In this document: positions 1 through 64,000 of the stretch, piece after piece | Position numbering within the stretch: position 1 is the stretch's first letter | How the letters are laid out: each line of letters starts with the position of its first letter | Assembly (NCBI RefSeq): GCF_044324785.1 | Contig: NZ_CP172127.1 | Strand: one strand, 5' to 3' | Length of the DNA: 64,000 bases | Source of the DNA: Escherichia coli | GTDB lineage: Bacteria > Pseudomonadota > Gammaproteobacteria > Enterobacterales > Enterobacteriaceae | Program-made: the position numbers and the translations under genes | The notes under the pieces: generated by a model | What the model saw: the letters and a program-made list of their open reading frames with translations, nothing else | Databases searched by the model: none | What the model was told of the DNA's origin: nothing

Positions 1-1574
1 TGGATCCGTGCTGCCAGCGCGTGGATAAGCTGCCCGCGACGTTCTTCATCGCTGATCCGACACTGGATCTGCAAAATGATTTTTTCTTGGGCGGTAACAA
101 AAGCAATCGCATCGCCAGAATGAATTTCCGGTTCCTGTTCCGCAATATATTCAATATCCTGCGGCCAGATATTACGGCCACGAATAATAATCAGATCTTT
201 AATGCGTCCGGTGACATACAGATAACCGTCCAGCAGATAACCGAGGTCGCCGGTGTCTAACCAGCCCGTCGCGGCAATCTCGTCTTGTGAAATCTGGTCG
301 CCAAAGTAACCGCTCATCAGGCTAGGGCCGGAGATGCAAATATGGCCTACCACACGTTCCGCGACAGGTATACCTGCTTCATTGCGGATTTCAATGCCAT
401 GTTCCGGCAACGCTTTACCGCAGTTGACGAAAGTCGATACGGCGCGTGTTTCAGCATCCGGCGCGACGGCTTTGCCCTGATATTCGAGGATGTCGCGATC
501 CACTTCGTTAACCACAACCCCGGAAGCTTCATCAGAGAAGCTGACAGCCAGCGCATTTTCTGCCAGTCCGTAGCACGGCATGAAAGTTTTATCGTCAAAG
601 TTGACCTGACGGAAACATTCAGCGAATTGATGGAGTTGTTCTGCGGAGATGGGTTCTGCACCAATACCAGCGACGCGCCAGCAGGAAAGATCCAGTTCAG
701 CGAGATCTTTTTCATTCACGCGGCGCTGGCACAATTCATAGCCAAACGGCGGCGCAACGGAAACGGTGCCGCGATTTTTACTGATCAATTTAAGCCATTG
801 CAGAGGACGCATGGCAAAATCCTGAGTGCGCAAATAATCTACTGAGAGTTGCGTGGCGACGGGGGTCAGGAGAAAGCCGACCAGTCCCATATCATGGTAG
901 AAAGGCAGCCAGGAGACGCAGCGGTCGCCAGGGCGTAATTTTATGCCATCGTGGCTTATAGCACGTAGATTAGCCATCACTTCGCGATGGGTGATAATGA
1001 CGCCACGGGGAAAACGGGTGCTGCCGGAGGTGTACTGGAGGTAGGCGATATCGTTCGGAACTGGACGCTGGAGCGCAACATCGGCTTCCGGTAATGCCTT
1101 AAACCAGGCGTGGCTTAAAACATGTAATTCGGGGTTGTTGTTATGCGTCGCGGCATTGACCAGTGGCAACCACTCATCACCAGTGATAATGGCTGCGGGC
1201 TGGCAACTTGCCAGTAAACCCTGCAGCTTGCCGCTCCAGGAATCCCGCTGACCGACGCCCATGGGAATCGCCAACGGGACGGCGACTAAGCCGGCATACT
1301 GGCAGGCAAAAAAAGCCTCTACGAACCCGCTACTGGTTTCGGCAATCAGTGCCACGCGATCGCCTTTTTTCAGGTTTAGCGATAACAACCGCTTCGCACC
1401 AGCTTCGGCACGCGCTTTTAACGTCTGATATTCCAGTTGATCTTCAAGTTGGCAACGTCTGTCATAAAAATTCATTCCAGCGCTACTCAGAGCGGCATAG
1501 TCCAAAGCATCAACCAGCGTTGGAAAATCGGCATAGCGCATAGGTAGGGAATGCGTAAAGATTTTATTAGACAT
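1..1574 (-). CDS. Fatty-acyl-AMP ligase / acyl-CoA synthetase-like AMP-binding enzyme, 5' part only (gene runs off the window start)
   Basis: Minus-strand translation from ATG at 1574 (MSNKIFTHSLPMRYADF...) stays open to position 1 and contains the adenylate-forming motif YTSGSTRFPRGV plus GWLDTGDLGY. Absent from the ORF track, presumably because its stop lies outside the window. The + strand ORFs 342..845 and 1208..1543 are antisense artefacts. Confidence 0.6.
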   Translation of the reverse strand, partial: MSNKIFTHSLPMRYADFPTLVDALDYAALSSAGMNFYDRRCQLEDQLEYQTLKARAEAGAKRLLSLNLKKGDRVALIAETSSGFVEAFFACQYAGLVAVPLAIPMGVGQRDSWSGKLQGLLASCQPAAIITGDEWLPLVNAATHNNNPELHVLSHAWFKALPEADVALQRPVPNDIAYLQYTSGSTRFPRGVIITHREVMANLRAISHDGIKLRPGDRCVSWLPFYHDMGLVGFLLTPVATQLSVDYLRTQDFAMRPLQWLKLISKNRGTVSVAPPFGYELCQRRVNEKDLAELDLSCWRVAGIGAEPISAEQLHQFAECFRQVNFDDKTFMPCYGLAENALAVSFSDEASGVVVNEVDRDILEYQGKAVAPDAETRAVSTFVNCGKALPEHGIEIRNEAGIPVAERVVGHICISGPSLMSGYFGDQISQDEIAATGWLDTGDLGYLLDGYLYVTGRIKDLIIIRGRNIWPQDIEYIAEQEPEIHSGDAIAFVTAQEKIILQIQCRISDEERRGQLIHALAARI

Positions 1575-1944
1575 ATACACCACGAAAAAATTGGATATCA
1601 AAAATAAAATGACAATAATGCGGTGGATTATATAGGCATAAAAGATAAATGAGATAGTATTTTCATCAGTGTGAAAATGAACATTGATTTAAATAATGAA
1701 TTTGAGTTTTTTGTTTTTATTGTGAATGATATTTAATTTATGAATATATTAAGAAGGAGCCTTGTCCGGTCGCCTTAAATCGACAAAAGGCATTGTGGCG
1801 CTTCTGTGTAGTCTCTGACCTTATCGTAATCATTAATAAATACTATTTATTCGTCGTTTGTATTCATTGGGTTGATTATTAAGGTGCCGTTCGTTGCTGT
1901 TGCAACCTGTTTGTCACCGTTAATTATTTGTTACCCACAGAACT

Positions 1945-3087
1945 ATGGAATGCGATCTGCTGATGATTAAAATTGAAAAAGTAATTAATAAAAATGACCT
2001 TAAGGCATTTATCGCTTTTCCGTCATCACTTTATCCCGACGATCCAAACTGGATACCCCCTTTATTCATTGAACGCAACGAGCATTTGTCTGCGAAAAAT
2101 CCGGGGACGGACCATATCATCTGGCAGGCGTGGGTGGCAAAAAAAGCGGGGCAGATAGTTGGGCGTATTACCGCGCAAATAGATACCTTGCACCGCGAGC
2201 GTTACGGCAAAGATACCGGTCATTTCGGCATGATTGACGCCATTGATGATCCGCAGGTTTTTGCCGCGTTGTTTGGCGCAGCGGAAGCGTGGTTGAAGTC
2301 ACAAGGTGCAAGTAAGATCAGCGGGCCTTTCAGCCTGAATATCAATCAGGAAAGCGGATTACTGATTGAAGGTTTTGACACTCCGCCCTGTGCGATGATG
2401 CCACACGGCAAACCGTGGTATGCCGCGCATATTGAACAACTGGGTTATCACAAAGGCATTGATTTACTGGCGTGGTGGATGCAGCGAACCGATCTCACTT
2501 TCTCTCCGGCGCTAAAAAAACTGATGGATCAGGTGCGCAAAAAAGTGACCATTCGCTGCATCAATCGCCAGCGGTTTGCCGAAGAGATGCAGATCCTGCG
2601 TGAGATTTTCAATTCTGGCTGGCAGCACAACTGGGGATTTGTGCCGTTTACCGAACATGAATTCGCGACCATGGGCGATCAACTTAAATATCTGGTGCCG
2701 GACGATATGATCTACATCGCTGAGATTGATTCTGCACCCTGCGCGTTTATTGTCGGCTTGCCAAACATCAACGAGGCGATTGCCGATCTGAACGGATCGC
2801 TCTTTCCCTTCGGCTGGGCAAAATTGCTGTGGCGTTTAAAAGTCAGCGGTGTGCGAACTGCGCGAGTACCGCTGATGGGCGTGCGGGACGAGTATCAGTT
2901 CAGCCGCATCGGCCCGGTGATTGCGTTGTTATTGATTGAAGCCTTACGCGATCCGTTTGCCCGCCGGAAGATCGATGCGCTGGAGATGTCATGGATCCTC
3001 GAAACCAATACAGGCATGAATAACATGCTGGAACGCATTGGGGCAGAGCCGTACAAGCGTTACCGATTGTATGAAAAGCAGATTTAA
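1945..3087 (+). CDS. yghO: YghO-like GNAT-type acyltransferase family protein
   Basis: 380-aa ORF recalled as YghO (intact here; position next to glcC matches the K-12 order). Start uncertain: an in-frame ATG at 1963 (MIKIEK) is an alternative and neither has a clear Shine-Dalgarno. Confidence 0.55.
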   Translation: MECDLLMIKIEKVINKNDLKAFIAFPSSLYPDDPNWIPPLFIERNEHLSAKNPGTDHIIWQAWVAKKAGQIVGRITAQIDTLHRERYGKDTGHFGMIDAIDDPQVFAALFGAAEAWLKSQGASKISGPFSLNINQESGLLIEGFDTPPCAMMPHGKPWYAAHIEQLGYHKGIDLLAWWMQRTDLTFSPALKKLMDQVRKKVTIRCINRQRFAEEMQILREIFNSGWQHNWGFVPFTEHEFATMGDQLKYLVPDDMIYIAEIDSAPCAFIVGLPNINEAIADLNGSLFPFGWAKLLWRLKVSGVRTARVPLMGVRDEYQFSRIGPVIALLLIEALRDPFARRKIDALEMSWILETNTGMNNMLERIGAEPYKRYRLYEKQI

Positions 3088-3162
3088 TACCAGATCCTGT
3101 TAAGCGCAGGGGCGATCCCTCGCCCCTCGGGGAAAGGGTTAGGGTGAGGGTGAAAACTCGGC

Positions 3163-3933
3163 TCACATTCCCACCTTGTTCATCTCCAGCGGCACCGCCG
3201 AGCGAATCAAATGGTGGCCTTCCAGCTCGATATCGTGGAGATTCTTTTTCACGGTCCGCACATGATCGCGTGCTGCGCGCTGGGCGACGTGCGGCAGCCG
3301 CTGCAACACCGCGTTGTAGATCCGCGCATGCTGGCGATCGATCTGCTTTTTTTGCTGTGGTCGATGGTAGAGATTATTTACGCTGGCAAACACTGAATTA
3401 AACATCAGATCGGTCAATGATTGCAGCGTAAACACCAACACCTGATTGTGAGAAGCCTGACAAATGGCGAGATGGAAAGCGTGATCCAACTGCGCATGTT
3501 CGATCAGCGAAATCTCTTTGTTGTTCTCACTGGCGGCGAGCATTTTTTCATAACAGCGGGTTATCACAACAAAATCAGCCTGGGTTCCCAGCGTTGCCGC
3601 CAGCCTTGCCGATTCACCCTCCAGCAATGCGCGAACGTCGAGCAGATCGTACAGCGTTCGCGGCTGCGTACTGAACAGATGGATCAGCGGGCTGGTGTCC
3701 TGCACCCGATTAAGCCGTGCGACACGAGAATCGCGACCCTGCGCCGTTTCAATAATCCCGCGCCCGCGCAGCACGGTCAGCCCTTCACGCAGTGCGGAGC
3801 GTGAGAAGCCGAGCTTTTCACACAGTCGACGTTCCGAGGGAAGCGGCTGACCGACCTTCAGTACGCCGTCGATAATTAACCGTTCGATACTCTCTGCAAC
3901 CACTTCGCAAATAGGGCGACGTTCATCTTTCAT
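3163..3933 (-). CDS. glcC: GntR/FadR-family transcriptional activator of the glycolate operon
   Basis: Protein from MKDERRPICEVVAESIERL... matches recalled GlcC. The track ORF extends 23 codons upstream; the ATG at 3933 is taken as the start. Divergent from glcD. Confidence 0.9.
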   Translation of the reverse strand: MKDERRPICEVVAESIERLIIDGVLKVGQPLPSERRLCEKLGFSRSALREGLTVLRGRGIIETAQGRDSRVARLNRVQDTSPLIHLFSTQPRTLYDLLDVRALLEGESARLAATLGTQADFVVITRCYEKMLAASENNKEISLIEHAQLDHAFHLAICQASHNQVLVFTLQSLTDLMFNSVFASVNNLYHRPQQKKQIDRQHARIYNAVLQRLPHVAQRAARDHVRTVKKNLHDIELEGHHLIRSAVPLEMNKVGM

Positions 3934-4183
3934 TCCCGGACCTCGTGCACAGGTAGGACCAATTTTTCTGTTCTTAACTCGCAAAACACGCACATCACGC
4001 AAGTGATTATGTTACATCAATTTAACATTAAGTTAACCAAGACAAGGTCACAGAGCTGGAAAAAAAATGGTCTGACCGGTAGCTAAAGAGATAGACGAAA
4101 ACGAAAAGCCCGCTTAATAACTGTTCACAGAAGCAGCGCGAAAAAATCAGCTGCCACACAACACAACAAAGCGAACCCTACTC
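3934..4183. promoter_or_regulatory. glcC-glcD divergent intergenic control region
   Basis: 250 bp AT-rich spacer between divergent glcC and glcD. The glc promoters and GlcC/IHF sites are known to lie here, but no individual site was mapped from sequence. Confidence 0.4.
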
Positions 4184-5683
4184 ATGAGCATCTTGTACGA
4201 AGAGCGTCTTGATGGCGCTTTACCCGATGTCGACCGCACATCGGTACTGATGGCACTGCGTGAGCATGTCCCTGGACTGGAGATCCTGCATACCGATGAG
4301 GAGATCATTCCTTACGAGTGTGACGGGTTGAGCGCGTATCGCACGCGTCCATTACTGGTTGTTCTGCCTAAGCAGATGGAACAGGTGACGGCGATTCTGG
4401 CTGTCTGCCACCGCCTGCGTGTACCGGTGGTGACCCGTGGTGCAGGCACCGGGCTTTCTGGTGGCGCGCTGCCGCTGGAAAAAGGTGTGTTGTTGGTGAT
4501 GGCGCGCTTTAAAGAGATCCTCGACATTAACCCCGTTGGTCGCCGTGCGCGCGTGCAGCCGGGCGTGCGTAACCTGGCGATCTCCCAGGCCGTTGCGCCG
4601 CATAATCTCTATTACGCGCCGGATCCGTCCTCACAAATCGCCTGTTCGATTGGCGGCAATGTGGCGGAAAATGCCGGTGGCGTTCACTGCCTGAAATATG
4701 GTCTAACCGTACATAACCTGCTGAAAATTGAAGTGCAAACGCTGGACGGCGAGGCGCTGACGCTGGGATCGGACGCGCTGGATTCGCCTGGTTTTGACCT
4801 GCTGGCGCTGTTTACCGGATCGGAAGGTATGCTCGGCGTGACCACCGAAGTGACGGTAAAACTGCTGCCGAAGCCGCCCGTGGCGCGGGTGCTGTTAGCC
4901 AGCTTTGACTCGGTAGAAAAAGCCGGACTTGCGGTTGGTGACATCATCGCCAATGGCATTATCCCCGGCGGGCTGGAGATGATGGATAACCTGTCGATCC
5001 GCGCGGCAGAAGATTTTATACATGCCGGTTATCCCGTCGATGCCGAAGCGATTTTATTGTGCGAGCTGGACGGCGTGGAGTCTGACGTACAGGAAGACTG
5101 CGAGCGAGTTAACGACATCTTGTTGAAAGCGGGCGCGACTGACGTCCGTCTGGCACAGGACGAAGCAGAGCGCGTACGTTTCTGGGCCGGCCGCAAGAAT
5201 GCCTTCCCGGCAGTGGGGCGCATTTCCCCGGATTACTACTGCATGGATGGCACCATCCCGCGCCGCGCCCTGCCTGGCGTACTGGAAGGCATTGCCCGTT
5301 TATCGCAGCAATATGATTTACGCGTTGCCAACGTCTTTCATGCCGGAGACGGCAACATGCACCCGTTAATCCTTTTCGATGCCAACGAACCCGGTGAATT
5401 TGCCCGCGCGGAAGAACTGGGCGGGAAGATCCTCGAACTCTGCGTTGAAGTTGGCGGCAGCATCAGTGGGGAACATGGCATCGGGCGCGAAAAAATCAAT
5501 CAAATGTGCGCCCAGTTCAACAGCGATGAAATCACGACCTTCCATGCGGTCAAGGCGGCGTTTGACCCCGATGGTTTGCTGAACCCAGGAAAAAACATTC
5601 CCACGCTACACCGCTGTGCTGAATTTGGTGCCATGCATGTGCATCACGGTCATTTACCTTTCCCTGAACTGGAGCGTTTCTGA
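4184..5683 (+). CDS. glcD: Glycolate oxidase FAD-linked subunit
   Basis: 499-aa ORF MSILYEERLDGALPDVDRTSV..., FAD-binding oxidase family; first gene of the glcDEFGBA order. Confidence 0.92.
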   Translation: MSILYEERLDGALPDVDRTSVLMALREHVPGLEILHTDEEIIPYECDGLSAYRTRPLLVVLPKQMEQVTAILAVCHRLRVPVVTRGAGTGLSGGALPLEKGVLLVMARFKEILDINPVGRRARVQPGVRNLAISQAVAPHNLYYAPDPSSQIACSIGGNVAENAGGVHCLKYGLTVHNLLKIEVQTLDGEALTLGSDALDSPGFDLLALFTGSEGMLGVTTEVTVKLLPKPPVARVLLASFDSVEKAGLAVGDIIANGIIPGGLEMMDNLSIRAAEDFIHAGYPVDAEAILLCELDGVESDVQEDCERVNDILLKAGATDVRLAQDEAERVRFWAGRKNAFPAVGRISPDYYCMDGTIPRRALPGVLEGIARLSQQYDLRVANVFHAGDGNMHPLILFDANEPGEFARAEELGGKILELCVEVGGSISGEHGIGREKINQMCAQFNSDEITTFHAVKAAFDPDGLLNPGKNIPTLHRCAEFGAMHVHHGHLPFPELERF

Positions 5684-6735
5684 TGCTACGCGAGTGTGAT
5701 TACAGCCAGGCACTGTTGGAGCAGGTGAATCAGGCGATTAGCGATAAAACGCCGCTGGTGATTCAGGGCAGCAATAGCAAAGCCTTTTTAGGTCGTCCTG
5801 TCACCGGGCAAACGCTGGATGTGCGTTGTCATCGCGGCATTGTTAATTACGACCCGACCGAGCTGGTGATAACCGCTCGTGCCGGAACGCCGCTGGTGGC
5901 GATTGAAGCGGCGCTGGAGAGCGCCGGGCAAATGCTCCCCTGCGAGCCGCCACATTATGGTGAAGAAGCCACCTGGGGCGGGATGGTCGCCTGCGGGCTG
6001 GCGGGGCCGCGTCGCCCGTGGAGCGGTTCGGTCCGCGATTTTGTCCTCGGCACGCGCATCATTACCGGCACTGGAAAACATCTGCGTTTTGGTGGCGAAG
6101 TGATGAAAAACGTTGCCGGATACGATCTCTCGCGATTAATGGCCGGAAGCTACGGTTGTCTTGGCGTGCTCACTGAAATCTCGATGAAAGTGTTACCGCG
6201 ACCGCGCGCCTCCCTGAGCCTGCGTCGGGAAATCAGCCTGCAAGAAGCCATGAATGAAATCGCCCTGTGGCAACTCCAGCCGCTACCCATTAGTGGCTTA
6301 TGTTACTTCGACAATGCGTTGTGGATCCGCCTTGAGGGCGGCGAAGGATCGGTAAAAGCAGCGCGTGAACTGCTGGGGGGCGAAGAGGTTGCGGGTCAGT
6401 TCTGGCAGCAATTGCGTGAACAACAACTGCCGTTCTTCTCGTTACCAGGTACCTTATGGCGCATTTCCTTACCCAGCGATGCGCCGATGATAGATTTACC
6501 CGGCGAGCAACTGATCGACTGGGGCGGGGCGCTACGCTGGCTGAAATCGACAGCCGATGACAATCAAATCCATCGCATCGCCCGCAACGCGGGCGGTCAT
6601 GCGACCCGCTTTAGTGCCGGAGATGGTGGCTTTGCCCCGCTACCGGCTCCTTTATTCCGCTATCACCAGCAGCTTAAACAGCAGCTCGACCCTTGCGGCG
6701 TGTTTAACCCCGGTCGCATGTACGCGGAACTTTGA
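5683..6735 (+). CDS. glcE: Glycolate oxidase FAD-binding subunit
   Basis: 350-aa ORF; start overlaps the glcD stop (ATGA), typical operon coupling. Confidence 0.9.
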   Translation: MLRECDYSQALLEQVNQAISDKTPLVIQGSNSKAFLGRPVTGQTLDVRCHRGIVNYDPTELVITARAGTPLVAIEAALESAGQMLPCEPPHYGEEATWGGMVACGLAGPRRPWSGSVRDFVLGTRIITGTGKHLRFGGEVMKNVAGYDLSRLMAGSYGCLGVLTEISMKVLPRPRASLSLRREISLQEAMNEIALWQLQPLPISGLCYFDNALWIRLEGGEGSVKAARELLGGEEVAGQFWQQLREQQLPFFSLPGTLWRISLPSDAPMIDLPGEQLIDWGGALRWLKSTADDNQIHRIARNAGGHATRFSAGDGGFAPLPAPLFRYHQQLKQQLDPCGVFNPGRMYAEL

Positions 6736-6745
6736 GGAGCAGGCT

Positions 6746-7969
6746 ATGCAAACCCAATTAACTGAAGAGATGCGGCAGAACGCGCGCGCGCTGGAAGCCG
6801 ACAGCATCCTGCGCGCCTGTGTTCACTGCGGATTTTGTACCGCAACCTGCCCAACCTATCAGCTTCTGGGCGATGAACTGGACGGGCCGCGCGGGCGCAT
6901 CTATCTGATTAAACAGGTGCTGGAAGGCAACGACGTCACGCTTAAAACGCAGGAACATCTCGATCGCTGTCTCACTTGCCGTAATTGTGAAACCACCTGT
7001 CCTTCTGGTGTGCGCTATCACAATTTGCTGGATATCGGGCGTGATATTGTCGAGCAGAAAGTGAAACGCCCATTGCCGGAGCGAATGCTGCGCGAAGGAT
7101 TGCGCCAGGTAGTGCCGCGTCCGGCGGTCTTCCGTGCGCTGACGCAGGTAGGACTGGTGCTGCGACCGTTTCTGCCGGAACAGGTCAGAGCAAAACTGCC
7201 TGCCGAAACGGTGAAAGCTAAACCGCGACCACCGCTGCGCCATAAGCGTCGGGTTTTAATGCTGGAAGGCTGCGCCCAGCCTACGCTTTCGCCCAACACC
7301 AACGCGGCAACCGCGCGAGTGCTGGATCGTCTGGGGATCAGCGTCATGCCAGCTAACGAAGCAGGCTGTTGTGGCGCGGTGGACTATCATCTTAATGCGC
7401 AAGAGAAAGGGCTGGCGCGGGCGCGAAATAATATTGATGCCTGGTGGCCCGCGATTGAAGCAGGTGTCGAGGCAATTTTGCAAACCGCCAGCGGTTGTGG
7501 CGCGTTCGTTAAAGAGTATGGGCAGATGCTGAAAAACGATGCGTTATATGCCGATAAAGCGCGTCAGGTCAGTGAGCTGGCGGTCGATTTAGTCGAACTT
7601 CTGCGCGAGGAACCGCTGGAAAAACTGGCAATTCGCGGCGATAAAAAACTGGCCTTCCACTGCCCGTGTACCCTACAACATGCGCAAAAGCTGAACGGCG
7701 AAGTGGAAAAAGTGTTGCTTCGTCTTGGATTTACCTTAACGGACGTTCCCGACAGCCATCTGTGCTGCGGGTCGGCGGGAACATATGCGTTAACGCATCC
7801 CGATCTGGCGCGCCAGCTGCGGGATAACAAAATGAATGCGCTGGAAAGCGGCAAACCGGAAATGATCGTCACCGCCAACATTGGTTGCCAGACGCATCTG
7901 GCGAGCGCCGGTCATACCTCTGTGCGTCACTGGATTGAAATTGTAGAACAAGCCCTTGATAAGGAATAA
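6746..7969 (+). CDS. glcF: Glycolate oxidase iron-sulfur subunit
   Basis: Translation from ATG 6746 (MQTQLTEEMRQNARALEADSILRACVHCGFCTATCPTYQ) has two CxxCxxCxxxCP ferredoxin-like motifs; AGGAG Shine-Dalgarno at 6734-6738. The track ORF start at 6557 is an in-frame overlap with glcE. Confidence 0.9.
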   Translation: MQTQLTEEMRQNARALEADSILRACVHCGFCTATCPTYQLLGDELDGPRGRIYLIKQVLEGNDVTLKTQEHLDRCLTCRNCETTCPSGVRYHNLLDIGRDIVEQKVKRPLPERMLREGLRQVVPRPAVFRALTQVGLVLRPFLPEQVRAKLPAETVKAKPRPPLRHKRRVLMLEGCAQPTLSPNTNAATARVLDRLGISVMPANEAGCCGAVDYHLNAQEKGLARARNNIDAWWPAIEAGVEAILQTASGCGAFVKEYGQMLKNDALYADKARQVSELAVDLVELLREEPLEKLAIRGDKKLAFHCPCTLQHAQKLNGEVEKVLLRLGFTLTDVPDSHLCCGSAGTYALTHPDLARQLRDNKMNALESGKPEMIVTANIGCQTHLASAGHTSVRHWIEIVEQALDKE

Positions 7970-7973
7970 CAAA

Positions 7974-8378
7974 ATGAAAACTAAAGTCATTCTTAGCCAG
8001 CAAATGGCGAGTGCAATTATTGCCGCAGGTCAGGAAGAGGCGCAGAAAAATAACTGGTCTGTTTCCATTGCTGTTGCTGATGACGGCGGTCATCTGCTGG
8101 CGTTAAGCCGCATGGACGATTGCGCGCCGATTGCGGCTTACATCTCCCAGGAGAAAGCGCGTACCGCCGCGCTGGGGCGTCGTGAAACTAAGGGCTATGA
8201 AGAGATGGTGAACAACGGACGTACCGCGTTCGTGACTGCGCCGTTACTGACGTCGCTAGAAGGTGGCGTACCGGTTGTTGTGGATGGGCAAATTATTGGT
8301 GCCGTGGGCGTTTCTGGTTTAACCGGAGCACAGGATGCGCAGGTCGCGAAAGCGGCAGCAGCGGTGTTGGCGAAATAA
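7974..8378 (+). CDS. glcG: GlcG protein (DUF336 / heme-binding-like)
   Basis: 134-aa product from ATG 7974 (MKTKVILSQQMASAIIAAGQEEAQKNNW...); the track start at 7956 is TTG. Confidence 0.88.
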   Translation: MKTKVILSQQMASAIIAAGQEEAQKNNWSVSIAVADDGGHLLALSRMDDCAPIAAYISQEKARTAALGRRETKGYEEMVNNGRTAFVTAPLLTSLEGGVPVVVDGQIIGAVGVSGLTGAQDAQVAKAAAAVLAK

Positions 8379-8399
8379 GCGAAAACGAGGAGATAAACA

Positions 8400-10571
8400 A
8401 TGAGTCAAACCATAACCCAGGGCCGTTTACGCATTGACGCCAACTTTAAACGTTTTGTCGATGAAGAAGTTTTACCGGGCGTGGAGCTGGACGTTGCGGC
8501 GTTCTGGCGCAATTTTGATGAGATCGTTCACGATCTGGCACCAGAAAATCGTCAGTTGCTGGCAGAACGCGATCGCATTCAGGCGGCGCTTGATGAGTGG
8601 CATCGCAGCAATCCGGGGCCGGTTAAAGATAAAGAGGCCTATAAATCTTTCCTGCGTGAACTGGGCTACCTGGTGCTACAACCGGAGCGCGTGACGGTGG
8701 AAACCACGGGCATTGACAGCGAAATCACCAGCCAGGCGGGGCCACAGCTGGTGGTTCCGGCAATGAACGCCCGCTACGCGCTGAACGCGGCGAACGCTCG
8801 CTGGGGCTCACTGTACGATGCGTTATACGGCAGCGACATCATCCCGCAGGAAGGGGCGATGGTCAGCGGCTACGATCCGCAACGCGGTGAGCAGGTTATC
8901 GCCTGGGTTCGGCGTTTCCTCGATGAATCACTACCGCTGGAAAACGGCAGCTATCAGGATGTGGTGGCGTTTAAGGTGGTCGATAAACAATTACGCATCC
9001 AGTTGAAAAATGGTAAAGAAACCACGTTACGTACCCCGGCGCAGTTTGTCGGTTACCGTGGCGATGCCGCTGCGCCGACCTGCATTTTGCTGAAAAATAA
9101 CGGTCTGCATATTGAACTGCAAATTGATGCCAACGGGCGGATTGGCAAAGACGATCCGGCGCATATCAACGATGTTATCGTCGAAGCGGCCATCAGTACC
9201 ATTCTCGACTGCGAAGATTCGGTCGCGGCGGTTGATGCGGAAGATAAAATCCTGCTGTACCGCAACCTGCTGGGCCTGATGCAGGGGACTCTGCAAGAGA
9301 AAATGGAAAAAAACGGTCGGCAAATCGTGCGTAAACTGAATGACGATCGTCATTACACCGCCGCCGATGGCTCTGAAATTTCTCTGCACGGACGCTCGCT
9401 GCTGTTTATCCGCAACGTGGGTCATTTGATGACTATTCCTGTGATTTGGGACAGCGAAGGCAATGAAATCCCGGAAGGCATTCTTGATGGCGTCATGACT
9501 GGCGCGATTGCCCTCTATGATTTAAAAGTGCAGAAAAACTCGCGCACTGGCAGCGTCTATATTGTGAAACCGAAAATGCACGGTCCGCAGGAAGTGGCGT
9601 TCGCCAACAAACTGTTTACCCGCATTGAGACAATGCTCGGTATGGCACCGAATACCCTGAAAATGGGCATTATGGATGAAGAACGCCGGACCTCGCTGAA
9701 CTTGCGTAGCTGTATCGCTCAGGCGCGCAACCGCGTGGCGTTCATCAATACCGGTTTCCTCGACCGTACCGGCGATGAAATGCATTCGGTGATGGAAGCG
9801 GGCCCGATGCTGCGTAAAAACCAGATGAAATCGACGCCGTGGATCAAAGCCTACGAACGTAATAACGTGCTTTCCGGTCTGTTCTGTGGGCTACGTGGAA
9901 AAGCGCAAATCGGTAAAGGCATGTGGGCAATGCCGGACCTGATGGCAGACATGTACAGCCAGAAGGGCGACCAATTGCGTGCCGGGGCAAACACGGCCTG
10001 GGTTCCGTCGCCAACTGCCGCTACGCTCCATGCGCTGCACTACCACCAAACCAACGTACAGAGCGTGCAAGCCAACATTGCCCAGACCGAGTTCAATGCT
10101 GAATTTGAACCGCTGCTGGACGATCTGCTGACTATTCCGGTTGCTGAAAACGCTAACTGGTCGGCGCAAGAGATCCAACAAGAGCTGGATAACAACGTGC
10201 AGGGGATTCTGGGGTACGTGGTGCGTTGGGTGGAGCAGGGGATTGGTTGTTCAAAAGTGCCGGATATTCACAACGTGGCGTTGATGGAAGACCGCGCAAC
10301 GCTGCGTATTTCCAGCCAGCATATCGCCAACTGGTTACGTCACGGTATTCTGACCAAAGATCAGGTGCAGGCGTCGCTGGAGAATATGGCGAAAGTGGTT
10401 GATCAGCAAAACGCTGGCGATCCGGCTTATCGTCCAATGGTGGAGAATTTCGCTAACTCGTGTGCTTTTAAAGCTGCCTGCGATTTGATCTTCCTCGGCG
10501 TGAAACAGCCAAACGGCTATACCGAACCGTTATTACACGCATGGCGTTTACGCGAAAAAGAAAATCATTAA
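8400..10571 (+). CDS. glcB: Malate synthase G
   Basis: 723-aa [30 protein letters not shown]..., recalled as malate synthase G in the glc operon context. Confidence 0.93.
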
Positions 10572-10926
10572 TAGCGTCAAAAAAAGCCCCGGCAAGATTT
10601 ATTGTCGGGGCTATGATAGTAACTGCGGTAGTACATTTATCCCGGAAATAACCGGAGCGATTATCAGGGGTTAACAATATTAAATACCCGTAGCGCATCA
10701 CTAGCGGGATTAAAACAACAATATGGACATCTTAACGATACTCTGCGCCTGCGTGTGCGGAACAGAAACCCTTACCCGATATACTTGTTATGCCAGAGGT
10801 AGCAATTGCGTTAGCGGCGTACTGTTGCTGTAAAGTATAACGCCTATATTTTACAGTTCAGTCCTCTTTTGCTTATTACAACCTTAAGTATATCAAGCAT
10901 ATAAAGATAATAAGAGACTGAACAAT

Positions 10927-12609
10927 ATGGTTACCTGGACCCAAATGTATATGCCGATGGGAGGACTGGGGCTATCCGCTCTGGTCGCCCTGATCCCAAT
11001 AATATTCTTCTTCGTTGCACTCGCGGTATTACGTCTGAAAGGACATGTCGCTGGAGCAATAACCCTTATATTATCTATTCTGATTGCGATATTCGCCTTT
11101 AAAATGCCGATTGATATGGCATTTGCTGCTGCGGGCTATGGCTTTATTTATGGTTTATGGCCTATTGCGTGGATTATTGTCGCGGCGGTATTCCTGTATA
11201 AATTAACCGTTGCCAGCGGCCAGTTCGATATTATCCGCAGCTCGGTTATCTCCATCACCGACGATCAGCGTTTGCAGGTGTTACTGATTGGTTTCTCCTT
11301 TGGTGCGCTGCTGGAAGGGGCGGCTGGCTTTGGCGCACCGGTGGCGATTACCGGTGCGCTGCTGGTGGGCCTGGGCTTCAAACCGCTATACGCGGCGGGG
11401 CTGTGTCTGATTGCCAACACTGCGCCGGTGGCGTTTGGTGCGTTGGGTGTGCCAATTCTGGTCGCCGGTCAGGTAACGGGAATCGATCCGTTCGACATTG
11501 GCGCAATGGCGGGACGTCAGTTACCGTTCCTGTCGGTTCTTGTGCCGTTCTGGCTGGTAGCAATGATGGACGGCTGGAAAGGGGTGAAAGAGACGTGGCC
11601 AGCGGCGCTGGTTGCAGGGGGAAGCTTCGCTGTCACTCAGTTCTTTACCTCTAACTATATTGGTCCGGAACTGCCGGATATTACTTCGGCGCTGGTGAGT
11701 ATCGTCTCACTTTCTTTATTTCTTAAAGTCTGGCGGCCAAAAAATACCGAAACGGCAATCAGTATGGGACAATCCGCAGGTGCGATGGTGGTGAATAAAC
11801 CGTCTTCTGGCGGTCCCGTGCCTTCAGAATATCGTCTGGGGCAAATCATTCGTGCGTGGTCACCGTTTTTAATCTTAACGGTGTTGGTCACCATCTGGAC
11901 CATGAAGCCGTTTAAAGCGTTATTTGCTCCGGGCGGCGCGTTTTATTCACTGGTGATTAATTTCCAGATCCCTCATTTGCATCAACAAGTCTTGAAAGCG
12001 GCCCCCATTGTCGCCCAGCCGACGCCAATGGACGCGGTGTTTAAATTCGACCCCCTCTCCGCTGGCGGCACCGCTATTTTTATTGCGGCGATTATCTCGA
12101 TCTTCATCCTCGGCGTGGGGATCAAGAAAGGGATTGGTGTCTTTGCCGAAACGCTAATTAGTCTGAAGTGGCCGATATTGTCGATTGGCATGGTGCTGGC
12201 GTTCGCCTTCGTGACCAACTATTCCGGTATGTCCACCACGCTGGCGCTGGTACTGGCTGGTACAGGCGTGATGTTCCCATTCTTCTCACCGTTCCTCGGC
12301 TGGCTGGGCGTATTCCTTACCGGCTCGGACACTTCTTCAAACGCCCTGTTTGGTTCACTGCAATCGACCACGGCGCAGCAAATCAACGTCTCTGACACCC
12401 TGCTGGTGGCAGCAAACACCAGCGGCGGCGTAACTGGCAAGATGATCTCCCCGCAATCTATCGCTGTGGCCTGCGCCGCGACGGGCATGGTGGGGCGAGA
12501 ATCTGAACTGTTCCGCTACACCGTGAAGCACAGTCTGATTTTTGCCAGCGTTATCGGCATTATCACGCTGTTGCAGGCGTATGTGTTTACCGGGATGTTA
12601 GTTTCGTAA
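10927..12609 (+). CDS. glcA: Glycolate/lactate permease (LctP family)
   Basis: 560-aa polytopic membrane protein; last gene of the glc operon. Confidence 0.9.
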
Positions 12610-12618
12610 GTCAATAAT

Positions 12619-12650
12619 GCCGGATGATCGTTAATCTCATCCGGCTTCGT
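12619..12650 (+). terminator. Putative intrinsic terminator after glcA
   Basis: Hairpin gccggatgatcg-ttaatc-tcatccggc immediately after the glcA stop, followed by a moderately T-rich tract. Confidence 0.4.
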
Positions 12651-13093
12651 TTACATTATTCTGTCTTATTAATGGAAAAATTATTTCCCGCTTTATTATC
12701 CATGCGGCAATAATGTTTTGCGTTCAGATAACATGCTAAATAATTAAGAGCGTGAGAACATCTATTTTTTATCACGCAAAACAAGTCTGTATTAATTATG
12801 TTCGCTTGATGAGCAAACTCCGTTCTATCTGTTGCTTTTGCAATCTTAATCGTTAAAACTACCAACAAATTTATATAGTTACGTTGTGAATGGTTGTTAA
12901 TTTTTTGTTTATTGAAATTTCGTAAAAATAACCATCCAGACATCGAATAGGGGTTATTCTTATAAATTTTACCTGTTTTTCTATCAATGATGCCGTTTTC
13001 TTAAGAATGGAGGAAGTTATTAAAGAAGATAAAGCATAAAACTATTTCCTCGGTTACGAATCTTTTAACTTTGTTTTGTCACTTGCGTTATTA

Positions 13094-16000
13094 ATGAATA
13101 AGAAATTTAAATATAAGAAATCGCTTTTAGCGGCTATTTTAAGCGCAACCCTGTTAGCCGGTTGTGATGGTGGTGGTTCAGGATCGTCCTCCGATACGCC
13201 GTCTGTAGATTCTGGATCAGGGACTTTGCCGGAAGTGAAACCCGATCCAACACCAACCCCGGAGCCGACACCTGAGCCGACGCCGGACCCAGAACCTACG
13301 CCGGATCCAACACCTGATCCTGAGCCGACACCAGAACCGGAGCCAGAACCTGTTCCTACGAAAACGGGTTATCTGACCCTGGGCGGAAGCCAGCGGGTAA
13401 CTGGTGCTACCTGTAATGGTGAATCCAGCGATGGCTTTACCTTTACGCCAGGCAATACCGTGAGTTGTGTGGTGGGCAGTACGACCATTGCAACATTCAA
13501 CACCCAGTCAGAAGCTGCGCGTAGCCTGCGTGCGGTTGACAAAGTGTCGTTTAGCCTGGAGGACGCGCAGGAGCTGGCGAATTCTGAAAATAAGAAAACC
13601 AACGCCATCTCTCTGGTGACGTCCAGCGACAGTTGCCCCGCAGATGCAGAACAGCTTTGTCTTACTTTCTCGTCAGTGGTTGATCGCGCGCGATTTGAAA
13701 AACTGTATAAGCAAATTGATCTGGCAACAGACAATTTCAGCAAGCTGGTCAATGAAGAGGTGGAAAACAATGCTGCGACTGATAAAGCGCCGTCCACCCA
13801 TACCTCAACGGTAGTGCCAGTCACGACAGAGGGAACAAAACCGGATCTGAACGCGTCCTTCGTGTCGGCTAACGCGGAACAGTTTTATCAGTATCAACCC
13901 ACTGAAATCATTCTTTCCGAAGGCCAACTGGTGGATAGCCTGGGGAACGGTGTTGCTGGCGTTGACTACTACACCAATTCAGGCCGTGGCGTAACTGACG
14001 AAAACGGTAAATTCTCCTTTAGCTGGGGCGAAACCATCTCCTTTGGTATCGATACCTTTGAACTGGGCTCAGTACGTGGCAATAAGTCGACCATTGCGCT
14101 GACTGAATTGGGTGATGAAGTTCGCGGGGCAAATATCGATCAGCTCATTCATCGTTATTCGACGACTGGTCAAAATAATACTCGTGTTGTTCCGGACGAT
14201 GTACGCAAGGTCTTTGCCGAATATCCCAACGTGATCAACGAGATAATCAATCTTTCGTTATCCAACGGTGCGACGCTGGATGAAGGCGATCAAAACGTTG
14301 TGCTGCCTAACGAATTTATCGAGCAGTTTAAGACGGGTCAGGCCAAAGAGATCGATACCGCGATTTGTGCGAAAACCAACGGTTGCAACGAAGCTCGCTG
14401 GTTCTCGCTGACAACGCGCAATGTTAATGACGGCCAGATTCAGGGCGTTATCAACAAGCTGTGGGGCGTGGATACGAACTATCAGTCTGTCAGCAAGTTC
14501 CACGTCTTCCATGACTCTACCAACTTCTATGGCAGCACCGGTAATGCGCGCGGTCAGGCAGTGGTGAATATCTCCAACGCGGCATTCCCGATTCTGATGG
14601 CGCGTAATGATAAAAACTACTGGCTGGCCTTCGGCGAAAAACGCGCCTGGGATAAAAACGAGCTGGCGTACATTACGGAAGCGCCTTCTCTCGTTGAGCC
14701 GGAAAACGTTACGCGCGATACCGCCACCTTTAACCTGCCGTTTATTTCGCTGGGGCAAGTCGGTGAGGGCAAACTGATGGTTATCGGTAACCCGCACTAC
14801 AACAGCATTTTGCGTTGTCCGAACGGTTACAGCTGGGAAGGCGGTGTTGATAAAAACGGTCAGTGTACGCGTAACAGTGATTCTAATGATATGAAGCACT
14901 TTATGCAGAACGTGTTGCGCTATCTGTCCGACGATAAATGGACGCCGGACGCGAAAGCCAGCATGACCGTAGGTACCAACCTGGATACTGTCTATTTCAA
15001 ACGTCATGGTCAGGTTACAGGAAACAGCGCTGAGTTCGGCTTTCATCCGGATTTTGCGGGTATCTCTGTTGAGCATTTAAGTAGCTATGGCGATCTCGAC
15101 CCGCAGGAAATGCCGCTGCTGATCCTCAACGGCTTTGAGTATGTGACTCAGGTTGGTAACGATCCTTATGCAATCCCGCTGCGAGCAGATACCAGCAAAC
15201 CGAAGCTGACTCAGCAGGATGTGACCGATCTGATCGCCTATCTGAACAAAGGTGGATCGGTGCTGATCATGGAAAACGTGATGAGCAATCTTAAGGAAGA
15301 GAGCGCGTCTGGCTTTGTACGTCTGCTTGATGCCGCAGGTCTGTCGATGGCACTGAACAAGTCGGTAGTAAATAACGATCCGCAAGGGTATCCGAACCGC
15401 GTTCGTCAGCAGCGCGCAACGGGCATTTGGGTCTATGAACGTTATCCTGCCGTAGATGGTGCGCTGCCGTACACCATCGATAGTAAGACAGGGGAAGTTA
15501 AGTGGAAATATCAGGTAGAAAACAAACCTGATGACAAACCGAAGCTGGAAGTTGCCAGCTGGCTGGAAGATGTAGATGGCAAACAGGAAACGCGTTATGC
15601 CTTTATTGATGAGGCCGATCATAAAACAGAGGATTCTCTGAAGGCTGCGAAGGCAAAAATCTTTGAGAAGTTTCCTGGATTAAAGGAGTGTAAGGACCCA
15701 ACTTACCACTACGAGGTCAACTGTCTGGAATATCGTCCTGGCACGGGGGTTCCGGTTACTGGTGGCATGTATGTTCCACAGTATACGCAACTAAGCCTTA
15801 ACGCCGACACGGCAAAAGCGATGGTGCAGGCTGCGGATTTAGGCACCAACATTCAGCGTCTGTATCAGCATGAGCTCTACTTCCGGACCAATGGTCGCAA
15901 AGGTGAGCGTCTGAGCAGCGTCGATCTGGAACGTCTGTACCAGAACATGTCGGTCTGGCTGTGGAATAAAATTGAATATCGTTATGAAAACGACAAGGAT

Positions 16001-17656
16001 GACGAGCTGGGCTTTAAAACGTTCACCGAGTTCCTGAACTGCTACGCCAACGATGCCTATACTGGCGGCACGCAGTGTTCTGATGAGCTGAAAAAATCGC
16101 TGGTCGATAACAACATGATCTACGGCGAGAAGAGCGTTAATAAAGCGGGCATGATGAACCCGAGCTATCCGCTCAACTATATGGAAAAACCGCTGACGCG
16201 CCTGATGCTGGGTCGTTCCTGGTGGGATCTGAACATCAAAGTTGATGTCGAGAAGTATCCGGGAGCGGTATCGGCAGAAGGTGAGAAGGTTACTGAAACC
16301 ATCAGCCTGTACTCGAATCCGACCAAATGGTTTGCGGGTAACATGCAGTCTACTGGCCTGTGGGCTCCGGCTCAGAAAGAGGTCACCATTGAGTCTACTG
16401 CATCAGTTCCTGTGACTGTCACCGTGGCGCTGGCCGACGACCTTACCGGACGTGAGAAGCATGAAGTCGCTCTGAACCGTCCGCCAAAAGTGACGAAAAC
16501 CTATGAGCTGAAAGCCAATGGTGAGATGAAGTTTACGGTTCCTTACGGTGGTCTGATTTATATCAAGGGCAACAGCCCACAGAATGAGTCAGCCGAATTC
16601 ACCTTTACTGGTGTGGTGAAAGCGCCGTTCTATAAAGATGGCGCATGGAAAAACGCTCTGAACTCCCCTGCGCCGTTGGGCGAGCTGGAGTCAGACGCTT
16701 TCGTCTACACCACGCCGAAGAAGAACCTTGAGGCCAGCAATTTCACTGGTGGCGTAGCAGAATTCGCTAAAGATCTGGATACCTTTGCCAGCTCGATGAA
16801 TGACTTCTACGGTCGTAATGATGAAGACGGTAAGCACCGGATGTTTACCTATAAAAACTTGACGGGGCACAAGCATCGTTTCACCAACGATGTGCAGATC
16901 TCCATCGGTGATGCGCACTCTGGTTATCCGGTAATGAACAGCAGCTTCTCGACGAACAGCACCACGCTGCCGACGACGCCGCTGAACGACTGGCTGATCT
17001 GGCACGAAGTTGGTCACAACGCTGCAGAAACGCCGCTGACTGTTCCTGGCGCAACTGAAGTAGCGAACAACGTGCTGGCGCTGTACATGCAGGATCGCTA
17101 TCTCGGCAAGATGAACCGTGTCGCTGACGACATTACCGTCGCGCCGGAATATCTGGAGGAGAGCAACGGTCAGGCATGGGCGCGCGGCGGTGCGGGTGAC
17201 CGTCTGCTGATGTACGCACAGCTGAAAGAGTGGGCAGAGAAAAACTTTGATATCAAGACGTGGTATCCAGATGGCAATCTGCCAGCGTTCTACAGCGAGC
17301 GTGAAGGGATGAAAGGCTGGAACCTGTTCCAGTTGATGCATCGTAAAGCACGCGGCGATGAGGTTGGCAAAACCAAGTTTGGCGAAAGAAATTACTGTGC
17401 CGAATCCAACGGTAACGCTGCCGACAAGCTGATGCTGTGTGCATCCTGGGTCGCCCAGACGGATCTTTCGGAGTTCTTTAAGAAATGGAATCCGGGCGCG
17501 AATGCTTACCAGTTGCCGGGAGCGAGCGAGATGAACTTCGAGGGCGGTGTGAGCCAGTCGGCTTACGAGACACTGGCGGCGCTTAATCTGCCGAAACCGC
17601 AGCAAGGGCCGGAAACCATTAATCAGGTTACCGAGCATAAGATGTCAGCTGAGTAA
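13094..17656 (+). CDS. sslE: SslE/YghJ secreted lipoprotein zinc metalloprotease (M60-like mucinase), type II secretion substrate
   Basis: Start at ATG 13094 (MNKKFKYKKSLLAAILSATLLAGC) with lipobox LLAGC, a Pro/Thr/Glu-rich linker, and the HEVGH zinc-binding motif near 17003-17017 (WLIWHEVGHNAAE). Sits directly upstream of the gsp genes. Confidence 0.9.
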   Translation: MNKKFKYKKSLLAAILSATLLAGCDGGGSGSSSDTPSVDSGSGTLPEVKPDPTPTPEPTPEPTPDPEPTPDPTPDPEPTPEPEPEPVPTKTGYLTLGGSQRVTGATCNGESSDGFTFTPGNTVSCVVGSTTIATFNTQSEAARSLRAVDKVSFSLEDAQELANSENKKTNAISLVTSSDSCPADAEQLCLTFSSVVDRARFEKLYKQIDLATDNFSKLVNEEVENNAATDKAPSTHTSTVVPVTTEGTKPDLNASFVSANAEQFYQYQPTEIILSEGQLVDSLGNGVAGVDYYTNSGRGVTDENGKFSFSWGETISFGIDTFELGSVRGNKSTIALTELGDEVRGANIDQLIHRYSTTGQNNTRVVPDDVRKVFAEYPNVINEIINLSLSNGATLDEGDQNVVLPNEFIEQFKTGQAKEIDTAICAKTNGCNEARWFSLTTRNVNDGQIQGVINKLWGVDTNYQSVSKFHVFHDSTNFYGSTGNARGQAVVNISNAAFPILMARNDKNYWLAFGEKRAWDKNELAYITEAPSLVEPENVTRDTATFNLPFISLGQVGEGKLMVIGNPHYNSILRCPNGYSWEGGVDKNGQCTRNSDSNDMKHFMQNVLRYLSDDKWTPDAKASMTVGTNLDTVYFKRHGQVTGNSAEFGFHPDFAGISVEHLSSYGDLDPQEMPLLILNGFEYVTQVGNDPYAIPLRADTSKPKLTQQDVTDLIAYLNKGGSVLIMENVMSNLKEESASGFVRLLDAAGLSMALNKSVVNNDPQGYPNRVRQQRATGIWVYERYPAVDGALPYTIDSKTGEVKWKYQVENKPDDKPKLEVASWLEDVDGKQETRYAFIDEADHKTEDSLKAAKAKIFEKFPGLKECKDPTYHYEVNCLEYRPGTGVPVTGGMYVPQYTQLSLNADTAKAMVQAADLGTNIQRLYQHELYFRTNGRKGERLSSVDLERLYQNMSVWLWNKIEYRYENDKDDELGFKTFTEFLNCYANDAYTGGTQCSDELKKSLVDNNMIYGEKSVNKAGMMNPSYPLNYMEKPLTRLMLGRSWWDLNIKVDVEKYPGAVSAEGEKVTETISLYSNPTKWFAGNMQSTGLWAPAQKEVTIESTASVPVTVTVALADDLTGREKHEVALNRPPKVTKTYELKANGEMKFTVPYGGLIYIKGNSPQNESAEFTFTGVVKAPFYKDGAWKNALNSPAPLGELESDAFVYTTPKKNLEASNFTGGVAEFAKDLDTFASSMNDFYGRNDEDGKHRMFTYKNLTGHKHRFTNDVQISIGDAHSGYPVMNSSFSTNSTTLPTTPLNDWLIWHEVGHNAAETPLTVPGATEVANNVLALYMQDRYLGKMNRVADDITVAPEYLEESNGQAWARGGAGDRLLMYAQLKEWAEKNFDIKTWYPDGNLPAFYSEREGMKGWNLFQLMHRKARGDEVGKTKFGERNYCAESNGNAADKLMLCASWVAQTDLSEFFKKWNPGANAYQLPGASEMNFEGGVSQSAYETLAALNLPKPQQGPETINQVTEHKMSAE

Positions 17657-17663
17657 GCCTGTA

Positions 17664-17765
17664 TGCCGGATAAGGCGCTCGCGCCGCATCCGGCATGAAA
17701 TAAGGCCCATCGGGCCTGGAGGAAAGCCGTATGGCATACACCTGCAGGCCCGCATCCGGCAAGTT
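17664..17765. repeat. REP/BIME-type repetitive extragenic palindromes
   Basis: tgccggataaggcgctcgcgccgcatccggca (17664-17694) is a typical REP palindrome and a second gcccgcatccggca copy follows near 17755, in the sslE-pppA spacer. Confidence 0.6.
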
Positions 17766-17785
17766 ACAACAAATAACCTTTAACC

Positions 17786-18595
17786 ATGTTTTTTGATGTT
17801 TTTCAGCAATACCCCGCGGCGATACCCGTCCTGGCTACCGTCGGAGGATTGATTATCGGCAGTTTTTTGAATGTGGTGATTTGGCGTTACCCCATCATGC
17901 TGCGCCAACAAATGGCGGAGTTTCACGGTGAAATGCCGAGTGCGCAGTCAAAAATAAGCCTTGCGCTACCGCGTTCGCACTGCCCACATTGTCAGCAGAC
18001 CATCCGGATACGTGACAATATTCCGCTGCTCTCCTGGCTGATGCTCAAAGGGCGCTGCCGTGATTGTCAGGCGAAAATCAGCAAGCGTTATCCGCTGGTG
18101 GAGTTATTGACAGCACTCGCTTTTTTGCTGGCGAGTCTGGTGTGGTCAGAAAGTGGATGGGGACTGGCGGTGATGATATTATCCGCCTGGCTGATTGCCG
18201 CGAGCATCATCGACCTCGATAACCAATGGCTGCCCGATGTTTTTACTCAGGGCGTATTGTGGACCGGGCTGATTGCGGCATGGGCGCAACAGAGTCCGTT
18301 AACGCTACAAGACGCAGTTACCGGCGTCCTGGTGGGGTTTATCACTTTTTACTCCCTGCGCTGGATAGCCGGAATAGTTCTGCGTAAAGAAGCATTAGGC
18401 ATGGGCGATGTATTATTGTTCGCCGCTTTAGGTAGTTGGGTGGGGCCGTTATCACTGCCCAATGTTGCTTTAATCGCCTCATGCTGCGGCCTGATATATG
18501 CCGTTATTACAAAAAGAGGATCAACCACACTGCCTTTTGGACCGTGTTTAAGTCTGGGCGGTATAGCAACACTTTATCTACAGGCATTGTTTTAA
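17786..18595 (+). CDS. pppA: Prepilin peptidase (GspO-type) of the T2SS
   Basis: 269-aa membrane protein with an N-terminal CPHC...CRDC zinc-binding cysteine tetrad and polytopic profile. Confidence 0.85.
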
Positions 18596-18660
18596 TGATA
18601 ACCACGTCATTATCAAAGTGACATTTTAACTCTTATTAATAACCTTAGAGATTATTTACC

Positions 18661-19071
18661 ATGTCGATAAAACAAATGCCAGGGAGGGTATTAATATCGC
18701 TATTGTTGAGCGTTACAGGATTATTAAGTGGCTGTGCCAGCCATAATGAAAATGCCAGTTTACTGGCGAAAAAACAGGCGCAAAATATCAGCCAAAACCT
18801 GCCGATTAAATCTGCGGGATATACCTTAGTGCTGGCGCAAAGTAGCGGCACGACGGTAAAAATGACCATTATCAGCGAAGCGGGTACTCAGACCACGCAG
18901 ACACCTGACGCCTTTTTAACCAGCTATCAACGACAAATGTGCGCTGACCCGACGGTGAAATTAATGATCACTGAGGGAATTAATTACAGCATAACGATTA
19001 ATGATACACGTACAGGTAACCAGTATCAGCGGAAACTGGATCGTACCACCTGTGGAATAGTCAAAGCATAA
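18661..19071 (+). CDS. yghG: Small outer-membrane lipoprotein, putative secretin pilotin (YghG/AspS-like)
   Basis: 136-aa ORF with signal peptide and lipobox LLSGC; located between pppA and gspC. Confidence 0.7.
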   Translation: MSIKQMPGRVLISLLLSVTGLLSGCASHNENASLLAKKQAQNISQNLPIKSAGYTLVLAQSSGTTVKMTIISEAGTQTTQTPDAFLTSYQRQMCADPTVKLMITEGINYSITINDTRTGNQYQRKLDRTTCGIVKA

Positions 19072-19088
19072 CGTCGGGTAGATATAAA

Positions 19089-20048
19089 TTGGCGCGGGTT
19101 GTTTTTCGTGACGCACGAATTTATCTCATTCAATGGCTGACAAAAATTCGTCACACTCTTAACCAGAGACAATCTCTTAATACAGACAAAGAGCATCTGC
19201 GCAAAATTGCACGCGGGATGTTCTGGCTGATGCTGCTTATTATTTCTGCAAAAGTGGCGCATTCACTCTGGCGCTATTTCTCCTTTTCTGCGGAATATAC
19301 GGCGGTTTCCCCATCGGCGAATAAACCGCTCCGTGCGGATGCAAAACCGTTCGATAAAAATGACGTGCAATTAGTCAGCCAACAAAACTGGTTTGGCAAA
19401 TATCAACCCGTCGCCGCACCGGTAAAACAACCTGAATCTGCGCCTGTGGCAGAAACGCGTCTTAATGTGGTGCTGCGCGGGATCGCCTTTGGTGCCAGAC
19501 CCGGCGCGGTTATTGAAGAAGGCGGCAAACAGCAGGTCTATTTGCAGGGTGAACGGCTTGGCTCTCACAACGCGGTGATTGAGGAAATTAATCGTGACCA
19601 TGTGATGCTGCGCTATCAGGGGAAAATGGAACGTCTGAGTCTGGCAGAAGAGAAGCGTCCCACCATAGCCGTGACCAGCAAAAAAGCCGTCAGCGACGAA
19701 GCAAAGCAAGCTGTTGCTGAGCCTGCTGCCAGTGCGCCAGTTGAGATCCCGGCTGCCGTGCGTCAGGCACTGGCGAAAGATCCGCAGAAAATTTTTAACT
19801 ATATCCAGCTTACGCCTGTGCGTAAGGAAGGGATTGTCGGTTATGCAGTGAAACCGGGGGCAGATCGTTCTCTGTTCGATGCCAGCGGTTTTAAGGAAGG
19901 CGATATCGCCATTGCGCTAAATCAGCAGGATTTCACTGATCCACGAGCAATGATTGCTCTGATGCGGCAGTTACCTTCAATGGATTCCATTCAACTTACG
20001 GTTTTACGCAAGGGTGCGCGCTACGACATTTCCATCGCGCTGCGCTAA
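19089..20048 (+). CDS. gspC: T2SS inner-membrane component GspC
   Basis: 319-aa ORF with one predicted TM segment (FWLMLLIISAKV) and a C-terminal PDZ-like region. Start uncertain: the track start is TTG and the first in-frame ATG is at 19218. Confidence 0.7.
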   Translation: MARVVFRDARIYLIQWLTKIRHTLNQRQSLNTDKEHLRKIARGMFWLMLLIISAKVAHSLWRYFSFSAEYTAVSPSANKPLRADAKPFDKNDVQLVSQQNWFGKYQPVAAPVKQPESAPVAETRLNVVLRGIAFGARPGAVIEEGGKQQVYLQGERLGSHNAVIEEINRDHVMLRYQGKMERLSLAEEKRPTIAVTSKKAVSDEAKQAVAEPAASAPVEIPAAVRQALAKDPQKIFNYIQLTPVRKEGIVGYAVKPGADRSLFDASGFKEGDIAIALNQQDFTDPRAMIALMRQLPSMDSIQLTVLRKGARYDISIALR

Positions 20049-20077
20049 CCGCATTTAATCCAGGAGAATCATTCATC

Positions 20078-22138
20078 GTGTTTTGGCGTGATATGACGTT
20101 GTCGGTCTGGCGTAAGAAGACAACTGGCCTCAAAACAAAAAAGCGTTTACTGCCGCTGGTGCTGGCAGCGGCATTATGCAGTTCACCGGTCTGGGCGGAA
20201 GAAGCCACTTTCACCGCTAATTTTAAAGATACCGACCTGAAATCGTTCATCGAAACCGTCGGCGCTAACCTTAATAAAACCATCATTATGGGGCCGGGCG
20301 TTCAGGGGAAAGTGAGTATTCGCACCATGACCCCGCTCAATGAACGCCAGTATTACCAGCTATTCCTTAACCTGCTGGAAGCACAGGGGTATGCCGTCGT
20401 ACCGATGGAAAACGACGTGCTGAAGGTGGTGAAATCCAGTGCCGCGAAAGTCGAGCCGCTGCCGCTGGTCGGTGAAGGCAGCGACAACTACGCGGGCGAT
20501 GAAATGGTCACCAAAGTCGTGCCGGTACGTAATGTGTCGGTACGCGAGCTGGCACCGATTCTGCGCCAGATGATCGACAGCGCAGGCTCAGGCAACGTTG
20601 TTAATTACGATCCCTCCAACGTGATTATGCTTACCGGACGCGCCTCAGTTGTGGAGCGCCTGACGGAAGTGATCCAGCGCGTGGATCATGCGGGTAATCG
20701 CACCGAAGAGGTGATCCCGCTGGATAACGCCTCGGCTTCGGAAATCGCCCGCGTGCTGGAAAGCCTGACGAAAAACAGCGGCGAGAACCAGCCTGCGACG
20801 CTGAAATCTCAAATTGTCGCCGACGAACGCACCAACAGTGTGATTGTCAGTGGTGACCCGGCCACGCGGGACAAAATGCGCCGCCTGATCCGTCGGCTGG
20901 ACTCAGAAATGGAGCGCAGCGGCAACAGCCAGGTTTTCTATCTCAAATACAGCAAAGCCGAAGATCTGGTCGATGTACTGAAGCAGGTCAGCGGCACGCT
21001 CACGGCGGCTAAAGAAGAGGCGGAAGGCACCGTCGGTAGCGGGCGTGAGGTTGTCTCCATCGCCGCCAGCAAACACAGTAATGCCCTGATTGTTACCGCG
21101 CCGCAGGACATCATGCAGTCGCTGCAAAGCGTGATTGAACAACTGGATATTCGCCGTGCTCAGGTGCACGTCGAGGCGTTGATCGTGGAAGTTGCCGAAG
21201 GTAGCAATATCAATTTCGGCGTGCAGTGGGCGTCGAAAGATGCCGGATTAATGCAGTTTGCTAACGGTACGCAGATCCCTATTGGCACGCTGGGTGCAGC
21301 CATTTCTCAGGCGAAACCGCAGAAAGGCTCCACGGTGATCAGTGAAAACGGCGCTACCACCATTAACCCGGATACTAACGGCGATCTCTCCACGCTCGCT
21401 CAGCTTCTTTCTGGCTTTAGCGGTACGGCGGTTGGCGTGGTGAAAGGCGACTGGATGGCGCTGGTACAGGCGGTCAAAAACGACTCCAGCTCGAACGTGC
21501 TCTCCACGCCGAGTATCACCACGCTGGACAACCAGGAAGCCTTCTTCATGGTGGGCCAGGACGTTCCGGTATTAACCGGCTCTACTGTTGGCTCTAATAA
21601 CAGCAATCCTTTCAATACGGTAGAGAGGAAAAAAGTCGGCATCATGCTGAAAGTCACGCCGCAGATTAACGAAGGAAACGCGGTACAGATGGTGATTGAG
21701 CAGGAAGTGTCGAAGGTGGAAGGACAGACCAGCCTCGATGTCGTGTTTGGCGAGCGCAAACTGAAAACCACCGTGCTGGCTAACGATGGTGAGCTGATCG
21801 TGCTTGGCGGTCTGATGGACGATCAGGCGGGAGAAAGCGTGGCGAAAGTGCCGCTGCTTGGCGATATCCCATTGATTGGTAACCTGTTTAAATCGACGGC
21901 GGATAAAAAAGAAAAACGTAACCTGATGGTATTTATCCGCCCGACCATTCTGCGTGACGGTATGGCGGCAGACGGCGTGTCGCAGCGCAAATATAACTAT
22001 ATGCGCGCCGAACAGATCTATCGCGATGAGCAAGGCTTGAGCCTGATGCCGCACACCGCGCAGCCGGTACTGCCAGCGCAAAATCAGGCTCTACCGCCAG
22101 AAGTTCGCGCGTTCCTTAATGCCGGGAGAACGCGTTAA
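20078..22138 (+). CDS. gspD: T2SS secretin GspD
   Basis: 686-aa ORF with signal peptide and secretin C-domain; GTG start with AGGAG Shine-Dalgarno at 20063-20067. Confidence 0.9.
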
Positions 22139-32246: not shown

Positions 32247-35200
32247 ATGAAATCAATATTGTATTATTTAGAGCCACGTACAGAATTAAATGACAAATTA
32301 TTTCGCTATGCAACACTACGCTCTTATCTACTACCTGAAATTGATGGCCTTAGGATAGCTGATAAGAGCCTCGATTTTAAAATGATCGTTTCTCGTACGA
32401 TTTATAATAAAGCAAAACAAAATAATTTAAAAATGGAGGGTATCGATTTTATAATTATTGATGAAGATGTATTTGAAAAGAACTCATATCTGAAGAATAT
32501 TAATGTTAGTAATGAATTATATCATGGGAATTTAAATATAAAGGCTAATGAAGAACTAAAATCAATCATATCTGCTTGCCTTCCTGTTGATTATAAACCA
32601 GATATTATTATTTCATATGAAAGCCCAGCTCCATTTTTTAAAGAGATATTTCCATCATCTTTACTTTTAAACGCTATGTTTGGAATTTTTTCAAGGGCAC
32701 CATTTCCTGCATATGGGTTATTAGACCCATGTGGTTTGTATGAATATTCATATCAATATAAATATGCTGATAAAATTCGTGCTGAGGAGATTTCAGAAGA
32801 AGAAAAGGAAGTTATAAAATTACTCAGAAGACAAAGTTCAAGAGCACTTGCTGCTTATCATCCTCTCAAGAAATATATTTCATCATTATATGAAAAATAT
32901 GATCGACTTGTTGTATTAGCATGTCAAGTGGATAACTATTTTTCTTATAATAGTTGTACCAATTATCCATCACAATATGCGATGGTGGAAGATGTTCTTT
33001 CTCAAGTTCCATCAAATATTGGTGTTATAGTTACAGAACATGGCTATAAAAGACAAATAAGTGACGAGCAAATTGAGTCTTTAAATGAAAAATACAGTAA
33101 TTTTATATATTTTTCTAAAAAAGATGTATTCACACCAAGTCAATTTATTCTTCCTTATGTAGATGGTGCTTTATCAGTCTCGTCATCGATTGGTTATCAG
33201 GCTGCTTTATGGCAGATTCCATATTTTGGTCTTGGAAAATCACAAGTCGATGTACTCTGTTCAAATACATCATTAATGAGCTTCGTTAATGATGTTGAAA
33301 AAGGCATAAAGATTGATCGTGATAATATTCTTTATGTTTTACTTTCAAAAGTTCACTTATCACATAAAAATGATTTGTTTAATGGAAAATCTTATCTAAA
33401 TAAGTTGAAGGATTTATTTAATAAGTTTACCTCTAATTGCGACGAATATGAGTATTTTAACACTAAAAAAAGTATTGATGAAGTTCGAAAAGATATCATC
33501 TGTGGCAACAGAGAATGGTTACTTAAAAAAAACTTTATTGACTCAAAATTAGTTCCTGAAGTAGACCATTTACGTGTTGCAATGTCGCATTCAAAAGCGA
33601 TCTCTTATGATCTTTTTGATACTCTTGTTGAACGTGATTTTGTTGAACCTCATGAATTATTTAATCTAATTGAATCCCGTGTACGTAATGAGTTAAACAA
33701 TAAAAACTTCCCTTTCTATTATGTAAGACGACAAGCCGAAATTGACTTGCGCAGAGAGACAAGAGGTGAGTTTGAAATTACTCTCGATGAAATTTACGAA
33801 AGATTTCCAAGATACTTTGATCTTACTTTAGAACAACTAGAGAAGATAAAAAATATAGAAATAGATGCTGAAGTCGAACTCGTTCATCCGAAAAAAGAAA
33901 TGGTTCGTGAATTTTATTTTTCTCAAATGATTTGTGAAAGTGTATCTATCATTACAGATATTTATCTTTCTCAGAATGTTATTGAGCGTATTTTACAAAA
34001 AGTAAAAATTAGTGGTTACAATAAATTATTGGTTTCAGCAGAAACTAAAACAAGAAAACATAACGGAACTATTTATCCTGAATATTTGAAATATATAAGA
34101 GATAATTTTGATATTAATGCAGGACAGGCTCTTCATGTCGGTGATAATAAACAAGCTGATGGTGATATGGCTAAAAAACATGGCATAAAAACATATGTAT
34201 TTCAAAAAGCGATTGATAATTACAAAAAATCTTTAATTGCTGATATTTTACGTTCCAGTATTAATCATCCAGGTATTTCGAGTTCTGTTATTAATGGTTT
34301 GTTTGCTAACAAATATCACGCAGGACACTGGTTTAAAATTAACAAGGAATCAATTTTTAATGCTGACGAATATAATTATGGCTATATGGCAATAGGGCCT
34401 CTTGTTGTTGGCTTTACTCAGTGGTTGTATCGGCGGGTTAATAAATTAGGTATCAAAAAATTATATTTCTTATCCCGCGATGGATGGATTCTTAAAAAAA
34501 CATTCGATTATTTTTATCCTGAATCATCATCTGGCATCAAGACCGAATACCTGTACAGCTCTCGTCGAACTGCAATGGTAGCATCGTTAAGAAATATTGA
34601 TGATATTATTGAAGTTGCCTCTCAAAACTTCAATGCTAGAAAGCTAAGTGACTTTTTATCTACTCGTTTTGGGCTGGATGTGGATACTGTTAAAAAATCT
34701 GTTCTTGAAAAATATAATTACAAGCATGACACTATTGTTTCTCCTTATTTTGAATTTGGAAAGCTGATTGGTTTTTTAAAAGATATTCATCATACAATAT
34801 TGTCTAATGCAAAAAATGAACGTGAAAGCTATATCGATTATTTACGAGAAACTGGATTTGAAAATGATTGCTTAAATGGCGGTGCTACTGTTGTTGATAT
34901 TGGTTACAGTGGTTCCATGCAATATTATTTAAAAAAAATACTGCAATGCCCTTGTGTGAACGGATTTTATTTTTTAACACATCACCATAGTCGTGATTAT
35001 TTTTCAAATGATCATTTTGAAGGTTTCTTGCAAAATCTTGATGATCATAAGATCGCTTATAGACATGGATTAAATGATCATGTGTTTATTTTTGAAGCAG
35101 CATTAAGTTCCCCTGAAGGAAGTCTGATTAAAATGGAAGGGAAAGGTCAAGAAAGAGAAATGATTTTTCTCGAGGCAGAAGAAGAGATTGTAAGAAAAAA

Positions 35201-35756
35201 TGCTCTATTAGGAACACATCGTGGCGTAATGGACTTTGTTCATGATATCAAAACTCGTTTTGGTTCTTACTTTAAATACATTGAATTTTCTCCTATTCTT
35301 TCTTCTCAACTTATTTTGAATTTTGCGAATAATCCCAACGGTATAGATGCAGGGATGTTTGCTTCTCATGAAGTCGAAAATGTTTTTGGTGGGGGGTCTG
35401 TATGCTTAATTTCGCCTTTACTAGATTGCTATAAGGACTCTAATGGCACCATTAACCCTAAAATTATCGATGAGTTATTAAAAGCATCTAAATGGAAGAG
35501 AGGTGCCAGTGCTTATTATAACTTAGTCAATGGAACTCAACCGCGAGTTAATCCTGCTAAAATGCCAGCGCCATCTGTTAACCCAGTTGTTGTGAAGCAA
35601 ACGCCACAAACTACTTATGCACATCCTTTAAAGACAACTACGCAGCGTAAACTTGCTAAGTTAAAAAAAGACCCATATTTATTCTTTAATGATTCCCAAA
35701 AACCTCTTTTAAAAAGTTTACGATTGTTCTTCAAAAATACATCAAAGCTTAATTAA
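32247..35756 (+). CDS. Putative multidomain capsule polymerase of kps region 2 (KpsC/KpsS-like glycosyltransferase domain + HAD-like phosphatase domain + uncharacterised C-terminal domain)
   Basis: 1169-aa ORF with AAAAGGAG Shine-Dalgarno; strongly AT-rich. The N-terminal part carries SVSSSIGYQAALWQIPYFGLGKS, resembling the TS..GFEALL...P.YAGWG motifs of KpsC and INSTAGISAL of KpsS in this window. Central HAD motifs DLFDTLV (33609-33629) and GDNKQADGD (about 34140-34166). Basic C-terminal tail. Confidence 0.6.
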   Translation: MKSILYYLEPRTELNDKLFRYATLRSYLLPEIDGLRIADKSLDFKMIVSRTIYNKAKQNNLKMEGIDFIIIDEDVFEKNSYLKNINVSNELYHGNLNIKANEELKSIISACLPVDYKPDIIISYESPAPFFKEIFPSSLLLNAMFGIFSRAPFPAYGLLDPCGLYEYSYQYKYADKIRAEEISEEEKEVIKLLRRQSSRALAAYHPLKKYISSLYEKYDRLVVLACQVDNYFSYNSCTNYPSQYAMVEDVLSQVPSNIGVIVTEHGYKRQISDEQIESLNEKYSNFIYFSKKDVFTPSQFILPYVDGALSVSSSIGYQAALWQIPYFGLGKSQVDVLCSNTSLMSFVNDVEKGIKIDRDNILYVLLSKVHLSHKNDLFNGKSYLNKLKDLFNKFTSNCDEYEYFNTKKSIDEVRKDIICGNREWLLKKNFIDSKLVPEVDHLRVAMSHSKAISYDLFDTLVERDFVEPHELFNLIESRVRNELNNKNFPFYYVRRQAEIDLRRETRGEFEITLDEIYERFPRYFDLTLEQLEKIKNIEIDAEVELVHPKKEMVREFYFSQMICESVSIITDIYLSQNVIERILQKVKISGYNKLLVSAETKTRKHNGTIYPEYLKYIRDNFDINAGQALHVGDNKQADGDMAKKHGIKTYVFQKAIDNYKKSLIADILRSSINHPGISSSVINGLFANKYHAGHWFKINKESIFNADEYNYGYMAIGPLVVGFTQWLYRRVNKLGIKKLYFLSRDGWILKKTFDYFYPESSSGIKTEYLYSSRRTAMVASLRNIDDIIEVASQNFNARKLSDFLSTRFGLDVDTVKKSVLEKYNYKHDTIVSPYFEFGKLIGFLKDIHHTILSNAKNERESYIDYLRETGFENDCLNGGATVVDIGYSGSMQYYLKKILQCPCVNGFYFLTHHHSRDYFSNDHFEGFLQNLDDHKIAYRHGLNDHVFIFEAALSSPEGSLIKMEGKGQEREMIFLEAEEEIVRKNALLGTHRGVMDFVHDIKTRFGSYFKYIEFSPILSSQLILNFANNPNGIDAGMFASHEVENVFGGGSVCLISPLLDCYKDSNGTINPKIIDELLKASKWKRGASAYYNLVNGTQPRVNPAKMPAPSVNPVVVKQTPQTTYAHPLKTTTQRKLAKLKKDPYLFFNDSQKPLLKSLRLFFKNTSKLN

Positions 35757-35764
35757 TATAATGT

Positions 35765-35794
35765 GAGTCGCACTATGGTGTGACTCTTTTTTAT
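35765..35794 (+). terminator. Putative intrinsic terminator between the two region 2 genes
   Basis: Hairpin agtcgcac-tatg-gtgtgact followed by a T6 run directly after the polymerase stop codon. Confidence 0.5.
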
Positions 35795-35874
35795 ATGTCA
35801 GTGATAGTTATTAATGAAATATTTAATGCGCGAAGGTGTACGATTTTTACAATATTTAGAGACTGGTGGGTCAA

Positions 35875-36885
35875 ATGAGTATTTCTTTGAAAAATATTGA
35901 TTTTGCTAAAGGTCCTGTTGATTCCCTCCATCATGATTATTACTTATGGCGAGGGAAGAACATTGAGGATAAAAGACTTTTTCTCGTTTTCTCATCTCGG
36001 GGAGCAGGTCCTGGAGAATTTAGTTTTTTCAAAACTTTTGATGCGCTTAATGTAAATGTTTTGCATGTTACACCCTCTGATTTTTCATGGTACCAAAAAG
36101 GGTTAGTCGGTTTAGGGAGTGATTTGCCTTCTGCATTTAAAGCCCTATCTGACCGAATAGATAATTTCTGTATTTATCATAAAATAAAACAAATTATCTG
36201 TGTAGGGGCTTCCATGGGAGGATATGGTGCTTTAATTTATGGGGCTTTATCTAGTAGAAAAATAAAAACAACACTTATTCTTTTTGGCACCGAAACAATA
36301 TTAAAACTTCCTTATTCTAAAAGTTCTGAGAGTGAATTTGATATTCTCAAAAAATTTAAAGATGTAAGGTTTCTAGATTATTCTGATCTTGATGTGAATA
36401 TGATATTTGGTGAGTTTGATATTGTAGATACTTATTGTGCTTTATCGATGCGACATGATCGAAATTTTTCATTTTTTTCATGCACTAGCGCCTCACATGT
36501 TGTTCCGGAATACTTAAATAGACAAATTGGAATTGTTAATTTTTTTACAGACTTCTTATCGGGTGGAAGATCTTTTATTGGAAGAGGCCACATTGCTTCT
36601 GAGCTTTATCCTGAGGATATTTCTCCTCTTCTGTTCTCGAAACAATTTACTGAGGAATACAATAATGCCCTCCTCTGTTGCTTGAAAAAATATCCTTCAT
36701 TTGGGTTTGCATGGAATAGATTAGGCGTATATTTACACAATATAGGAGATCTGGCTGGGTCTTTAGCAGCATTAAAAAGAGCATTTTTCATCAACCCTGA
36801 TTATCCAAATACAATTGAGCATCTTAACTCGGTAAGAAATAAACTAAAAACTTTTAGTTTTTATGTATACTTGTGTGAGGAATGA
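35875..36885 (+). CDS. Alpha/beta-hydrolase-fold protein of kps region 2, candidate capsule-modifying enzyme (possibly O-acetyltransferase or esterase)
   Basis: ATG 35875 (MSISLKNIDF...) 7 nt after GGTGGG; nucleophile-elbow motif GASMGG near 36201-36221; low GC like the polymerase gene. Confidence 0.5.
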   Translation: MSISLKNIDFAKGPVDSLHHDYYLWRGKNIEDKRLFLVFSSRGAGPGEFSFFKTFDALNVNVLHVTPSDFSWYQKGLVGLGSDLPSAFKALSDRIDNFCIYHKIKQIICVGASMGGYGALIYGALSSRKIKTTLILFGTETILKLPYSKSSESEFDILKKFKDVRFLDYSDLDVNMIFGEFDIVDTYCALSMRHDRNFSFFSCTSASHVVPEYLNRQIGIVNFFTDFLSGGRSFIGRGHIASELYPEDISPLLFSKQFTEEYNNALLCCLKKYPSFGFAWNRLGVYLHNIGDLAGSLAALKRAFFINPDYPNTIEHLNSVRNKLKTFSFYVYLCEE

Positions 36886-36934
36886 ATAGCAATATATCTC
36901 AATATCTAAGAGCTGGTTTTTATATCGTTCATAG

Positions 36935-38143
36935 TTATAATTTTTTTACTTTTATTTGTTTTCTTACTCTATCCCCATAATAAACCCCATTAACCTGCGT
37001 CTTCACCAATAAATACCCCCGAAACTTCTTAAACAGTTTCATATCCGGTTTAAAATCGGCCTGCCAGAACTGGTGCAAATGCCCTTGATACGTCAAGCCT
37101 TTGATGTCGTACAGGGCATTGCCCATCACTTTGAGTGGTTTGTTGTGAATCAGCGCAGATATCCCCGCCGTACTGTTAATTGTCACCACCGCTTTTGCGT
37201 GGCGTAACAATTCCGGCATCGGGAGATCGTGCACATAAATGACTCGTTCCCCTAAGCCATATTCCTTACTCAACCGCTTAATTAATGGTCGATAGAGTCT
37301 GTGACCACGATCCATTGGATGGTGCTTGATCACCAAATAACTTTCTTTCGGTGCTTTACGTGAAAATGAGTACATGACTTCATTAATATAGTCACGCACA
37401 TCGTTATAATTGCTGTGGTTACGAATCTGGCTATCGTTATACACCTGCAAAACGGCAAGATAATAACGCTGATCCAGCTCATTCATTAACCTCGGCAATA
37501 CCTTACGCTGTGTTACCTTGTAAAGTTGCTTGCGCCAGTATGCACGAACCCAGCAACGTGCTTCATACCAGGGGGAAAACGATTTATGGTGGCGGTAGCG
37601 AGGGAACTCATGGCGGTAATGCCAGCCCATCAGGTAATACCACATCGCATGACCTATACGTTTCATCGTTGAAGGTTTTAAGTTCTCAACGTGCGGCGCA
37701 GGCATATCTGGTAACTTACGATAAAAATCCGGATCGCGCGGTAGCGATGAATATGCGTTTACTCCGCCTTCTTCAACGGTTATAAATTGCGGGCGTAAAT
37801 ATCCTTCTTCAAATGCCAGAAAGCGGAGCCCTTTCGACTTTGCCCAGCGTTTTGCTTCTTTATGCAATGGGCGACAGTCACCAAAACAGAGGATGGTATC
37901 AAAGTCATATTGCCGGTGGAGATCCCGTAACCATCCGGGGAACTCTTTCGGCGTTTGGTAGTAGGCCAGGTATTGTCGATGGCGGCAGTAAAAACGATCC
38001 CCACCGTTGAATACAACATTCACAGCGTTACGTCCTAATGACTCTAACCATTCGGCGACGTCATTGAAAAAAGGTCCCATCGGCCCCTGCAATAGCAGAT
38101 ATTTTTTACCGGATAATAAAACGGTTAGTGCATTACCTTGCAT
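36935..38143 (-). CDS. kpsS: Capsule biosynthesis protein KpsS (Kdo transferase for the glycolipid anchor)
   Basis: 402-aa ORF with INSTAGISALIHNKP motif; convergent with region 2, first region 1 gene encountered from the right. Confidence 0.9.
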   Translation of the reverse strand: MQGNALTVLLSGKKYLLLQGPMGPFFNDVAEWLESLGRNAVNVVFNGGDRFYCRHRQYLAYYQTPKEFPGWLRDLHRQYDFDTILCFGDCRPLHKEAKRWAKSKGLRFLAFEEGYLRPQFITVEEGGVNAYSSLPRDPDFYRKLPDMPAPHVENLKPSTMKRIGHAMWYYLMGWHYRHEFPRYRHHKSFSPWYEARCWVRAYWRKQLYKVTQRKVLPRLMNELDQRYYLAVLQVYNDSQIRNHSNYNDVRDYINEVMYSFSRKAPKESYLVIKHHPMDRGHRLYRPLIKRLSKEYGLGERVIYVHDLPMPELLRHAKAVVTINSTAGISALIHNKPLKVMGNALYDIKGLTYQGHLHQFWQADFKPDMKLFKKFRGYLLVKTQVNGVYYGDRVRKQIKVKKL

Positions 38144-38177
38144 AAATAATTTGCGTAATAGTCAACTATGAAATTGT

Positions 38178-40205
38178 TTAGCCAAATCTGACCTTGCAGA
38201 ACATAATTAATTTGCGGTAATAGCGTATTACCCGTCCCGCTTTTTTTCGGGTAATAAACATCGGCTTACGCGGCGTCTGGATTAAATATTCCGCAGCTTC
38301 CTCAACCGTAATAGGCTGTAGCCGTGTTGGGTGAATATATGTTGGGTAAACAATCAACGCCTGATAGATCAAGTCTGCTATCGTTAATTTTTGCTCGCGG
38401 CGCGGGCAATGATGTTCATCAACGGTTAAACCCCAACCGGCATAGAAGGGCAGGCCGTAACAATGAACTTGCTTGCCATGTAATAACGCTTCAAACCCGG
38501 ACAATGATGTCATGGTGTGCACTTCATCTGCGCGCTGAATGCATTGAATAATATCGGCGCCCAGTGCCTGATAATCAGCGAGTTCAGCAGTCAGTTCTGC
38601 CGGAATATCGCCCTTGCGATTCCCCACCAGTACATCCGGGTGCGGTTTATAAACAATGTAGGCGTGCGGATTGCGCTCGCGTACTGTGCGTAATAACTCA
38701 AGGTTGCTCTTAATCGAGACAGTGCCTGTTTTAATGGAGGCATCGTCCTCTACCTGACCCGGCACCAGGATAACTTTTTTATCTTTGGCTTCGGCTGGTA
38801 GAGAGAAATCGGCTCCCAGGTTGTACTTACTCAGTTTGCTTTCAACCAGTCGCTGGCGTAATTTTTCAGCTCGCATCTTCTGCGCCAGCGTTAGCTGGCT
38901 ATGATTCAGCAGCACTTCCAGATCGCTGGGGCGTGTGGCGTCATAGTAAATACCGCGTTTATCCAGCACCAGCGATAGCGGCGGCAGCAGGTCAGAGCCA
39001 AGTCCGGATGAACGCAGAAAACCATCTTCCATTCGCCATAACGGCAGTGATTTTCGCTGCGCTTCGGCTCGCCATTGCTGTTCTCCCTTTACACCCCATA
39101 CCACGCAGGCGCTCGCCGCAGTACAGCGACGTGAAAAACTCAGCCGGTTTGTTGCCGTTTGCAAGAAAGGTTTCAGGATCGCTGACTTCCACAGCGTTAA
39201 GCCTGGCGCCCATAAATAACCATCACGCTGTTGCAGATGTCGACGTTGTAATTGCAGCCATTGCAGCACGGTAAATAGATCGCTTACTTCTCCCGTTTGC
39301 GGATCGATATAGCGACAGTAACGCAGGTATGCAGCGGCAAAAAGTTCCTCCAGCGTGGCAGAACCGCGTCGGGCAGATAACAAAGCGGACTGTGGATGAC
39401 GATCGTCGGTTAAACCCCAACCTGCATACCAAGGCTGGCCGAAACATGTTACTGGTTTTCCTGCCAGCAAGGCTTCAAAGCCGTACTGGGAGGTCACGAC
39501 GTAAACCTGGGAAACGTGTCGCAATAGCGACTGCGGGCTGACATTCTCGGCAATCAAACGTACTCGTTGCGTGGCACGCAGATCAGCGAAATAACCTGTT
39601 TTCTTTCCTTCCAGTACATCTGGGTGCACCTTCACCCAAATTTCGGCTTGAGGATTTTCCGCCATCGCGGCTTCCAGCATGGCAGCAAACTCATGCGGGC
39701 CAGCATTGCCATACGTCACTGACATATCATTAAATGTCTGATCGACAACCAGAACGATGTCTGCACGTTCTGACTCATCAGCCACAAACGCAGGTGCCAG
39801 GTTATATTTCGACAAATCTCCGGTCACGATGGTGTGCATCGCTTCTCTGGCCTGGCTTATCAGAGCTGTATTTCCGGCTTTATCCTGTACCAGTTTCTCC
39901 AGTGCTGAAGGCTTGCTGGCATCGTAGTAAATGCCACAATCATCCACCACCAGAGAAAGCGGCGGCTCGCCATTGACGCCAAGATCCAGCGAACGCACAA
40001 ATCCATCTTCCAGACGAATGACGGGTTTTCCCGCTGCTTTGGCGATGGCGACTGGTTTCGCCGCGCTGGGACGATGTCCCCACACGGCGATAGCATCAAC
40101 TTCTTGCGGAACAGGGCGCAGCAGAGAAAGTTTCTGGCACGGTTGCGCCAGAAATTTCTCCAGATGCGGAATACGCCAGATGCCAGGCGAGTAAATGCCA
40201 ATCAT
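38178..40205 (-). CDS. kpsC: Capsule biosynthesis protein KpsC (tandem-domain beta-Kdo transferase)
   Basis: 675 aa with an internally duplicated motif HPDVL...TS..GFEALL.GK.V.C.G.P.YAGWGLT in both halves. Confidence 0.92.
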
Positions 40206-40942
40206 GCGTTTTCAGCCAGTTCCTGTGCCATCAGGGCGCGCACTTTTTCCAGGCATGCTGGGGTGTCGACGCCCGGACCGGTTGCGGCAACCTCAAATGT
40301 GCGGATGTTGATCCCTGCGCTCATCAACCGCAGCTGCTCCAGTGATTCTGCCTGCTCTGGCATGGACTCCGGTAACTGACTGTAGTTTTGCAGCACATCG
40401 CGACGATAAGCGTAAATACCAACGTGTTTCAGGTAGCGCGCTTTTTCAGCATTACGCGGATAGGGAATCGGCGAACGGCTGAAATAAAGCGCATCCTGGC
40501 GGGTATTTACCACCACTTTTACCGTGCTTGGCTCGGTCGCTTCTTCGGCAGAAATCGCGTGGCATAGCGTTGCCACTGGCAACGCGGGATCATCACGCAT
40601 TCCTTGTAACAGCGTTTCTACATCCCGCGGGCGAATCATTGGTTCATCGCCCTGCAGGTTAATGTAGATATCTGCCTCGACTTTATGCATCACCTCGACC
40701 AGCCGATCGGTGCCGGATTCATGATCGTTGCGCGTCATGATGGCTTTCCCGCCAAACGCCTGCACGGCCTTTTCAACACGCGGGTCGTCTGTTGCCACCC
40801 AAACTTCCGCAACGCCCGCCACCTGTAACGCACGCTCGTAAACATGCTGGATCATCGGTTTACCAACAATATCGAGCAGTGGCTTACCCGGCAGGCGCGA
40901 GGAGCCATAGCGAGCCGGAATGACAATAACTGCTTTGCTCAT
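40202..40942 (-). CDS. kpsU: CMP-Kdo synthetase (3-deoxy-manno-octulosonate cytidylyltransferase), capsule-specific copy
   Basis: 246 aa, [23 protein letters not shown]-terminus typical of KdsB/KpsU; overlaps kpsC by 4 bp. Confidence 0.92.
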
Positions 40943-40951
40943 TTCAACTCC

Positions 40952-42631
40952 TTACAAAGACAGAATCACTTTTGCACCCACCGCCAACTGGTAAAGGATG
41001 GTGGAAATACCGCGAGTAACTTCAATGTTTTTCGATTCATATTTCGGCAGAACCATAATCTCATCGCCCGGTTTGAGTGAATCCACATCTTCTGCGTTGA
41101 CGGCTGCACCGTTCTGACGAATGACGATAATTCTGGCGTTACCCGATTTCTGCGTCAGGCCACCACATTTCTCGATGTAATCCTCGGTGGTCATACCCTT
41201 CTGCCAGCTCACCGCGTTCGGGAACAGCACTTCGCCATGAACCATAACCAGCGATGTTTTCTCCGGAATATTGATGACGTCGCCATCTTCAAGCAGAACA
41301 GAATCAATATTGGATTCGTTGAGGATCACTTCACCTTTCGGAACAACGGTGCGTGCTTTCGCCACAAAGCGGCTGATCAGTTGTGCTTCCTGCATTCGCA
41401 GGCTGGCTTCTTCTTTGGTGGATGACTGGGCAGAAAGTGATGCTTCCTCCAGCTTTTGCAGCGAGAGATTCAGCATCTCTTTCTGACGCTGAGCCACTGA
41501 TGGGCGATAAAGCTGAACTGCGTTCATCTGCGACATGCTGTTCGGGCGGACTTTTTCCAGAACCGCACGCATAGTGGAACCATAAGGCAGTACCATGGCA
41601 TGTTCACCGGAGTGTGCGCCTTCAACCCGCACCTGAATGGTGCCGGCATAGCGGTCAGTGCTCACGATTAAGGTATCGCCATTTTGCAACATACGGCCTG
41701 GCGCAGAACTGATCGGATAGTATTCGCTGCGTTTTTGCAGCCCCTGTTTACGCATAATCGTAATGTGAGTCGCGCCAGGCTTAGGGCGCGCCCAGCTCAA
41801 CGCTTCCGTTACGGGAATGCTGCTTTCGCGGAACTCAAAGTCGTAGCTGTTAAAGACATCGCCCTGAACGCTGAAAGTATGCTGACGCGGCCCGACGATG
41901 ATGGTGTCACCATCGGCGAACTGCGAAAGCCCCAGTTTGCCGTTCAGCAGGAAGTCGTACAGGTTGACGTTGGAGCGCACGCGGTTACCGCGCTTGACCA
42001 CAATATCAACGTAACTTCCGCGCTCTGGATCAACGCCGCCAGCCTTGATCAGATAATTGAGTAACGAATCAGACGTCACACCGCCATACAGACCAGGATT
42101 ACGCACAAATCCGGTCACGTACACTTTTACTGGCTGCGCCTGTAATAAGGAGGCGTAGACGTTGACGTTGGACTGGTATACTTCCTTCACTTTGGATGTG
42201 ACCAGGGCATTTAGCTGACTATTACTGACGCCAGCAACTTTCACCGGACCAACGTTCGGCAGGAAAATATTACCTTTGGGATCAACCTGTAACGCACCAT
42301 CAAAGGTGAACGCACCCCACAAGCGAACCTGAATGCTATCACCCGGATTCAGAATATAGTCAGGGTTGAATCCTACCGTCGCACCGCTATCTGCGCTGGT
42401 GCCGTTGAAAAGTTGAGCACCAAACATACGGCTCATTACCACCGGCGGTGCGGGCGGCGGGGTATTGTCGAAGCCGCTCATGTTTTGCGTATCCGACTGT
42501 TGCCCGTTCAGAATACCGGTAAGCGGCGCGGCTCCTGTAAGGTTTGGGTCGGCGTTAATATCAATGGCCGCGCTGGCCTGCGCCGCGTGACAGGCGGCAA
42601 TCAGTAAAATTGATTTAAATAATTTCATCAC
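40952..42631 (-). CDS. kpsD: Capsule outer-membrane export protein KpsD (OPX family)
   Basis: 559 aa with signal peptide (MMKLFKSILLIAACHAAQASA); polysaccharide export family. Confidence 0.92.
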   Translation of the reverse strand: MMKLFKSILLIAACHAAQASAAIDINADPNLTGAAPLTGILNGQQSDTQNMSGFDNTPPPAPPVVMSRMFGAQLFNGTSADSGATVGFNPDYILNPGDSIQVRLWGAFTFDGALQVDPKGNIFLPNVGPVKVAGVSNSQLNALVTSKVKEVYQSNVNVYASLLQAQPVKVYVTGFVRNPGLYGGVTSDSLLNYLIKAGGVDPERGSYVDIVVKRGNRVRSNVNLYDFLLNGKLGLSQFADGDTIIVGPRQHTFSVQGDVFNSYDFEFRESSIPVTEALSWARPKPGATHITIMRKQGLQKRSEYYPISSAPGRMLQNGDTLIVSTDRYAGTIQVRVEGAHSGEHAMVLPYGSTMRAVLEKVRPNSMSQMNAVQLYRPSVAQRQKEMLNLSLQKLEEASLSAQSSTKEEASLRMQEAQLISRFVAKARTVVPKGEVILNESNIDSVLLEDGDVINIPEKTSLVMVHGEVLFPNAVSWQKGMTTEDYIEKCGGLTQKSGNARIIVIRQNGAAVNAEDVDSLKPGDEIMVLPKYESKNIEVTRGISTILYQLAVGAKVILSL

Positions 42632-42651
42632 AAACTCATTCAGCGACAGCG

Positions 42652-50957: not shown

Positions 50958-53804
50958 TCAGAAAGTCACATTCAGCGTGGCCTGACCGTTATAACCTTCA
51001 GCGCTGCTGCCGCTGACACTGTGGGCATAACCGGCCTGAACGCCCAGGGTGATATTTTCCCGGACACGGGCTTCCAGTCCGGCCTGCAGGTCCAGTGACG
51101 TGCCATTCCGGGACGGTGAGAACGTCATGTTACTGCCGGCGGCGGCTGTACCCATGCTCATGTCACCCCGGGAGCTGAAAGTGCGGATAACAGAAGGCTG
51201 TACCCACCAGTTCACCGGCAGTTCACTCACACGGTGTTTTGTACTGTCGCGCAGAGTGTCACGGGATGAGGTGCCTTCGCCAAAGGTCATATCGTTGTGG
51301 CTGCCCAGACGGAAGCCGGCACGCACATGTTGTGTACTGCCATGCCCGAACTTCACATAACCGGCGTTATCCTGGCCGTCATCCAGGGAGAGCCCCTGCC
51401 AGGTGTACTGCAGTTGTGGCTCCAGCATCAGGTTGTCAGTGATACTGAAGGGCAGACCGGTTTCCAGTGAGCCCAGCCAGCCCCAGCCCCGGGCGCGGAA
51501 GTCGTTATTGTCCGATGACGCTTTCATGCTGTGGCGGGTTCCCTGTGCCACAATGTCAGCCCACAGGCCGGAGGACGTGTGTGTCAGATTCAGGTATCCG
51601 CCCAGGCTGCCGGCATCATCCCGGACCGTGCCGGCGCGGGAACCGTCATCATCCTTAACATCAACGGAAGAATGGCCTGCAGCACCATATACCCCTGTCG
51701 TCAGAGACATACCGGCAACCTCTGTTCTGAGCAGGTCACCCTCCAGATGGACGAAGCCATAGCTGCCGCTGCTTTCCGGCGTGGCTCCACGGGCAATACC
51801 GCCGTTGTTATCGTGACCGAGATGACCGCCCTGAATGCTGAGACGGACGCTGTTATTTTCACCGCTTACACCGGTCTGATGGCTGCGGGAGCCTGCCAGA
51901 ATCCGGTCATAGTCCATTGCCTGTGTCAGCATGGAGGCATACAGGGGGACTTCAGCACGATAAGCATTTTCACTGCGCAGGTACCAGTCTTCATCGCTGT
52001 CACGGTTCAGGGTGTAGTTAAAGGCTCCGGCCTGAAGCGGGCGACTCAGGGCAAACGCACCTTCTTCTGTGGTGGCACCATTCTGTGCATCCACAACCCG
52101 GATACCCTGTCCGGAGGTTGCCACCCCGAGGTTACTGTTTCCGACATTTGTAAACGCAAGCCAGGTTTTGCCGGTTGCCTGACCACCATTAATCACCAGC
52201 TGGTCAGAGGTATTGCTGCCATCAAGGCGAACACGCATATTGATGGTGCCACCCTGACCGGTGAGGTTACTGGTTGTCAGTTTATGGAACGTTACCGGGG
52301 CGTTGCCTTTTGCAACAGCACGGCTCAGTACGGCATCCGGTGTTGTCTGATTGTCAAAGTAAATCTCCCCTGCGTTAACAATATCGCCGGTACTGACCAC
52401 ATCACCATTCAGTACCATGCTGGCGCCTTTACTGAGCTGTGTTCTGCCACTCAGACTTCCCCCGGCAGCCAGCATCAGTGTTCCACGATGTCCGACAGTG
52501 GTGTTGCTGGCCTGTCCCCCGGCATTAACCGTAAAGCTGCCGCCATTTTCCAGCAGCAGGTCGCTGGCCTGACCGGATATGCCATCAATACTGAACTTAC
52601 CGCTGGCATTGGTCCCCTCAACAGTGGCACCACTGTCTGCTATCAGGGCACCACCGGATGTCATGGTGACATCTGTTGCCTTACCACCGGCAGACACTGC
52701 CAGGGTACCGCCGTCATCCACCAGTGTTTTCTGCGCTGAATGGCCCTCCAGTACATCCAGGCGACCGCCGGACTCCAGAACAACGCCGTCAGCCTTACCG
52801 TTTTCCACTGTGAAATTGCCCAGACGGTTGCTGCCGGTGACGGTTGCCGCCGTACTGGTGACCAGTGCGCCGCCCTGCGTCAGGGTGACATTCGTGGCTG
52901 TACCACCGGCGTTCACCTGCAGTTTGCCTTTCTGGTTAACGGTGGTGAAATCCGCCAGACCACCTTCCTTGATAATCTGCCAGCCGTCACTGTTAACAAC
53001 AGTGCCAGACGCCGTACCGCCGTTGTGCACATACTGGTACCCCCCATTCAGCGTGGTATCCAGTGCGTGACCATGTACAGTCTGGTCGCCGCCGGCATAA
53101 ACCACAGTGGTATTTGCCGTTCCTTCAGCAGCCACAATCTGACGACCATTTTTATTGATGGTGGTGCGTACGGCATCTCCGTAGACGGTCTGCCCGGTAT
53201 CACCATTTTCCGCATCCGGTCCCCCTTCCGCGCCGGTATTCACAACCGTGTCGGTTGCCACTGCGCCGGATTTGACGGCCTGCCAGCCCTTCTCATTAAT
53301 GACGGTACCCGTTGCAATCCCGCCTTCATGTACCCACTGCTCACCGCCGTTCAGCGTGGTGTTCACTGCCTGCCCCTGAAGGCTCTGTCCGCCTCCGGCA
53401 CTGATAACCGTGTCTGAAACGCTTCCTCCGGCATTCACTCTCTGAAGACCACCACCGGTGACAGTAGTGTTGTTGGCGATACCGCCATTTTGTATCCATT
53501 GCCCGCCGGTATTGACCTCGTTATCCGGCCCATACTCCAGCCCGGTACTGATGGTCATTCCGTTGGTCGTACCGAAGACAATCTGGTTGTCATGATTTTC
53601 CAGTGCTCCGCCGCTCACGGTTTCTCCCGCCTGTACAACCGTGTCAGCAGCCAGTGCCGGGACTGATGTGACAGCAGCAAGAGACAGCGCAACCGCCACA
53701 CCGGCGCGTTTTCCCCGTGAGCGGGCCAGTTCGGAGGCCACCACCAGGGTGCCCGTAATGTGATTCCATACCAGCCTGTAGCTGGTGTTCAGATGTCGTT
53801 TCAT
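50958..53804 (-). CDS. flu: Antigen 43 self-associating autotransporter adhesin
   Basis: Start at ATG 53804 ([52 protein letters not shown] extended autotransporter signal peptide); repetitive beta-helix passenger; C-terminal beta-barrel ending in F. Confidence 0.9.
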
Positions 53805-54021
53805 CAGCTTTTCCTTACAGAGGGTGAATAAAAAAGCCGGTACCCACAAATGTGGATACCGGCAGGTACAAAACAGCATGGTCAGATAAAGTGTTTTTTC
53901 CCGGACATAAATGCTTCCCCTCTCTCATCCGCCAGAGAAGTATCAGTCCGTTGTGTGCAATTCCGTTCTGCATGATGAAGAGATTCAGCTGCCTTTTCGC
54001 AGGCCATTAACCACTATAAAT

Positions 54022-54057
54022 GATCGATTGTGACGATCGATACCTGTTTTATCGATC
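54022..54057. promoter_or_regulatory. Dam-methylation/OxyR phase-variation switch of agn43 (three GATC sites)
   Basis: GATC at 54022-54025, 54035-54038 and 54054-54057 inside tgatcgattgtgacgatcgatacctgttttatcgatcg, about 220-250 bp upstream of the flu start codon. Confidence 0.6.
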
Positions 54058-54176
54058 GTTTTATTCTATTAATAACAAGGCAGCCACGCAAGAGAAACAG
54101 GAGGAGTATGAGGGGTTTGTGTCATGTTTTCAGTTGGTTAACGCAATGTAATCAGGCATTTCCTCTGGCAGAGTGT

Positions 54177-55049
54177 TCAGAAGAAAATCCAGTTCCATAC
54201 CGCGCGGGCAACAGAGACCACGGTGTCACGGACGGCACGCAGAACCGTACGAGCCACAGAGGCAACACAGACGCTCTCCGCCGTGTCAAATATCCGGTCC
54301 ACCGCACCGGTAAACTGTTCACGGGCCTGCCCCCGGACAGATTCCGTGCACAGCTCGTCCTGCAGGCGGGTCATCAGGGGACTGGCGGCATGGTCGGGAA
54401 GTGCTGTCATGAGCGCACTGACCAGCGTATCCAGTTCCCAGCCGGTGCGGGCCGATACGGCCACAACCGGATGTACGGGCCGGAACAGCCGGAATACCGC
54501 ATCTGTTTTCTCACGAATGTTCTGTTCCTGTGCGGGAGAAGGCTGAATACCTGCCATATCCCATTCATGGCAGGGCTCCGTTTTGTCGGCCTGCGTCACC
54601 ACAAACAGCACCTGCTGATGTCCCCGGTGCAGGATGTGTCGCCAGAAATAGTCATCCACAGACAGGGCCCGGTCATCGGCTTTAATCAGCCACAGTACCA
54701 GGTCAAGTTCAGGCAGAATGTCACGGTACAGGGCTTCATACTCTGCATCCCTGTCCCGGCTCTCGCCCACCCCGGGCAGGTCAGTGATAACCATGCTGTG
54801 ACCATGGCCACTCAGACGGAAGCGCTGCACTTCCCGGGTGCCGGCGTGAACATCACTGACCGGGGTGACCTCCCCCTGAAACAGTGCATTACAGAGTGAG
54901 GATTTACCGGCCCCGCTTTTTCCCATAATGCCAATCACGGGTTCGTGGCTGGTGAGTTTGCGCAGATGTTCCAGGATGTGACGGGAAAGTGAGTAAGGCA
55001 GGGAGGAGAGCGGTTTTTCAATTGCCTCAATGGCATCAGACGGATTCAT
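54177..55049 (-). CDS. YeeP/YfjP-family GTPase (50S ribosome-binding GTPase domain)
   Basis: Start at ATG 55049 (MNPSDAIEAIEKPLSSLPYSLS...); P-loop GIMGKSGAGKSS; located upstream of flu as in CP4-44. Confidence 0.75.
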   Translation of the reverse strand: MNPSDAIEAIEKPLSSLPYSLSRHILEHLRKLTSHEPVIGIMGKSGAGKSSLCNALFQGEVTPVSDVHAGTREVQRFRLSGHGHSMVITDLPGVGESRDRDAEYEALYRDILPELDLVLWLIKADDRALSVDDYFWRHILHRGHQQVLFVVTQADKTEPCHEWDMAGIQPSPAQEQNIREKTDAVFRLFRPVHPVVAVSARTGWELDTLVSALMTALPDHAASPLMTRLQDELCTESVRGQAREQFTGAVDRIFDTAESVCVASVARTVLRAVRDTVVSVARAVWNWIFF

Positions 55050-55278
55050 ACATGTATTCCCGGTGAAAAAAGACAAAACCCCGCGCACCGGAAAGGTGGC
55101 GGGGGGATTCACGGAGATAATATCTGCCTGAAATTATTTGGAATGCAGGTATATGTGGCTGATTTGTATCAGCTAATGAGTACAGGTCTGAATCTAATCT
55201 GACAGTCCGCTCTGTGCCAGGAGCGGACATTGTTTTCCAACTATTACCTAAGCCTGCGAACCATCTCATCTTCACCCC

Positions 55279-56166
55279 TTAAATTCTCAATGTATCGATA
55301 ACCGCTCGTAGGGCGGGTGACACATTGCGGTGCGGATAATAGATATATGAACCCTCCAGGCGTTGGCTGTAGCATTGCAAAACTCTGATTAGCGCCCCCT
55401 GTTCTATATCATCAGACACTAATTCCTCCGGAACATAAGCCAGCCCCAGACCTAGCCTTGCGGCTTTGGCTTCCATATAACTGTCAGCAAAGGCCCATTG
55501 TCCCTGAGGCTGATGGGTGATCTTTTTACCGTCCTGATTGAGTTCCCAGGCATACAGACTGCCGTCGCCGAACTGGTAAGCGATGCAGGGATGACCTACT
55601 AAATCGGTGGGGGTTTGTGGAAATCCGTAGCGCTGAAAGTGCCCGGGCGTGCCGACAACAGCCATCTCCATATCGGGCGAAATGCGCACCGCAACCATAC
55701 CGCTATCCACTTCCGAGCCCAGACGTATACCGGCATCGAAGCGCTCAGTAATAATATCGACAAACCGGCTTTCGCTGATGAGCTCCAGCCGAATATCCGG
55801 GTATCGTTGTTTAAACACCGCCAGCTTCGGCAGCAGCACTTTATCAATGGCGTGCTGGCTCGCATTAATTCGGACCGTACCCGATGGTGTATGGCGATAA
55901 TGGGCCAGCGTGGCAAGCCCCATATCTAAGGCGTCAAATCCAGATTCGACGTTTCGATAGAGTAACTCGCCGGCATGGGTGAGCGATAACTTGCGCGTGG
56001 TGCGTACCAGAAGCTGCACGCCCAGTCGCTCTTCCAGCTCGCGCACTGCACGGCTAATTCCTGACTGCGCCAGGCCAAGCCTCTGCGCGGCGGCGGTAAA
56101 ACTCCCTTCTCGCACGACCTGCATAAACAGATAGAGATCGTTATAGTTTTCCCGTTTCGCCATCAT
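55279..56166 (-). CDS. LysR-family transcriptional regulator
   Basis: 295 aa with N-terminal HTH (FTAAAQRLGLAQSGISRAVRELEERLGVQLL) and LysR substrate-binding domain; divergent from the hydrolase gene. Confidence 0.8.
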   Translation of the reverse strand: MMAKRENYNDLYLFMQVVREGSFTAAAQRLGLAQSGISRAVRELEERLGVQLLVRTTRKLSLTHAGELLYRNVESGFDALDMGLATLAHYRHTPSGTVRINASQHAIDKVLLPKLAVFKQRYPDIRLELISESRFVDIITERFDAGIRLGSEVDSGMVAVRISPDMEMAVVGTPGHFQRYGFPQTPTDLVGHPCIAYQFGDGSLYAWELNQDGKKITHQPQGQWAFADSYMEAKAARLGLGLAYVPEELVSDDIEQGALIRVLQCYSQRLEGSYIYYPHRNVSPALRAVIDTLRI

Positions 56167-56333
56167 CCTTCCCCTGCTGCATCACAATTCAGAACAATAT
56201 GTTATTAATCTTAGCATTTTTTACCCTCTAATTAGCACTATTAATGCTAACTATAATGTGCGCGTTGCAACAAAGCACAGCAGTGTTATCCGTATGAAAC
56301 CAGTATCTGGCACATTTTATGAGGGGGATTTTG

Positions 56334-57470
56334 ATGACTGCTTTCACCCAAAAATTGACAGCCGCGATATCCACCATGCTGTTATGCGTATCATTAAGTG
56401 GAGTCACAAATATGAGTTACGCTGATACAACCAATCCGAACGCGCCCGTTTCGCAGGTCGAGAAATGGGATAAAACTTTTGCTGAGAGCACGAAAGTTGA
56501 TCACCGTAAGGTGACCTTTCCGAACCGGTACGGGATCACCTTAGTCGGGGATCTCTATATACCGAAGGATCGTGGCGATCGCAAGATGGCAGCAATTGCT
56601 GTTAGTGGCCCCTTCGGGGCGGTGAAAGAGCAATCCAGTGGCCTGTATGCGCAGACGCTGGCTGAACGGGGGTTTGTCACTCTGGCTTTTGACCCTTCAT
56701 ACACGGGGGAAAGCGGCGGCTACCCGCGAAACGTCGCATCTCCGGATATCAACACCGAGGATTTCAGCGCGGCGGTTGATTTCTTAGGCCTGCAAAAAGA
56801 GGTGGATCGCAACCGTATCGGGTTGCTCGGCATCTGCGGATGGGGTGGCATGGCCTTAAACGACGCCGCGATGGACACACGTGTCAAGGCGGTGGCGAGC
56901 AGCGTGATGTATGACATGAGCCGTGCAATGGGGCATGGCGTGGGCGATGGCAAAGACCGCTATACCACTGCCGATCGTCGTGCCGTATTGCAGTATTTGA
57001 ACATGCAGCGCTGGAAGGATGCTGAAAATGGCGCTTTCGCGCCAGGCGGGCATGATATTTACGTTGATGAGAAGGGCAACGTCACCGCTTCCGATCGTAT
57101 TTTACCGGAAACTTTGCCAGCGAATTCTAATCCGGTATTGAAAGAGTTCTTTGATTATTACCGCATGCCGCGTGGTTTCCATGCGCGTTCGGTCAACTCA
57201 ACCAGTGCCTGGAATGCAACCATGCCGCTGTCATTTATGAATATGCCGCTGCTGAGTTACGCTAATGAAGTTACTATCCCTACACTCATCGTGACCGGTG
57301 AAAAAGCCCATTCACGCTATTTTGCTGAAGATGCCTTTAAGGCAATCGGCAGCAAAGAGAAAGAGTTAGTGATTGTCCCCGAGGCAAACCATGTTGATCT
57401 GTACGACAACGTTGCGGGTAAGATCCCATTTGCCAAATTTGAGCAATTTTTCAAGGCAAACTTAAGATAA
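56334..57470 (+). CDS. Secreted alpha/beta-hydrolase-fold protein
   Basis: ATG 56334 with GAGGGGG Shine-Dalgarno; predicted signal peptide (MTAFTQKLTAAISTMLLCVSLSGVTNMSYA); GICGWGG nucleophile-elbow-like motif. Confidence 0.55.
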   Translation: MTAFTQKLTAAISTMLLCVSLSGVTNMSYADTTNPNAPVSQVEKWDKTFAESTKVDHRKVTFPNRYGITLVGDLYIPKDRGDRKMAAIAVSGPFGAVKEQSSGLYAQTLAERGFVTLAFDPSYTGESGGYPRNVASPDINTEDFSAAVDFLGLQKEVDRNRIGLLGICGWGGMALNDAAMDTRVKAVASSVMYDMSRAMGHGVGDGKDRYTTADRRAVLQYLNMQRWKDAENGAFAPGGHDIYVDEKGNVTASDRILPETLPANSNPVLKEFFDYYRMPRGFHARSVNSTSAWNATMPLSFMNMPLLSYANEVTIPTLIVTGEKAHSRYFAEDAFKAIGSKEKELVIVPEANHVDLYDNVAGKIPFAKFEQFFKANLR

Positions 57471-57646
57471 CCCGAAAGGTTTACCAGGCCACCTGTCGTA
57501 AACGGGTGGCTTTTAACTGCCTGGTGTGATGCAGAATATGCCGCATCTCCCTATATTCTCACCCAACTATTATGTCGTTATTCCCTGAATAACTTCTGAC
57601 CCGATTGCGCTTGAATCTGGCTGGTTCGATATTAAGGGGGCTAATA

Positions 57647-58840
57647 ATGTCCACTGTAAGTCTCAAACAATTATACGGAAAAACGCATGCATACTGGAGC
57701 GGCGTATTCGCCATGACGCTTTGCGTGTTTGTGCTGATCGCTTCTGAGTTTATGCCAGTCAGCCTGCTTACGCTCATTGCCCATGATTTGCACGTTACCG
57801 AAGGGCTGGCAGGGCAAGGAATTGCTGTCTCTGGTGCGCTGGCGGTGCTTACCAGTCTGACTATCTCCCGTATTACCGGAGACCTGAATCGAAAATATCT
57901 TCTGCTGGGGCTGACGGCCTTAATGGCCATATCGGGAATAGTTATCACCATAGCACCTGACTATCCGGTTTATATGCTGGGGAGGGCCCTGATTGGTATC
58001 GTCATTGGAGGGTTCTGGTCAATGTCGGCTGCAACCGCCATTCGGCTCGTGCCGAAGCAGCATGTCCCCCGCGCACTGGCAATTTTTAACGGCGGAAACG
58101 CACTGGCCACCGTTGTGGCAGCGCCACTTGGTAGCTATCTGGGGACAACCATCGGCTGGCGTGGGGCCTTTTTATGTCTGGTCCCCCTTGCGATAGCTGC
58201 GTTCATCTGGCAATGGGTCAGTCTGCCTCCGATGGAAAGTGATAAAACACAAAAGCTACAGAGATCTGTGCTTCGCCTGTTCAGCGTTGCCATCGTACCA
58301 ACGGGACTGCTGGCCTGCGGACTCTTCTTTATGGGACAGTTTGCTTTATTTACCTACGTGCGCCCCTTTCTGGAGAGCGTCACCAGAGTGGGACCTTCTG
58401 ATCTTTCTCTGATTTTGCTCGCAATAGGTGTAGCAGGTTTTGTCGGCACAATGATCGTCTCAACATTCCTGAACACCATATTTTATAAGACCTTAATAAT
58501 GATCCCGTTGCTTATGGCAGCGATTACCGGTGCGTTACTGCTGGTCGGACACCATATCTGGGCTGTTGCCGTTTTACTCAGCCTGTGGGGGCTACTTGCG
58601 ACAGCTGCGCCAACGGGGTGGTGGACATGGATAGCACGCGCGTTACCCGAAGATGCAGAGACGGGGGGAGGCCTCATGGTTGCAGTGATTCAGTTATCTA
58701 TTGCACTTGGTTCAACGGCTGGAGGTCTGGTATTCGACAGTCTGGGATGGAGAAGTGCTTTTGGTTTAAGTGGTTTGTTACTTCTGGGAGCGGTAGCGAT
58801 GACATGTGCCACATCCCGTCAAAACAGGAAGGCGCAGTAG
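57647..58840 (+). CDS. Major facilitator superfamily transporter
   Basis: ATG 57647 with AAGGGGG Shine-Dalgarno; about 12 predicted TM helices; MFS-like loop motif GRALIGIVIGGFWS. Confidence 0.8.
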   Translation: MSTVSLKQLYGKTHAYWSGVFAMTLCVFVLIASEFMPVSLLTLIAHDLHVTEGLAGQGIAVSGALAVLTSLTISRITGDLNRKYLLLGLTALMAISGIVITIAPDYPVYMLGRALIGIVIGGFWSMSAATAIRLVPKQHVPRALAIFNGGNALATVVAAPLGSYLGTTIGWRGAFLCLVPLAIAAFIWQWVSLPPMESDKTQKLQRSVLRLFSVAIVPTGLLACGLFFMGQFALFTYVRPFLESVTRVGPSDLSLILLAIGVAGFVGTMIVSTFLNTIFYKTLIMIPLLMAAITGALLLVGHHIWAVAVLLSLWGLLATAAPTGWWTWIARALPEDAETGGGLMVAVIQLSIALGSTAGGLVFDSLGWRSAFGLSGLLLLGAVAMTCATSRQNRKAQ

Positions 58841-61302
58841 CGCAATCCTTTTATTTCTGGCGTACGCTCTTTAAGGCATCCGGCTGAGAGGCTAATGATC
58901 ACTCCTCGCTCACAACGGACCTTCAGCTCAGCCGCTCCGGCCGCTTCATGCCATGAATGTACGCAGCCAGTCAGAATATTAAGGTGCGGATTTCAGTTCA
59001 CTTGTCAGCCCAGTGATACAGGACAGTAATGACCAACAATTTGGTATTGATACAACAAGTTGCGGCCCCGGTTCGTGGGGGAGATGAAACGACGGTAGCT
59101 GAAGTTACTGAAATGAAGAATTCAGAGAGACTGAATGATATGCCTCACCTTTAGTGAATAGTGTAAAAACGGGAGACTCTCACCCGAGATTATCCACTCA
59201 TGCTCAATGTATAATTTTCGTGCCCCTCACAGGTAAGAGCCGGATGCATTCGTTGTGTACGTTGCAGAATTGGTAACCGGGGACCCTGCAGTCTTTAACT
59301 CCGAGTCTTGTGCTGCTCATTTGCCACAAAATCCTGGTACGCCAGCTCAATCATTTCATTCAACAGTTTTTTTGGGGGGCACCACGACTTCGGGCAATAC
59401 TTTCAGGCTGTTTGTGGATTTTTCCGGACAGTTTCAGCGGAACGGAACCATCAGCACGTTCATCACGCCTTTTTTGTTGCTCCCGGGCACTTTTCAGTTC
59501 ATCCACAATATAGCTGCTCTTCTCGCATTTTTGCCGATTTTAAAAATGCGAACAAAACATCCGTACATGATGTACAGATTAAACTGCCAGGGACTGGTGT
59601 CAGAAAGCCTCCGGTTAGCCTGCTCTTTCCGGAATGTGCCGGTTATGAAAAACCGGAAATTCAGTCTCTGTTGTAAGATGTACCCTCTGATACTACGTTT
59701 TCGTTTTCTCTGTGTATTTAACTCACTGTATTTATTGTCTTTTTAAGCCTGACTGATATTCTCCGGTCATAGTGTGCCGGATAGACATCCCGTAACCTTC
59801 TCATTTTTATATAAAAATACCTGCACTGTCTTCAGCGCATCTGTCTCCTTTAAGTAAAAAATGTTTTCACGTATTGCTGTAAATTCATTTTAAATCAGTA
59901 TGTTATCCTGATATTGCTGTCTCCTGGTTTGATGCGTAATCGTTCTGCCTTTCTGGATGATTCTGGTGCTTCCGGGTGCATTCTCCTCTGCACATGCAAC
60001 AGTTCGTCATCGCCACGTGCCCAAAAAGCATATAAAAACGAATCGAATCTGATCGTTTTTTCAATCGTTTTTCACAGGAATTTCGTAGGGTGTTCTCCGC
60101 TATAGCCTCCATATTTGCTGTCTTTTTCTTCATAAATCGTATGCAATATAACCAGTCTGTCAAGACATCTTCCCTGCTGTTGAGGTGACGATCTCATTTC
60201 TGGTCTTTTCCGGGAGAGAGACGGTCAGATGAGCGAGCCGGATTTACTGCCAGAGGTACTCCCCGCGGCAGAAAATAGTGCTCCTGTTTCCGCAATCCGG
60301 GATCGGCAACGTCCCATGGTTAATGCCACTTGCAGCGTCAGGCACTGCAGGTTTACGTCGTGATCTGATTTCTTCTGCACTTATCCCGATCACGGAAGTT
60401 CCCCCTGCGCAGACATCGGTTCCTGCCGACATCTCACAATACCGCCAGGCTGTCATGCAGTAACACCCGCAATGCGGTCTGCGGTTTTAAGCGCACTCTC
60501 CTGTTTTCAGTGCACCGATAAGCGTTATAGAAAGTCTGGGGTGAGTTACTGAATGTCTGTTAAGTGGTGCCGTGGGTGGAGACTGCTTACTTTTCCACAG
60601 CAACTGCAGTCATTCAGGATGCTCAGGAGAGAATATGTCAACGCCACGAGCCGGGCCATTTTCATGCCAGCCAGTATATTTTCTACACTGATGCAGTCTG
60701 ATTTTCACCATTCCATCCTCACTGATTGTCGTGTTGTTTTGGGTCATCACCACAGCTTTCCGTTTCTCTTTTAATCGGTAACGCTCTCCTTTGATATTCA
60801 GCGTGGTTGAGTGATGCAGCAGTCAATCCAGGAGCGCTGTTGTCCGGCAACCACCATATCAACTTCTTCCCGGCGTGCCGGCGCTGGTATCCAGGCCGGG
60901 TTTCGAAGCGAAGCGTTCCTGACGGACTCATTGACATCCGGGCCGGATGTAGTCATGCAGCATGGAACGTCCGCCCGTATACACTGACGGCGTCCGGCCG
61001 TGTACAGAGATCGGTAAAATTCGTTACTACAACTGTTCCTGAATATCTGACGAAGAAACATTCAGCAATAACATCCGGCCGTGTACATCTCTTTTGCGGT
61101 GCAGGGAGCACTGTCGCCATGTACTTATTGTCACCAGGGTGAGGCATGTACCGCAGCATGCCAGCTCAGCAATGACAGGATGCCCTTAAGACATCCGTCA
61201 TGGCTCAGTATGATGACGACGAACACGCTCTGCAGGTGAGCATGCAGGGCCGGGGGTATCATCATTTCCGTATTTTGCCGCACCTTCCGGAAACAACCGG
61301 CA

Positions 61303-61920
61303 TCAGTTACGGTTACCGTCAACCGTTGTGCGGTATGCCAGGAGCACGTACTGATCCATCAGATCCGTCAGTGCTGCGTTCTGCTTCTGACGGTCGATGA
61401 TCCATTCCCCCAGCTCTTTTTCTGATTTCCGTTTCAGGTTCTCCGTCCAGTCGTCAAGGCTGTTTCCGGTCATTAAATCAAGCCAGCAAAGCCAGACCAG
61501 TTTGAGGCGCAACTCCGTGCCACCAAACTGACGGAAGAGGCTGATCAGTTTATTTGCCAGAGAACGCTGCCTCAGACGTTCACATTCAGACAGCAGAATC
61601 CCTTCCAGCATCGGATGATGAACCAGCAGATGTTCGCTGGTGCATAAGTTCACCACCAGATCATCATCCAGGGGCGGCGTGGCCCGTTTGTCAGAGCCAT
61701 AAATCAGCCGGTGCAGACTCCGGGGTACGATGGCAATCTTCGGTTTTTCACCATTGAATGACACCCACCCGGGCGTCAGATTATGGAAGTAGTGGATATT
61801 CGGATGACACACGCCCCAGGATACGGCGTGCCGGGTGAAGCCGGTCAGCCATTTCTGGTAGCTTTCGTGGAGCAGCTCGTAACGGGTCTGATACTGTGGT
61901 TTCATTTTCATATTCCTCAC
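61303..61920 (-). CDS. Inovirus Gp2-like protein (YfjJ/YagK family), island-associated
   Basis: 205-aa ORF adjacent to alpA, as in CP4-57-like elements; assignment from recall. Confidence 0.5.
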   Translation of the reverse strand: MRNMKMKPQYQTRYELLHESYQKWLTGFTRHAVSWGVCHPNIHYFHNLTPGWVSFNGEKPKIAIVPRSLHRLIYGSDKRATPPLDDDLVVNLCTSEHLLVHHPMLEGILLSECERLRQRSLANKLISLFRQFGGTELRLKLVWLCWLDLMTGNSLDDWTENLKRKSEKELGEWIIDRQKQNAALTDLMDQYVLLAYRTTVDGNRN

Positions 61921-61998
61921 GGGGGATAACAGGCAGCAGAGTGCCGCCGGCAGGCCGGAGATTGCGTCTGCTGTGGGCGAAGGGCCAGTGGTTAAAAA

Positions 61999-62205
61999 TT
62001 ACGGACGGGACTGTGCAATACGCGCCTGCAGCCAGGCTTCCACTTCACTTTTCAGCCAGCGGGAGCTGCGGCCGAGTTTGATGGGAGCCGGAAAGGCCCC
62101 ATCCTTGATGAGCTTGTAAAACCACTTATCGGTCAGGCCGGTCAGCTGAGTGATAAACGTCATATCGACCATCTGGTCATCCATCAGCGAAACTGGGGTG
62201 GTCAT
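61999..62205 (-). CDS. alpA: AlpA-family phage/island transcriptional regulator (excisionase-like HTH)
   Basis: 68 aa; FITQLTGLTDKWFYKLIKDGAFPAPIKLGRSSRWLKSEVEAWL matches the recalled AlpA family. Confidence 0.8.
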   Translation of the reverse strand: MTTPVSLMDDQMVDMTFITQLTGLTDKWFYKLIKDGAFPAPIKLGRSSRWLKSEVEAWLQARIAQSRP

Positions 62206-62588
62206 AAAAATCTTCTCCGGATGTTGTTAATCTCAGCCGGCGTTGATGATGAAAACAACGCACCACCTTCACCGGCATAACAACCGGGGAGAAACGTAAA
62301 AAATCAGTAGGGGAATATTCCTGCCAGGAGAGAAACTGTTGTGTACAGGCAATACAGGTTGTCTGTTTTGTCAGTGAAGCCGGTATAAACGGAAGATGAT
62401 TTTGTGTTGCCGGAATATGGGATGGCGTTTTGCCGTGACAGGATCAGTATTTTCAGTGATGATTATTACTGTGCAGGGGAGTACCGGAGATAAACCACGC
62501 CCTGTACCTGCCAGAGCGGAGGTTTGTATTGACTGAACGGAAGATAAAGCGAGGTAAACACTGTTGCGGTGAGCGGAGAAGACTGAGA

Positions 62589-64000: not shown

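What the first reader, a model, noticed from the sequence alone, without database searches (positions are those of the whole stretch)
1..3087. Divergent fatty-acyl-AMP ligase-like gene and intact yghO acyltransferase
The partial minus-strand gene has the adenylation motif YTSGSTRFPRGV typical of acyl-AMP ligases and is divergent from an apparently intact yghO. The pairing of an acyl-activating enzyme with a GNAT-like acyltransferase suggests an N-acyl amino acid or lipid-modification pathway extending beyond the window start.
Basis: partly seen in the sequence, partly recalled or inferred. Interest (0 to 1): 0.35.

Follow-up and report, generated by a model that had tools for sequence, protein, structure and literature searches.

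The report
E. coli sphingolipid (ceramide) gene cluster edge
The two genes are the end of a published gene cluster that most E. coli strains (not K-12) carry for making ceramide-type sphingolipids; whether E. coli makes the lipid in nature has not been shown.

Summary
Window 3-1574 (-) encodes the first 524 of 574 residues of a fatty acyl-AMP ligase carrying YTSGSTRFPRGV. Window 1945-3087 (+) is an intact yghO. A 370-bp, 32% G+C spacer separates them.

The ligase is about 98% identical to the crystallised EcFAAL (PDB 3PBK). It is also the protein the sphingolipid literature calls AasR, which loads a fatty acid onto a dedicated acyl carrier protein rather than CoA.

Upstream of the window, in the 100%-identical strain B771, the operon continues with a reductase (epi/CerR-like), the carrier protein AcpR and serine palmitoyltransferase. 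LptF/LptG paralogues and yghQRST follow.

YghO has no Pfam or NCBIfam match. It folds as a tandem GNAT (pLDDT 97) and is 45% identical to a Caulobacter protein at the position of the bacterial ceramide synthase gene. 67 of 80 homologue loci carry sphingolipid genes within 10 kb.

Padilla-Gomez et al. (2022) already list 'yghO ECD_02850' as the N-acyltransferase of this cluster in BL21(DE3). The pathway is therefore ceramide synthesis, not N-acyl amino acid synthesis.

The finding is already known. Still untested: YghO activity and native lipid production in E. coli.

The parts
1..1574 (-). aasR (EcFAAL), a fatty acyl-AMP ligase / dedicated acyl-ACP synthetase. These are the N-terminal 524 of 574 codons (codons in 3-1574); the gene is cut by the window start.
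   Evidence: Translation. Pfam AMP-binding E 1.7e-58. NCBIfam FAAL NF006624, 871 bits. PDB 3PBK matched full-length at about 98% identity. 98% identical to BL21(DE3) ECD_02851/AasREc.
999..1034 (-). Adenylation core motif YTSGSTRFPRGV (residues 181-192)
   Evidence: Located by script. Lies inside the Pfam AMP-binding match, residues 45-424.
1575..1944 (.). 370-bp AT-rich (31.6% G+C) divergent intergenic region, presumed to hold the promoters of aasR-epi-acpR-spt and of yghO
   Evidence: Composition. Only one weak sigma-70-like match, no more than chance. No Rfam match. The aasR-proximal block is conserved to Pseudocitrobacter. The regulatory role is inferred.
1945..3087 (+). yghO, a tandem-GNAT N-acyltransferase and homologue of the bacterial ceramide synthase (bCerS/Aca). 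Annotated as 380 aa; the likely true start is ATG 1963 (374 aa).
   Evidence: ORF. AlphaFold pLDDT 97. Foldseek to tandem GNATs, E about 1e-15. 45% identical (E 3e-112) to Caulobacter sp. K31 B0T2I5, which follows two LptF/LptG-family genes. Neighbourhood conservation. Named as aca = 'yghO ECD_02850' in PMC9386255.

Best explanation
The two genes are the glcC-proximal end of the E. coli sphingolipid (dihydroceramide) biosynthesis and export cluster. K-12 has lost this cluster. The proposed steps are as follows.

(1) AasR/EcFAAL adenylates a free fatty acid. C12 and C14 adenylates are seen in its crystal. It transfers the acyl group to the phosphopantetheine arm of the dedicated carrier protein AcpR, not to CoA.

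(2) Serine palmitoyltransferase condenses acyl-AcpR with L-serine to give 3-oxo-sphinganine.

(3) YghO, a cytoplasmic tandem-GNAT enzyme, N-acylates the amino group of that base, probably from acyl-CoA.

(4) The Epi/CerR-like reductase reduces the 3-keto group to give dihydroceramide.

(5) The LptF/LptG paralogues, with the housekeeping LptB, extract the lipid from the inner membrane towards the outer membrane.

Steps 1 and 2 have been shown with the E. coli proteins when over-expressed. Steps 3 to 5 are inferred from homology and gene order relative to Caulobacter. The divergent arrangement around an AT-rich spacer suggests co-regulation and silence under laboratory growth; this is inference.
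For: Context: the operon aasR-epi-acpR-spt, then lptG/lptF paralogues, a ytfJ-family gene, a hypothetical gene and yghQRST. The same layout is present in BL21(DE3).

Family matches: Spt hits the serine palmitoyltransferase equivalog above cutoff, and the ligase hits FAAL above cutoff. The ACP has a PP-binding domain and the reductase an Epimerase domain.

Ligase: it matches PDB 3PBK. All CoA-rejection and alternative-pocket residues named by Patil et al. are present, as T80, P104, W222, M229, T250-R256 and F277.

Literature: EcFAAL loads C12 onto its holo-ACP. AasREc acylates AcpREc, and SPTEc prefers acyl-AcpR. Five dihydroceramide genes including 'yghO ECD_02850' are clustered in BL21. LptF2/G2 transport sphingolipid in Caulobacter, and the E. 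coli UTI89 operon is drawn alongside.

YghO: the fold is tandem GNAT. It is 45% identical to the Caulobacter-genus protein that sits after two LptF/LptG-family genes. One search places C. crescentus bcerS (ccna_01212) beside CCNA_01213 (LptG2) and CCNA_01214 (LptF2).

Neighbourhoods: 67 of 80 YghO-homologue loci have Spt, AcpR, Epi, AasR or LptF2/G2 within 10 kb. Among loci of at least 20 kb the figure is 49 of 52. 24 loci keep the divergent AasR/YghO layout, while the control genes GlcC and PitB appear in 1 and 0 loci.

Selection: dN/dS is 0.03-0.11 for all cluster genes.
Against: No enzymatic or genetic test of E. coli YghO or Epi was found. No paper reporting a sphingolipid from wild-type E. 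coli was found. BL21(DE3) extracts with an empty vector gave no 3-oxo-sphinganine although the strain carries the cluster. About a quarter of complete E. coli genomes lack the intact segment. I compared YghO with a Caulobacter sp. K31 protein, not with the experimentally studied C. crescentus CCNA_01212, whose sequence I could not obtain. The order of steps 3 and 4 is disputed between two laboratories. YghO's acyl donor is not established for the E. coli protein.
Confidence: 0.85

Rival explanations
1. N-acyl amino acid pathway. The ligase-charged carrier protein feeds YghO, which acylates a free amino acid to make a signalling or surfactant lipid.
For: The pairing of an acyl-activating enzyme with a GNAT-fold N-acyltransferase is real and conserved in 24 of 80 loci. 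YghO's acceptor has not been tested for the E. coli enzyme.
Against: The operon carries serine palmitoyltransferase and a reductase, which such a pathway does not need. YghO gives no match to any Pfam family, including N-acyl amino acid synthase-type acetyltransferase models, at E <= 0.01. YghO homologues track Spt or LptF2/G2 across phyla. The published assignment is ceramide synthesis.
Confidence: 0.04
2. The cluster is intact but silent in E. coli. The genes encode working enzymes, yet the lipid is never made in meaningful amounts, so the locus has no physiological role in this species.
For: Native BL21(DE3) extracts show no SPT product. K-12 lost the cluster through an IS5-linked deletion and remains a robust laboratory strain. 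IS1 truncates aasR in GPEC1201. The AT-rich control region has no convincing sigma-70 promoter. No report of an E. coli sphingolipid was found.
Against: dN/dS of 0.03-0.11 in every gene, similar to glcC at 0.02, indicates continuing purifying selection. The full segment is present at >=95% identity in 4086 of 5426 complete genomes. The cluster is syntenic in Pseudocitrobacter, Serratia, Erwinia and Rosenbergiella.
Confidence: 0.12
3. Same pathway, but in the eukaryote-like order. Epi reduces 3-oxo-sphinganine first, and YghO then acylates sphinganine.
For: Proposed by Olea-Ozuna et al. as summarised in PMC9386255. Nothing in the sequences fixes the order.
Against: In Caulobacter, deleting cerR accumulates oxidised ceramide. 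[quoted passage not shown] The E. coli Epi begins directly with a Rossmann GxxGxxG motif (MNQTVAVTGATGFIGK) and has no obvious signal peptide, so the localisation argument may not carry over.
Confidence: 0.25
4. YghO is a protein lysine acetyltransferase or a DNA-binding regulator, as older annotations and GNAT screens assumed.
For: Some database names call homologues 'DNA-binding protein' or 'N-acetyltransferase'. K-12 yghO was included as a candidate in a lysine acetyltransferase screen.
Against: In that paper yghO appears only in the strain and plasmid lists. The predicted fold is a tandem GNAT with no DNA-binding domain. The genomic linkage is to sphingolipid genes.
Confidence: 0.02

Closest known systems
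Caulobacter crescentus ceramide synthesis genes: spt CC_1162, acpR CC_1163, epi/cerR CC_1164, aasR CC_1165, aca/bcerS CC_1154 (CCNA_01212), plus lptF2/lptG2
   Same: The same five enzyme types are present, along with LptF/LptG paralogues in one locus. YghO is 45% identical to the Caulobacter-genus protein that follows two LptF/LptG-family genes; C. crescentus bcerS (ccna_01212) sits beside lptG2/lptF2. E. coli Spt and AcpR can work with Caulobacter AasR in mixed-component assays; E. coli AasR does not acylate Caulobacter AcpR.
   Different: The gene order differs: in E. coli yghO is divergent from aasR rather than next to lptG2. E. coli has no LptC2 (the preprint says LptC2 appears restricted to Caulobacter species), and no CpgABC-like or Sgt-like head-group gene names appear in the annotated locus. 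Instead E. coli has yghQ (polysaccharide-flippase family), a YtfJ-family protein, a hypothetical protein and three P-loop kinase-like genes, yghRST. Native lipid production is shown in Caulobacter but not in E. coli.
EcFAAL, PDB 3PBK (E. coli fatty acyl-adenylate ligase)
   Same: Essentially the same protein: a full-length match of 1283 bits at about 98% identity. All named CoA-rejection residues are present.
   Different: There are a few substitutions and one extra Asn near residue 145. The FAAL papers read here do not connect the enzyme to sphingolipid synthesis.
Tandem-GNAT acyltransferases with solved structures (2WPW clavulanate-pathway tandem GNAT, 5KF1 glucosamine N-acetyltransferase, 7Q3A MAB_4324, MshD 1OZP)
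   Same: A two-GNAT-domain fold, with Foldseek E 8e-16 to 4e-12 and TM 0.56-0.64.
   Different: Only 11-13% sequence identity. YghO is longer (374 aa against about 290-340). It shows no sequence-level PDB match and presumably uses a long-chain acyl donor and a lipid acceptor.
Eukaryotic ceramide synthase (CerS/Lag1 family)
   Same: The same proposed reaction type: N-acylation of a long-chain base.
   Different: [quoted passage not shown] YghO is predicted to be a tandem-GNAT protein. That the two are convergent rather than homologous is suggested by the title of Stankeviciute et al. 2022, cited; I could not read that paper.

Membership tests
Fatty acyl-AMP ligase (FAAL) | ANL-superfamily adenylation domain with the core motif (here YTSGSTRFPRGV) | tested here: met
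   Pfam AMP-binding E 1.7e-58. Motif at residues 181-192.
Fatty acyl-AMP ligase (FAAL) | Scores above the curated FAAL model cutoff rather than an acyl-CoA ligase model cutoff | tested here: met
   NF006624: 871 bits against a cutoff of 600. All acyl-CoA ligase models score below their cutoffs, for example FadD NF006523 at 99.8 bits against 884.
Fatty acyl-AMP ligase (FAAL) | FAAL-specific helix and bulky residues that block the canonical CoA pocket, plus the alternative-pocket gate residues | tested here: met
   T80, P104, W222, M229, T250-R256 (TQDFAMR) and F277 correspond to EcFAAL T83, P107, W224, M231, T252-R258 and F279.
Fatty acyl-AMP ligase (FAAL) | Transfers acyl to a holo-ACP and rejects CoA | not testable with these tools
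   Reported for the ~98%-identical EcFAAL and for AasREc. A dedicated ACP gene lies in the same operon.
Bacterial ceramide synthase (bCerS / Aca, CC_1154 family) | Full-length sequence homology to the Caulobacter enzyme | tested here: met
   45% identity over 369 aa (E 3e-112) to Caulobacter sp. K31 B0T2I5. That protein follows two LptF_LptG-family genes; one search places ccna_01212 beside CCNA_01213/01214. The literature lists 'yghO ECD_02850' as the CC_1154 homologue. Caveat: the C. crescentus sequence itself was not available to me.
Bacterial ceramide synthase (bCerS / Aca, CC_1154 family) | Genomic association with spt, cerR or other sphingolipid locus genes | tested here: met
   67 of 80 loci, and 49 of 52 loci of at least 20 kb, carry Spt, AcpR, Epi, AasR or LptF2/G2 within 10 kb.
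Bacterial ceramide synthase (bCerS / Aca, CC_1154 family) | N-acylation of 3-oxo-sphinganine or sphinganine | not testable with these tools
   No assay of E. coli YghO was found in the literature searched.
GNAT superfamily | Match to a GNAT sequence profile (Pfam PF00583 and relatives) | tested here: not met
   No Pfam or NCBIfam family at E <= 0.01 for E. coli YghO. A minority of homologues carry a precomputed PF00583 hit.
GNAT superfamily | GNAT fold | tested here: met
   AlphaFold model with pLDDT 97 and pTM 0.93. The best PDB matches are tandem GNATs, E 8e-16, probability 1.00, TM 0.57-0.64.
Rhodobacterial five-gene dihydroceramide cluster (aasR, acpR, spt, epi, aca) | All five genes present and intact at one locus | tested here: met
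   The B771 locus, 100% identical over the finding, and the BL21(DE3) locus both carry all five. Family assignments. Only aasR (partial) and yghO lie inside the window.
   No Pfam match of any kind for YghO. Serine palmitoyltransferase is in the operon.

The most novel reading that the evidence does not exclude
Most wild E. coli, unlike K-12, natively make and export to the outer membrane a ceramide-type sphingolipid that has not yet been observed. Its long-chain base may be short (C14-C16), because the ligase crystallised with C12 and C14 adenylates. It may carry Enterobacterales-specific head-group chemistry supplied by yghQ, the YtfJ-family gene and the yghRST kinase-like genes. YghO would be the ceramide synthase. 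The conserved divergent aasR/yghO pairing leaves open that YghO draws its acyl chain from AasR-charged AcpR rather than from acyl-CoA.
Probability: 0.35. Interest if true: 0.6.

Novelty: already known. Interest (0 to 1): 0.25.

Why it matters
Sphingolipids from gut bacteria are thought to influence host lipid metabolism and immunity (abstracts seen), and that work has concentrated on Bacteroides-type commensals. The segment studied here is present in 4086 of 5426 complete E. coli genomes and is absent from K-12. If it is expressed in the host, E. coli would be an overlooked source of such lipids and would have an extra outer-membrane component exported through LptF/LptG paralogues. None of this is new as a gene-level observation. 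What remains open is experimental: YghO activity, the native product and the inducing condition. A practical point for annotators is that EcFAAL (3PBK) and AasR are the same protein. YghO-family proteins are often mislabelled 'dATP pyrophosphohydrolase' or 'DNA-binding protein'.

Tried and rejected
- Pfam, NCBIfam and PDB sequence searches of YghO gave nothing, so I turned to structure prediction.
- The first 81-sequence alignment was too diverse for the genome scan. A 14-sequence subset worked.
- The top 80 genome loci contained no Caulobacter. A second homologue search seeded from a Robiginitomaculum sequence produced a Caulobacter sp. K31 protein.
- Stankeviciute et al. 2022 (PMC8891067) is not held, so bCerS biochemistry is cited second-hand.
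- The AFDB Foldseek library was unavailable.
- I asked whether yghRST could be the ceramide kinase. CpgB is described as having an LCB5/DAG-kinase domain, whereas YghR/S/T give only weak thymidylate-kinase/P-loop matches, so I rejected the idea.
- The promoter/terminator scan and the Rfam scan of the intergenic region found nothing above chance. Repeat search there found only short, probably chance, repeats.
- Literature searches for a native E. coli sphingolipid returned nothing.
- The protein-acetyltransferase and DNA-binding readings of YghO were rejected.
Full report
**Observation.** The window is E. coli chromosome. Bases 1-3087 are 100% identical to strain B771 and 95-99% identical to nearly all the other matching genomes. 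On the minus strand an ORF starts at ATG 1574 and runs off the window start. Its 524 codons contain YTSGSTRFPRGV at residues 181-192, nt 999-1034. The complete protein in B771 is 574 aa. It matches Pfam AMP-binding (E 1.7e-58) and the NCBIfam 'fatty acyl-AMP ligase' model at 871 bits against a cutoff of 600. Every acyl-CoA ligase model falls below its cutoff. On the plus strand, 1945-3087 is an uninterrupted 380-codon yghO. RefSeq gives it the same protein accession in B771 and BL21(DE3). The 370-bp spacer is 31.6% G+C, against 49.8% for the window.

**What lies beyond the window.** The B771 record shows that the ligase is the first gene of an operon. It continues with an NAD-dependent epimerase/dehydratase-family reductase (4-nt overlap), an 82-aa acyl carrier protein, and spt (1-nt overlap with the ACP gene). 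On the other strand come two LptF/LptG-family permeases, a YtfJ-family protein, a hypothetical protein, yghQ, yghR and yghS, with yghT on the opposite strand. BL21(DE3) has the same layout. Spt reaches the serine palmitoyltransferase equivalog model (599 bits, cutoff 500). It scores far below the cutoffs of the BioF, Kbl and CqsA-type models.

**The ligase.** A PDB sequence search shows it is the crystallised E. coli fatty acyl-adenylate ligase 3PBK, matched full-length at 1283 bits and about 98% identity.
- Patil et al. (eLife 2021) report that EcFAAL loads C12 onto its holo-ACP. They name the residues that close the CoA pocket and gate an alternative pocket.
- All of those residues are present here once the numbering offset is allowed for.
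- A 2025 review lists C12:0 and C14:0 adenylates in the crystal.
- The protein is also 98% identical to BL21(DE3) ECD_02851, which Padilla-Gomez et al. (Front Microbiol 2022) call AasREc.
- In that study AasREc acylates the E. coli carrier protein AcpREc, and the E. coli Spt prefers acyl-AcpR over acyl-CoA or acyl-AcpP.
- The FAAL papers I read do not mention sphingolipids. No held paper contains all four terms 'Escherichia coli', 'sphingolipid', 'fatty acyl-AMP ligase' and 'serine palmitoyltransferase'.

**YghO.** Sequence profiles are silent: there is no Pfam, NCBIfam or PDB sequence match.
- The family is nevertheless large, with 6502 representatives at 50% clustering and E <= 0.001.
- An AlphaFold model built on 81 diverse members is very confident, with pLDDT 97 and pTM 0.93.
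- Its best PDB matches are tandem-GNAT enzymes, with E 8e-16 to 4e-12, TM 0.56-0.64 and 11-13% identity. This confirms 'GNAT-like' structurally.
- A genome scan with a 14-member alignment returned 80 loci, from Enterobacterales, Pseudomonas, Nitrosomonas, alphaproteobacteria and various metagenome-assembled genomes.
- tblastn with the E. coli cluster proteins found Spt, AcpR, Epi or AasR in 42 loci and LptF2/G2 in 48. At least one was present in 67 of 80 loci, and in 49 of 52 loci of at least 20 kb.
- 24 loci keep the divergent AasR(-)/YghO(+) layout, and 23 have YghO followed by LptF2. The control genes GlcC and PitB appear in 1 and 0 loci.
- A second homologue search yielded a Caulobacter sp. 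K31 protein (B0T2I5, named 'dATP pyrophosphohydrolase'). YghO is 45% identical to it over 369 residues, E 3e-112.
- On its contigs that protein follows two LptF_LptG-family genes. The Uchendu et al. 2026 preprint places C. crescentus bcerS (ccna_01212) beside CCNA_01213 (LptG2) and CCNA_01214 (LptF2).
- Padilla-Gomez et al. explicitly list 'aca: CC_1154, yghO ECD_02850' and state that the five dihydroceramide genes are clustered in C. crescentus and E. coli BL21.
- The 2026 preprint draws the E. coli UTI89 sphingolipid operon beside those of Caulobacter and Sphingomonas.

**Mechanism.** The best-supported reading is as follows.
1. AasR activates a fatty acid and loads AcpR.
2. Spt condenses acyl-AcpR with serine to give 3-oxo-sphinganine.
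3. YghO N-acylates that base.
4. The reductase makes dihydroceramide.
5. LptF2/G2, with LptB, move the lipid outward.

The first two steps have been shown with over-expressed E. coli proteins. The rest is inferred by homology. The order of acylation and reduction is disputed. Caulobacter data favour acylation first. That argument rests on CerR being periplasmic, whereas the E. coli reductase starts directly with its Rossmann motif.

**Is the cluster alive in E. coli?**
- dN/dS against a divergent Escherichia lineage is 0.03-0.11 for all seven cluster genes tested, compared with 0.02 for glcC.
- The full 3087-bp segment occurs in 4086 of 5426 complete genomes.
- K-12-type strains have an IS5 between a truncated yghQ and yghO, with everything in between deleted.
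- One avian isolate has IS1 truncating aasR, with unrelated IS elements and the ireA gene beyond it in place of yghO and glcC.
- BL21(DE3) extracts with an empty vector made no 3-oxo-sphinganine, and I found no report of a native E. coli sphingolipid.
- The AT-rich spacer has no convincing promoter match and no Rfam match.
- The locus therefore looks maintained by selection but silent in standard culture. The silencing mechanism is conjecture.

**Gene-start details.**
- Most YghO homologues are 374 aa and align from query residue 7-10. Pseudocitrobacter DNA does not align with the first 18 nt of the annotated E. coli ORF. ATG 1963 is therefore the likelier start.
- For aasR, ATG 1574 and its upstream GGTGTAT are conserved to Pseudocitrobacter, and the 3PBK construct begins there. 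The BL21 RefSeq annotation starts 12 codons later.

**Verdict.** The cluster, including yghO's role, is already in the literature, so novelty is 'already known' and interest is low to moderate. The remaining open questions are experimental.

Noticed in passing
window 3094-3168: A GC-rich element of about 75 bp sits between the yghO stop and the 3' end of glcC. It is absent from K-12-type J53 and from BL21(DE3). It is present full-length at this site in only 187 of 5426 E. coli genomes, but related copies (80-90% identity) are dispersed at a median of 7 places per genome. It overlaps the annotated glcC 3' end, so GlcC is 256 aa here against 254 aa in K-12 and BL21. From memory it resembles the small boxC-type intergenic repeats; I did not test that.
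   Followed up: partly
window 1945-1965: The annotated yghO start (ATG 1945) is probably 18 nt too far upstream. Most homologues are 374 aa and align from residue 7-10, and Pseudocitrobacter DNA aligns only from the second ATG (1963).
   Followed up: partly
window 1538-1574: RefSeq annotations disagree on the ligase start: 574 aa in B771 against 562 aa in BL21(DE3). ATG 1574 and its upstream bases are conserved across genera, and the 3PBK crystal construct starts there.
   Followed up: partly
L001 6115-10703 (upstream of the window): yghR, yghS and yghT (weak thymidylate-kinase/P-loop matches), yghQ (polysaccharide-flippase family), a 274-aa protein with no Pfam family and a YtfJ-family protein travel with the sphingolipid genes in Enterobacterales. 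yghR/S/T and yghQ homologues also appear in one betaproteobacterial MAG (L032). They are not the CpgB-type ceramide kinase, and their role is unknown.
   Followed up: partly
L084 4738-8103 (K-12-type J53) and L085 8850-9855 (GPEC1201): There are independent IS-mediated losses. IS5 lies between a truncated yghQ and yghO in K-12-type strains, removing aasR through lptF2 and neighbours. IS1 truncates aasR in an avian isolate, with an IS-rich ireA island beyond it.
   Followed up: partly
window 10627-10848 (-), 30543-30581 (+), 53823-54059 (-): Rfam gathering-score matches elsewhere in the window: C0719 sRNA (294 bits), a JUMPstart element (58.5 bits) and IS102 RNA (64.8 bits).
   Followed up: no
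protein databases: YghO-family proteins carry misleading names such as 'dATP pyrophosphohydrolase' and 'DNA-binding protein'. One metagenome entry is named 'Hypothetical protein associated with Serine palmitoyltransferase'. One representative (P0121, 784 aa) contains two matched stretches, suggesting a duplicated or fused form.
   Followed up: no
L017-L023, L029-L031, L064 (Nitrosomonas and relatives): In these nitrifier and betaproteobacterial loci the YghO homologue sits immediately upstream of the LptF2/LptG2 paralogues, and no convincing spt operon gene is within 10 kb (L029 has only a 24%-identity Spt-like match). This links the acyltransferase to the transporter rather than to the base-forming enzymes.
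   Followed up: partly

Follow-up and report, generated by a model that had tools for sequence, protein, structure and literature searches.

The N-terminus of the Escherichia coli mucinase SslE carries a proline-rich, acidic repeat behind its lipid anchor, and the locus raises the question of what such a tract is for: whether it is a source of length variation, a spacer that holds the enzyme away from the membrane, or a substrate for modification or cleavage. The original prediction, made from the letters alone, proposed that the DNA is near-repetitive and prone to slippage and length polymorphism, and that the peptide may serve as a variable spacer. We followed this up in a window of 64,000 nucleotides (the whole stretch of DNA analysed, from contig NZ_CP172127.1), in which the relevant features are as follows.

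13094..17656, plus strand: sslE (yghJ) coding sequence for a 1520-aa lipoprotein M60-like metalloprotease (mucinase), from NCBIfam, Pfam, the HEVGH motif and the RefSeq annotation of an identical stretch.
13094..13165, plus strand: signal peptide and lipobox LLAGC, from translation, with the Cys24 codon at 13163-13165 and Asp at +2.
13166..13240, plus strand: Gly/Ser/Asp-rich segment, aa 25-49 (DGGGSGSSSDTPSVDSGSGTLPEVK), the first part of the putative tether, from translation and the AlphaFold2 (AF2) model.
13241..13360, plus strand: (Pro-X)20 acidic tract, aa 50-89, from composition, codons, Tandem Repeats Finder (TRF), alleles and AF2.
13361..13783, plus strand: start of the first folded domain (published NT1), from the AF2 model, the family alignment and an NCBIfam subfamily model.
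17786..29553, plus strand: cognate T2SS-beta operon (prepilin peptidase, pilotin, gspC-gspM), from Pfam matches.

The gene is a complete sslE. Its product matches NCBIfam NF037973 metallo_SslE (lipoprotein metalloprotease SslE) at 3494.5 bits against a cutoff of 3000, with residues 1-1520 on model positions 1-1519, and it carries the Pfam domains DUF4092, M60-like_N and Peptidase_M60 (the last at E=6.6e-37), with the HExxH motif present in the translation as HEVGH at aa 1304. The full-length profile match, the lipobox Cys, the M60-like domain with HExxH and the adjacency to T2SS-beta are thus all found here, and the tract region is 100% identical over 701 nt to sslE of E. coli ATCC 11775. The gene lies directly upstream of the T2SS-beta operon, its secretion system, where Pfam recognizes Peptidase_A24, T2SSS_2, T2SSC, Secretin, T2SSE, T2SSF, T2SSG, T2SSL and T2SSM; this layout agrees with that reported elsewhere (bioRxiv 10.64898/2026.05.07.723501). 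Searches around the tract gave neither an Rfam match at E<=1 nor, in 12400-13700 or 12560-13400, any promoter-like site. Two terminator-like matches are weak and have no connection with the tract, and a minus-strand ORF (13369-13824) is taken as a chance ORF within a well-supported gene. The PDB holds full-length SslE-like entries (23px, 23py and 23pz).

The translation of 13094-13693 reads MNKKFKYKKSLLAAILSATLLAGC(24)-DGGGSGSSSDTPSVDSGSGTLPEVK-PDPTPTPEPTPEPTPDPEPTPDPTPDPEPTPEPEPEPVPT-KTGYLTLGG. The signal peptide and lipobox (MNKKFKYKKSLLAAILSATLLAG-C24) are followed by Asp25 and a Gly/Ser-rich stretch up to Lys49, and Cys24 is invariant in 16 aligned family members. From aa 50 to aa 89 the protein consists of dipeptide units (PD PT PT PE PT PE PT PD PE PT PD PT PD PE PT PE PE PE PV PT), with Pro at 20 of the 20 odd positions of the tract and no interruption of the X-Pro alternation. 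The X positions hold 8 Thr, 7 Glu, 4 Asp and 1 Val—i.e. 11 acidic and 0 basic residues, for a net charge of -11. Elsewhere in SslE Pro makes up 4.25% of residues, and the probability of 20 Pro at fixed alternate positions is ~10^-27; as such, the pattern is not due to chance. The 33-residue Pro/Thr/Glu/Asp-rich string singled out by the original prediction is found exactly at aa 54-86 (nt 13253-13351), but its placement just after the lipobox is wrong, as the 25-residue Gly/Ser/Asp-rich segment (nt 13166-13240) separates Cys24 from the tract.

The end of the tract coincides with the predicted start of the folded protein. In an AF2 model of aa 1-230, built from a 16-sequence alignment and read with DSSP, regular secondary structure first appears as a beta-strand at aa 90-95 (KTGYLT), with neither helices nor strands ahead of it. 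The pLDDT is <50 in aa 1-45 and lies at 50-79 across the tract. Likewise, the family alignment is conserved from aa ~90 on, with C107 and C125 invariant, and the match to the NCBIfam SslE/AcfD subfamily model (SslE_AcfD_Zn_LP) begins no earlier than aa 106. The published NT1 domain covers mature residues 67-211 (PMC8881592).

We then asked how the family of SslE treats this part of the protein. When aa 90-600 were searched exhaustively, and without a profile, against 1.84 billion representative proteins, the SslE/AcfD family proved small, with 44 matches at E<1e-30. A search with aa 90-420 yielded E. coli fragments for the most part, none of its matches being a full-length protein, and was the source of homologues P0009, P0027 and P0032. 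Thirteen representatives (29-90% identity) have their N-terminus intact, and in every one of them a linker of 28-65 aa follows the lipobox Cys. Of the linker residues, 18-36% are Pro, 12-25% are Asp or Glu and 0-7% are Lys or Arg, and the net charge lies between -3 and -14. The sequence of these linkers is unconserved; a composition that is conserved where the sequence is not marks a physical spacer. A strict Pro-X register is found only in the window's SslE and in P0047 (90% identical, 17 units), and the other linkers use motifs such as IEIPPDIPPP or EITPPPVEP, the latter type occurring in the distant homologue P0027, with Ile, Val or Glu at X positions in other family members. The linker of P0032 is rich in Ser, Asp, Gly and Asn and is not Pro-rich, which indicates that proline as such is not required. 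Asp at +2 is confined to the three Escherichia-like sequences (the window, P0047 and P0080), so any part of the model that relies on inner-membrane retention is not family-wide.

Linkers at this position are common in E. coli, where about half of the lipoproteins in the outer membrane have N-terminal disordered linkers of >22 residues whose length matters for sorting (bioRxiv 10.1101/2021.01.05.425367). The linker of SslE, with 65 residues (aa 25-89) lacking regular structure, belongs with these. As in RcsF, Pal and NlpD (El Rayes et al., bioRxiv 10.1101/2021.01.05.425367), it comes directly behind the lipidated Cys and the sorting residues, ahead of the globular domain, exceeds 22 residues, has no predicted secondary structure and is conserved in length and composition rather than in sequence. 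By contrast, SslE exits through type II secretion, while RcsF, Pal and NlpD were studied on the Lol/BAM route, and its linker is unusually long (65 aa) with a second half that is a strict, highly acidic Pro-X repeat and not generic disorder.

Two further systems resemble the tract in composition. The proline-rich spacer of TonB, (Glu-Pro)n-(Lys-Pro)n, likewise uses alternating X-Pro to link a distal functional domain with its membrane anchor, and PMC5413942, citing Kohler 2010, describes it as an extended polyproline-II (PPII) rod long enough to span the periplasm, a conformation that SslE would probably share. TonB differs in having acidic and basic halves, a transmembrane-helix anchor and a periplasmic location, whereas the SslE tract is purely acidic/Thr, lipid-anchored and thought to act at the cell surface; the likeness is compositional convergence and not homology. 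Similarly, the (Glu-Pro)n repeats of procyclin/PARP from Trypanosoma brucei (PF05887) are acidic Pro-X repeats on a lipid-anchored surface protein, but one that is eukaryotic and GPI-anchored. PF05887 (Trypan_PARP) is the only Pfam model that touches the tract, with 34.2 bits for the whole protein and 41.7 bits for its first 100 aa, where the gathering cutoff is 100; these scores indicate low-complexity, compositional resemblance and no family membership, and homology to procyclin was rejected. Another point of reference is the PulA pullulanase of Klebsiella, the classic T2SS-secreted lipoprotein, in which a large folded enzyme is kept lipid-anchored at the surface. Like SslE, PulA has a lipobox Cys, Asp at +2 and a low-complexity tether, which is Ser/Gly-rich; to our knowledge, it has no long, strict Pro-X acidic repeat of the SslE type.

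On this evidence we consider it likely that the lipidated Cys24 is joined to the first folded domain by an N-terminal tether of 65 residues, with a flexible Gly/Ser-rich part followed by the tract as its stiff half, and that the tract undergoes occasional in-frame slippage and is not a switch. Signal-peptidase-II-type processing would yield a mature SslE that begins with Cys-Asp, followed by 25 Gly/Ser-rich residues, the 40-residue strict Pro-X repeat and the folded body from residue 90. An alternating X-Pro tract of the TonB kind would form neither helix nor sheet and may instead adopt an extended polyproline-II-like rod, and at 0.31 nm per residue its 40 residues would reach ~12.4 nm. Being negatively charged, it should be kept away from the anionic LPS surface, and most gut proteases should have little effect on its Pro-X bonds. 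With such a tether, the ~160 kDa folded enzyme could keep its lipid anchor while handled by the adjacent T2SS-beta, whose operon downstream of sslE would explain the need for a long tether, and afterwards the tether would keep the mucinase away from the outer-membrane surface. A spacer function is plausible, based on family-wide conservation of the linker's composition and the published description of a "flexible linker" (PMC8881592). Recombinant SslE that lacks the linker still folds and is functional in vitro (PMC8881592), and the linker is therefore dispensable for catalysis.

Is the DNA that encodes the tract of a kind that would change length readily? TRF finds a period of 42 (2.1 copies, 80% matches, score 107) and also a period of 18 (70-83% matches), and a repeat search returns registers of 60 nt that are 65-75% identical. 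The 20 hexamer units fall into 13 distinct sequences, and no exact internal repeat is longer than 11 nt. Proline codons are mixed (CCG 7, CCA 6, CCT 6 and CCC 1), with CCG used for 7 of 20 prolines in the tract vs 41 of 63 in the rest of sslE (Fisher p=0.02). Near-repetitive is thus a fair description of this DNA, provided it is understood as loosely repetitive and not as a microsatellite.

To see how tract length is distributed in the species, 16 sslE alleles were retrieved and compared. The 5' end of sslE is matched in 4091 of 5426 complete E. coli genomes, with at least 80% query coverage in 4077, and alleles were counted using 42-nt junction-specific queries that are unable to seed on other alleles. 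Intact genes carry tracts of 18, 19 (in two DNA forms), 20, 21 or 22 Pro-X units, and all differences are multiples of 6 nt. The variant alleles are distributed as follows.

18 units: 52 of 4077 genomes, counting only matches with at least 80% coverage.
19 units, form a: 371 genomes, including an O25b:H4-ST131 strain.
19 units, form b: 179 genomes, including REL606.
21 units: 30 genomes, a tandem CCTGAT duplication on the window's own haplotype.
22 units: 5 genomes, including IAI1.

Altogether, 550 of the 4077 genomes (371+179) have 19 units, and the remaining 3440 (~84%) have 20 units or alleles outside the sampled set. Three systematic 59-row samples drawn down the ranked match lists, as a cross-check of lengths, give a similar picture: 49 with 20 units, 8 with 19, 1 with 18 and 1 with 22 in one; 50 with 20, 8 with 19 and 1 with 21 in another; and ~48 of 59 with 20 units in the last. 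The K-12 tract, which has Asn and Ile at two of the Thr positions, is matched at >=99% over 180 nt in 900 genomes, a level of identity that makes an indel impossible in those tracts. All 371 carriers of 19-unit form a share an identical 42-nt junction, and this commonest variant is therefore inherited and not recurrent. Form b has three different haplotypes downstream of it, and in each case an identical linked synonymous change (CCAGAG) accompanies it. Draft and Logan contigs contain a 7-unit allele (a 78-nt deletion) whose predicted product runs out into unrelated sequence, with a gene for an IS66 transposase behind it; no complete genome matched a search for the junction of this allele.

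Short direct repeats mark all indel junctions—i.e. ACGCC (-12), CCA (-6), GAGCC (+12) and CCGGAGCC (-78)—with microhomologies of 3-8 nt, and hot spots are located at about units 5-7 and 13-15. These short repeats fit the footprint expected of slipped-strand mispairing. Replication slippage between direct repeats of 3-8 nt may thus produce an occasional in-frame length change, and mixed synonymous codons would keep the repeats short, which would account for 20 units dominating the species and for variants that are no more than 1-2 units longer or shorter. Clonal sampling and a low mutation rate, and not selection on length, could also be the reason why 20 units dominates.

The comparison of repeat length across E. 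coli genomes proposed in the original prediction, with an invariant length as the outcome that would speak against it, shows that length is not invariant. The polymorphism is real, in frame and low-level, with one length dominant. The slippage-prone character of the tract holds insofar as every junction falls at a short direct repeat, but the outcome is occasional indels rather than hypervariability. The notion of a variable spacer fares less well: changes of 1-2 units correspond to ~0.6-1.2 nm on an estimated ~12.4 nm, and the range of 18-22 units to roughly 11.2-13.6 nm, which makes "variable spacer" too strong a term.

Could the tract nonetheless be a hypermutable simple-sequence contingency locus, in which slippage creates antigenic or functional length variants or on/off switching? 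Several length alleles with slippage-like junctions would be expected of such a locus, and the tract, with 40 of 1520 residues (2.6% of the length), holds 2 of the 7 indel sites in nine full-length proteins, although these were picked for their tract variants and the figure is therefore biased and no fair estimate of enrichment. Against this, length changes in intact genes are multiples of 6 nt throughout and cause no frameshift, ~84% of 4077 genomes have one length, and the junction shared by all carriers of the commonest variant and the 900 genomes with a K-12-like tract point to stability. Nor is there a long run of identical DNA units (13 distinct hexamers among 20, an 11-nt longest perfect repeat and TRF matches of 70-83%), or any frequent recurrent or frame-shifting length change, as junctions are identical within each variant class. 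Given in-frame indels, one dominant length and imperfect DNA repeats, we find phase variation extremely improbable and have dropped it.

A different alternative concerns the peptide itself. The eight Thr of the tract, together with Ser/Thr in aa 25-49, might be O-glycosylated, which would make the region a mucin-like, immunodominant stalk and not a bare spacer. In other secreted enzymes, linkers of Pro and Thr are classic targets of O-glycosylation. For YghJ/SslE, 54 O-glycosylated Ser/Thr sites are reported, the first of them mapped at residue 99 (PMC8417355), and no mapped site falls in residues 24-90. The mass-spectrometry map begins at residue 91-101 and is blind to the tract: K49 precedes Pro, leaving no cleavable tryptic site between residues 9 and 90, so that the linker is invisible to the published tryptic map, and the sole tryptic peptide covering the tract is predicted to be 67 residues long and lipidated. 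Rabbits given glycosylated YghJ strongly enriched proline-rich motifs of region 44-90, and antibodies to region 40-90 were strongly raised by the glycosylated antigen only (PMC10637626). The antigens of that study differed in host strain, in purification route and probably in lipidation, so the antibody contrast need not stem from glycans. Moreover, the Thr positions are unconserved, with Asn and Ile at two of them in K-12, and Ile, Val or Glu in other family members. Taken together, a glycosylated stalk is unlikely.

The linker could also be a processing site that turns anchored SslE into the soluble form found in supernatants, cut by a host or bacterial protease or by its own mucinase domain. 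SslE is present both on cells and in supernatants, with two bands reported (PMC5012682), and is described as both surface lipid-anchored and released (PMC3707838); M60-like enzymes cleave Pro/Thr/Ser-rich O-glycosylated mucin backbones (PMC8881592). Nevertheless, the literature examined reports no N-terminal sequence of released SslE, Pro-X repeats generally withstand proteolysis, and M60-type cleavage would first need a glycosylated tract, which is hypothetical. A further argument against a processing site comes from other T2SS lipoproteins, e.g. PulA, which are shed uncleaved, in micelles or vesicles, and keep their acyl groups. We regard this reading as very unlikely, and hold as decidedly unlikely a combined version in which the tract mimics a mucin Pro/Thr/Ser domain, with Thr O-glycans forming the main glycan-dependent epitope, and could also be a release-cleavage site for SslE itself, a host mucinase or an IgA1-protease-like enzyme.

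The proline-rich tether therefore remains our preferred reading, and as a feature the tract is an ordinary one that has already been described in the literature. Specifically, Corsini et al. 2022 noted that SslE has "an unstructured ~5 kDa region", drawn as "L: flexible linker" and removed for structural work (PMC8881592), and a 2023 epitope study called residues 44-90 a "poly proline-rich domain" that protrudes in an AlphaFold model (PMC10637626). The allele counts reported here add detail to a known linker and are not a discovery, and their relevance extends little beyond SslE biology. For SslE/YghJ as a vaccine candidate, they indicate that the N-terminal tract is nearly uniform, with 18-22 units and ~84% at 20 in ~4000 genomes. 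It is also useful for vaccine work that tryptic glycosylation maps miss the tract, though antibody data suggest a glycan-dependent epitope there. More broadly, the presence of an acidic, Pro-rich tether across the family suggests a mechanical requirement in this family's T2SS-secreted surface lipoproteins.

About 1335 of the 5426 complete E. coli genomes searched lack a match to the 5' end of sslE. A few carry it in 2–3 copies, and 5 of the matches are borne on plasmids (e.g. in strain ETEC1734, where it lies at 3 places). The gene is also labelled unevenly: the MG1655 reference record (NC_000913.3) names it "yghJ: putative mayloidogenic protein" (sic), and other RefSeq records list the same gene as "lipoprotein metalloprotease SslE".

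Upstream of the Pro-X tract, the residue that follows the lipidated Cys24 is an Asp, encoded in the window at:

13166-13168, codon for Asp25 (+2) of SslE

In E. coli, an Asp that follows the lipidated Cys at position +2 classically signals retention in the inner membrane, and the T2SS lipoprotein PulA also has Asp at this position. Among the SslE/AcfD-family N-termini, +2 Asp is found only in the three Escherichia-like sequences (the window, P0047, and P0080); in more distant members this residue is G, F, K, L, I, H, or N. A distant homologue with 44% identity is split into two neighbouring ORFs of 554 and 964 aa, and sits within a cluster of flagellar genes, on a replicon of 1.6 Mb, with no adjoining T2SS operon:

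L017 6001-10618, split SslE/AcfD homologue (GCA_030685495.1, CP131582.1)

In the window, a group 2 capsule cluster and further genes include the following:

30550-32060, kpsM/kpsT-like ABC transporter genes
32247-35756, ORF of 1169 aa
35866-36885, ORF of 339 aa
36935-42631, minus strand, kpsS/kpsC/kpsD-like genes
46167-47009, minus strand, DUF4942 protein
50958-53879, minus strand, Ag43/AIDA-type autotransporter (ESPR, AIDA, autochaperone, and beta-domain)

The 1169-aa and 339-aa ORFs, which lie between the two groups of kps-like genes, occupy the serotype-specific "region 2" position of the cluster, and neither has a Pfam match at E ≤ 1e-5. The autotransporter and DUF4942 genes are typical of an integrated island located 3' of the capsule cluster; the 64,000-nt window contains no tRNA genes.

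A contig from Logan (SRR11658625) carries an sslE allele in which the tract is down to 7 Pro-X units, through loss of 78 nt between two copies of the repeat CCGGAGCC:

L018 1501-2958, 7-unit sslE allele (protein P0009)

After about 370 aa, the predicted product gives way to unrelated sequence, in which it ends; this sslE copy is followed by a gene for an IS66 transposase. The 7-unit deletion junction occurs in none of the 5426 complete genomes. Elsewhere, in some E. coli genomes (matches H56–H58), the 5' end of sslE, including the Pro-X tract, is fused to T2SS genes, and the annotation beneath the match reads "AcfD | GspJ". Three predicted proteins found with SslE residues 90–420 (P0006, P0008, and P0013) combine a PARP-like N-terminus with GspK domains. 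The sslE-gsp fusions suggest deletion alleles that lack most of the sslE gene together with part of the gsp operon.

What the first reader, a model, noticed from the sequence alone, without database searches (positions are those of the whole stretch)
33600..34210. HAD-type phosphatase signature embedded inside the capsule polymerase
Motif I DLFDTLV (33609-33629) and motif IV GDNKQADGD (about 34140-34166) are about 180 residues apart, the spacing expected for a HAD core with a small cap. A phosphatase domain fused to a polymerase implies a phosphorylated sugar is transferred and then dephosphorylated during chain elongation, which is an unusual polymerisation chemistry.
Basis: seen in the sequence. 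Interest (0 to 1): 0.55.

Follow-up and report, generated by a model that had tools for sequence, protein, structure and literature searches.

The report
Ribose-phosphate phosphatase domain in capsule polymerase

Summary
DLFDTLV (33609-33629) and GDNKQADGD (34140-34166) are residues 455-461 and 632-640 of a 1169-aa ORF (32247-35756, +). This ORF lies in serotype-specific region 2 of an E. coli group 2 kps capsule locus.

All four HAD motifs are present and invariant or nearly so in 49 homologues (24-75% identity):
- motif I: D455
- motif II: T570/D571
- motif III: K604
- motif IV: D633/D638

The segment matches the CrpP phosphatase plus CriT PRPP-ribosyltransferase of H. influenzae Bcs3 (phmmer 4e-28, profile 2e-58, Foldseek 2e-23). 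It also matches the T. composti ribofuranosyltransferase 7SHG.

The N-terminal 445 residues adopt a WbbB/KrkA/KpsC-like Kdo-transferase fold. The protein is therefore a Kdo-transferase / phosphatase / phosphoribosyltransferase polymerase, like the characterised K13 enzyme KrkA.

By gene lengths and domain coordinates it matches K107_10 of the published kTYPr catalogue. RefSeq calls it "hypothetical protein".

One side lead: this family's Kdo-transferase-like domain lacks the Asp nucleophile of retaining enzymes (Tyr231 instead). It may therefore make alpha-Kdo.

The parts
32247..35756 (+). Capsule polymerase ORF, 1169 aa. It is 1165/1169 identical to RefSeq WP_134355222.1 ('hypothetical protein') and matches K107_10 of the kTYPr catalogue in length and HAD coordinates.
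   Evidence: PMC13171606 supplement
32247..33581 (+). N-terminal Kdo-transferase-like GT-B domain (aa 1-445). It has Q227, H265, S312-S313 and Y124-E125, but Tyr231 sits where retaining Kdo transferases have the Asp nucleophile.
   Evidence: AF2 pLDDT 95; Foldseek WbbB GT99 E 1.5e-11, KrkA 3e-7, KpsC 5e-7; hhalign to the window's KpsS/KpsC
33597..34229 (+). HAD-type phosphatase domain (aa 451-661): a five-stranded Rossmannoid core plus a C1 cap. Predicted to be a polymer-end ribose-5-phosphate phosphatase, the CrpP equivalent.
   Evidence: published InterPro rows for K107_10, HAD 450-655/661
33609..33629 (+). HAD motif I, DLFDTLV. D455 is the nucleophile (49/49 conserved, equivalent to Bcs3 D386). 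F457 replaces the usual second Asp. D458 and T459 are invariant.
33636..33926 (+). Alpha-helical C1 cap of the HAD domain (about aa 464-560).
   Evidence: secondary structure of the model; Gene3D 1.10.150.400 at 462-542 in the published table
33954..33959 (+). HAD motif II, T570-D571, at the end of beta-2. Position 570 is T in 25 and S in 23 of 49 sequences. D571 is 49/49.
34056..34058 (+). HAD motif III, K604 (49/49). It aligns with Bcs3 K548.
34140..34166 (+). HAD motif IV, GDNKQADGD. G632, D633 and D638 are invariant and N634 is 48/49. D640 is not conserved.
34230..35501 (+). PRPP-dependent phosphoribosyl (ribofuranose-5-P) transferase domain, CriT-like (about aa 662-1085). S743-R744-D745 (34473-34481) correspond to Bcs3 S678-R679-D680. 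S772-R773 correspond to S707-R708. D884-x-G and E950 are invariant.
35502..35753 (+). C-terminal tail (aa 1086-1169): a Pro-rich linker, then a conserved basic motif RKxxKLxxxPYxFFxDSKxP and a basic/hydrophobic end. Probably a membrane- or machinery-association element, like the C-terminal helices of Bcs3 and KrkA.
   Evidence: consensus; tails; the literature analogy is an inference
35896..36885 (+). Second region-2 gene, 329 aa (WP_000028051.1). It has an alpha/beta-hydrolase-like N-terminal half with a GASMGG motif and C-terminal TPR repeats. It matches K107_9. Function unknown; it may modify the polymer.
30570..30577 (+). ops-like element GGCGGTAG, 33 bp upstream of the RefSeq kpsM start (window 30610). 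It sits at the position expected for RfaH-dependent read-through into region 2.
   Evidence: The position is right, but the count in the window is not statistically significant on its own.
30610..32060 (+). kpsM and kpsT (region 3 ABC transporter), transcribed in the same direction as the polymerase gene.
36935..44891 (-). Region 1 and shared genes kpsS, kpsC, kpsU, kpsD, kpsE and kpsF. KpsU and KpsF supply CMP-Kdo. KpsS and KpsC build the poly-Kdo linker.
   Evidence: the equivalent annotated locus

Best explanation
Residues about 451-661 of the 1169-aa region-2 protein form an active HAD-family phosphatase. This domain is the second half of a two-step 'add one ribofuranose' cassette.

Proposed mechanism:
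1. The adjacent C-terminal domain (about aa 662-1085, CriT-like) uses PRPP to transfer beta-ribofuranose-5-phosphate onto the non-reducing end of the growing capsule chain.
2. The HAD domain removes the 5-phosphate. D455 attacks the phosphate to form an aspartyl-phosphate. T570 and K604 bind the phosphate. D633 and D638 hold Mg2+.
3. The N-terminal Kdo-transferase-like domain (aa 1-445) adds Kdo from CMP-Kdo, giving a Kdo/Ribf repeat.

The chain is assembled on the KpsS/KpsC poly-Kdo linker and exported by KpsMT/KpsED.

What is shown here: the motifs and their conservation, the folds, the homology and the locus context. What is inferred from characterised homologues: the substrates, the order of steps and the polymer composition.
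For: Sequence and conservation:
- The only solved relative by single-sequence search is Bcs3. Query 424-786 aligns with Bcs3 355-723, covering CrpP and the start of CriT, at E 4e-28.
- The family profile gives Bcs3 at 2e-58, the dual-domain ribofuranosyltransferase 7SHG at 8e-52 over profile positions 442-1049, then classical HAD phosphatases at 5e-7 to 1e-3.
- D455, F457, D458, T459, D571, K604, G632, D633 and D638 are invariant in 49 full-length homologues. Position 570 is T/S in 48 of 49. With 10 shorter homologues lacking the Kdo-transferase-like domain added (56 sequences, down to 20% identity), the nucleophile D455, D458 and D638 stay invariant, and D571, K604 and D633 are at least 90% conserved.
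- PRPP-site residues map directly: S743/R744/D745 and S772/R773 correspond to Bcs3 S678/R679/D680 and S707/R708.

Structure:
- The AF2 model of aa 440-1090 has pLDDT 92.9 and pTM 0.91, with beta-strands ending at D455, T570 and G632.
- Foldseek on that model gives Bcs3 at 1.8e-23, 7SHG at 1e-22, and HAD hydrolases at TM about 0.6-0.67.
- The N-domain model has pLDDT 95, with WbbB, KrkA and KpsC as best matches.

Context and precedent:
- The gene lies between kpsMT and kpsS in a complete group 2 locus that encodes KpsU and KpsF for CMP-Kdo but no other sugar-nucleotide genes.
- Bcs3 D386A was reported as (partially) inactive in polymer assembly.
- KrkA, with the same three-module layout, adds Kdo and dephosphorylated ribose from CMP-Kdo and PRPP.
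- The kTYPr paper places K107 in the Kdo/Ribf set of large three-domain ORFs.
Against: - No biochemical or structural data exist for this protein or for the K107 polysaccharide, so the presence of Ribf and Kdo is predicted, not observed.
- Pfam alone gives only insignificant HAD hits (E 0.12-0.58), and NCBIfam hits are far below their cut-offs.
- The canonical general acid/base Asp at D+2 is missing (Phe457). Catalysis must therefore differ in detail from textbook HAD phosphatases, as in CrpP.
- The equivalents of Bcs3 E818 and E874 could not be aligned by sequence. D884 and E950 are only candidates.
Confidence: 0.88

Rival explanations
1. The HAD domain is a catalytically dead scaffold that only holds the other two domains together.
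For: Pfam and NCBIfam scores are weak. The D+2 Asp of the DxD motif is replaced by Phe.
Against: The nucleophile Asp, the motif III Lys and both motif IV Asp residues are invariant across 49 homologues down to 24% identity, and the motif II Ser/Thr is kept in 48 of 49. In the 56-sequence set that reaches 20% identity, the nucleophile and D638 remain invariant, and K604 and D633 are at least 90% conserved. The same Phe is present in Bcs3 CrpP, where mutating D386 impaired polymer assembly.
Confidence: 0.03
2. The HAD domain dephosphorylates a soluble precursor, for example Kdo-8-phosphate in the manner of KdsC, rather than the polymer end.
For: The locus needs CMP-Kdo, and Kdo synthesis includes a HAD phosphatase step (general pathway knowledge).
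Against: Its closest relatives by sequence and by fold are CrpP and 7SHG, not KdsC-type enzymes. In every homologue recovered it is immediately followed by the PRPP-transferase domain, including proteins that lack the Kdo-transferase-like domain or carry other GT families instead. It also has a large C1 cap.
Confidence: 0.04
3. The phosphate is partly retained or re-used, either as a polymer containing ribose-5-phosphate or phosphodiester links, or with the HAD domain acting as a phosphotransferase or mutase.
For: Loss of the D+2 general acid is seen in some HAD members with altered chemistry (general knowledge). The K107 structure is unknown.
Against: The homologous modules in Bcs3 and KrkA yield dephosphorylated ribose. 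No TagF-like or stealth phosphotransferase is encoded in region 2.
Confidence: 0.03
4. The two motif strings are a chance resemblance within a non-HAD region.
For: Short motifs can arise by chance in AT-rich coding sequence.
Against: The pair was found in 0 of 100 shuffles. Bcs3 matches at E 4e-28 and 2e-58. The model gives a confident HAD fold.
Confidence: 0.005

Closest known systems
Bcs3 of Haemophilus influenzae type b: CrpP (HAD phosphatase, 374-591) plus CriT (PRPP ribose-5-P transferase, 592-1036); PDB 8A0C/8A0M
   Same: The HAD domain is immediately followed by the PRPP-transferase domain. The nucleophile Asp sits in an FDxFDTL motif with Phe at D+2. The motif III Lys (K548 = K604), GDNKxADG, and the SRD and SR PRPP-site residues are shared. 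Both have a C-terminal tail proposed to mediate membrane association, and both work in an ABC-transporter capsule system.
   Different: The third activity in Bcs3 is a TagF-like ribitol-phosphate transferase at the N-terminus, and Bcs3 has an SH3b domain. Here the partner is a Kdo-transferase-like GT-B domain, and no SH3b domain was identified. Structural-alignment identity is only about 18-20%.
KrkA, the E. coli K13/K20/K23 capsule polymerase (GT140 Kdo transferase + HAD + PRPP transferase; PDB 9YFX-9YFZ)
   Same: The three-module order and approximate size are the same (1113 vs 1169 aa). Both sit in region 2 of an E. coli group 2 kps locus, have a C-terminal membrane-associating tail, and make or are predicted to make a Kdo/Ribf polymer.
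   Different: The N-domains are not detectably related by sequence. No PDB sequence hit was found even with the profile. Foldseek gives E 3e-7 at 12% identity. KrkA has the QxxxD nucleophile (D193), where this protein has Tyr231. The companion gene is a VatD/OatA-type acetyltransferase in K13 but an alpha/beta-hydrolase-TPR protein here.
Dual-domain polysaccharide ribofuranosyltransferase of Thermobacillus composti (PDB 7SHG) and its O-antigen relatives
   Same: The whole HAD plus PRPP-transferase cassette aligns: profile positions 442-1049 against chain residues 26-632 at E 8e-52, and Foldseek 1e-22.
   Different: It is a stand-alone two-domain enzyme with no fused polymerising partner.
WbbB GT99 retaining beta-Kdo transferase domain (PDB 5FA1, 8CSB and others)
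   Same: It is the best structural match of the N-terminal domain (E 1.5e-11, TM 0.55-0.64).
   Different: Identity is 11%. The Asp nucleophile position is Tyr here.
K107 capsule type of the kTYPr catalogue (Nat Microbiol 2026)
   Same: K107_10 is 1169 aa with HAD at 450-655/661. K107_9 is 329 aa with an alpha/beta-hydrolase domain plus TPR. The lineage is G2A and the locus is about 14.3 kb. All of this matches the window.
   Different: The match rests on lengths and domain coordinates. The reference sequence itself (NZ_JAYMNE010000021.1) was not available for comparison.

Membership tests
HAD superfamily phosphohydrolase | Motif I: nucleophile Asp at the end of beta-strand 1 | tested here: met
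   D455 is 49/49 conserved. The model strand spans 451-455. It aligns with Bcs3 D386.
HAD superfamily phosphohydrolase | Motif I: second Asp at D+2 (general acid/base of phosphatases, 'DxD') | tested here: not met
   Position 457 is an invariant Phe. An invariant Asp sits at D+3 (D458). Bcs3 CrpP shows the same deviation.
HAD superfamily phosphohydrolase | Motif II: Ser/Thr at the end of beta-strand 2 | tested here: met
   T570 is T in 25 and S in 23 of 49 sequences. The model strand spans 565-570.
HAD superfamily phosphohydrolase | Motif III: conserved Lys | tested here: met
   K604 is 49/49 conserved and aligns with Bcs3 K548.
HAD superfamily phosphohydrolase | Motif IV: acidic residues (GDxxxD) after beta-strand 4 | tested here: met
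   G632, D633 and D638 are 49/49 conserved. The model strand spans 628-632.
HAD superfamily phosphohydrolase | Rossmannoid fold with flap and cap insertion | tested here: met
   The AF2 model has pLDDT 93. Foldseek finds HAD hydrolases (2OM6, 1X42, 3VAY and others) at TM 0.6-0.67.
HAD superfamily phosphohydrolase | Mg2+-dependent phosphomonoesterase activity | not testable with these tools
   Requires an enzyme assay.
PRPP-dependent polysaccharide ribofuranosyltransferase/phosphatase cassette (CrpP-CriT type) | HAD domain contiguous with a CriT-like PRPP-transferase domain | tested here: met
   Bcs3 and 7SHG align across both domains. The model pTM of 0.91 indicates a fixed two-domain unit.
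PRPP-dependent polysaccharide ribofuranosyltransferase/phosphatase cassette (CrpP-CriT type) | PRPP-site residues S678/R679/D680 and S707/R708 of Bcs3 | tested here: met
   The equivalents are S743 (S28/A21), R744 (49/49), D745 (48/49), S772 (49/49) and R773 (49/49).
PRPP-dependent polysaccharide ribofuranosyltransferase/phosphatase cassette (CrpP-CriT type) | Second ribose-binding acid (Bcs3 E818) and proposed base (E874) | tested here: inconclusive
   The sequence alignment to Bcs3 stops at residue 808, and a search with the C-terminal part found nothing. The invariant D884-I-G-x-S-G-S loop and E950 are plausible counterparts only.
PRPP-dependent polysaccharide ribofuranosyltransferase/phosphatase cassette (CrpP-CriT type) | Use of PRPP as donor; Ribf in the product | not testable with these tools
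   The K107 polysaccharide structure is unknown.
Retaining beta-Kdo transferases (GT99 / GT107 / GT140) | Dual-Rossmann GT-B-like fold resembling WbbB, KpsC or KrkA | tested here: met
   Foldseek gives WbbB at 1.5e-11, KrkA at 3e-7 and KpsC at 5e-7.
Retaining beta-Kdo transferases (GT99 / GT107 / GT140) | QxxxD motif with the Asp that forms the covalent Kdo adduct | tested here: not met
   Q227 aligns with the motif's Gln, but the Asp position is Y231 (Y41/Q5/H3 of 49). D229, at Q+2, is Asp in 33 of 49.
Retaining beta-Kdo transferases (GT99 / GT107 / GT140) | (K/R)xHP CMP-phosphate-binding motif | tested here: inconclusive
   The sequence T263-E-H265-G aligns with K-H-H-P of KpsS. The His is kept in 30 of 49 and the Pro is absent.
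E. coli group 2 capsule locus, kTYPr type K107 | Regions 1 and 3 (kpsFEDUCS, kpsMT) flank two K-specific genes of 329 and 1169 aa with the published domain coordinates | tested here: met
   The reference sequence itself was not compared.

The most novel reading that the evidence does not exclude
The N-terminal Kdo-transferase-like domain of this polymerase family (window 32247-33581) has the fold of retaining beta-Kdo transferases but lacks their covalent-adduct Asp. Tyr231 occupies that position, and no Asp is found there in any of 49 homologues. It may therefore be an inverting enzyme that makes alpha-linked Kdo.

The homologous N-domain in EAEC 042, which belongs to the K74/K109/K95 group, also lacks the motif. 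[quoted passage not shown]

Two alternatives remain open. Tyr231 could act as a sialidase-style nucleophile, or D229 could be a shifted nucleophile.
Probability: 0.3. Interest if true: 0.55.

Novelty: already known. Interest (0 to 1): 0.18.

Why it matters
The result gives a firm functional annotation to a protein that RefSeq labels "hypothetical". It is a three-activity capsule polymerase, predicted to build a Kdo/ribofuranose polymer from CMP-Kdo and PRPP.

The locus occurs in 21 of 5,426 complete E. coli genomes, including O25b:H4-ST131 bloodstream isolates. The annotation is therefore useful for in silico K-typing and for choosing phage depolymerase or glycoconjugate targets.

It does not reveal new chemistry. 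The transfer-then-dephosphorylate route to ribofuranose was established for O-antigen enzymes (7SHG), Bcs3 and KrkA, and this ORF's HAD domain is already listed in a published catalogue.

The only potentially new point is the missing nucleophile in the Kdo-transferase-like domain. It could explain how alpha-Kdo capsules are made.

Tried and rejected
- Pfam-A on the full protein gave only sub-threshold HAD hits (E 0.12 and 0.58) and nothing for the other two domains.
- NCBIfam gave weak HAD-IA hits far below cut-off.
- PHROGs gave nothing. On their own, these libraries would have left the finding unresolved.
- phmmer of the C-terminal part of the CriT-like domain (aa 840-1080) against the PDB found nothing, so the Bcs3 E818 and E874 equivalents stay unassigned.
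- I tried to recover other E. coli K-type polymerases (K16_8, K74_8) by a profile search and by cluster look-up. No named E. coli hits other than the query's own cluster came back.
- The kTYPr supplement is truncated before the K74 rows, so the length of K74_8 could not be checked. EAEC 042 was used instead and can only be assigned to the K74/K109/K95 group.
- I considered whether this protein belongs to the KrkA paper's 'E_coli_O25b' cluster (41% identical to KrkA) and rejected it. The N-domain shows about 12% structural-alignment identity to KrkA and no sequence hit.
- The promoter and terminator scans were at background level.
- The second preprint version of the kTYPr paper has no supplements held.
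Full report
**Where the finding sits.** The window carries a complete E. coli-type group 2 capsule (kps) locus next to the gsp type II secretion genes. It contains kpsM and kpsT (30610-32060, +), then two AT-rich serotype-specific genes (32247-35756 and 35896-36885, +), and then kpsS, kpsC, kpsU, kpsD, kpsE and kpsF on the minus strand. Region 2 has 30-35% G+C against 45-58% in the flanks. The finding lies inside the 1169-aa ORF at 32247-35756.

**Checking the observation.** The coordinates are exact. DLFDTLV is residues 455-461 (33609-33629), and GDNKQADGD is residues 632-640 (34140-34166), 177 residues downstream. A regular-expression pair for these two motifs within one open frame occurs once in the six-frame translation of the 64-kb window and in none of 100 block-wise shuffles.

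Motif II is T570-D571 at the end of the second core strand. Motif III is K604.

In an alignment of 49 full-length homologues at 24-75% identity, D455, F457, D458, T459, D571, K604, G632, D633 and D638 are invariant, and position 570 is Thr or Ser in 48 of 49. With 10 shorter homologues lacking the Kdo-transferase-like domain added (56 sequences, down to 20% identity), D455, D458 and D638 remain invariant, and D571, K604 and D633 are at least 90% conserved.

Motif I is not a literal DxD, because the D+2 residue is an invariant Phe with an invariant Asp at D+3. The cap is an all-helical C1 insert of about 100 residues rather than a small one.

**What the domain is.** General-purpose libraries barely see it. 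Pfam HAD families score E 0.12-0.58, and NCBIfam HAD-IA models score about 2e-4, far below their cut-offs.

Against solved structures, however, the only single-sequence hit is Bcs3, the capsule polymerase of Haemophilus influenzae type b (E 4e-28, query 424-786 against Bcs3 355-723). With the family profile, the results are as follows:
- Bcs3 at 1.8e-58.
- The dual-domain ribofuranosyltransferase of Thermobacillus composti (7SHG) at 7.9e-52, covering profile positions 442-1049.
- Classical HAD phosphatases after that.

According to the Bcs3 structure paper (PMC10299916), residues 374-591 are CrpP. This is a HAD phosphatase whose nucleophile is D386 and whose motif III lysine is K548, and only the first Asp of DxD is conserved. 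Residues 592-1036 are CriT, which transfers ribofuranose-5-phosphate from PRPP. CrpP then removes the 5-phosphate from the non-reducing end, and the D386A construct was reported among the (partially) inactive mutants.

In my alignments D386 corresponds to D455, K548 to K604, and the GDNKHADG loop to GDNKQADG. The CriT PRPP-site residues S678/R679/D680 and S707/R708 correspond to S743/R744/D745 and S772/R773.

An AlphaFold2 model of residues 440-1090 is confident (pLDDT 92.9, pTM 0.91). Its best structural matches are Bcs3 (E 1.8e-23) and 7SHG (1e-22), and the HAD part alone superposes on many HAD hydrolases at TM about 0.6-0.67.

**The rest of the protein.** The N-terminal 445 residues model at pLDDT 95. 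They match the retaining beta-Kdo transferase domain of WbbB (GT99; E 1.5e-11, TM 0.55-0.64), then KrkA (GT140) and KpsC (GT107), all at 11-14% identity. Several homologues carry precomputed PF05159 (KpsC/KpsS family) hits.

The last 84 residues or so are a Pro-rich linker followed by a conserved basic motif, RKxxKLxxxPYxFFxDSKxP. The position of this tail parallels the membrane-associating C-terminal helices described for Bcs3 and KrkA. Its function here is an inference.

The overall layout is therefore Kdo-transferase-like / HAD phosphatase / PRPP-ribosyltransferase / tail. That is the layout of KrkA, the E. coli K13 polymerase shown in vitro to add Kdo and dephosphorylated ribose from CMP-Kdo and PRPP (PMC12887879).

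**Which capsule type.** Region 2 is found at 99.4% identity or more in 21 of 5,426 complete E. coli genomes, several of them O25b:H4-ST131. Both genes are annotated "hypothetical protein", and the window protein is 1165/1169 identical to WP_134355222.1.

The supplementary tables of the kTYPr paper (PMC13171606) list K107_10 as 1169 aa, with HAD-like domains at 450-655/661 and a cap domain at 462-542. They list K107_9 as 329 aa, with an alpha/beta-hydrolase domain at 21-144 and TPR at 241-329. These match the window's genes. K107 is one of the catalogue's previously unnamed types, with no serology or polysaccharide structure.

[quoted passage not shown] The reference sequence itself was not available to me, so the assignment rests on lengths and domain coordinates.

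**Most likely mechanism.**
- Shown here: an intact HAD catalytic constellation; its fixed fusion to a CriT-like PRPP-transferase domain; a Kdo-transferase-like third domain; and a locus that supplies CMP-Kdo (KpsF, KpsU) but encodes no other sugar-nucleotide pathway.
- Inferred from characterised homologues: the CriT-like domain adds beta-Ribf-5-phosphate from PRPP to the chain end. The HAD domain hydrolyses the 5-phosphate through an aspartyl-phosphate on D455. The N-domain adds Kdo. The Kdo/Ribf polymer grows on the KpsS/KpsC poly-Kdo linker and is exported by KpsMT/KpsED.

I put this at about 0.88. The rivals are a dead scaffold, a soluble-precursor phosphatase such as a KdsC-like enzyme, retention or re-use of the phosphate, and chance. 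Each is disfavoured by the invariance of the catalytic residues, by the domain's constant pairing with CriT even in proteins that lack the Kdo-transferase-like domain or carry other GT families, and by the chemistry of Bcs3 and KrkA.

**Comparison with what is known, and novelty.** I therefore rate the finding as already known. Its practical value is a firm annotation for a "hypothetical protein" in a clinically relevant lineage.

**A side observation worth recording.** Retaining Kdo transferases of GT99, GT107 and GT140 share a QxxxD motif whose Asp forms the covalent Kdo adduct, as well as an HP motif. Profile comparisons of this family's N-domain with the window's own KpsS and KpsC modules align Q227 with the motif's Gln and H265 with the motif's His. 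The best comparison has 83% probability and E 9e-6. The Asp position, however, is Tyr231. Across the 49 homologues it is Tyr in 41, Gln in 5 and His in 3, and never Asp. An Asp or Glu at Q+2 (D229) is conserved only in the closer half of the family.

I also located the kps locus of EAEC 042. Its 1112-aa region-2 ORF is 25% identical to the window protein, the same figure published for K107_10 against K74_8. Because K74, K109 and K95 share related genes, I can place 042 only in that group. The 042 N-domain is clearly homologous to this family (hhalign 99% probability, E 7.5e-20), and it has neither the Gln nor the Asp.

[quoted passage not shown] One reading that my evidence does not exclude is that this clade of GT99-like domains is inverting. 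I put that at about 0.3, because D229 or Tyr231 could still act as a nucleophile and the motif alignments are of moderate confidence.

**Other context.** An ops-like GGCGGTAG lies 33 bp upstream of the RefSeq kpsM start, which is the expected place for RfaH-dependent read-through into region 2. A hairpin followed by a T-run lies directly after the polymerase stop codon.

Noticed in passing
window 32925-32939 (Q227-Y231); family alignment A1: The Kdo-transferase-like N-domain has Q-V-D-N-Y where retaining Kdo transferases have QxxxD. The Asp-nucleophile position is Tyr, Gln or His in all 49 homologues. This may indicate an inverting (alpha-Kdo) enzyme or an alternative nucleophile.
   Followed up: partly
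window 35896-36885 (+): The second region-2 gene (329 aa) combines an alpha/beta-hydrolase-like half, with a GASMGG serine motif, and C-terminal TPR repeats. It has no significant family match (Pfam E 2.5e-3; only TPR hits in the PDB). It may be a polymer-modifying enzyme such as an O-acetyltransferase or esterase. It is 25% identical to K16_7 according to the kTYPr tables.
   Followed up: partly
window 35646-35708 (aa 1134-1154) and the tail to 35753: A conserved C-terminal motif, RKxxKLxxxPYxFFxDSKxP, follows a Pro-rich linker and is present across the family. From memory, it resembles a motif near the N-terminus of the polysialyltransferase NeuS. It may be a shared docking or membrane element of group 2 capsule polymerases. 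This was not tested.
   Followed up: no
window 30570-30577 (+): An ops-like GGCGGTAG sits 33 bp upstream of the RefSeq kpsM start codon (30610). The mechanical ORF list starts kpsM at a TTG at 30550, which would overlap this element and is probably not the real start.
   Followed up: partly
window 35765-35796 (+): A terminator-like hairpin (9-bp stem, 5 G-C pairs) with a T-run lies immediately after the polymerase stop codon and before the 329-aa gene. The scan as a whole was at background level.
   Followed up: no
window 29800-37000: Region 2 and the kpsM upstream gap have 30-35% G+C, against 45-58% for the gsp genes and kps region 1. This is consistent with horizontal acquisition of the serotype-specific cassette. 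The closest full-length homologues (58-75% identity) are mostly unnamed metagenome or assembly proteins. The named ones include Yersinia intermedia (60%) and, at 46-48%, Aeromonas, Pluralibacter and Cupriavidus.
   Followed up: partly
L003 (E. coli 042, NC_017626.1 3450959-3457051): Region 2 of EAEC 042 holds a WcbI-family putative acetyltransferase, a 1112-aa three-domain polymerase annotated 'hypothetical protein', and an extra 231-aa cytidylyltransferase-domain protein in addition to KpsU.
   Followed up: partly
homologues P0055, P0059, P0091, P0093, P0096: In other taxa, including Campylobacter lari and Methylorubrum, the HAD plus PRPP-transferase cassette is fused to GT2, GT4 and other glycosyltransferase domains. 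It therefore behaves as a portable ribofuranose-adding module.
   Followed up: no
window 46167-48311 (-): Downstream of kpsF lie genes typical of a CP4-like or pheV-type island, judged by comparison with the equivalent annotated 042 region (DUF4942, CbtA/CbeA-like toxin-antitoxin genes and others). This fits the usual island context of kps loci.
   Followed up: no

What the first reader, a model, noticed from the sequence alone, without database searches (positions are those of the whole stretch)
35875..36885. Alpha/beta-hydrolase-fold protein as candidate capsule O-acetyltransferase or esterase
The second region 2 gene has a GxSxG nucleophile elbow (GASMGG) and no membrane or hexapeptide-repeat features. 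As I recall, the capsule O-acetyltransferase of Neisseria meningitidis serogroup A (CsaC) uses an alpha/beta-hydrolase fold, so this protein could modify the polymer rather than degrade it. An intrinsic terminator (35765-35794) sits between the polymerase gene and this gene, which could make the modification substoichiometric or separately regulated.
Basis: inference. Interest (0 to 1): 0.5.

Follow-up and report, generated by a model that had tools for sequence, protein, structure and literature searches.

The report
Hydrolase-fold, TPR-tailed capsule modifying enzyme candidate
The second serotype-specific gene of this E. coli capsule locus (catalogue type K107) encodes a cytoplasmic serine-hydrolase-fold enzyme with a short protein-docking (TPR) tail; it most likely adds acetyl groups to the sugar capsule, a change that can alter immune recognition, but this has not been tested.

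Summary
ORF 35875-36885 (+) is a real gene, present at 95-99% identity in 21 of 5,426 complete E. coli genomes. It is the second of two region-2 genes in a group 2 kps locus that matches catalogue type K107, whose polysaccharide structure is unknown.

An AlphaFold model (pLDDT 84.5) shows a compact alpha/beta-hydrolase domain. GASMGG Ser113 follows strand 5, and invariant His208 follows strand 8. Glu180 and Asp185 after strand 7 are also invariant.

The gene belongs to an uncharacterised family with no Pfam model. Members sit beside KrkA-like Kdo/ribose polymerases in many genera, and one lies in the E. coli K24 locus.

My best reading, at about 0.55, is an acetyl-CoA-dependent polymer O-acetyltransferase docked by its TPR, as in TviD of the Vi antigen. 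Three facts count against it: one locus also carries a Vat-type acetyltransferase, related polymerases work without this protein, and the acetylation status of K24 is unverified.

The terminator hairpin is real but lies in an RfaH/ops-controlled operon.

The parts
35875..36885 (+). Gene for the 336-aa alpha/beta-hydrolase + TPR protein (catalogue ORF K107_9; 329 aa in other strains)
   Evidence: ORF and translation. 99% identical to RefSeq WP_000028051.1 in 21 complete genomes.
35875..36579 (+). Catalytic alpha/beta-hydrolase domain (aa 1-235)
36205..36222 (+). Nucleophile elbow G111-A-S113-M-G-G116
   Evidence: It lies directly after strand 106-112 and before helix 114-125 in the model. G111, S113, M114 and G115 are invariant.
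36412..36429 (+). Acid-residue motif E180-F-D182-I-V-D185 after strand 7 (candidate triad acid)
   Evidence: G179, E180 and D185 are invariant in 19-25 relatives, while D182 varies. Strand 173-179 precedes the motif.
36496..36498 (+). His208 codon (candidate triad base)
   Evidence: Invariant in alignment A4. It lies in the loop after strand 198-203.
36292..36294 (+). Glu140 codon, just after strand 6, in the place where CsaC has Gln138 (motif comparison only)
   Evidence: Invariant in the close family A2 and variable in the wider family. The CsaC family has an invariant 'P-Q' right after the same strand.
36589..36879 (+). C-terminal TPR-like helical domain (aa ~239-335)
   Evidence: Helices 239-335 in the model. 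The family profile matches OGT/SPINDLY TPRs at E 6e-15. Pfam TPR_2/TPR_1 hits are weak. The catalogue lists InterPro TPR-like 241-329.
36841..36854 (+). Site of a 7-bp deletion (one AAACTAA unit) specific to this window, changing the last residues
   Evidence: Alignment with ST131 strain 2822. All 21 genome copies span 1158-1165 bases against the 1151-base query.
35765..35792 (+). Intrinsic-terminator-like hairpin plus T6 between the polymerase gene and this gene
   Evidence: Hairpins of unrelated sequence occupy the same position in Kluyvera, Rahnella-like and Atlantibacter loci.
35865..35870 (+). Shine-Dalgarno-like GGTGGG, 4 nt before the ATG
32247..35756 (+). Neighbouring 1169-aa polymerase (K107_10): KrkA-like Kdo-transferase module plus PRPP ribofuranosyltransferase and HAD phosphatase. 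It makes the presumed substrate polymer.
   Evidence: aa 424-786 match Hib Bcs3 at E 3.9e-28. HAD hits at aa 450-655. Homologues carry Pfam Capsule_synth. Literature: PMC12887879 and PMC13171606.
30570..30577 (+). ops element GGCGGTAG upstream of kpsM (RfaH loading site for the region 3 to region 2 transcript)
   Evidence: Its role follows from established knowledge of group 2 kps regulation.

Best explanation
[quoted passage not shown] I propose that it O-acetylates, or otherwise O-acylates, the nascent K107 capsule polymer, which is predicted to have a ribofuranose-Kdo backbone made by the adjacent KrkA-like polymerase.

Proposed mechanism, by analogy with CsaC:
1. Ser113 in the GASMGG elbow is acetylated by acetyl-CoA.
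2. His208, with Glu180 or Asp185 as the acid, activates a sugar hydroxyl of the polymer, which takes the acetyl group.
3. [quoted passage not shown] It docks the enzyme onto the polymerase or the kps assembly complex, so that modification is coupled to synthesis before export. TviD does this in Vi antigen synthesis.

Shown here: the fold, the conserved residues at canonical positions, the cytoplasmic character, the TPR domain, and conserved adjacency to capsule polymerase genes.

Inferred: the acyl donor, the acceptor and its position, transferase rather than hydrolase chemistry, and the docking role of the TPR.
For: 1. Fold and catalytic residues. AF2 gives pLDDT 84.5 and pTM 0.82, with strand 5 - Ser113 - helix, strand 7 then E180/D185, and strand 8 then H208. 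These residues are invariant down to 25% identity.

3. Precedents. CsaC and OatC are alpha/beta-hydrolase capsule O-acetyltransferases. K15 ORF5 is predicted to be one (PMC7501274, PMC7387560). TviD combines a hydrolase-fold catalytic domain with a C-terminal TPR that binds the polymerase (PMC8760489).

4. Context. Region 2 has only two genes, a polymerase and this one. In the related K13 and K20 loci the small partner gene is an acetyltransferase, and acetylation is the only difference between K13, K20 and K23.

5. Synteny. Relatives lie next to KrkA-like polymerases in E. coli, Kluyvera, Atlantibacter, Rahnella-like, Cupriavidus and Pantoea loci and in two metagenomic contigs. In Vibrio hyugaensis both genes are probably on the same 39.6-kb contig, judged from matching contig lengths only. 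Gene orientation varies between loci.

6. Dispensability. Polymerases 48% and 28% identical occur without this protein in Aeromonas and Chromobacterium. This fits a decorating enzyme rather than a core one.

7. Location. No signal peptide or membrane segment was found. The protein therefore shares the compartment of acetyl-CoA and the nascent polymer.
Against: - There is no experimental evidence, and the K107 polysaccharide structure is unknown.
- CsaC's Gln138/His201 extension is not reproduced. The close family has Glu140, and that position varies in the wider family.
- In locus L013 a relative co-occurs with a Vat/CatB-type O-acetyltransferase beside a KrkA-like polymerase. The alpha/beta-hydrolase protein is therefore not simply a replacement for the hexapeptide enzyme.
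- A clear family member (hhalign 99.9%, E 3.5e-31) is K24_9 in the E. coli K24 locus. As far as I recall, the published K24 repeat is Kdo plus glycerol phosphate. I could not verify whether it carries O-acetyl.
- The only recurrent, weak NCBIfam capsule hit is XcbB/CpsF. XcbB belongs to the meningococcal serogroup X capsule, which as far as I recall is not O-acetylated, and its function is still unknown.
Confidence: 0.55

Rival explanations
1. It is an accessory assembly factor, not an acyltransferase. In this reading the TPR tail and hydrolase-like domain act in priming, chain-length control, or coupling of polymerase to export in ABC-transporter capsule systems. The Ser-His-acid site would serve another reaction or substrate, for example a lipid or linker ester.
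For: The family travels with different polymerase lineages: the Atlantibacter protein is 43% identical while its polymerase is about 30% identical. It occurs with a quite different K24 polymerase set (GT29 plus TagF-like). It co-occurs with a dedicated Vat-type acetyltransferase in L013. Weak recurrent similarity points to XcbB/CpsF, capsule proteins of unknown function. TPR domains modulate processivity and priming in other capsule polymerases (PMC11666461).
Against: Polymerases 48% and 28% identical function in loci without it, so it is not a general requirement. Strict conservation of a canonical nucleophile elbow, a His and acidic residues argues for ester or acyl chemistry. No such role is known for any alpha/beta-hydrolase in kps systems.
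Confidence: 0.2
2. It is an esterase that removes or edits ester groups in the cytoplasm. The target could be the polymer (O-deacetylase), a precursor, or an acyl-thioester.
For: The best structural and sequence matches are esterases and lipases, such as EstA 4rot, carboxylesterases and monoglyceride lipase. CsaC itself has an esterase-like oxyanion loop and hydrolyses acetyl-CoA slowly.
Against: The K107 locus holds no acetyltransferase that would make a substrate for it. The protein has no signal peptide, so it cannot act on exported capsule. Known capsule-locus alpha/beta-hydrolases with assigned function are transferases.
Confidence: 0.1
3. It transfers a substituent other than acetyl, such as propionyl, another short acyl group, or an aminoacyl group, by the same ping-pong serine mechanism.
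For: The architecture and triad are the same as in the main explanation. From my own knowledge, unverified here, some E. coli K antigens such as K14 and K52 carry O-propionyl besides O-acetyl. The active-site extension differs from CsaC.
Against: Nothing in the sequence points to a particular donor, and acetyl is by far the commonest ester on Kdo/ribose K antigens.
Confidence: 0.1

Closest known systems
CsaC (SacC/MynC), capsule O-acetyltransferase of Neisseria meningitidis serogroup A (PDB 6YUO)
   Different: Identity over the aligned part is only 13%, and the profile E-value is 0.019. Gln138 and His201 of the extended triad are not conserved; this protein has Glu140, and Asp185 or Ile183 where His201 would fall (alternative motif alignments). 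CsaC has no TPR domain. Its substrate is a ManNAc-1-phosphate polymer, not a Rib-Kdo polymer.
TviD, Vi antigen O-acetyltransferase of Salmonella Typhi
   Same: It has a two-part architecture in an ABC-transporter capsule system: an N-terminal hydrolase-fold acyltransferase domain and a C-terminal TPR domain. The TPR binds the polymerase (TviE) and is dispensable for catalysis. It is a decorating enzyme that is not needed for polymerisation.
   Different: TviD is modelled as an SGNH hydrolase with a Cys-His (Asp) site and is 831 aa long with nine TPRs and membrane association. The protein here is a classical alpha/beta-hydrolase with a GxSxG serine, 336 aa, about two to three TPR-like repeats, and no predicted membrane element.
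OatC (CssE) of serogroup C meningococci and the predicted K15 ORF5 of E. coli
   Same: Both are alpha/beta-hydrolase-fold proteins with a GxSxGG elbow and a Ser-Asp-His triad, proposed or shown to O-acetylate capsule polymers.
   Different: K15 ORF5 falls in Pfam UPF0227 with Ser179/Asp253/His281. The protein here matches no dedicated Pfam family. I had no sequences for a direct comparison.
Vat/CatB-type hexapeptide acetyltransferases of the K13/K20 loci ('vatD')
   Same: They occupy the same genomic slot, as the small partner gene of a KrkA-type Rib-Kdo polymerase, where they determine the O-acetyl pattern.
   Different: The fold is unrelated (left-handed beta-helix). In L013 both types occur together.
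Asp2 (accessory Sec O-acetyltransferase) and XcbB/CpsF capsule proteins
   Same: Weak, recurrent HMM matches occur around the region from strand 3 to the nucleophile elbow. The best is family member P0026 against Asp2, E 1.3e-7 over about 90 residues. Asp2 is an esterase-like Ser/acid/His enzyme that O-acetylates GlcNAc.
   Different: Scores of 12-31 bits are far below the curated cut-offs of 125 and 210 bits. The biological systems differ, and the function of XcbB is unknown.

Membership tests
alpha/beta-hydrolase fold superfamily | Central beta-sheet flanked by helices, with structural similarity to known members | tested here: met
alpha/beta-hydrolase fold superfamily | Nucleophile in a Sm-x-Nu-x-Sm elbow between strand 5 and the following helix | tested here: met
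   G111-A-S113-M-G115 sits between strand 106-112 and helix 114-125 and is invariant.
alpha/beta-hydrolase fold superfamily | Catalytic His in the loop after the last core strand | tested here: met
   H208 follows strand 198-203 and is invariant in A4.
alpha/beta-hydrolase fold superfamily | Catalytic acid after strand 7 (or strand 6), within hydrogen-bonding distance of the His | tested here: inconclusive
   E180 and D185 are invariant and D182 varies. E140 after strand 6 is conserved only in the close family.
CsaC-type capsule O-acetyltransferases | Significant sequence homology to CsaC | tested here: inconclusive
CsaC-type capsule O-acetyltransferases | Gln138 (with His201 and Tyr79) extending the triad; Gln is 100% conserved in CsaC homologues | tested here: not met
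   By motif comparison, the position after strand 6 is Glu140 in the close family and N/D/K/E in the wider family. An aromatic-Tyr pair (W72-Y73) does parallel Y79-Y80.
CsaC-type capsule O-acetyltransferases | Acetyl-CoA-dependent acetyl-serine intermediate and transfer to capsule polymer | not testable with these tools
   This needs biochemistry.
TviD-like O-acetyltransferases | SGNH-type fold with block I nucleophile and block V DxxH | tested here: not met
   The fold is a classical alpha/beta-hydrolase with GxSxG. No SGNH structures appear among the top matches.
TviD-like O-acetyltransferases | C-terminal TPR domain following the catalytic domain | tested here: met
   Helical repeats 239-335. 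TPR profile matches at E 6e-15.
Hexapeptide-repeat (LbH) acetyltransferases | Tandem [LIV][GAED]xx[STAV]x repeats / Pfam Hexapep | tested here: not met
   Two isolated pattern matches and no Hexapep hit.
XcbB/CpsF family (NCBIfam NF033892) | Score above the curated cut-off (125 bits) | tested here: not met
   14.9 bits, E 0.013, over 21 residues at the elbow.
Accessory Sec protein Asp2 (TIGR03712) | Score above the curated cut-off (210.75 bits) | tested here: not met
   12.6 bits, E 0.053.
E. coli group 2 capsule locus, catalogue type K107 | kpsFEDUCS / kpsMT framework with a 1169-aa HAD-containing ORF and a 329-aa alpha/beta-hydrolase + TPR ORF | tested here: met
   Gene order and sizes. The catalogue entries K107_10 (1169 aa, HAD 450-655) and K107_9 (329 aa, alpha/beta-hydrolase 21-144, TPR 241-329) match. 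I did not align the reference sequence itself.

The most novel reading that the evidence does not exclude
The alpha/beta-hydrolase + TPR family, which includes K107_9 and K24_9, may not be an O-acetyltransferase family at all. It could be a previously unrecognised class of capsule-assembly enzyme for ABC-transporter capsules. For example, it could act on an ester in the lipid/linker end or control priming or termination of the polymer, recruited to different polymerases through its TPR tail. That would explain why it coexists with a dedicated acetyltransferase in one locus and appears with unrelated polymerase types.
Probability: 0.12. Interest if true: 0.75.

Novelty: new variant of a known kind. 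Interest (0 to 1): 0.42.

Why it matters
K107 is a newly catalogued E. coli capsule type. It occurs in ST131 bloodstream isolates and was reported as positively associated with invasive disease, yet its polysaccharide structure is unknown.

O-acetylation often decides serological identity, as with K13, K20 and K23, and it affects vaccine epitope quality, as with serogroup A meningococci and the Vi antigen. Knowing which gene decorates the polymer therefore matters for genotype-to-serotype typing and for glycoconjugate design.

The protein also represents a sizeable uncharacterised family: 835 cluster representatives at E <= 1e-10, no Pfam model, all annotated 'hypothetical' or 'TPR protein'. 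Assigning one member would annotate many capsule loci, including E. coli K24.

For a specialist the result is expected rather than surprising. Alpha/beta-hydrolase capsule O-acetyltransferases and TPR-docked acetyltransferases are both known, and the domain content of this ORF is already listed in a 2026 catalogue.

Tried and rejected
1. Genome scan. 

2. Residue-by-residue alignment to CsaC. The PDB search lists SacC only at rank 14, so its alignment is not printed. The CsaC paper's Supplementary Data 1 is held only as alternate alignment blocks: residues 28-52, 99-127 and 168-197 are missing. hmmsearch and hmmalign on the X-padded sequence and on fragments gave nothing usable, apart from one strand-4 anchor. 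The E140/Q138 and W72-Y73/Y79 parallels therefore rest on motif comparison only.

3. Model coordinates. They are not exposed, so I could not measure triad geometry.

4. P0016. I suspected this 346-aa protein was catalogue ORF K16_7. It is not: it has no E. coli match, its neighbour is unrelated to the polymerase, and it appears degenerate (GATMGG, no His).

5. KrkA structures. The polymerase N-terminal module gave no PDB sequence hit even at E 10, so I could not use KrkA GT140 structures for a direct test.

6. K24 acetylation. A literature search did not settle whether the K24 polysaccharide is O-acetylated.

7. Lyso-phosphatidylglycerol idea. I considered that the enzyme might generate the lyso-phosphatidylglycerol anchor. 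I rejected this because that step should be common to all group 2 loci, whereas this gene is serotype-specific and absent from most.

8. NCBIfam hits. The Asp2 and XcbB hits are recurrent but far below cut-off and mostly confined to the elbow. I treat them as a lead, not as evidence of membership.
Full report
**What is at the coordinates**

The window between about 29.5 and 45 kb is an E. coli group 2 capsule (kps) locus next to gspK/L/M. The order is kpsM (ATG about 30610-31386), kpsT (31383-32060), a 1169-aa ORF (32247-35756) and the target ORF (35875-36885), all on the plus strand. kpsS, kpsC, kpsU, kpsD, kpsE and kpsF follow on the minus strand.

The two region-2 genes have 31-34% GC, against 45-51% for kpsM, kpsS and kpsC. 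The target begins at ATG 35875, behind a GGTGGG ribosome-binding site, and ends at TGA 36885.

Megablast finds the gene at 95-99% identity in 21 of 5,426 complete E. coli genomes, always on the chromosome and always annotated 'hypothetical protein'. Carriers include O25b:H4-ST131 blood isolates.

This window's copy lacks one unit of a tandem AAACTAA repeat near the 3' end. The protein is therefore 336 aa instead of 329 aa, with a different tail beyond the last helix.

**Which capsule type this is**

[quoted passage not shown] That entry has K107_10 (1169 aa, HAD 450-655) and K107_9 (329 aa, alpha/beta-hydrolase superfamily 21-144, TPR-like 241-329). It is a group 2A locus of about 14.3 kb, and its polysaccharide structure is unknown. 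The main text of the catalogue reports it as positively associated with invasive disease.

The 1169-aa neighbour belongs to the KrkA kind of polymerase (PMC12887879). These have an N-terminal retaining Kdo-transferase module fused to a PRPP-dependent ribofuranosyltransferase and a HAD phosphatase. Residues 424-786 match the corresponding part of Hib Bcs3 at E 3.9e-28. HAD models hit residues 450-655. Several homologues carry Pfam Capsule_synth. The presumed product is therefore a ribofuranose-Kdo polymer.

In the K13, K20 and K23 relatives of this system, the serotypes differ only in O-acetylation. The small partner gene of the polymerase there is a hexapeptide ('vatD') acetyltransferase.

**The protein itself**

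Pfam and NCBIfam give only weak generic hits: Abhydrolase_1 at i-E 0.0027, TPR_2 at 0.022, XcbB/CpsF at 0.013 and Asp2 at 0.053.

An AlphaFold2 model built on 12 homologues has mean pLDDT 84.5 and pTM 0.82. It shows the canonical alpha/beta-hydrolase order:
- strand 106-112, then Ser113, then helix 114-125;
- strand 131-137;
- strand 173-179;
- strand 198-203;
- an all-helical region from 239 to 335.

In alignments reaching 25% identity the invariant residues are F51, W72, G111, S113, M114, G115, G179, E180, D185 and H208. Ser113 and His208 are therefore at the textbook nucleophile and base positions. The acid is Glu180 or Asp185. Asp182, which aligns with the usual G-x-x-D position, is variable. 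I could not settle this because model coordinates are not exposed.

There is no hydrophobic segment outside the fold core, no signal peptide and no hexapeptide repeat. The C-terminal ~95 residues are TPR-like: the family profile matches the TPR arrays of SPINDLY and OGT at E 6e-15 to 3e-11.

**Comparison with known structures**

CsaC's special feature is a Gln138/His201/Tyr79 extension of the triad, with Gln138 fully conserved among its homologues. It is not reproduced here. Motif comparison places Glu140 of the close family at the Gln138 position just after strand 6, and that position varies in the wider family. An aromatic-Tyr pair (W72-Y73) does parallel Y79-Y80. I therefore do not file the protein as a CsaC family member.

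**The family and its genomic company**

A profile search of 1.84 billion cluster representatives finds 835 proteins at E <= 1e-10 and 38 at E <= 1e-30. Some of these match through the TPR part only. Many of the listed hits are 320-420 aa with the same hydrolase-plus-TPR architecture, and there are a few fusions. None carries an informative name, and no Pfam family covers the domain.

Close relatives lie directly next to KrkA-like polymerase genes inside kps-type loci in these places:
- Kluyvera intermedia;
- Cupriavidus taiwanensis (megaplasmid);
- Rahnella-like contigs;
- an enterobacterial metagenome contig;
- Atlantibacter hermannii;
- Pantoea, where the 392-aa neighbour gives hhalign 99.65%.

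In Vibrio hyugaensis both genes appear to be on the same contig, judged from matching contig lengths only. Gene orientation may be co-directional, convergent or divergent. Adjacency kept through rearrangement argues for a functional link.

The link is not obligatory. Polymerases 48% identical (Aeromonas veronii) and 28% identical (Chromobacterium violaceum) stand alone. This is what one expects of a decorating enzyme.

The partner is also not tied to one polymerase lineage. In Atlantibacter the hydrolase is 43% identical while the polymerase is only about 30% identical.

**A second E. coli member**

Foldseek against AFDB50 pointed to a 385-aa 'TPR repeat-containing protein' of E. coli O83:H1 NRG 857C (E 8.7e-17, TM 0.72). 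I located it at NC_017634.1 3096501-3097658, in region 2 of that strain's kps locus. Its neighbours are a TagD-like glycerol-3-phosphate cytidylyltransferase, a GT29 protein and a TagF-like glycerophosphotransferase.

This gene set equals catalogue type K24, with K24_9 at 385 aa and K24_10 at 396 aa. O83:K24 is a classical serotype pairing. hhalign of the family profile against this protein gives 99.86% and E 3.5e-31, with the GxSMGG, GE..D..D and His motifs intact. The family therefore also serves a Kdo/glycerol-phosphate capsule.

**Mechanistic reading**

The most economical explanation is a CsaC-like ping-pong O-acetyltransferase. Acetyl-CoA acetylates Ser113. His208 then activates a hydroxyl of the nascent polymer. 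The TPR tail docks the enzyme to the polymerase or assembly complex.

The architectural precedent is TviD of the Vi antigen. It has an N-terminal hydrolase-fold O-acetyltransferase domain and a C-terminal TPR. The TPR is needed for binding the polymerase TviE and for membrane association, but not for catalysis, and TviD is dispensable for polymerisation (PMC8760489).

The cytoplasmic location and the absence of any other modifying gene in K107 region 2 favour a transferase over an esterase.

**Counter-evidence, stated plainly**

- In metagenomic locus L013 a family member lies between a KrkA-like polymerase and a Vat/CatB-type O-acetyltransferase. The two are therefore not simple alternatives. 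Either two sites are acetylated or the hydrolase does something else.
- I could not verify whether the K24 polymer is O-acetylated. If it is not, the family-wide acetyltransferase reading fails.
- The only capsule-related NCBIfam model that recurs, weakly, is XcbB/CpsF. XcbB belongs to the serogroup X capsule, which as far as I recall is not O-acetylated, and its function remains unknown.
- The fold comparison cannot separate transferases from hydrolases.

I therefore give the acetyl/acyl-transferase explanation about 0.55 to 0.65 in total, counting non-acetyl donors. I give an unknown assembly role about 0.2 and an esterase about 0.1.

**The terminator**

The hairpin at 35765-35786 with a T6 tract is real: -16.8 kcal/mol, z = -5.2. 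A strong hairpin of unrelated sequence sits immediately after the polymerase stop codon in the Kluyvera, Rahnella-like and Atlantibacter loci as well. Each is stronger than all 100 shuffles, although only the E. coli and Atlantibacter hairpins are followed by a clear T tract. The position therefore looks selected.

However, the ops element GGCGGTAG lies about 33 nt upstream of kpsM. In group 2 loci, RfaH loaded there carries transcription from region 3 through region 2 (established knowledge). The hairpin may attenuate, stabilise or process the transcript. Sub-stoichiometric modification is possible but not implied.

**Verdict**

The gene is an ordinary-looking but uncharacterised capsule-decorating enzyme candidate. 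I classify it as a new variant (alpha/beta-hydrolase catalytic domain plus a short TPR tail) of a known kind (hydrolase-fold capsule O-acetyltransferases).

Its domain content is already tabulated in the 2026 catalogue. The following did not appear in the papers and supplementary text I could read:
- the family-level conservation of the catalytic residues;
- the conserved pairing with KrkA-like polymerases across genera;
- the membership of K24_9;
- the TviD-like architecture;
- the specific counter-evidence listed above.

Noticed in passing
window 36841-36854: This window's copy of the gene has lost one unit of a tandem AAACTAA repeat relative to all 21 complete-genome copies. The C-terminus changes from ...KLKTKNF* to ...KLKTFSFYVYLCEE*. 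Short tandem repeats at gene ends can be slip-prone.
   Followed up: partly
L002:9850-9894, L004:9824-9868, L012:9910-9954 (and window 35757-35801): A strong stem-loop (-15 to -20 kcal/mol, stronger than all 100 shuffles in each case) sits directly after the polymerase stop codon in four loci from different genera. The sequences are unrelated, and only two have a T tract. The position looks selected, perhaps as an attenuator or mRNA stabiliser.
   Followed up: partly
window 30570-30577 (+); also 37591-37598 (+) and 22091-22098 (-): The ops motif GGCGGTAG lies about 33 nt upstream of the kpsM ATG, as expected for RfaH control. Two further copies, one inside kpsS on the opposite strand and one in the gsp region, are within chance expectation (3 found, 1.3 expected).
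   Followed up: no
L020 (NC_017634.1 3093772-3100639): E. coli NRG 857C (O83:H1) carries a K24-type region 2. It holds a TagD-like gene mis-annotated as 'pantoate--beta-alanine ligase', plus GT29, a TagF-like gene, the family member K24_9 and a 327-aa hypothetical. An IS256-like ISEc39 is inserted between region 2 and kpsS.
   Followed up: partly
L014:1600-4261: A 366-aa family member (P0020, 27-30% identical) lies next to a phage holin/lysozyme cassette and near a glycosyltransferase and a methyltransferase. This suggests a prophage-borne copy, reminiscent of phage-encoded capsule or O-antigen acetyltransferases such as NeuO.
   Followed up: no
proteins P0082, P0026, P0024: Unusual fusions occur in the family. 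P0082 (1009 aa) is an arylsulfatase-like domain plus TPR plus this hydrolase domain. P0026 (669 aa) seems to carry two tandem hydrolase domains. P0024 (946 aa) has a long TPR array.
   Followed up: no
L013:2901-3584: A Vat/CatB-type hexapeptide O-acetyltransferase lies immediately downstream of a family member and a KrkA-like polymerase, in a locus with a kdsB-kdsC fusion, kpsF and kpsMT. Both acetyltransferase types may act on one polymer.
   Followed up: partly
window 35640-35756 (polymerase C-terminus): The polymerase ends in a basic tail, ...QRKLAKLKKDPYLFFNDSQKPLLKSLRLFFKNTSKLN. It looks like the amphipathic or basic C-terminal helices described for other capsule polymerases, and it is a candidate membrane-contact or TPR-contact element.
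   Followed up: no
window 29500-30500 and 45000-45500: Two AT-rich stretches (GC 0.30-0.40) flank the kps locus, one between yghD and kpsM and one beyond kpsF. In related genomes the kpsF side holds an IS110 remnant near tRNA-Phe. This is consistent with an island boundary.
   Followed up: no

What the first reader, a model, noticed from the sequence alone, without database searches (positions are those of the whole stretch)
53880..54176. Antigen 43 with a three-GATC Dam/OxyR phase-variation switch
Three GATC sites within 36 bp (54022-54057) lie in the leader region upstream of the flu start, matching the known epigenetic ON/OFF switch of agn43. This island-borne copy is therefore likely to be phase-variable.
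Basis: partly seen in the sequence, partly recalled or inferred. Interest (0 to 1): 0.4.

Follow-up and report, generated by a model that had tools for sequence, protein, structure and literature searches.

The report
Antigen 43 Dam/OxyR phase switch
The three closely spaced GATC sites are real and sit at the start of the transcribed leader of an intact antigen 43 adhesin gene, in the same register as the well-studied E. coli K-12 on/off methylation switch, so this is a correct but ordinary observation.

Summary
Confirmed and already known. GATC occurs at 54022-25, 54035-38 and 54054-57. The gene they control is on the minus strand: an intact 948-aa Ag43/Cah autotransporter (53804..50958).

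Read on the minus strand, the region has a sigma-70 promoter (TTGCGT, 17 nt, TAGAAT). GATC-I lies where the K-12 isrC/agn43 transcript begins. GATC-II and GATC-III follow at +19 and +32 nt, the same spacing as in K-12.

An OxyR-consensus operator (ATAGAATAAAACGAT-n17-ATCGTCACAATCGAT, 15 of 20 positions) covers the -10 hexamer, the start site and all three GATCs. A 253-nt leader follows. It matches Rfam IS102/IsrC above the gathering score and ends in an intrinsic terminator just before the ribosome-binding site.

Clustering alone is weak evidence, because four other triple-GATC clusters in the window are all inside genes. Register and conservation are the strong evidence. In 117 homologous metagenome loci, 114 keep all three GATCs in place while the neighbouring columns vary.

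This regulatory allele is in about 64-74% of 5,426 complete E. coli genomes. Actual phase variation in this strain is inferred, not shown.

Side lead: a homologous switch precedes a dynamin-RdcB-patatin operon in other E. coli islands.

The parts
54086..54091 (-). -35 hexamer TTGCGT (3 of 6 to consensus); the TTG is invariant across alleles
   Evidence: Sequence. 17-nt spacer to the -10. The TTG is invariant in 63 distinct alleles. K-12 has TTGTCC at the same place.
54063..54068 (-). -10 hexamer TAGAAT
   Evidence: Identical in K-12 and in all fetched agn43/cah alleles. The generic promoter scan missed this promoter because it scores only 8 of 12.
54057..54057 (-). Predicted transcription start: the G of the promoter-proximal GATC
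   Evidence: By homology. The annotated 5' end of K-12 isrC (L001 1818) is the G of GATC-I. The Rfam IS102 model starts 2 nt upstream of it in both K-12 and the window. Not measured in this strain.
54054..54057 (.). GATC-I (Dam target), about +1..+4
54035..54038 (.). GATC-II (Dam target), about +20..+23
   Evidence: Conserved in register: column entropy near 0 across 63 distinct alleles.
54022..54025 (.). GATC-III (Dam target), about +33..+36
54023..54069 (.). Predicted OxyR operator: half-site A ATAGAATAAAACGAT (54069..54055, 8/10), a 17-nt spacer, then half-site B ATCGTCACAATCGAT (54037..54023, 7/10)
   Evidence: Best match in the region and joint best in the window to ATAGnTnnnAnCTAT x2 (15/20; K-12 scores 16/20 in the same register). 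Only 3 distinct sites in the 64 kb reach 15, and the other two are AT-rich with no GATC. Binding itself was not tested.
53805..54057 (-). 253-nt 5' leader, homologous to IsrC/IS102 RNA
   Evidence: Rfam RF00124 hit at 54059..53823, 64.8 bits against a gathering score of 46, covering model positions 1-206. K-12 isrC scores 252.6 bits. The 5' and 3' ends are conserved and the middle has diverged.
53830..53863 (-). Intrinsic terminator in the leader: 12-bp stem GCCGGTATCCAC/GTGGGTACCGGC followed by TTTTTT
   Evidence: Terminator scan. Present in the MFE and centroid folds. Same hairpin in K-12. Present in 100 of 115 metagenome leaders.
53812..53816 (-). Shine-Dalgarno AAGGA
   Evidence: Sequence; identical in all alleles aligned.
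50958..53804 (-). flu/agn43 coding sequence, 948 aa, short Ag43/Cah class
   Evidence: NF033177 equivalog, 1984 bits against a cut-off of 1200, covering 1-948/948. 71% identical to K-12 Flu. Closest solved passenger domains are 7KO9 and 7KOH.
54177..55049 (-). Upstream YeeP-like GTPase gene, whose 3' flank carries the switch
   Evidence: RefSeq 'GTPase family protein' in near-identical strains. Weak Era/MnmE-type GTPase matches.

Best explanation
This is the regulatory region of an island-borne antigen 43 gene and works as the known Dam/OxyR epigenetic on/off switch.

A sigma-70 promoter (TTGCGT-17-TAGAAT) reads on the minus strand and starts transcription at or next to the G of the first GATC (54057). 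When the three GATCs are unmethylated, an OxyR tetramer binds an operator at 54069..54023. That operator overlaps the -10 hexamer, the start site and all three GATCs, so OxyR blocks RNA polymerase and shields the GATCs from Dam: the heritable OFF state. If Dam methylates the sites first, in the window after replication, OxyR cannot bind and the promoter fires: the heritable ON state.

A second layer follows. The 253-nt IsrC-like leader ends in an intrinsic terminator 26 nt before the start codon, so only read-through transcripts reach flu.

Shown here: the sequence anatomy, homology to K-12, conservation of the GATC register, and the consensus match. Inferred: OxyR binding, differential methylation and colony-level switching in this strain.
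For: The three GATCs have 19/13-nt spacing, the same as K-12, next to an identical -10 hexamer.

The annotated 5' end of K-12 isrC is the G of GATC-I. Rfam IS102/IsrC scores above gathering in the window (64.8 bits) and in K-12 (252.6 bits).

The OxyR-consensus match of 15/20 at 54069..54023 is the top hit in the region and the only site in the window reaching 15 that contains GATC. K-12 scores 16/20 in the same register.

In 117 homologous metagenome loci (63 distinct sequences, at least three allele families), 114 keep all three GATCs in register. Column entropy is 0.044 bits at GATC-II/III against 0.672 bits elsewhere, and only 0.7% of random pairs of 4-mers are as conserved. Within half-site B, variation concentrates at two of the three unspecified central positions of the consensus.

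Negative control: none of 119 other, apparently chance matches to the promoter/GATC-I anchor in unrelated genomes has this arrangement.

The gene is an intact Ag43 equivalog.

Literature: three GATCs overlap the OxyR site, methylation blocks OxyR, a dam mutant is locked OFF and Dam overproduction locks ON (PMC2909390; PMC13337833; PMC4872104). Both agn43 allelic groups have three similarly spaced GATCs (PMC2808357). agn43 rises 121-fold in EC958 oxyR, and its start site lies 228 bp upstream of the ATG (PMC4807369). That distance equals the one from the G of GATC-I to the ATG in a third allele family. flu expression depends on antitermination of IsrC (PMC5389530).
Against: There are no methylation, binding or expression data for this strain.

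The generic promoter scan found nothing, because the promoter scores only 8 of 12.

The K-12 central half-site ACGATCAATATCTAT (6/10) is degenerate here (ACGATCGATAAAACA, 2/10, by my own count on the sequence). The 7-nt-spaced OxyR register that K-12 also offers (14/20) is therefore largely absent in this allele family.

This copy also carries a rare T-to-C change at a consensus-specified position of half-site B (GTCACAAT instead of GTTACTAT; 2 of 63 distinct alleles have C there). That could weaken OxyR binding and bias the switch.

I could not confirm which allele EC958 carries, so the 228-nt agreement is only suggestive.

The K-12 footprint (-16 to +42) and the start site at the G of GATC-I are recalled from Wallecha et al. 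2002, which the library does not hold.
Confidence: 0.85

Rival explanations
1. The switch architecture is present, but this allele is biased or locked. Loss of the K-12 central half-site, plus the rare T-to-C change in half-site B, would weaken OxyR binding. Dam would then usually win and the gene would be mostly ON, apart from attenuation by the leader terminator, rather than truly bistable.
For: The central half-site scores 2/10 here against 6/10 in K-12 (my count on the sequence; K-12 score). C at consensus position 6 of half-site B occurs in only 2 of 63 distinct alleles, and A at position 9 in none. Only 13 of 3478 records carry a 121-bp core at least 99% identical to this one.
Against: The 17-nt-spaced register still scores 15/20 against 16/20 in K-12. 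The allele family that lacks the central half-site is the most common one and still conserves all three GATCs, which argues that the family is under selection as a switch. The nearest strains share the same variant, so it is not a recent lesion.
Confidence: 0.1
2. The GATC-containing palindromes are conserved because they form hairpins in the IsrC-like RNA, or in the DNA, that serve the leader or an sRNA. On this view Dam and OxyR are not involved, and the GATCs are a by-product of CGATCG-type stems.
For: The first 23 nt of the predicted leader fold into an 8-bp hairpin made from the GATC-I and GATC-II arms. In K-12 the hairpin instead uses GATC-II and GATC-III (Rfam structure). The scan reports these palindromes as stem-loops.
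Against: The pairing partners differ between allele families while the GATC positions do not, which is the opposite of what RNA-structure selection predicts. The conserved flanks match OxyR half-site positions. Published genetics assign the function to Dam and OxyR.
Confidence: 0.03
3. A Pap-type Dam/Lrp switch, or a chance cluster with no regulatory role.
For: Triple-GATC clusters are not rare in the window: five were found, and 67% of shuffles have at least one.
Against: No GATC pair with about 102-bp spacing lies within 600 bp, and no papI/papB-like gene is adjacent. This cluster is the only intergenic one, is homologous to the K-12 switch, and sits in an 8.8-kb stretch that otherwise holds a single GATC.
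Confidence: 0.02

Closest known systems
E. coli K-12 agn43 (flu) Dam/OxyR phase-variation switch with its isrC leader (CP4-44 prophage)
   Same: Same gene order (YeeP-like GTPase, switch, Ag43). Identical TAATAGAATAAAACGATC core. Three GATCs with 19/13-nt spacing. OxyR half-sites in the same 17-nt-spaced register. Same leader terminator and ribosome-binding site.
   Different: The -35 is TTGCGT rather than TTGTCC. The sequence between GATC-I and GATC-II is unrelated (AAAACAGGT against ATCTATTTT), which removes the K-12 central half-site. The leader is 253 nt rather than 222 nt, with a diverged middle. The 5' hairpin uses GATC-I/II rather than II/III. The protein is the 948-aa short class, 71% identical to K-12 Flu.
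cah / agn43 alleles of O157:H7, O26, ETEC and UPEC islands (allele family A)
   Same: The 121-bp core is 89-95% identical and the 372-bp intergenic region 89-98% identical. Same leader length (252-254 nt) and same GATC register.
   Different: This copy has the rarer GTCACAAT sequence between GATC-II and GATC-III instead of GTTACTAT, GTTGCTAT or GTTTATAT. It is followed by a DUF905 gene rather than by yeeR-irmA, the arrangement described for UPEC (PMC4807369).
Salmonella gtr and opvAB Dam/OxyR switches
   Same: OxyR half-sites that contain GATCs whose methylation blocks binding, with half-site spacing that fits reduced OxyR (PMC2909390).
   Different: Those switches have four GATCs in two pairs and alternative activating and repressing OxyR sites upstream of the promoter. 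Here there is one repressing operator with three GATCs that overlaps the -10 and the start site (compared).

Membership tests
agn43-type Dam/OxyR phase-variation switch | Three GATC sites in a fixed register (19 and 13 nt apart) immediately downstream of the promoter | tested here: met
   54057/54038/54025 on the minus strand. Same spacing as K-12, and kept in 114 of 117 homologous loci.
agn43-type Dam/OxyR phase-variation switch | Sigma-70 promoter that starts transcription at the promoter-proximal GATC | tested here: inconclusive
   The -10 TAGAAT is identical to K-12, and the -35 TTGCGT lies 17 nt upstream. The K-12 isrC 5' end is the G of GATC-I. The start site in this strain was not measured, and the generic promoter scan was negative.
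agn43-type Dam/OxyR phase-variation switch | An OxyR binding site that overlaps the three GATCs and the promoter | tested here: met
   In silico only. 15 of 20 positions match ATAGnTnnnAnCTAT x2 with a 17-nt spacer at 54069..54023. This is the best match in the region, and K-12 scores 16/20 in the same register. Physical binding cannot be tested with these tools.
agn43-type Dam/OxyR phase-variation switch | Controls an antigen 43 family autotransporter gene | tested here: met
   NF033177 equivalog, 1984 bits against a cut-off of 1200, full length. PDB Ag43 passenger domains match.
agn43-type Dam/OxyR phase-variation switch | GATCs unmethylated in OFF cells and methylated in ON cells; locked OFF in dam mutants and ON in oxyR mutants | not testable with these tools
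   This needs methylation calling and genetics. Published for K-12. OxyR repression of agn43 has been measured in the UPEC strain EC958.
agn43-type Dam/OxyR phase-variation switch | Host encodes Dam and OxyR | not testable with these tools
   Neither gene is in the window. The window is 99.8% identical to E. coli chromosomes. The island's own LysR-type regulator (55279-56166) is YafC-like, not OxyR.
IS102/IsrC RNA (Rfam RF00124) | Covariance-model score at or above the gathering threshold over the full model, ending in the terminator hairpin | tested here: met
   64.8 bits against 46, model positions 1-206/206, at 54059..53823 on the minus strand. Terminator confirmed. The middle of the RNA aligns poorly.
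Pap-type Dam/Lrp switch | Two GATC boxes about 102 bp apart, with Lrp sites and a PapI-like co-regulator | tested here: not met
   No GATC pair 98-106 bp apart lies within 600 bp. No pap-like genes are adjacent.
gtr/opvAB-type Dam/OxyR switch | Four GATCs in two pairs within alternative OxyR half-sites upstream of the promoter | tested here: not met
   There are only three GATCs, all downstream of the -10. Architecture as described in PMC2909390.

The most novel reading that the evidence does not exclude
The roughly 80-bp promoter-operator unit (TTGCGT-17-TAGAAT plus three GATCs inside OxyR half-sites) may not be specific to antigen 43. It may be a portable phase-switch cassette attached to the 3' flank of YeeP-family GTPase genes in E. 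coli islands.

A homologous copy has the same -35 and -10 hexamers and three invariant GATCs spaced 18/13 nt. By my own count on the sequence, it scores 16/20 against the OxyR consensus with 7-nt spacing. It precedes a dynamin-family, RdcB-like and patatin-like phospholipase operon in 1978 of 5426 complete E. coli genomes and in E. albertii.

If it is functional, Dam/OxyR phase variation in E. coli would extend to a candidate membrane-remodelling or phage-defence operon. [quoted passage not shown]
Probability: 0.4. Interest if true: 0.55.

Novelty: already known. Interest (0 to 1): 0.15.

Why it matters
For this window it matters little. It correctly flags that the island-borne Ag43 adhesin is probably expressed in only a fraction of cells, which is relevant when interpreting aggregation, biofilm or transcriptome data from single colonies (PMC3764049).

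The comparative data add three small points. (1) The GATC register and the OxyR half-site positions are what is conserved across at least three divergent allele families. (2) The commonest family lacks the K-12 central half-site, so K-12 is not fully representative of the operator. (3) The same cassette appears in front of an unrelated operon elsewhere, which is a testable lead.

Tried and rejected
Papers not held. I tried to read the primary agn43 papers (Wallecha 2014, PMC4135670; Wallecha 2002, PMC135096; Kaminska 2010, PMC2838033). None is in the library. The -16..+42 footprint and the start site at the G of GATC-I therefore rest on my recollection of the 2002 abstract. The start site has independent support from the K-12 isrC annotation.

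Promoter scan. The generic scan found no promoter because the agn43 promoter scores only 8 of 12. The 'terminator-like' hits it reported on the plus strand at 54023-54060 are just the GATC palindromes.

Alignment artefact. MAFFT misaligned the K-12 and window switch cores by inserting a 13-nt gap. Ungapped comparison shows identical spacing.

Genome scan. The genome-contig scan used a pattern that was too degenerate (15 specified bases). I reused those matches as a negative control.

Methylome papers. The two SMRT methylome papers I checked, PMC4490391 and PMC4659465, give no locus-level data for agn43.

EC958. I did not retrieve its regulatory sequence, so I could not confirm that its 228-bp start site falls on GATC-I.

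tRNA. ARAGORN found no tRNA in the window or at the tRNA annotated in TUM9803.

Dynamin operon. PADLOC gave only faint hits for it: LeoBC at 8e-5 and a phospholipase effector at 1e-4.

GATC depletion. I considered whether the lack of GATC in flu is specific to that gene. It is not: the whole 8.8-kb island module is depleted.

Full report
OBSERVATION

The gene they precede is on the minus strand. The mechanical ORF runs from 53879 to 50958. The real start is the ATG at 53804. From there the product (MKRHLNT..., 948 aa) matches the NCBIfam Ag43/Cah equivalog NF033177 end to end, at 1984 bits against a cut-off of 1200. RefSeq annotates the same coordinates in the 99.8%-identical strain TUM9803.

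The intergenic region is therefore 53805-54176. It is bounded upstream by a YeeP-like GTPase gene (55049..54177, minus strand).

IS IT MORE THAN CHANCE?

GATC density in the window is ordinary: 265 sites against 241 +/- 13 expected. Triple clusters within 36 bp occur five times, against 1.13 +/- 1.06 in shuffles, and 67% of shuffles have at least one. The other four clusters lie inside glcC, sslE, kpsF and a hydrolase gene. Clustering by itself proves little.

Three things do exceed chance.

- The 19/13-nt spacing is unique in the window and absent from 300 shuffles.
- The three sites are the only GATCs between 50637 and 55519. They are three of only four in the 8.8 kb from 46736 to 55519.
- The arrangement is homologous to the K-12 switch, as described next.

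ANATOMY (MINUS STRAND)

- Promoter: TTGCGT (54091-54086), a 17-nt spacer, then TAGAAT (54068-54063).
- GATC-I follows five bases after the -10 hexamer (54057-54054). GATC-II is at 54038-54035 and GATC-III at 54025-54022.
- In K-12 MG1655 the same TAATAGAATAAAACGATC core is present. The annotated 5' end of isrC (L001 1818) is the G of GATC-I.
- Rfam IS102/IsrC (RF00124) hits K-12 at 252.6 bits and the window at 54059..53823 at 64.8 bits. Both are above the gathering score of 46 and cover the full model.
- The predicted start is therefore 54057. The GATCs occupy about +1..+4, +20..+23 and +33..+36 of a 253-nt leader.
- The leader ends in an intrinsic terminator: a 12-bp stem at 53863-53836 plus T6. 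The terminator is almost identical in K-12 (one base in the loop differs).
- AAGGA and the ATG follow the terminator.
- The 5' switch and the 3' terminator and ribosome-binding site are conserved. The middle of the leader is not.

OPERATOR

I scored the OxyR consensus half-site ATAGnTnnnAnCTAT. The consensus is from Toledano 1994, recalled from memory. The half-site concept and the wider spacing for reduced OxyR are described in PMC2909390.

The best site in the region is ATAGAATAAAACGAT-n17-ATCGTCACAATCGAT at 54069..54023, scoring 15 of 20. K-12 scores 16 of 20 in the same register. Only three distinct sites in the 64 kb reach 15. The other two are AT-rich capsule-region sequences with no GATC.

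The predicted site overlaps the -10 hexamer, the start site and all three GATCs. It lies inside the -16..+42 OxyR(C199S) footprint that I recall from Wallecha et al. 2002, which is not held.

K-12 also offers a 7-nt-spaced register through a central half-site, ACGATCAATATCTAT (14/20 in total). In this allele family that half-site is degenerate (2/10, by my own count on the sequence).

CONSERVATION

I anchored only on the -10 hexamer and GATC-I and scanned metagenome contigs. This returned 120 loci, of which 117 are homologous, comprising 63 distinct 115-nt sequences in at least three allele families.

- All three GATCs are in register in 114 of 117 loci.
- Mean column entropy is 0.044 bits at GATC-II/III against 0.672 bits at the other unanchored columns. 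Only 0.7% of random 4-mer pairs are as conserved.
- Within half-site B, variation concentrates at two of the three unspecified central positions of the consensus.
- A looser anchor in unrelated genomes gave 119 apparently chance matches, none with this arrangement.

Leader length differs by family: 253 nt (this family), 222 nt (K-12) and 228 nt (a third family). The 228-nt value equals the 5'-RACE start reported for agn43 in EC958 oxyR (PMC4807369). I could not check which allele EC958 carries.

DISTRIBUTION AND CONTEXT

The 372-bp intergenic region is found in 4017 of 5426 complete E. coli genomes, and the 121-bp core in 3476. These include cah of O157:H7 and agn43 of O26 and ETEC strains.

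The window runs through the glc operon, sslE-gsp, the kps capsule genes and then a genomic island. The island's distal module is GTPase, switch, Ag43, DUF905, DUF932, antirestriction, RadC, CbeA/CbtA, as in CP4-44.

The island's own LysR-type regulator is YafC-like, not OxyR. The switch would therefore depend on the chromosomal oxyR and dam genes.

MECHANISM AND STATUS

The published mechanism is as follows. OxyR represses by binding the unmethylated operator and protects it from Dam. Methylation blocks OxyR. Dam and OxyR compete after replication. A dam mutant is locked OFF, and Dam overproduction or loss of oxyR gives ON. The IsrC terminator adds a requirement for antitermination.

This mechanism fits every sequence feature found here. 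Published work already notes that both agn43 allelic groups carry three similarly spaced GATCs, and that agn43 in a UPEC strain is strongly repressed by OxyR.

The finding is correct and already known. What remains inferred is binding, differential methylation and switching in this particular copy. This copy carries a rare T-to-C change at a consensus position of half-site B, which could shift the ON/OFF bias.

SIDE LEAD

A weak hit from the distant search led to a GTPase-dynamin intergenic region with a homologous cassette:

- the same TTGCGT-17-TAGAAT promoter;
- three GATCs spaced 18/13 nt, invariant in four E. coli variants and in E. albertii;
- half-sites ATCGATCGTTACTAT-n7-ATCGTTATAAACGAT, 16/20 by my own count on the sequence.

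The core is 73% identical to the window's switch, while the flanks are 53-57% identical.

It precedes a dynamin-family (798 aa), YjcZ/RdcB-like and patatin operon. The arrangement is present in 1978 of 5426 genomes.

No held paper links dynamin, OxyR and GATC. [quoted passage not shown] A clonal difference in phase state is an untested alternative explanation for that result.

Noticed in passing
Related loci, not in the window: L005 295-511; L011 7001-11583; L012; L013; L017 about 6390-6600: A homologous promoter and three-GATC cassette lies downstream of a YeeP-like GTPase gene but upstream of a dynamin-family, RdcB/YjcZ-like and patatin phospholipase operon. The GATCs are spaced 18/13 nt, and the cassette scores 16/20 against the OxyR consensus by my own count. 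It is in 1978 of 5426 E. coli genomes and in E. albertii. No held paper links it to Dam or OxyR. PMC12922286 reports that these operons differ strongly between lysogen and non-lysogen clones, which a phase switch could explain.
   Followed up: partly
window 46736-55519: A GATC-poor stretch. This 8.8-kb island module contains only four GATCs, three of which are the switch. The flu coding sequence has none, against 6.7 +/- 2.0 in synonymous-codon shuffles (0 of 1000 shuffles had none). K-12 flu also has none, and 66 of 90 metagenome alleles have none. The depletion covers the whole module, not just flu. Whether it helps isolate the switch from Dam or SeqA traffic is unknown.
   Followed up: partly
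window 53805-53879: The longest ORF for flu starts at an in-frame ATG at 53879, 25 codons upstream of the real start. That extension runs through the leader terminator and the ribosome-binding site, so an ORF-based boundary misplaces the gene start.
   Followed up: yes
window 54023-54057 compared with K-12 L001 1818-1857: The predicted 5' hairpin of the leader RNA pairs the GATC-I and GATC-II arms in this allele, but the GATC-II and GATC-III arms in K-12. The palindromic arms are conserved while the pairing partner changes. The significance is unknown.
   Followed up: no
window 50654-50887 and downstream: Ag43 is followed here by a DUF905 gene and the DUF932, antirestriction, RadC and CbeA/CbtA module. 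It is not followed by yeeR-irmA, the operon described for UPEC agn43 (PMC4807369). Any phase-variable read-through would therefore reach different cargo.
   Followed up: no
window 3319-3343, 15227-15268, 44532-44567, 56534-56580: These other tight GATC clusters (3-4 sites within 25-47 bp) all fall inside coding sequences: glcC, sslE, kpsF and an alpha/beta hydrolase. None overlaps an OxyR-consensus match of 14 or more of 20 positions.
   Followed up: partly
window 36902-36945 and 36157-36193: OxyR-consensus matches of 14-15 out of 20 lie in the low-GC capsule region. They contain no GATC and are most likely chance matches caused by AT richness.
   Followed up: no

What the first reader, a model, noticed from the sequence alone, without database searches (positions are those of the whole stretch)
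55279..58840. Island cargo: divergent LysR regulator with secreted alpha/beta hydrolase and MFS transporter
A LysR-type regulator is divergently arranged with a signal-peptide-bearing alpha/beta hydrolase and a downstream MFS transporter, both with good Shine-Dalgarno sequences. The layout suggests a substrate-inducible uptake or detoxification module carried as island cargo; the substrate cannot be deduced from sequence.
Basis: inference. Interest (0 to 1): 0.35.

Follow-up and report, generated by a model that had tools for sequence, protein, structure and literature searches.

The report
LysR, exported cysteine hydrolase, MFS cassette
This is a real but fairly ordinary three-gene accessory cassette (a regulator, an exported cysteine-type hydrolase and a probable efflux pump) sitting in a variable slot of an E. 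coli genomic island; the same trio occurs in many proteobacteria, including the Pseudomonas aeruginosa PA2218-PA2220 (opdE) locus, and its substrate is still unknown.

Summary
Three genes lie at the stated coordinates: LysR 55279-56163(-), hydrolase 56334-57470(+) and MFS 57647-58840(+). Both downstream genes have good Shine-Dalgarno sequences, and the hydrolase has a Sec-type signal peptide. The window is E. coli. The cassette-specific DNA is 55232-58901, filling a slot that holds other genes in related islands, so "island cargo" holds.

The trio is a conserved unit. A diverged copy (83/87/71% aa identity) lies beside paoD in about 830 E. coli genomes, including O157:H7. The same trio, in varying gene order, occurs in Klebsiella, Serratia, Enterobacter, Vogesella, Luteimonas, Brevundimonas, Paracoccus and P. 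aeruginosa (PA2220-PA2219/opdE-PA2218).

The hydrolase belongs to the uncharacterised PA2218/YcjY family (PDB 2HDW, 5XB6). Its nucleophile is Cys168, paired with His353. The regulator-hydrolase pair is a paralog of K-12 pgrR-ycjY. The characterised relatives of the MFS (NepI, SotB, Cmx) are exporters, so efflux or detoxification is favoured over uptake.

A conserved stem-loop directly after the hydrolase stop codon makes simple co-transcription uncertain. The substrate remains unknown. Verdict: a new member of a known kind, of low to moderate interest.

The parts
55232..58901 (.). Cassette-specific DNA: the cargo segment inserted in the island backbone
   Evidence: blastn against the related island of strain ECO3183 shows the shared backbone ending at 55231 and resuming at 58902. 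The same slot holds other genes in ECO3183 and SBF22. Homology to orthologous cassettes in other genera spans only about 55276-58855.
55279..56163 (-). LysR-type transcriptional regulator, 294 aa (an alternative ATG at 56166 gives 295 aa); paralog of K-12 PgrR/YcjZ
   Evidence: Pfam HTH_1 and LysR_substrate. 40% identity over the full length to PgrR (E=4e-73), against 33% to YafC. 83% to the O157 copy and 43% to the P. aeruginosa neighbour of PA2218. The nearest solved structures are CrgA and AphB.
56164..56333 (.). Divergent control region (170 bp) between the LysR and hydrolase genes
   Evidence: Phylogenetic footprint across six Enterobacterales cassettes.
56191..56218 (.). Distal conserved block AGAACAATATGTTATTAATCTTAGCATT, containing ATTAATC (56204-56210) and TTAGCA (56211-56216); candidate high-affinity LysR site and LysR-gene promoter region
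   Evidence: Nearly invariant in six orthologous spacers. The O157 version forms the perfect palindrome ATTAATCTTAGCATTAAT. ATTAATC-type dyads lie beside the LysR gene in Mesorhizobium, Brevundimonas, Paracoccus and K-12 pgrR-ycjY. TAATC is enriched in these spacers: 17 observed against about 3 expected (the motif was chosen post hoc).
56232..56250 (.). Proximal dyad TTAGCA-N7-TGCTAA, lying over the -35 position of the hydrolase promoter; candidate activation site
   Evidence: Perfect inverted repeat. The core AGCA-N7-TGCT is kept in five of the six orthologs (E. cloacae reads ATCA in the left arm), and the outer bases co-vary: T-A in the island copy and C-G in two Enterobacter copies. The core pattern alone is not rarer than chance in the window (1 found, 1.18 expected).
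56252..56257 (+). TATAAT, a consensus -10 hexamer of the presumed hydrolase promoter; no good -35
   Evidence: TATAAT is invariant in all six orthologous spacers. The consensus scan found no full sigma-70 promoter here, because the -35 is poor. This fits an activator-dependent promoter (inference).
56334..57470 (+). Exported alpha/beta hydrolase of the PA2218/YcjY family, 378 aa. Signal peptide codons 56334-56423. Nucleophile Cys168 (56835-56837), His353 (57390-57392), probable acid Glu323.
   Evidence: PDB 2HDW E=2e-121 and YcjY 5XB6 E=1.4e-40. AF2 model pLDDT 83; Foldseek TM 0.92 and 0.89. C168, H353 and D355 are invariant in 17 diverse members, and members lacking the Cys mostly lack the His as well. 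Cys168 is the only Cys in the mature protein.
57486..57514 (+). Stem-loop (11 bp stem) followed by TTTT, 16 nt after the hydrolase stop; terminator-like attenuator or RNA 3'-end element
   Evidence: The region including the stem-loop (63-66 nt folded) gives dG -23 kcal/mol, z = -2.6. An equivalent hairpin with base changes that preserve pairing occurs in the O157, Serratia and Enterobacter MAG copies, and a different hairpin at the same place in E. cloacae. It falls below the T-run criterion of the terminator scan. There is no Rfam family match.
57647..58840 (+). MFS transporter, 397 aa, about 12 hydrophobic segments; ortholog of the P. aeruginosa MFS beside PA2218 (PA2219/OpdE)
   Evidence: MFS_1 E=1.7e-39. 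The best NCBIfam hits are NepI (275 bits, below the 584 cutoff), a sugar efflux transporter and Cmx. The nearest solved structure is the SotB sugar efflux transporter. 61% identity to the P. aeruginosa neighbour of PA2218 and 71% to the O157 copy. Hydropathy.

Best explanation
This is a self-contained, horizontally moved three-gene cassette that deals with one small molecule at the cell envelope.

The LysR protein is a paralog of E. coli PgrR. It binds ATTAATC-type sites in the 170-bp divergent spacer and controls its own promoter and the hydrolase promoter. The hydrolase promoter has a consensus -10, no usable -35, and a dyad lying over the -35 position, which is the usual design of a promoter switched on when a LysR protein binds its effector.

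The transcript encodes a Sec-exported alpha/beta hydrolase of the PA2218/YcjY family. In the periplasm it uses Cys168 and His353, probably with Glu323, to cleave an acyl-type bond (ester, thioester or lactone; possibly an amide) through a thioester intermediate.

A conserved stem-loop directly after the hydrolase stop codon lets only part of the transcripts continue into the MFS gene. The MFS is an OpdE/NepI/SotB-like 12-helix carrier that most likely pumps the same compound, or its product, out of the cytoplasm. Together the two proteins would form a two-layer protection: destroy the compound in the periplasm and expel what gets in.

Shown here: the genes, their families, the conservation of the trio, the cargo boundaries, the Cys/His conservation, the conserved spacer blocks and the conserved hairpin.

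Inferred: regulation by the LysR protein and whether it activates or represses, periplasmic location, the chemistry, the direction of transport, and the identity of the compound, which is unknown.
For: Gene identities.

Conserved unit: a second E. coli copy has the same order and orientation. An MFS ortholog (42-75% identity) is adjacent in 14 of 80 loci from other species and a LysR ortholog in about 12, with varying gene order, which argues for selection on the neighbourhood. The trio is also found in K. michiganensis and P. aeruginosa.

Cargo.

Catalytic residues. The nucleophile elbow is GICGW in PA2218 and GICAG in YcjY as well. The nearest characterised folds are thioesterases and esterases: DcsB, GrgF, PET46, and feruloyl and chlorogenate esterases. 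A distant relative, UilS, is a proven AHL lactonase (PMC11633161).

Export: signal-peptide features are conserved, and most family members carry Sec, lipoprotein or Tat signals.

Regulation: the regulator-enzyme pair is paralogous to pgrR-ycjY. In K-12, PgrR binds the shared spacer and the regulon includes ycjY-ymjDC-mpaA (PMC5934670, citing Shimada et al. 2013). Conserved spacer blocks, the dyad and the TATAAT are, and the TAATC enrichment.

Attenuating hairpin.

Efflux: all characterised relatives of the MFS are exporters. No catabolic genes travel consistently with the trio. Where the MFS is absent, the hydrolase's recurrent neighbours are redox or detoxification-type genes: Cyclophilin-like2, hexapeptide acetyltransferase, CMD-cupin, FMN reductase, SDR and AKR.
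Against: No substrate, no expression data and no phenotype exist for this cassette. Literature searches found nothing for PA2218, and for YcjY only its membership of the PgrR regulon.

Transport direction rests on family resemblance alone, and the canonical antiporter motifs were not found with strict patterns.

PgrR is annotated as a repressor, so the cassette's LysR may repress rather than activate.

The dyad core is not statistically unusual in the window, and the TAATC motif was chosen after looking at the data. P. aeruginosa's spacer has no exact TAATC.

The hairpin has only four U's and failed the terminator scan. It may stabilise the mRNA rather than terminate transcription.

Export of the hydrolase is not specifically linked to the presence of the MFS (Fisher p=0.68), so that test gives no support for coupling. 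Most family members (66 of 80 loci) have no adjacent MFS.
Confidence: 0.5

Rival explanations
1. Scavenging or uptake module. The periplasmic hydrolase releases a usable product from an external ester or conjugate, the MFS imports the product, and the LysR protein senses it in the cytoplasm and induces the genes.
For: The layout is equally compatible with this reading. Some relatives in the MFS hit list are of unclear direction, such as AraJ, and others are symporter families with weak scores. The antiporter motifs are not recognisable. In the O157, Klebsiella and Pseudomonas contexts the cassette sits among oxidoreductase or aldehyde-dehydrogenase genes that could process a product.
Against: The best-scoring characterised relatives are exporters: NepI, SotB and Cmx. 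No catabolic gene is consistently linked to the trio across species. The island cassette brings no further metabolic genes with it.
Confidence: 0.2
2. Cell-wall peptide turnover. By analogy with the paralogous pgrR-ycjY-mpaA cluster, the hydrolase is a cysteine peptidase acting on murein-derived peptides in the periplasm, the MFS moves such peptides, and the LysR protein senses them, as AmpR and PgrR do.
For: Both the regulator and the enzyme are paralogs of PgrR and YcjY. In K-12 these sit with mpaA, ycjG and mppA, which are murein tripeptide genes (PMC5934670). Pfam gives weak peptidase S9/S15/S33 hits. The P. aeruginosa MFS ortholog OpdE affects expression of OprD, a basic amino-acid and peptide porin (PMC12690498, citing Huang 1992).
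Against: No mpaA, ycjG or mppA-type genes were found among the recurrent neighbours of the PA2218 subfamily in 80 loci. The closest characterised folds are esterases and thioesterases, not peptidases. The MFS is not AmpG-like. YcjY's own activity is unknown.
Confidence: 0.1
3. Quorum quenching. The hydrolase is a periplasmic acyl-homoserine-lactone lactonase, and the cassette degrades and expels foreign signals.
For: The best NCBIfam hit for the hydrolase is the UilS AHL-lactonase family (E=2e-18). UilS is a proven lactonase annotated as a dienelactone hydrolase (PMC11633161).
Against: The score is 67 bits against a cutoff of 400 and covers only residues 78-198. UilS is cytoplasmic and much smaller (PMC11633161). 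The family is conserved at 50-60% identity in many phyla that do not use AHLs, such as Bacteroidota, Firmicutes and Helicobacter.
Confidence: 0.05
4. The three genes are merely neighbours with unrelated functions that were transferred together by chance.
For: Most family members (66 of 80 loci) have no adjacent MFS. The hairpin could mark separate transcription units.
Against: The trio recurs in alpha-, beta- and gamma-proteobacteria with rearranged order. All three proteins are orthologous between the two E. coli versions and P. aeruginosa. The transferred segment contains exactly these three genes.
Confidence: 0.05

Closest known systems
Pseudomonas aeruginosa PA2220 (LysR) - PA2219 (OpdE, MFS) - PA2218 (hydrolase; crystal structure 2HDW)
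   Same: All three proteins are orthologous: the hydrolase matches at 2e-121 with about 57% identity, the MFS at 61% and the LysR at 43%. The LysR gene is divergent and the two other genes lie on the opposite strand. The hydrolase has the same GICGW cysteine elbow.
   Different: The gene order is LysR-MFS-hydrolase rather than LysR-hydrolase-MFS. PA2218 has a lipoprotein-type signal (LVGC) rather than a Sec type I signal. The locus is chromosomal rather than island cargo. The assignment of the PA2219/PA2220 numbers to the MFS and LysR genes rests on position and on the annotation 'membrane protein OpdE', not on a direct look-up. Function is unknown apart from the reported effect of opdE disruption on OprD and imipenem resistance (PMC12690498).
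E. coli chromosomal cassette beside paoD (O157:H7 and about 830 other complete genomes)
   Same: Same three genes, order, orientation, spacer motifs and post-hydrolase hairpin.
   Different: 78% nucleotide identity and 83/87/71% amino-acid identity. It sits at a different chromosomal site and has a shorter hydrolase-MFS spacer (75 nt against 176 nt). PGAP calls its hydrolase without the signal peptide, at 352 aa.
E. coli K-12 pgrR (ycjZ) - ycjY pair
   Same: A divergent LysR regulator and a YcjY-family cysteine alpha/beta hydrolase, with both proteins paralogous to the cassette's (40% and 33% identity). Shared ATTAATC and CTAATCA elements occur in the spacer. PgrR binding to this spacer is published (PMC5934670).
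   Different: YcjY has no signal peptide (306 aa) and is co-operonic with mpaA rather than with an MFS gene. PgrR is described as a repressor tied to peptidoglycan recycling.
AmpR-AmpC type units (a LysR regulator divergent from a periplasmic hydrolase gene)
   Same: A divergently transcribed LysR regulator controlling an exported hydrolase that inactivates a small molecule in the periplasm (established knowledge, used as an analogy only).
   Different: There is no sequence relationship between the hydrolases: a serine beta-lactamase fold against an alpha/beta hydrolase with Cys. There is no linked MFS, and the effector here is unknown.
Dienelactone hydrolase (Cys-His-Asp alpha/beta hydrolases)
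   Same: Alpha/beta fold with a cysteine nucleophile at the elbow. The Pfam DLH hit is borderline (21.6 bits against a cutoff of 21).
   Different: Only a distant relationship. This protein has a roughly 120-residue lid insertion (residues about 195-316 in the model) and is exported.
NepI / SotB / Cmx MFS exporters
   Same: 12-helix MFS_1 carriers and the best-scoring characterised relatives.
   Different: The scores are far below the equivalog cutoffs (275 against 584 for NepI), so substrate specificity cannot be transferred. The protein falls into its own orthologous group with OpdE.

Membership tests
LysR-type transcriptional regulators (LTTR) | N-terminal winged helix-turn-helix (PF00126) plus a C-terminal LysR substrate-binding domain (PF03466), about 300 aa | tested here: met
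   HTH_1 residues 9-67, E=6.8e-24; LysR_substrate residues 93-294, E=3.5e-36; 294 aa. Full-length match to the CrgA structure 3HHG, E=3e-41.
LysR-type transcriptional regulators (LTTR) | Divergent transcription from a regulated gene, with a dyad (T-N11-A type) box in the spacer | tested here: inconclusive
   The divergent layout is met. Conserved dyads are present. However, the proximal dyad centred on 56241 reads G-N11-C rather than T-N11-A, its core is not rarer than chance, and a literal centred T-N11-A is seen only in some distant orthologs such as Mesorhizobium TAATCGATGCAGTCGATTA.
LysR-type transcriptional regulators (LTTR) | Effector-dependent DNA binding and regulation of the neighbouring gene | not testable with these tools
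   Supported only by analogy with the paralog PgrR (PMC5934670).
PA2218/YcjY family of alpha/beta hydrolases (COG1073-like) | Significant full-length sequence and fold similarity to 2HDW and 5XB6 | tested here: met
   phmmer E=2e-121 and 1.4e-40. Foldseek TM 0.92 and 0.89, rmsd 2.4-2.6 A.
PA2218/YcjY family of alpha/beta hydrolases (COG1073-like) | Nucleophile elbow with Cys, a catalytic His near the C-terminus (A-x-H-x-D-L-Y-D), and an invariant VKEQ motif after strand 3 | tested here: met
   C168, H353, D355 and K98-E99-Q100 are invariant in 17 diverse members. Of five representatives lacking the Cys, four also lack the His.
PA2218/YcjY family of alpha/beta hydrolases (COG1073-like) | Third triad residue (acid) | tested here: inconclusive
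   Glu323 sits at the canonical post-strand-7 position and is D or E in about 14 of 17 members, but it is not invariant.
PA2218/YcjY family of alpha/beta hydrolases (COG1073-like) | Hydrolytic activity and substrate | not testable with these tools
   No member of the close family has a published activity.
UilS family AHL lactonase (NCBIfam NF047920) | Score at or above the curated equivalog cutoff (400 bits) | tested here: not met
   67 bits, covering residues 78-198 only.
PET hydrolase-like (Pfam PF12740) | Pfam gathering score, and a serine nucleophile as in PETases and cutinases | tested here: not met
   The domain score of 34.2 bits is above the cutoff of 28, but it covers only residues 61-202. 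The nucleophile is Cys, not Ser. The similarity is at fold level only.
Major facilitator superfamily, NepI (PRK10213) equivalog | MFS_1 domain with about 12 transmembrane helices | tested here: met
   MFS_1 at 136 bits. A 6+6 pattern of hydrophobic segments.
Major facilitator superfamily, NepI (PRK10213) equivalog | Score at or above the NepI equivalog cutoff (584 bits) | tested here: not met
   275 bits. The protein is related to NepI but is not NepI.
Major facilitator superfamily, NepI (PRK10213) equivalog | Drug:H+ antiporter signature motifs (motif A, motif C) | tested here: inconclusive
   Not found with strict patterns; only degenerate resemblances.
Genomic-island cargo | Present in some but not all related islands, with sharp boundaries against a shared backbone | tested here: met
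   Present at >=95% identity in 102 of 5,426 complete E. coli genomes. Backbone homology breaks at 55231 and resumes at 58902, with alternative cargo in the same slot. The flanks carry typical island genes: Ag43, a YeeP-like GTPase, CbtA/CbeA, an antirestriction gene and an AlpA-like gene.

The most novel reading that the evidence does not exclude
The LysR / exported Cys-hydrolase / OpdE-like MFS trio could be a dedicated 'export and cleave' system for an endogenous reactive or signalling metabolite. The MFS would move a conjugated compound out of the cytoplasm and the periplasmic cysteine hydrolase would cleave it. Loss of the system would let the compound build up and reprogramme envelope permeability. 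That would explain the unexplained 1992 observation that opdE disruption lowers OprD and raises imipenem resistance in P. aeruginosa. It would also assign a first function to a very widespread hydrolase family whose structure is solved but whose function is unknown.
Probability: 0.12. Interest if true: 0.55.

Novelty: new member of a known kind. Interest (0 to 1): 0.3.

Why it matters
In itself the cassette is a routine piece of accessory DNA, already annotated generically in about 100 complete E. coli genomes.

Three things give it some value.

First, it is one of the smallest and cleanest natural packages of a protein family that is extremely widespread: more than 6,000 clusters at 50% identity, with 50-60% identity between phyla. 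The family is mostly exported and has two crystal structures, yet no member has a known substrate.

Second, the work links three separately annotated loci into one family of regulator-enzyme(-pump) units: the E. coli island cassette, the chromosomal cassette beside paoD in O157 and other strains, and P. aeruginosa PA2218-PA2220 (opdE). K-12 pgrR-ycjY is a paralog of the regulator-enzyme pair.

Third, this gives concrete handles for experiments: a candidate operator, a Cys168/His353 active site, and an old imipenem/OprD phenotype in Pseudomonas.

If the substrate turned out to be a host, dietary or antimicrobial compound, the presence of the cassette in extraintestinal E. coli islands would become relevant to fitness.

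Tried and rejected
(1) K-12 yagP, a LysR fragment beside paoD, as a remnant of the O157-type cassette. Rejected: only 28% identity to the cassette's LysR.

(2) Statistical support for the proximal dyad from its frequency. The core AGCA-N7-TGCT occurs once in the window against 1.18 expected, so support comes only from position and conservation.

(3) The sigma-70 promoter and terminator scan found no promoter on the + strand in either spacer and did not call the post-hydrolase hairpin. The hairpin was found by eye and by folding.

(4) The test that MFS-linked hydrolases are preferentially the exported ones found no association (12 of 13 against 56 of 66; p=0.68).

(5) The codon-position substitution pattern in the 26 N-terminal codons of the hydrolase showed no third-position bias. 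The long start is supported instead by the open frame, an in-frame indel, the Shine-Dalgarno position, and signal peptides in distant homologs.

(6) Rfam scan of 54900-59400: only a sub-threshold chance hit on the hairpin.

(7) PADLOC defence models: no hits.

(8) Strict motif A and motif C searches in the MFS: nothing.

(9) K. michiganensis as the recent donor of the island cassette. Rejected: 92% amino-acid identity for the hydrolase but only 78% nucleotide identity across the cassette. The donor is unknown.

(10) Literature. Nothing functional on PA2218. For YcjY there is only its membership of the PgrR regulon and an old, untested suggestion that it might be a cPHB polymerase because of a GXCXG motif.

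(11) UilS as a close relative. Rejected: the score is far below the cutoff.

Full report
**1. What is there**

The ORF list for 52-64 kb shows three long ORFs at the reported place:
- a 295-aa ORF on the minus strand (55279-56166);
- a 383-aa ORF on the plus strand (56319-57470);
- a 411-aa ORF on the plus strand (57605-58840).

Pfam identifies them as a LysR-type regulator (HTH_1 E=6.8e-24; LysR_substrate E=3.5e-36), an alpha/beta hydrolase with only weak family hits (PETase-like 2.3e-8; DLH, S9 and S33 marginal), and an MFS_1 transporter (1.7e-39).

The window is E. coli. The 3.56-kb region is 100% identical to strain D8 and others, where PGAP annotates the same three genes with starts at 56163, 56334 and 57647.

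Those starts fit the raw sequence. GAGGGGGA lies 6 nt before ATG 56334, and AAGGGGG lies 6 nt before ATG 57647. ATG 56334 and its Shine-Dalgarno sequence are conserved in orthologs, whereas the upstream in-frame ATG is not consistently placed.

**2. The cassette is cargo in a variable island slot**

The flanks are typical of E. coli integrative islands. To the left are the Ag43 adhesin, a YeeP-like GTPase, CbtA/CbeA, an antirestriction gene and DUF932. To the right are decayed fragments and an AlpA-like gene. The group 2 capsule (kps) cluster lies further left.

A 7-kb query around the cassette shows that thousands of E. coli genomes share the flanks, but only 98 have the whole stretch.

In strain ECO3183 the backbone is shared up to window 55231 and again from 58902. 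Between these points that strain has DUF2971, GNAT and hypothetical genes instead. Strain SBF22 has a single 383-aa hypothetical gene.

The cassette-specific DNA is thus 55232-58901. That is the three genes plus 47 and 61 bp.

Homology to orthologous cassettes in Klebsiella, Serratia and Enterobacter begins at the LysR stop and ends near the MFS stop. The unit that moved is therefore exactly these three genes.

The island hydrolase is closer in protein sequence to Klebsiella and Citrobacter versions (91-92%) than to the other E. coli version (87%). At the DNA level, however, K. michiganensis is only 78% identical, so the donor is unknown.

**3. The trio is a conserved unit**

About 830 further complete E. 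coli genomes, including O157:H7, match the LysR-hydrolase part at 78% nucleotide identity.

In O157:H7 the locus lies between a ykgR fragment and paoD and has the same three genes in the same order and orientation. Amino-acid identities are 83% for LysR, 87% for the hydrolase and 71% for the MFS. Some strains carry both versions.

A scan of one genome per species found 595 relatives of the hydrolase. The best 80 loci span Proteobacteria, Bacteroidota, Firmicutes, Melainabacteria, Helicobacter and Brachyspira at 51-62% identity.

In 14 of these loci an ortholog of the MFS (42-75% identity) is adjacent. In about 12 a LysR ortholog (40% or more, full length) is adjacent. Gene order varies between LysR-hyd-MFS, LysR-MFS-hyd and MFS-hyd. 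Rearrangement with retention is the signature of a functional association.

K. michiganensis has the identical layout in an ordinary chromosomal context.

P. aeruginosa has LysR(-), MFS(+), hydrolase(+), where the hydrolase is PA2218. Its MFS is 61% identical (E=2e-159) and its LysR 43% identical to the cassette proteins. By position, and by the annotation 'PA2219 opdE membrane protein OpdE', these are PA2219 and PA2220.

**4. The hydrolase**

Its closest solved relatives are PA2218 (2HDW, E=2e-121) and E. coli YcjY (5XB6, E=1.4e-40), both deposited without a function.

An AlphaFold model built from a 17-sequence alignment is confident (pLDDT 83, core above 90). It shows a canonical alpha/beta core with a lid of about 120 residues between strands 6 and 7.

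Foldseek ranks 2HDW (TM 0.92) and YcjY (0.89) first. Next come a Chloroflexus hydrolase, the fungal thioesterase DcsB, GrgF, the archaeal PET46 esterase, feruloyl and chlorogenate esterases and monoglyceride lipases. All of these perform acyl-transfer chemistry on esters or thioesters.

The nucleophile elbow reads G-I-C-G-W, with cysteine in place of the usual serine. In 17 diverse members (36-87% identity) C168, H353, D355, the K98-E99-Q100 motif and several Asp/Arg residues are invariant. Of five representatives with Gly or Ser in place of Cys168, four have also lost His353. That co-variation supports a catalytic Cys-His pair.

The acid is probably Glu323. It sits at the canonical position and is D or E in most members, but this is not settled.

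Cys168 is the only cysteine of the mature protein.

The N-terminus has the features of a Sec signal peptide, and these are conserved in the Enterobacterales orthologs. One ortholog has an in-frame 9-nt deletion there. PA2218 has a lipobox instead. Many alpha- and beta-proteobacterial orthologs have twin-arginine motifs. About 85% of the 80 family members examined carry some export signal. The family is therefore essentially extracytoplasmic.

The best NCBIfam hit, the UilS AHL lactonase, scores far below its cutoff (67 against 400 bits). UilS is cytoplasmic (PMC11633161).

Literature searches found no functional work on PA2218. For YcjY they found only its membership of the PgrR regulon and an old, untested proposal that it might be a cPHB polymerase because of a GXCXG motif.

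**5. The regulator and the spacer**

The cassette's LysR is 40% identical over its full length to K-12 PgrR/YcjZ (E=4e-73). That is closer than to YafC (33%), its best NCBIfam hit. The hydrolase is 33% identical to YcjY.

In K-12, pgrR and ycjY are divergent neighbours. PgrR binds their spacer, and its regulon includes ycjY-ymjDC-mpaA (PMC5934670, citing Shimada et al. 2013).

The cassette's regulator-enzyme pair is thus a paralog of an experimentally supported regulatory pair. This is the best available support for LysR-dependent control.

A six-way footprint (two E. coli, three Enterobacter, one Serratia) shows three conserved features:
- a distal block (56191-56218) containing ATTAATC-TTAGCA;
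- a proximal dyad TTAGCA-N7-TGCTAA (56232-56250), whose outer bases co-vary between the island copy and two Enterobacter copies;
- an invariant TATAAT (56252-57) with no usable -35.

ATTAATC-type dyads next to the LysR gene, followed by CTAATC(A/G), recur in Mesorhizobium, Brevundimonas, Paracoccus, Luteimonas, Vogesella and K-12 pgrR-ycjY. TAATC is enriched in these nine independent spacers: 17 observed against about 3 expected, with 0 of 5,000 shuffles reaching the observed count.

Several caveats apply. The motif was chosen after inspection. P. aeruginosa has no exact copy. The proximal dyad core is not rare by chance. PgrR is described as a repressor, so the sign of control here is open.

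**6. The hairpin between the hydrolase and MFS genes**

Sixteen nucleotides after the hydrolase stop codon, an 11-bp GC-rich stem (57486-57512) is followed by TTTT. The region including it folds at dG about -23 kcal/mol, z = -2.6.

The O157, Serratia and Enterobacter MAG copies keep the stem with pairing-preserving changes and different loops. These three have an A-run before and a U-run after the stem, like bidirectional terminators. E. cloacae has a different hairpin at the same place, followed by a U-rich tail.

In those copies only about 35-40 nt separate the hairpin from the MFS start. This leaves little room for a promoter, so the MFS is probably expressed by read-through at a lower level than the hydrolase.

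The island copy has an extra 100 nt or so, with no convincing promoter. The element failed the terminator scan's T-run criterion and matches no Rfam family.

Equal co-expression is unlikely.

**7. The transporter**

Its best characterised relatives are:
- NepI, a purine ribonucleoside efflux pump (275 bits, cutoff 584);
- a sugar efflux transporter;
- Cmx/CmrA chloramphenicol efflux pumps.

The only solved relative is the SotB sugar efflux transporter. Hydropathy shows a 6+6 arrangement, but strict antiporter motifs are not found.

Its P. aeruginosa ortholog OpdE has an old phenotype: disruption raises imipenem resistance through loss of OprD expression (PMC12690498, citing Huang et al. 1992). 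That is an indirect effect without a mechanism.

**8. Synthesis**

The most economical reading is a LysR-controlled envelope module for one small molecule. A periplasmic cysteine hydrolase cleaves an acyl-type bond, and an OpdE-like exporter removes the compound or its product from the cytoplasm.

Several observations favour protection over nutrition:
- no catabolic partner travels consistently with the trio;
- the MFS's characterised relatives are exporters;
- where the MFS is absent, the family's recurrent neighbours are redox or detoxification-type genes: Cyclophilin-like2, hexapeptide acetyltransferase, CMD-cupin, AraC, FMN reductase, flavodoxin, SDR and AKR.

The uptake reading, a link to murein peptides suggested by the pgrR-ycjY-mpaA paralogy, and quorum quenching remain possible at lower probability.

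A test of whether export of the hydrolase correlates with MFS linkage was uninformative (p=0.68).

**9. Novelty and score**

The cassette is annotated generically in RefSeq and has orthologs with solved structures. It is a new member of a known kind of unit: a divergent LysR regulator with an exported hydrolase and a pump.

What is new here:
- the recognition of the trio as a conserved unit across proteobacteria, including PA2218-PA2220/opdE;
- the paralogy to pgrR-ycjY;
- the cysteine active site;
- the conserved attenuator-like hairpin;
- the exact cargo boundaries.

Interest is low to moderate (0.3). It would rise if the substrate proved to be an antimicrobial or host compound, or if the Pseudomonas porin phenotype were explained through this system.

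Noticed in passing
window 56334-56423; L002 8067-8144: PGAP annotates the O157 ortholog of the hydrolase at 352 aa, starting at Met27 ('MSYAD...'), and 352-aa forms are also on record for Klebsiella orthologs. The short form deletes the signal peptide. The same pipeline aa in strain D8. The long form is supported by the conserved open frame, an in-frame 9-nt indel in E. cloacae and the Shine-Dalgarno position. The short calls would mislabel the protein as cytoplasmic.
   Followed up: partly
window 55145-55231 and 58902-59503; L085, L086: The position between the YeeP-like GTPase gene and the AAA-ATPase remnant is a variable cargo slot of this island family. Other strains carry DUF2971 + GNAT + hypothetical genes, or a single 383-aa hypothetical gene, at the same place.
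   Followed up: partly
window 55205-55228: A perfect 9-bp-stem palindrome (GTCCGCTCTGTGCCAGGAGCGGAC) lies on the backbone side immediately next to the left cassette junction (55231/55232). Whether it plays any role in cargo exchange is unknown.
   Followed up: no
window 58902-61300: The right flank consists of decayed fragments: a frameshifted hypothetical gene, a partial AAA-ATPase gene, and a stretch at about 60655-60850 with 84% identity to IS21 istB. This indicates an old, eroded insertion-sequence remnant beside the cassette.
   Followed up: no
proteins P0146, P0171, P0246: A subgroup of the hydrolase family has lost both Cys168 (replaced by Gly) and His353 and carries an extra C-terminal domain of about 150 aa. 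These are probably non-catalytic derivatives.
   Followed up: no
protein P0137: This homolog has Trp at almost every position where the family has a conserved Gly. That is what would be seen if a gene from a UGA=Gly organism (genetic code 25) had been translated with UGA=Trp.
   Followed up: no
loci L012, L024, L028, L036, L039, L057, L061, L069, L073, L079, L080: Orthologs in many alpha- and beta-proteobacteria and in Helicobacter carry twin-arginine (RR-x-[FL]-[LI]) signal peptides. Enterobacterales use Sec-type signals, and Pseudomonas and some Bacteroidota use lipoboxes. The same enzyme is thus exported by three different routes.
   Followed up: partly
L002 (O157:H7) 6997-10472: The chromosomal version of the cassette lies directly beside paoABCD, which from general knowledge encodes a periplasmic aldehyde oxidoreductase. 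K-12 has paoABCD without the cassette, and its neighbouring LysR fragment yagP is unrelated (28% identity).
   Followed up: yes
E. coli genomes NRZ14408, Rb-50, WP9-S17-ESBL-11 and others: Several strains have two matching places in the same chromosome, which probably means they carry both the island cassette and the paoD-linked cassette, two diverged copies of the same trio.
   Followed up: no
window 32000-37000: A sharp drop in GC content to about 30% occurs upstream of the island. It overlaps capsular polysaccharide biosynthesis genes annotated from about 35.3 kb onward (XcbB/CpsF family, a hypothetical gene) and probably marks the serotype-specific part of the capsule cluster.
   Followed up: no
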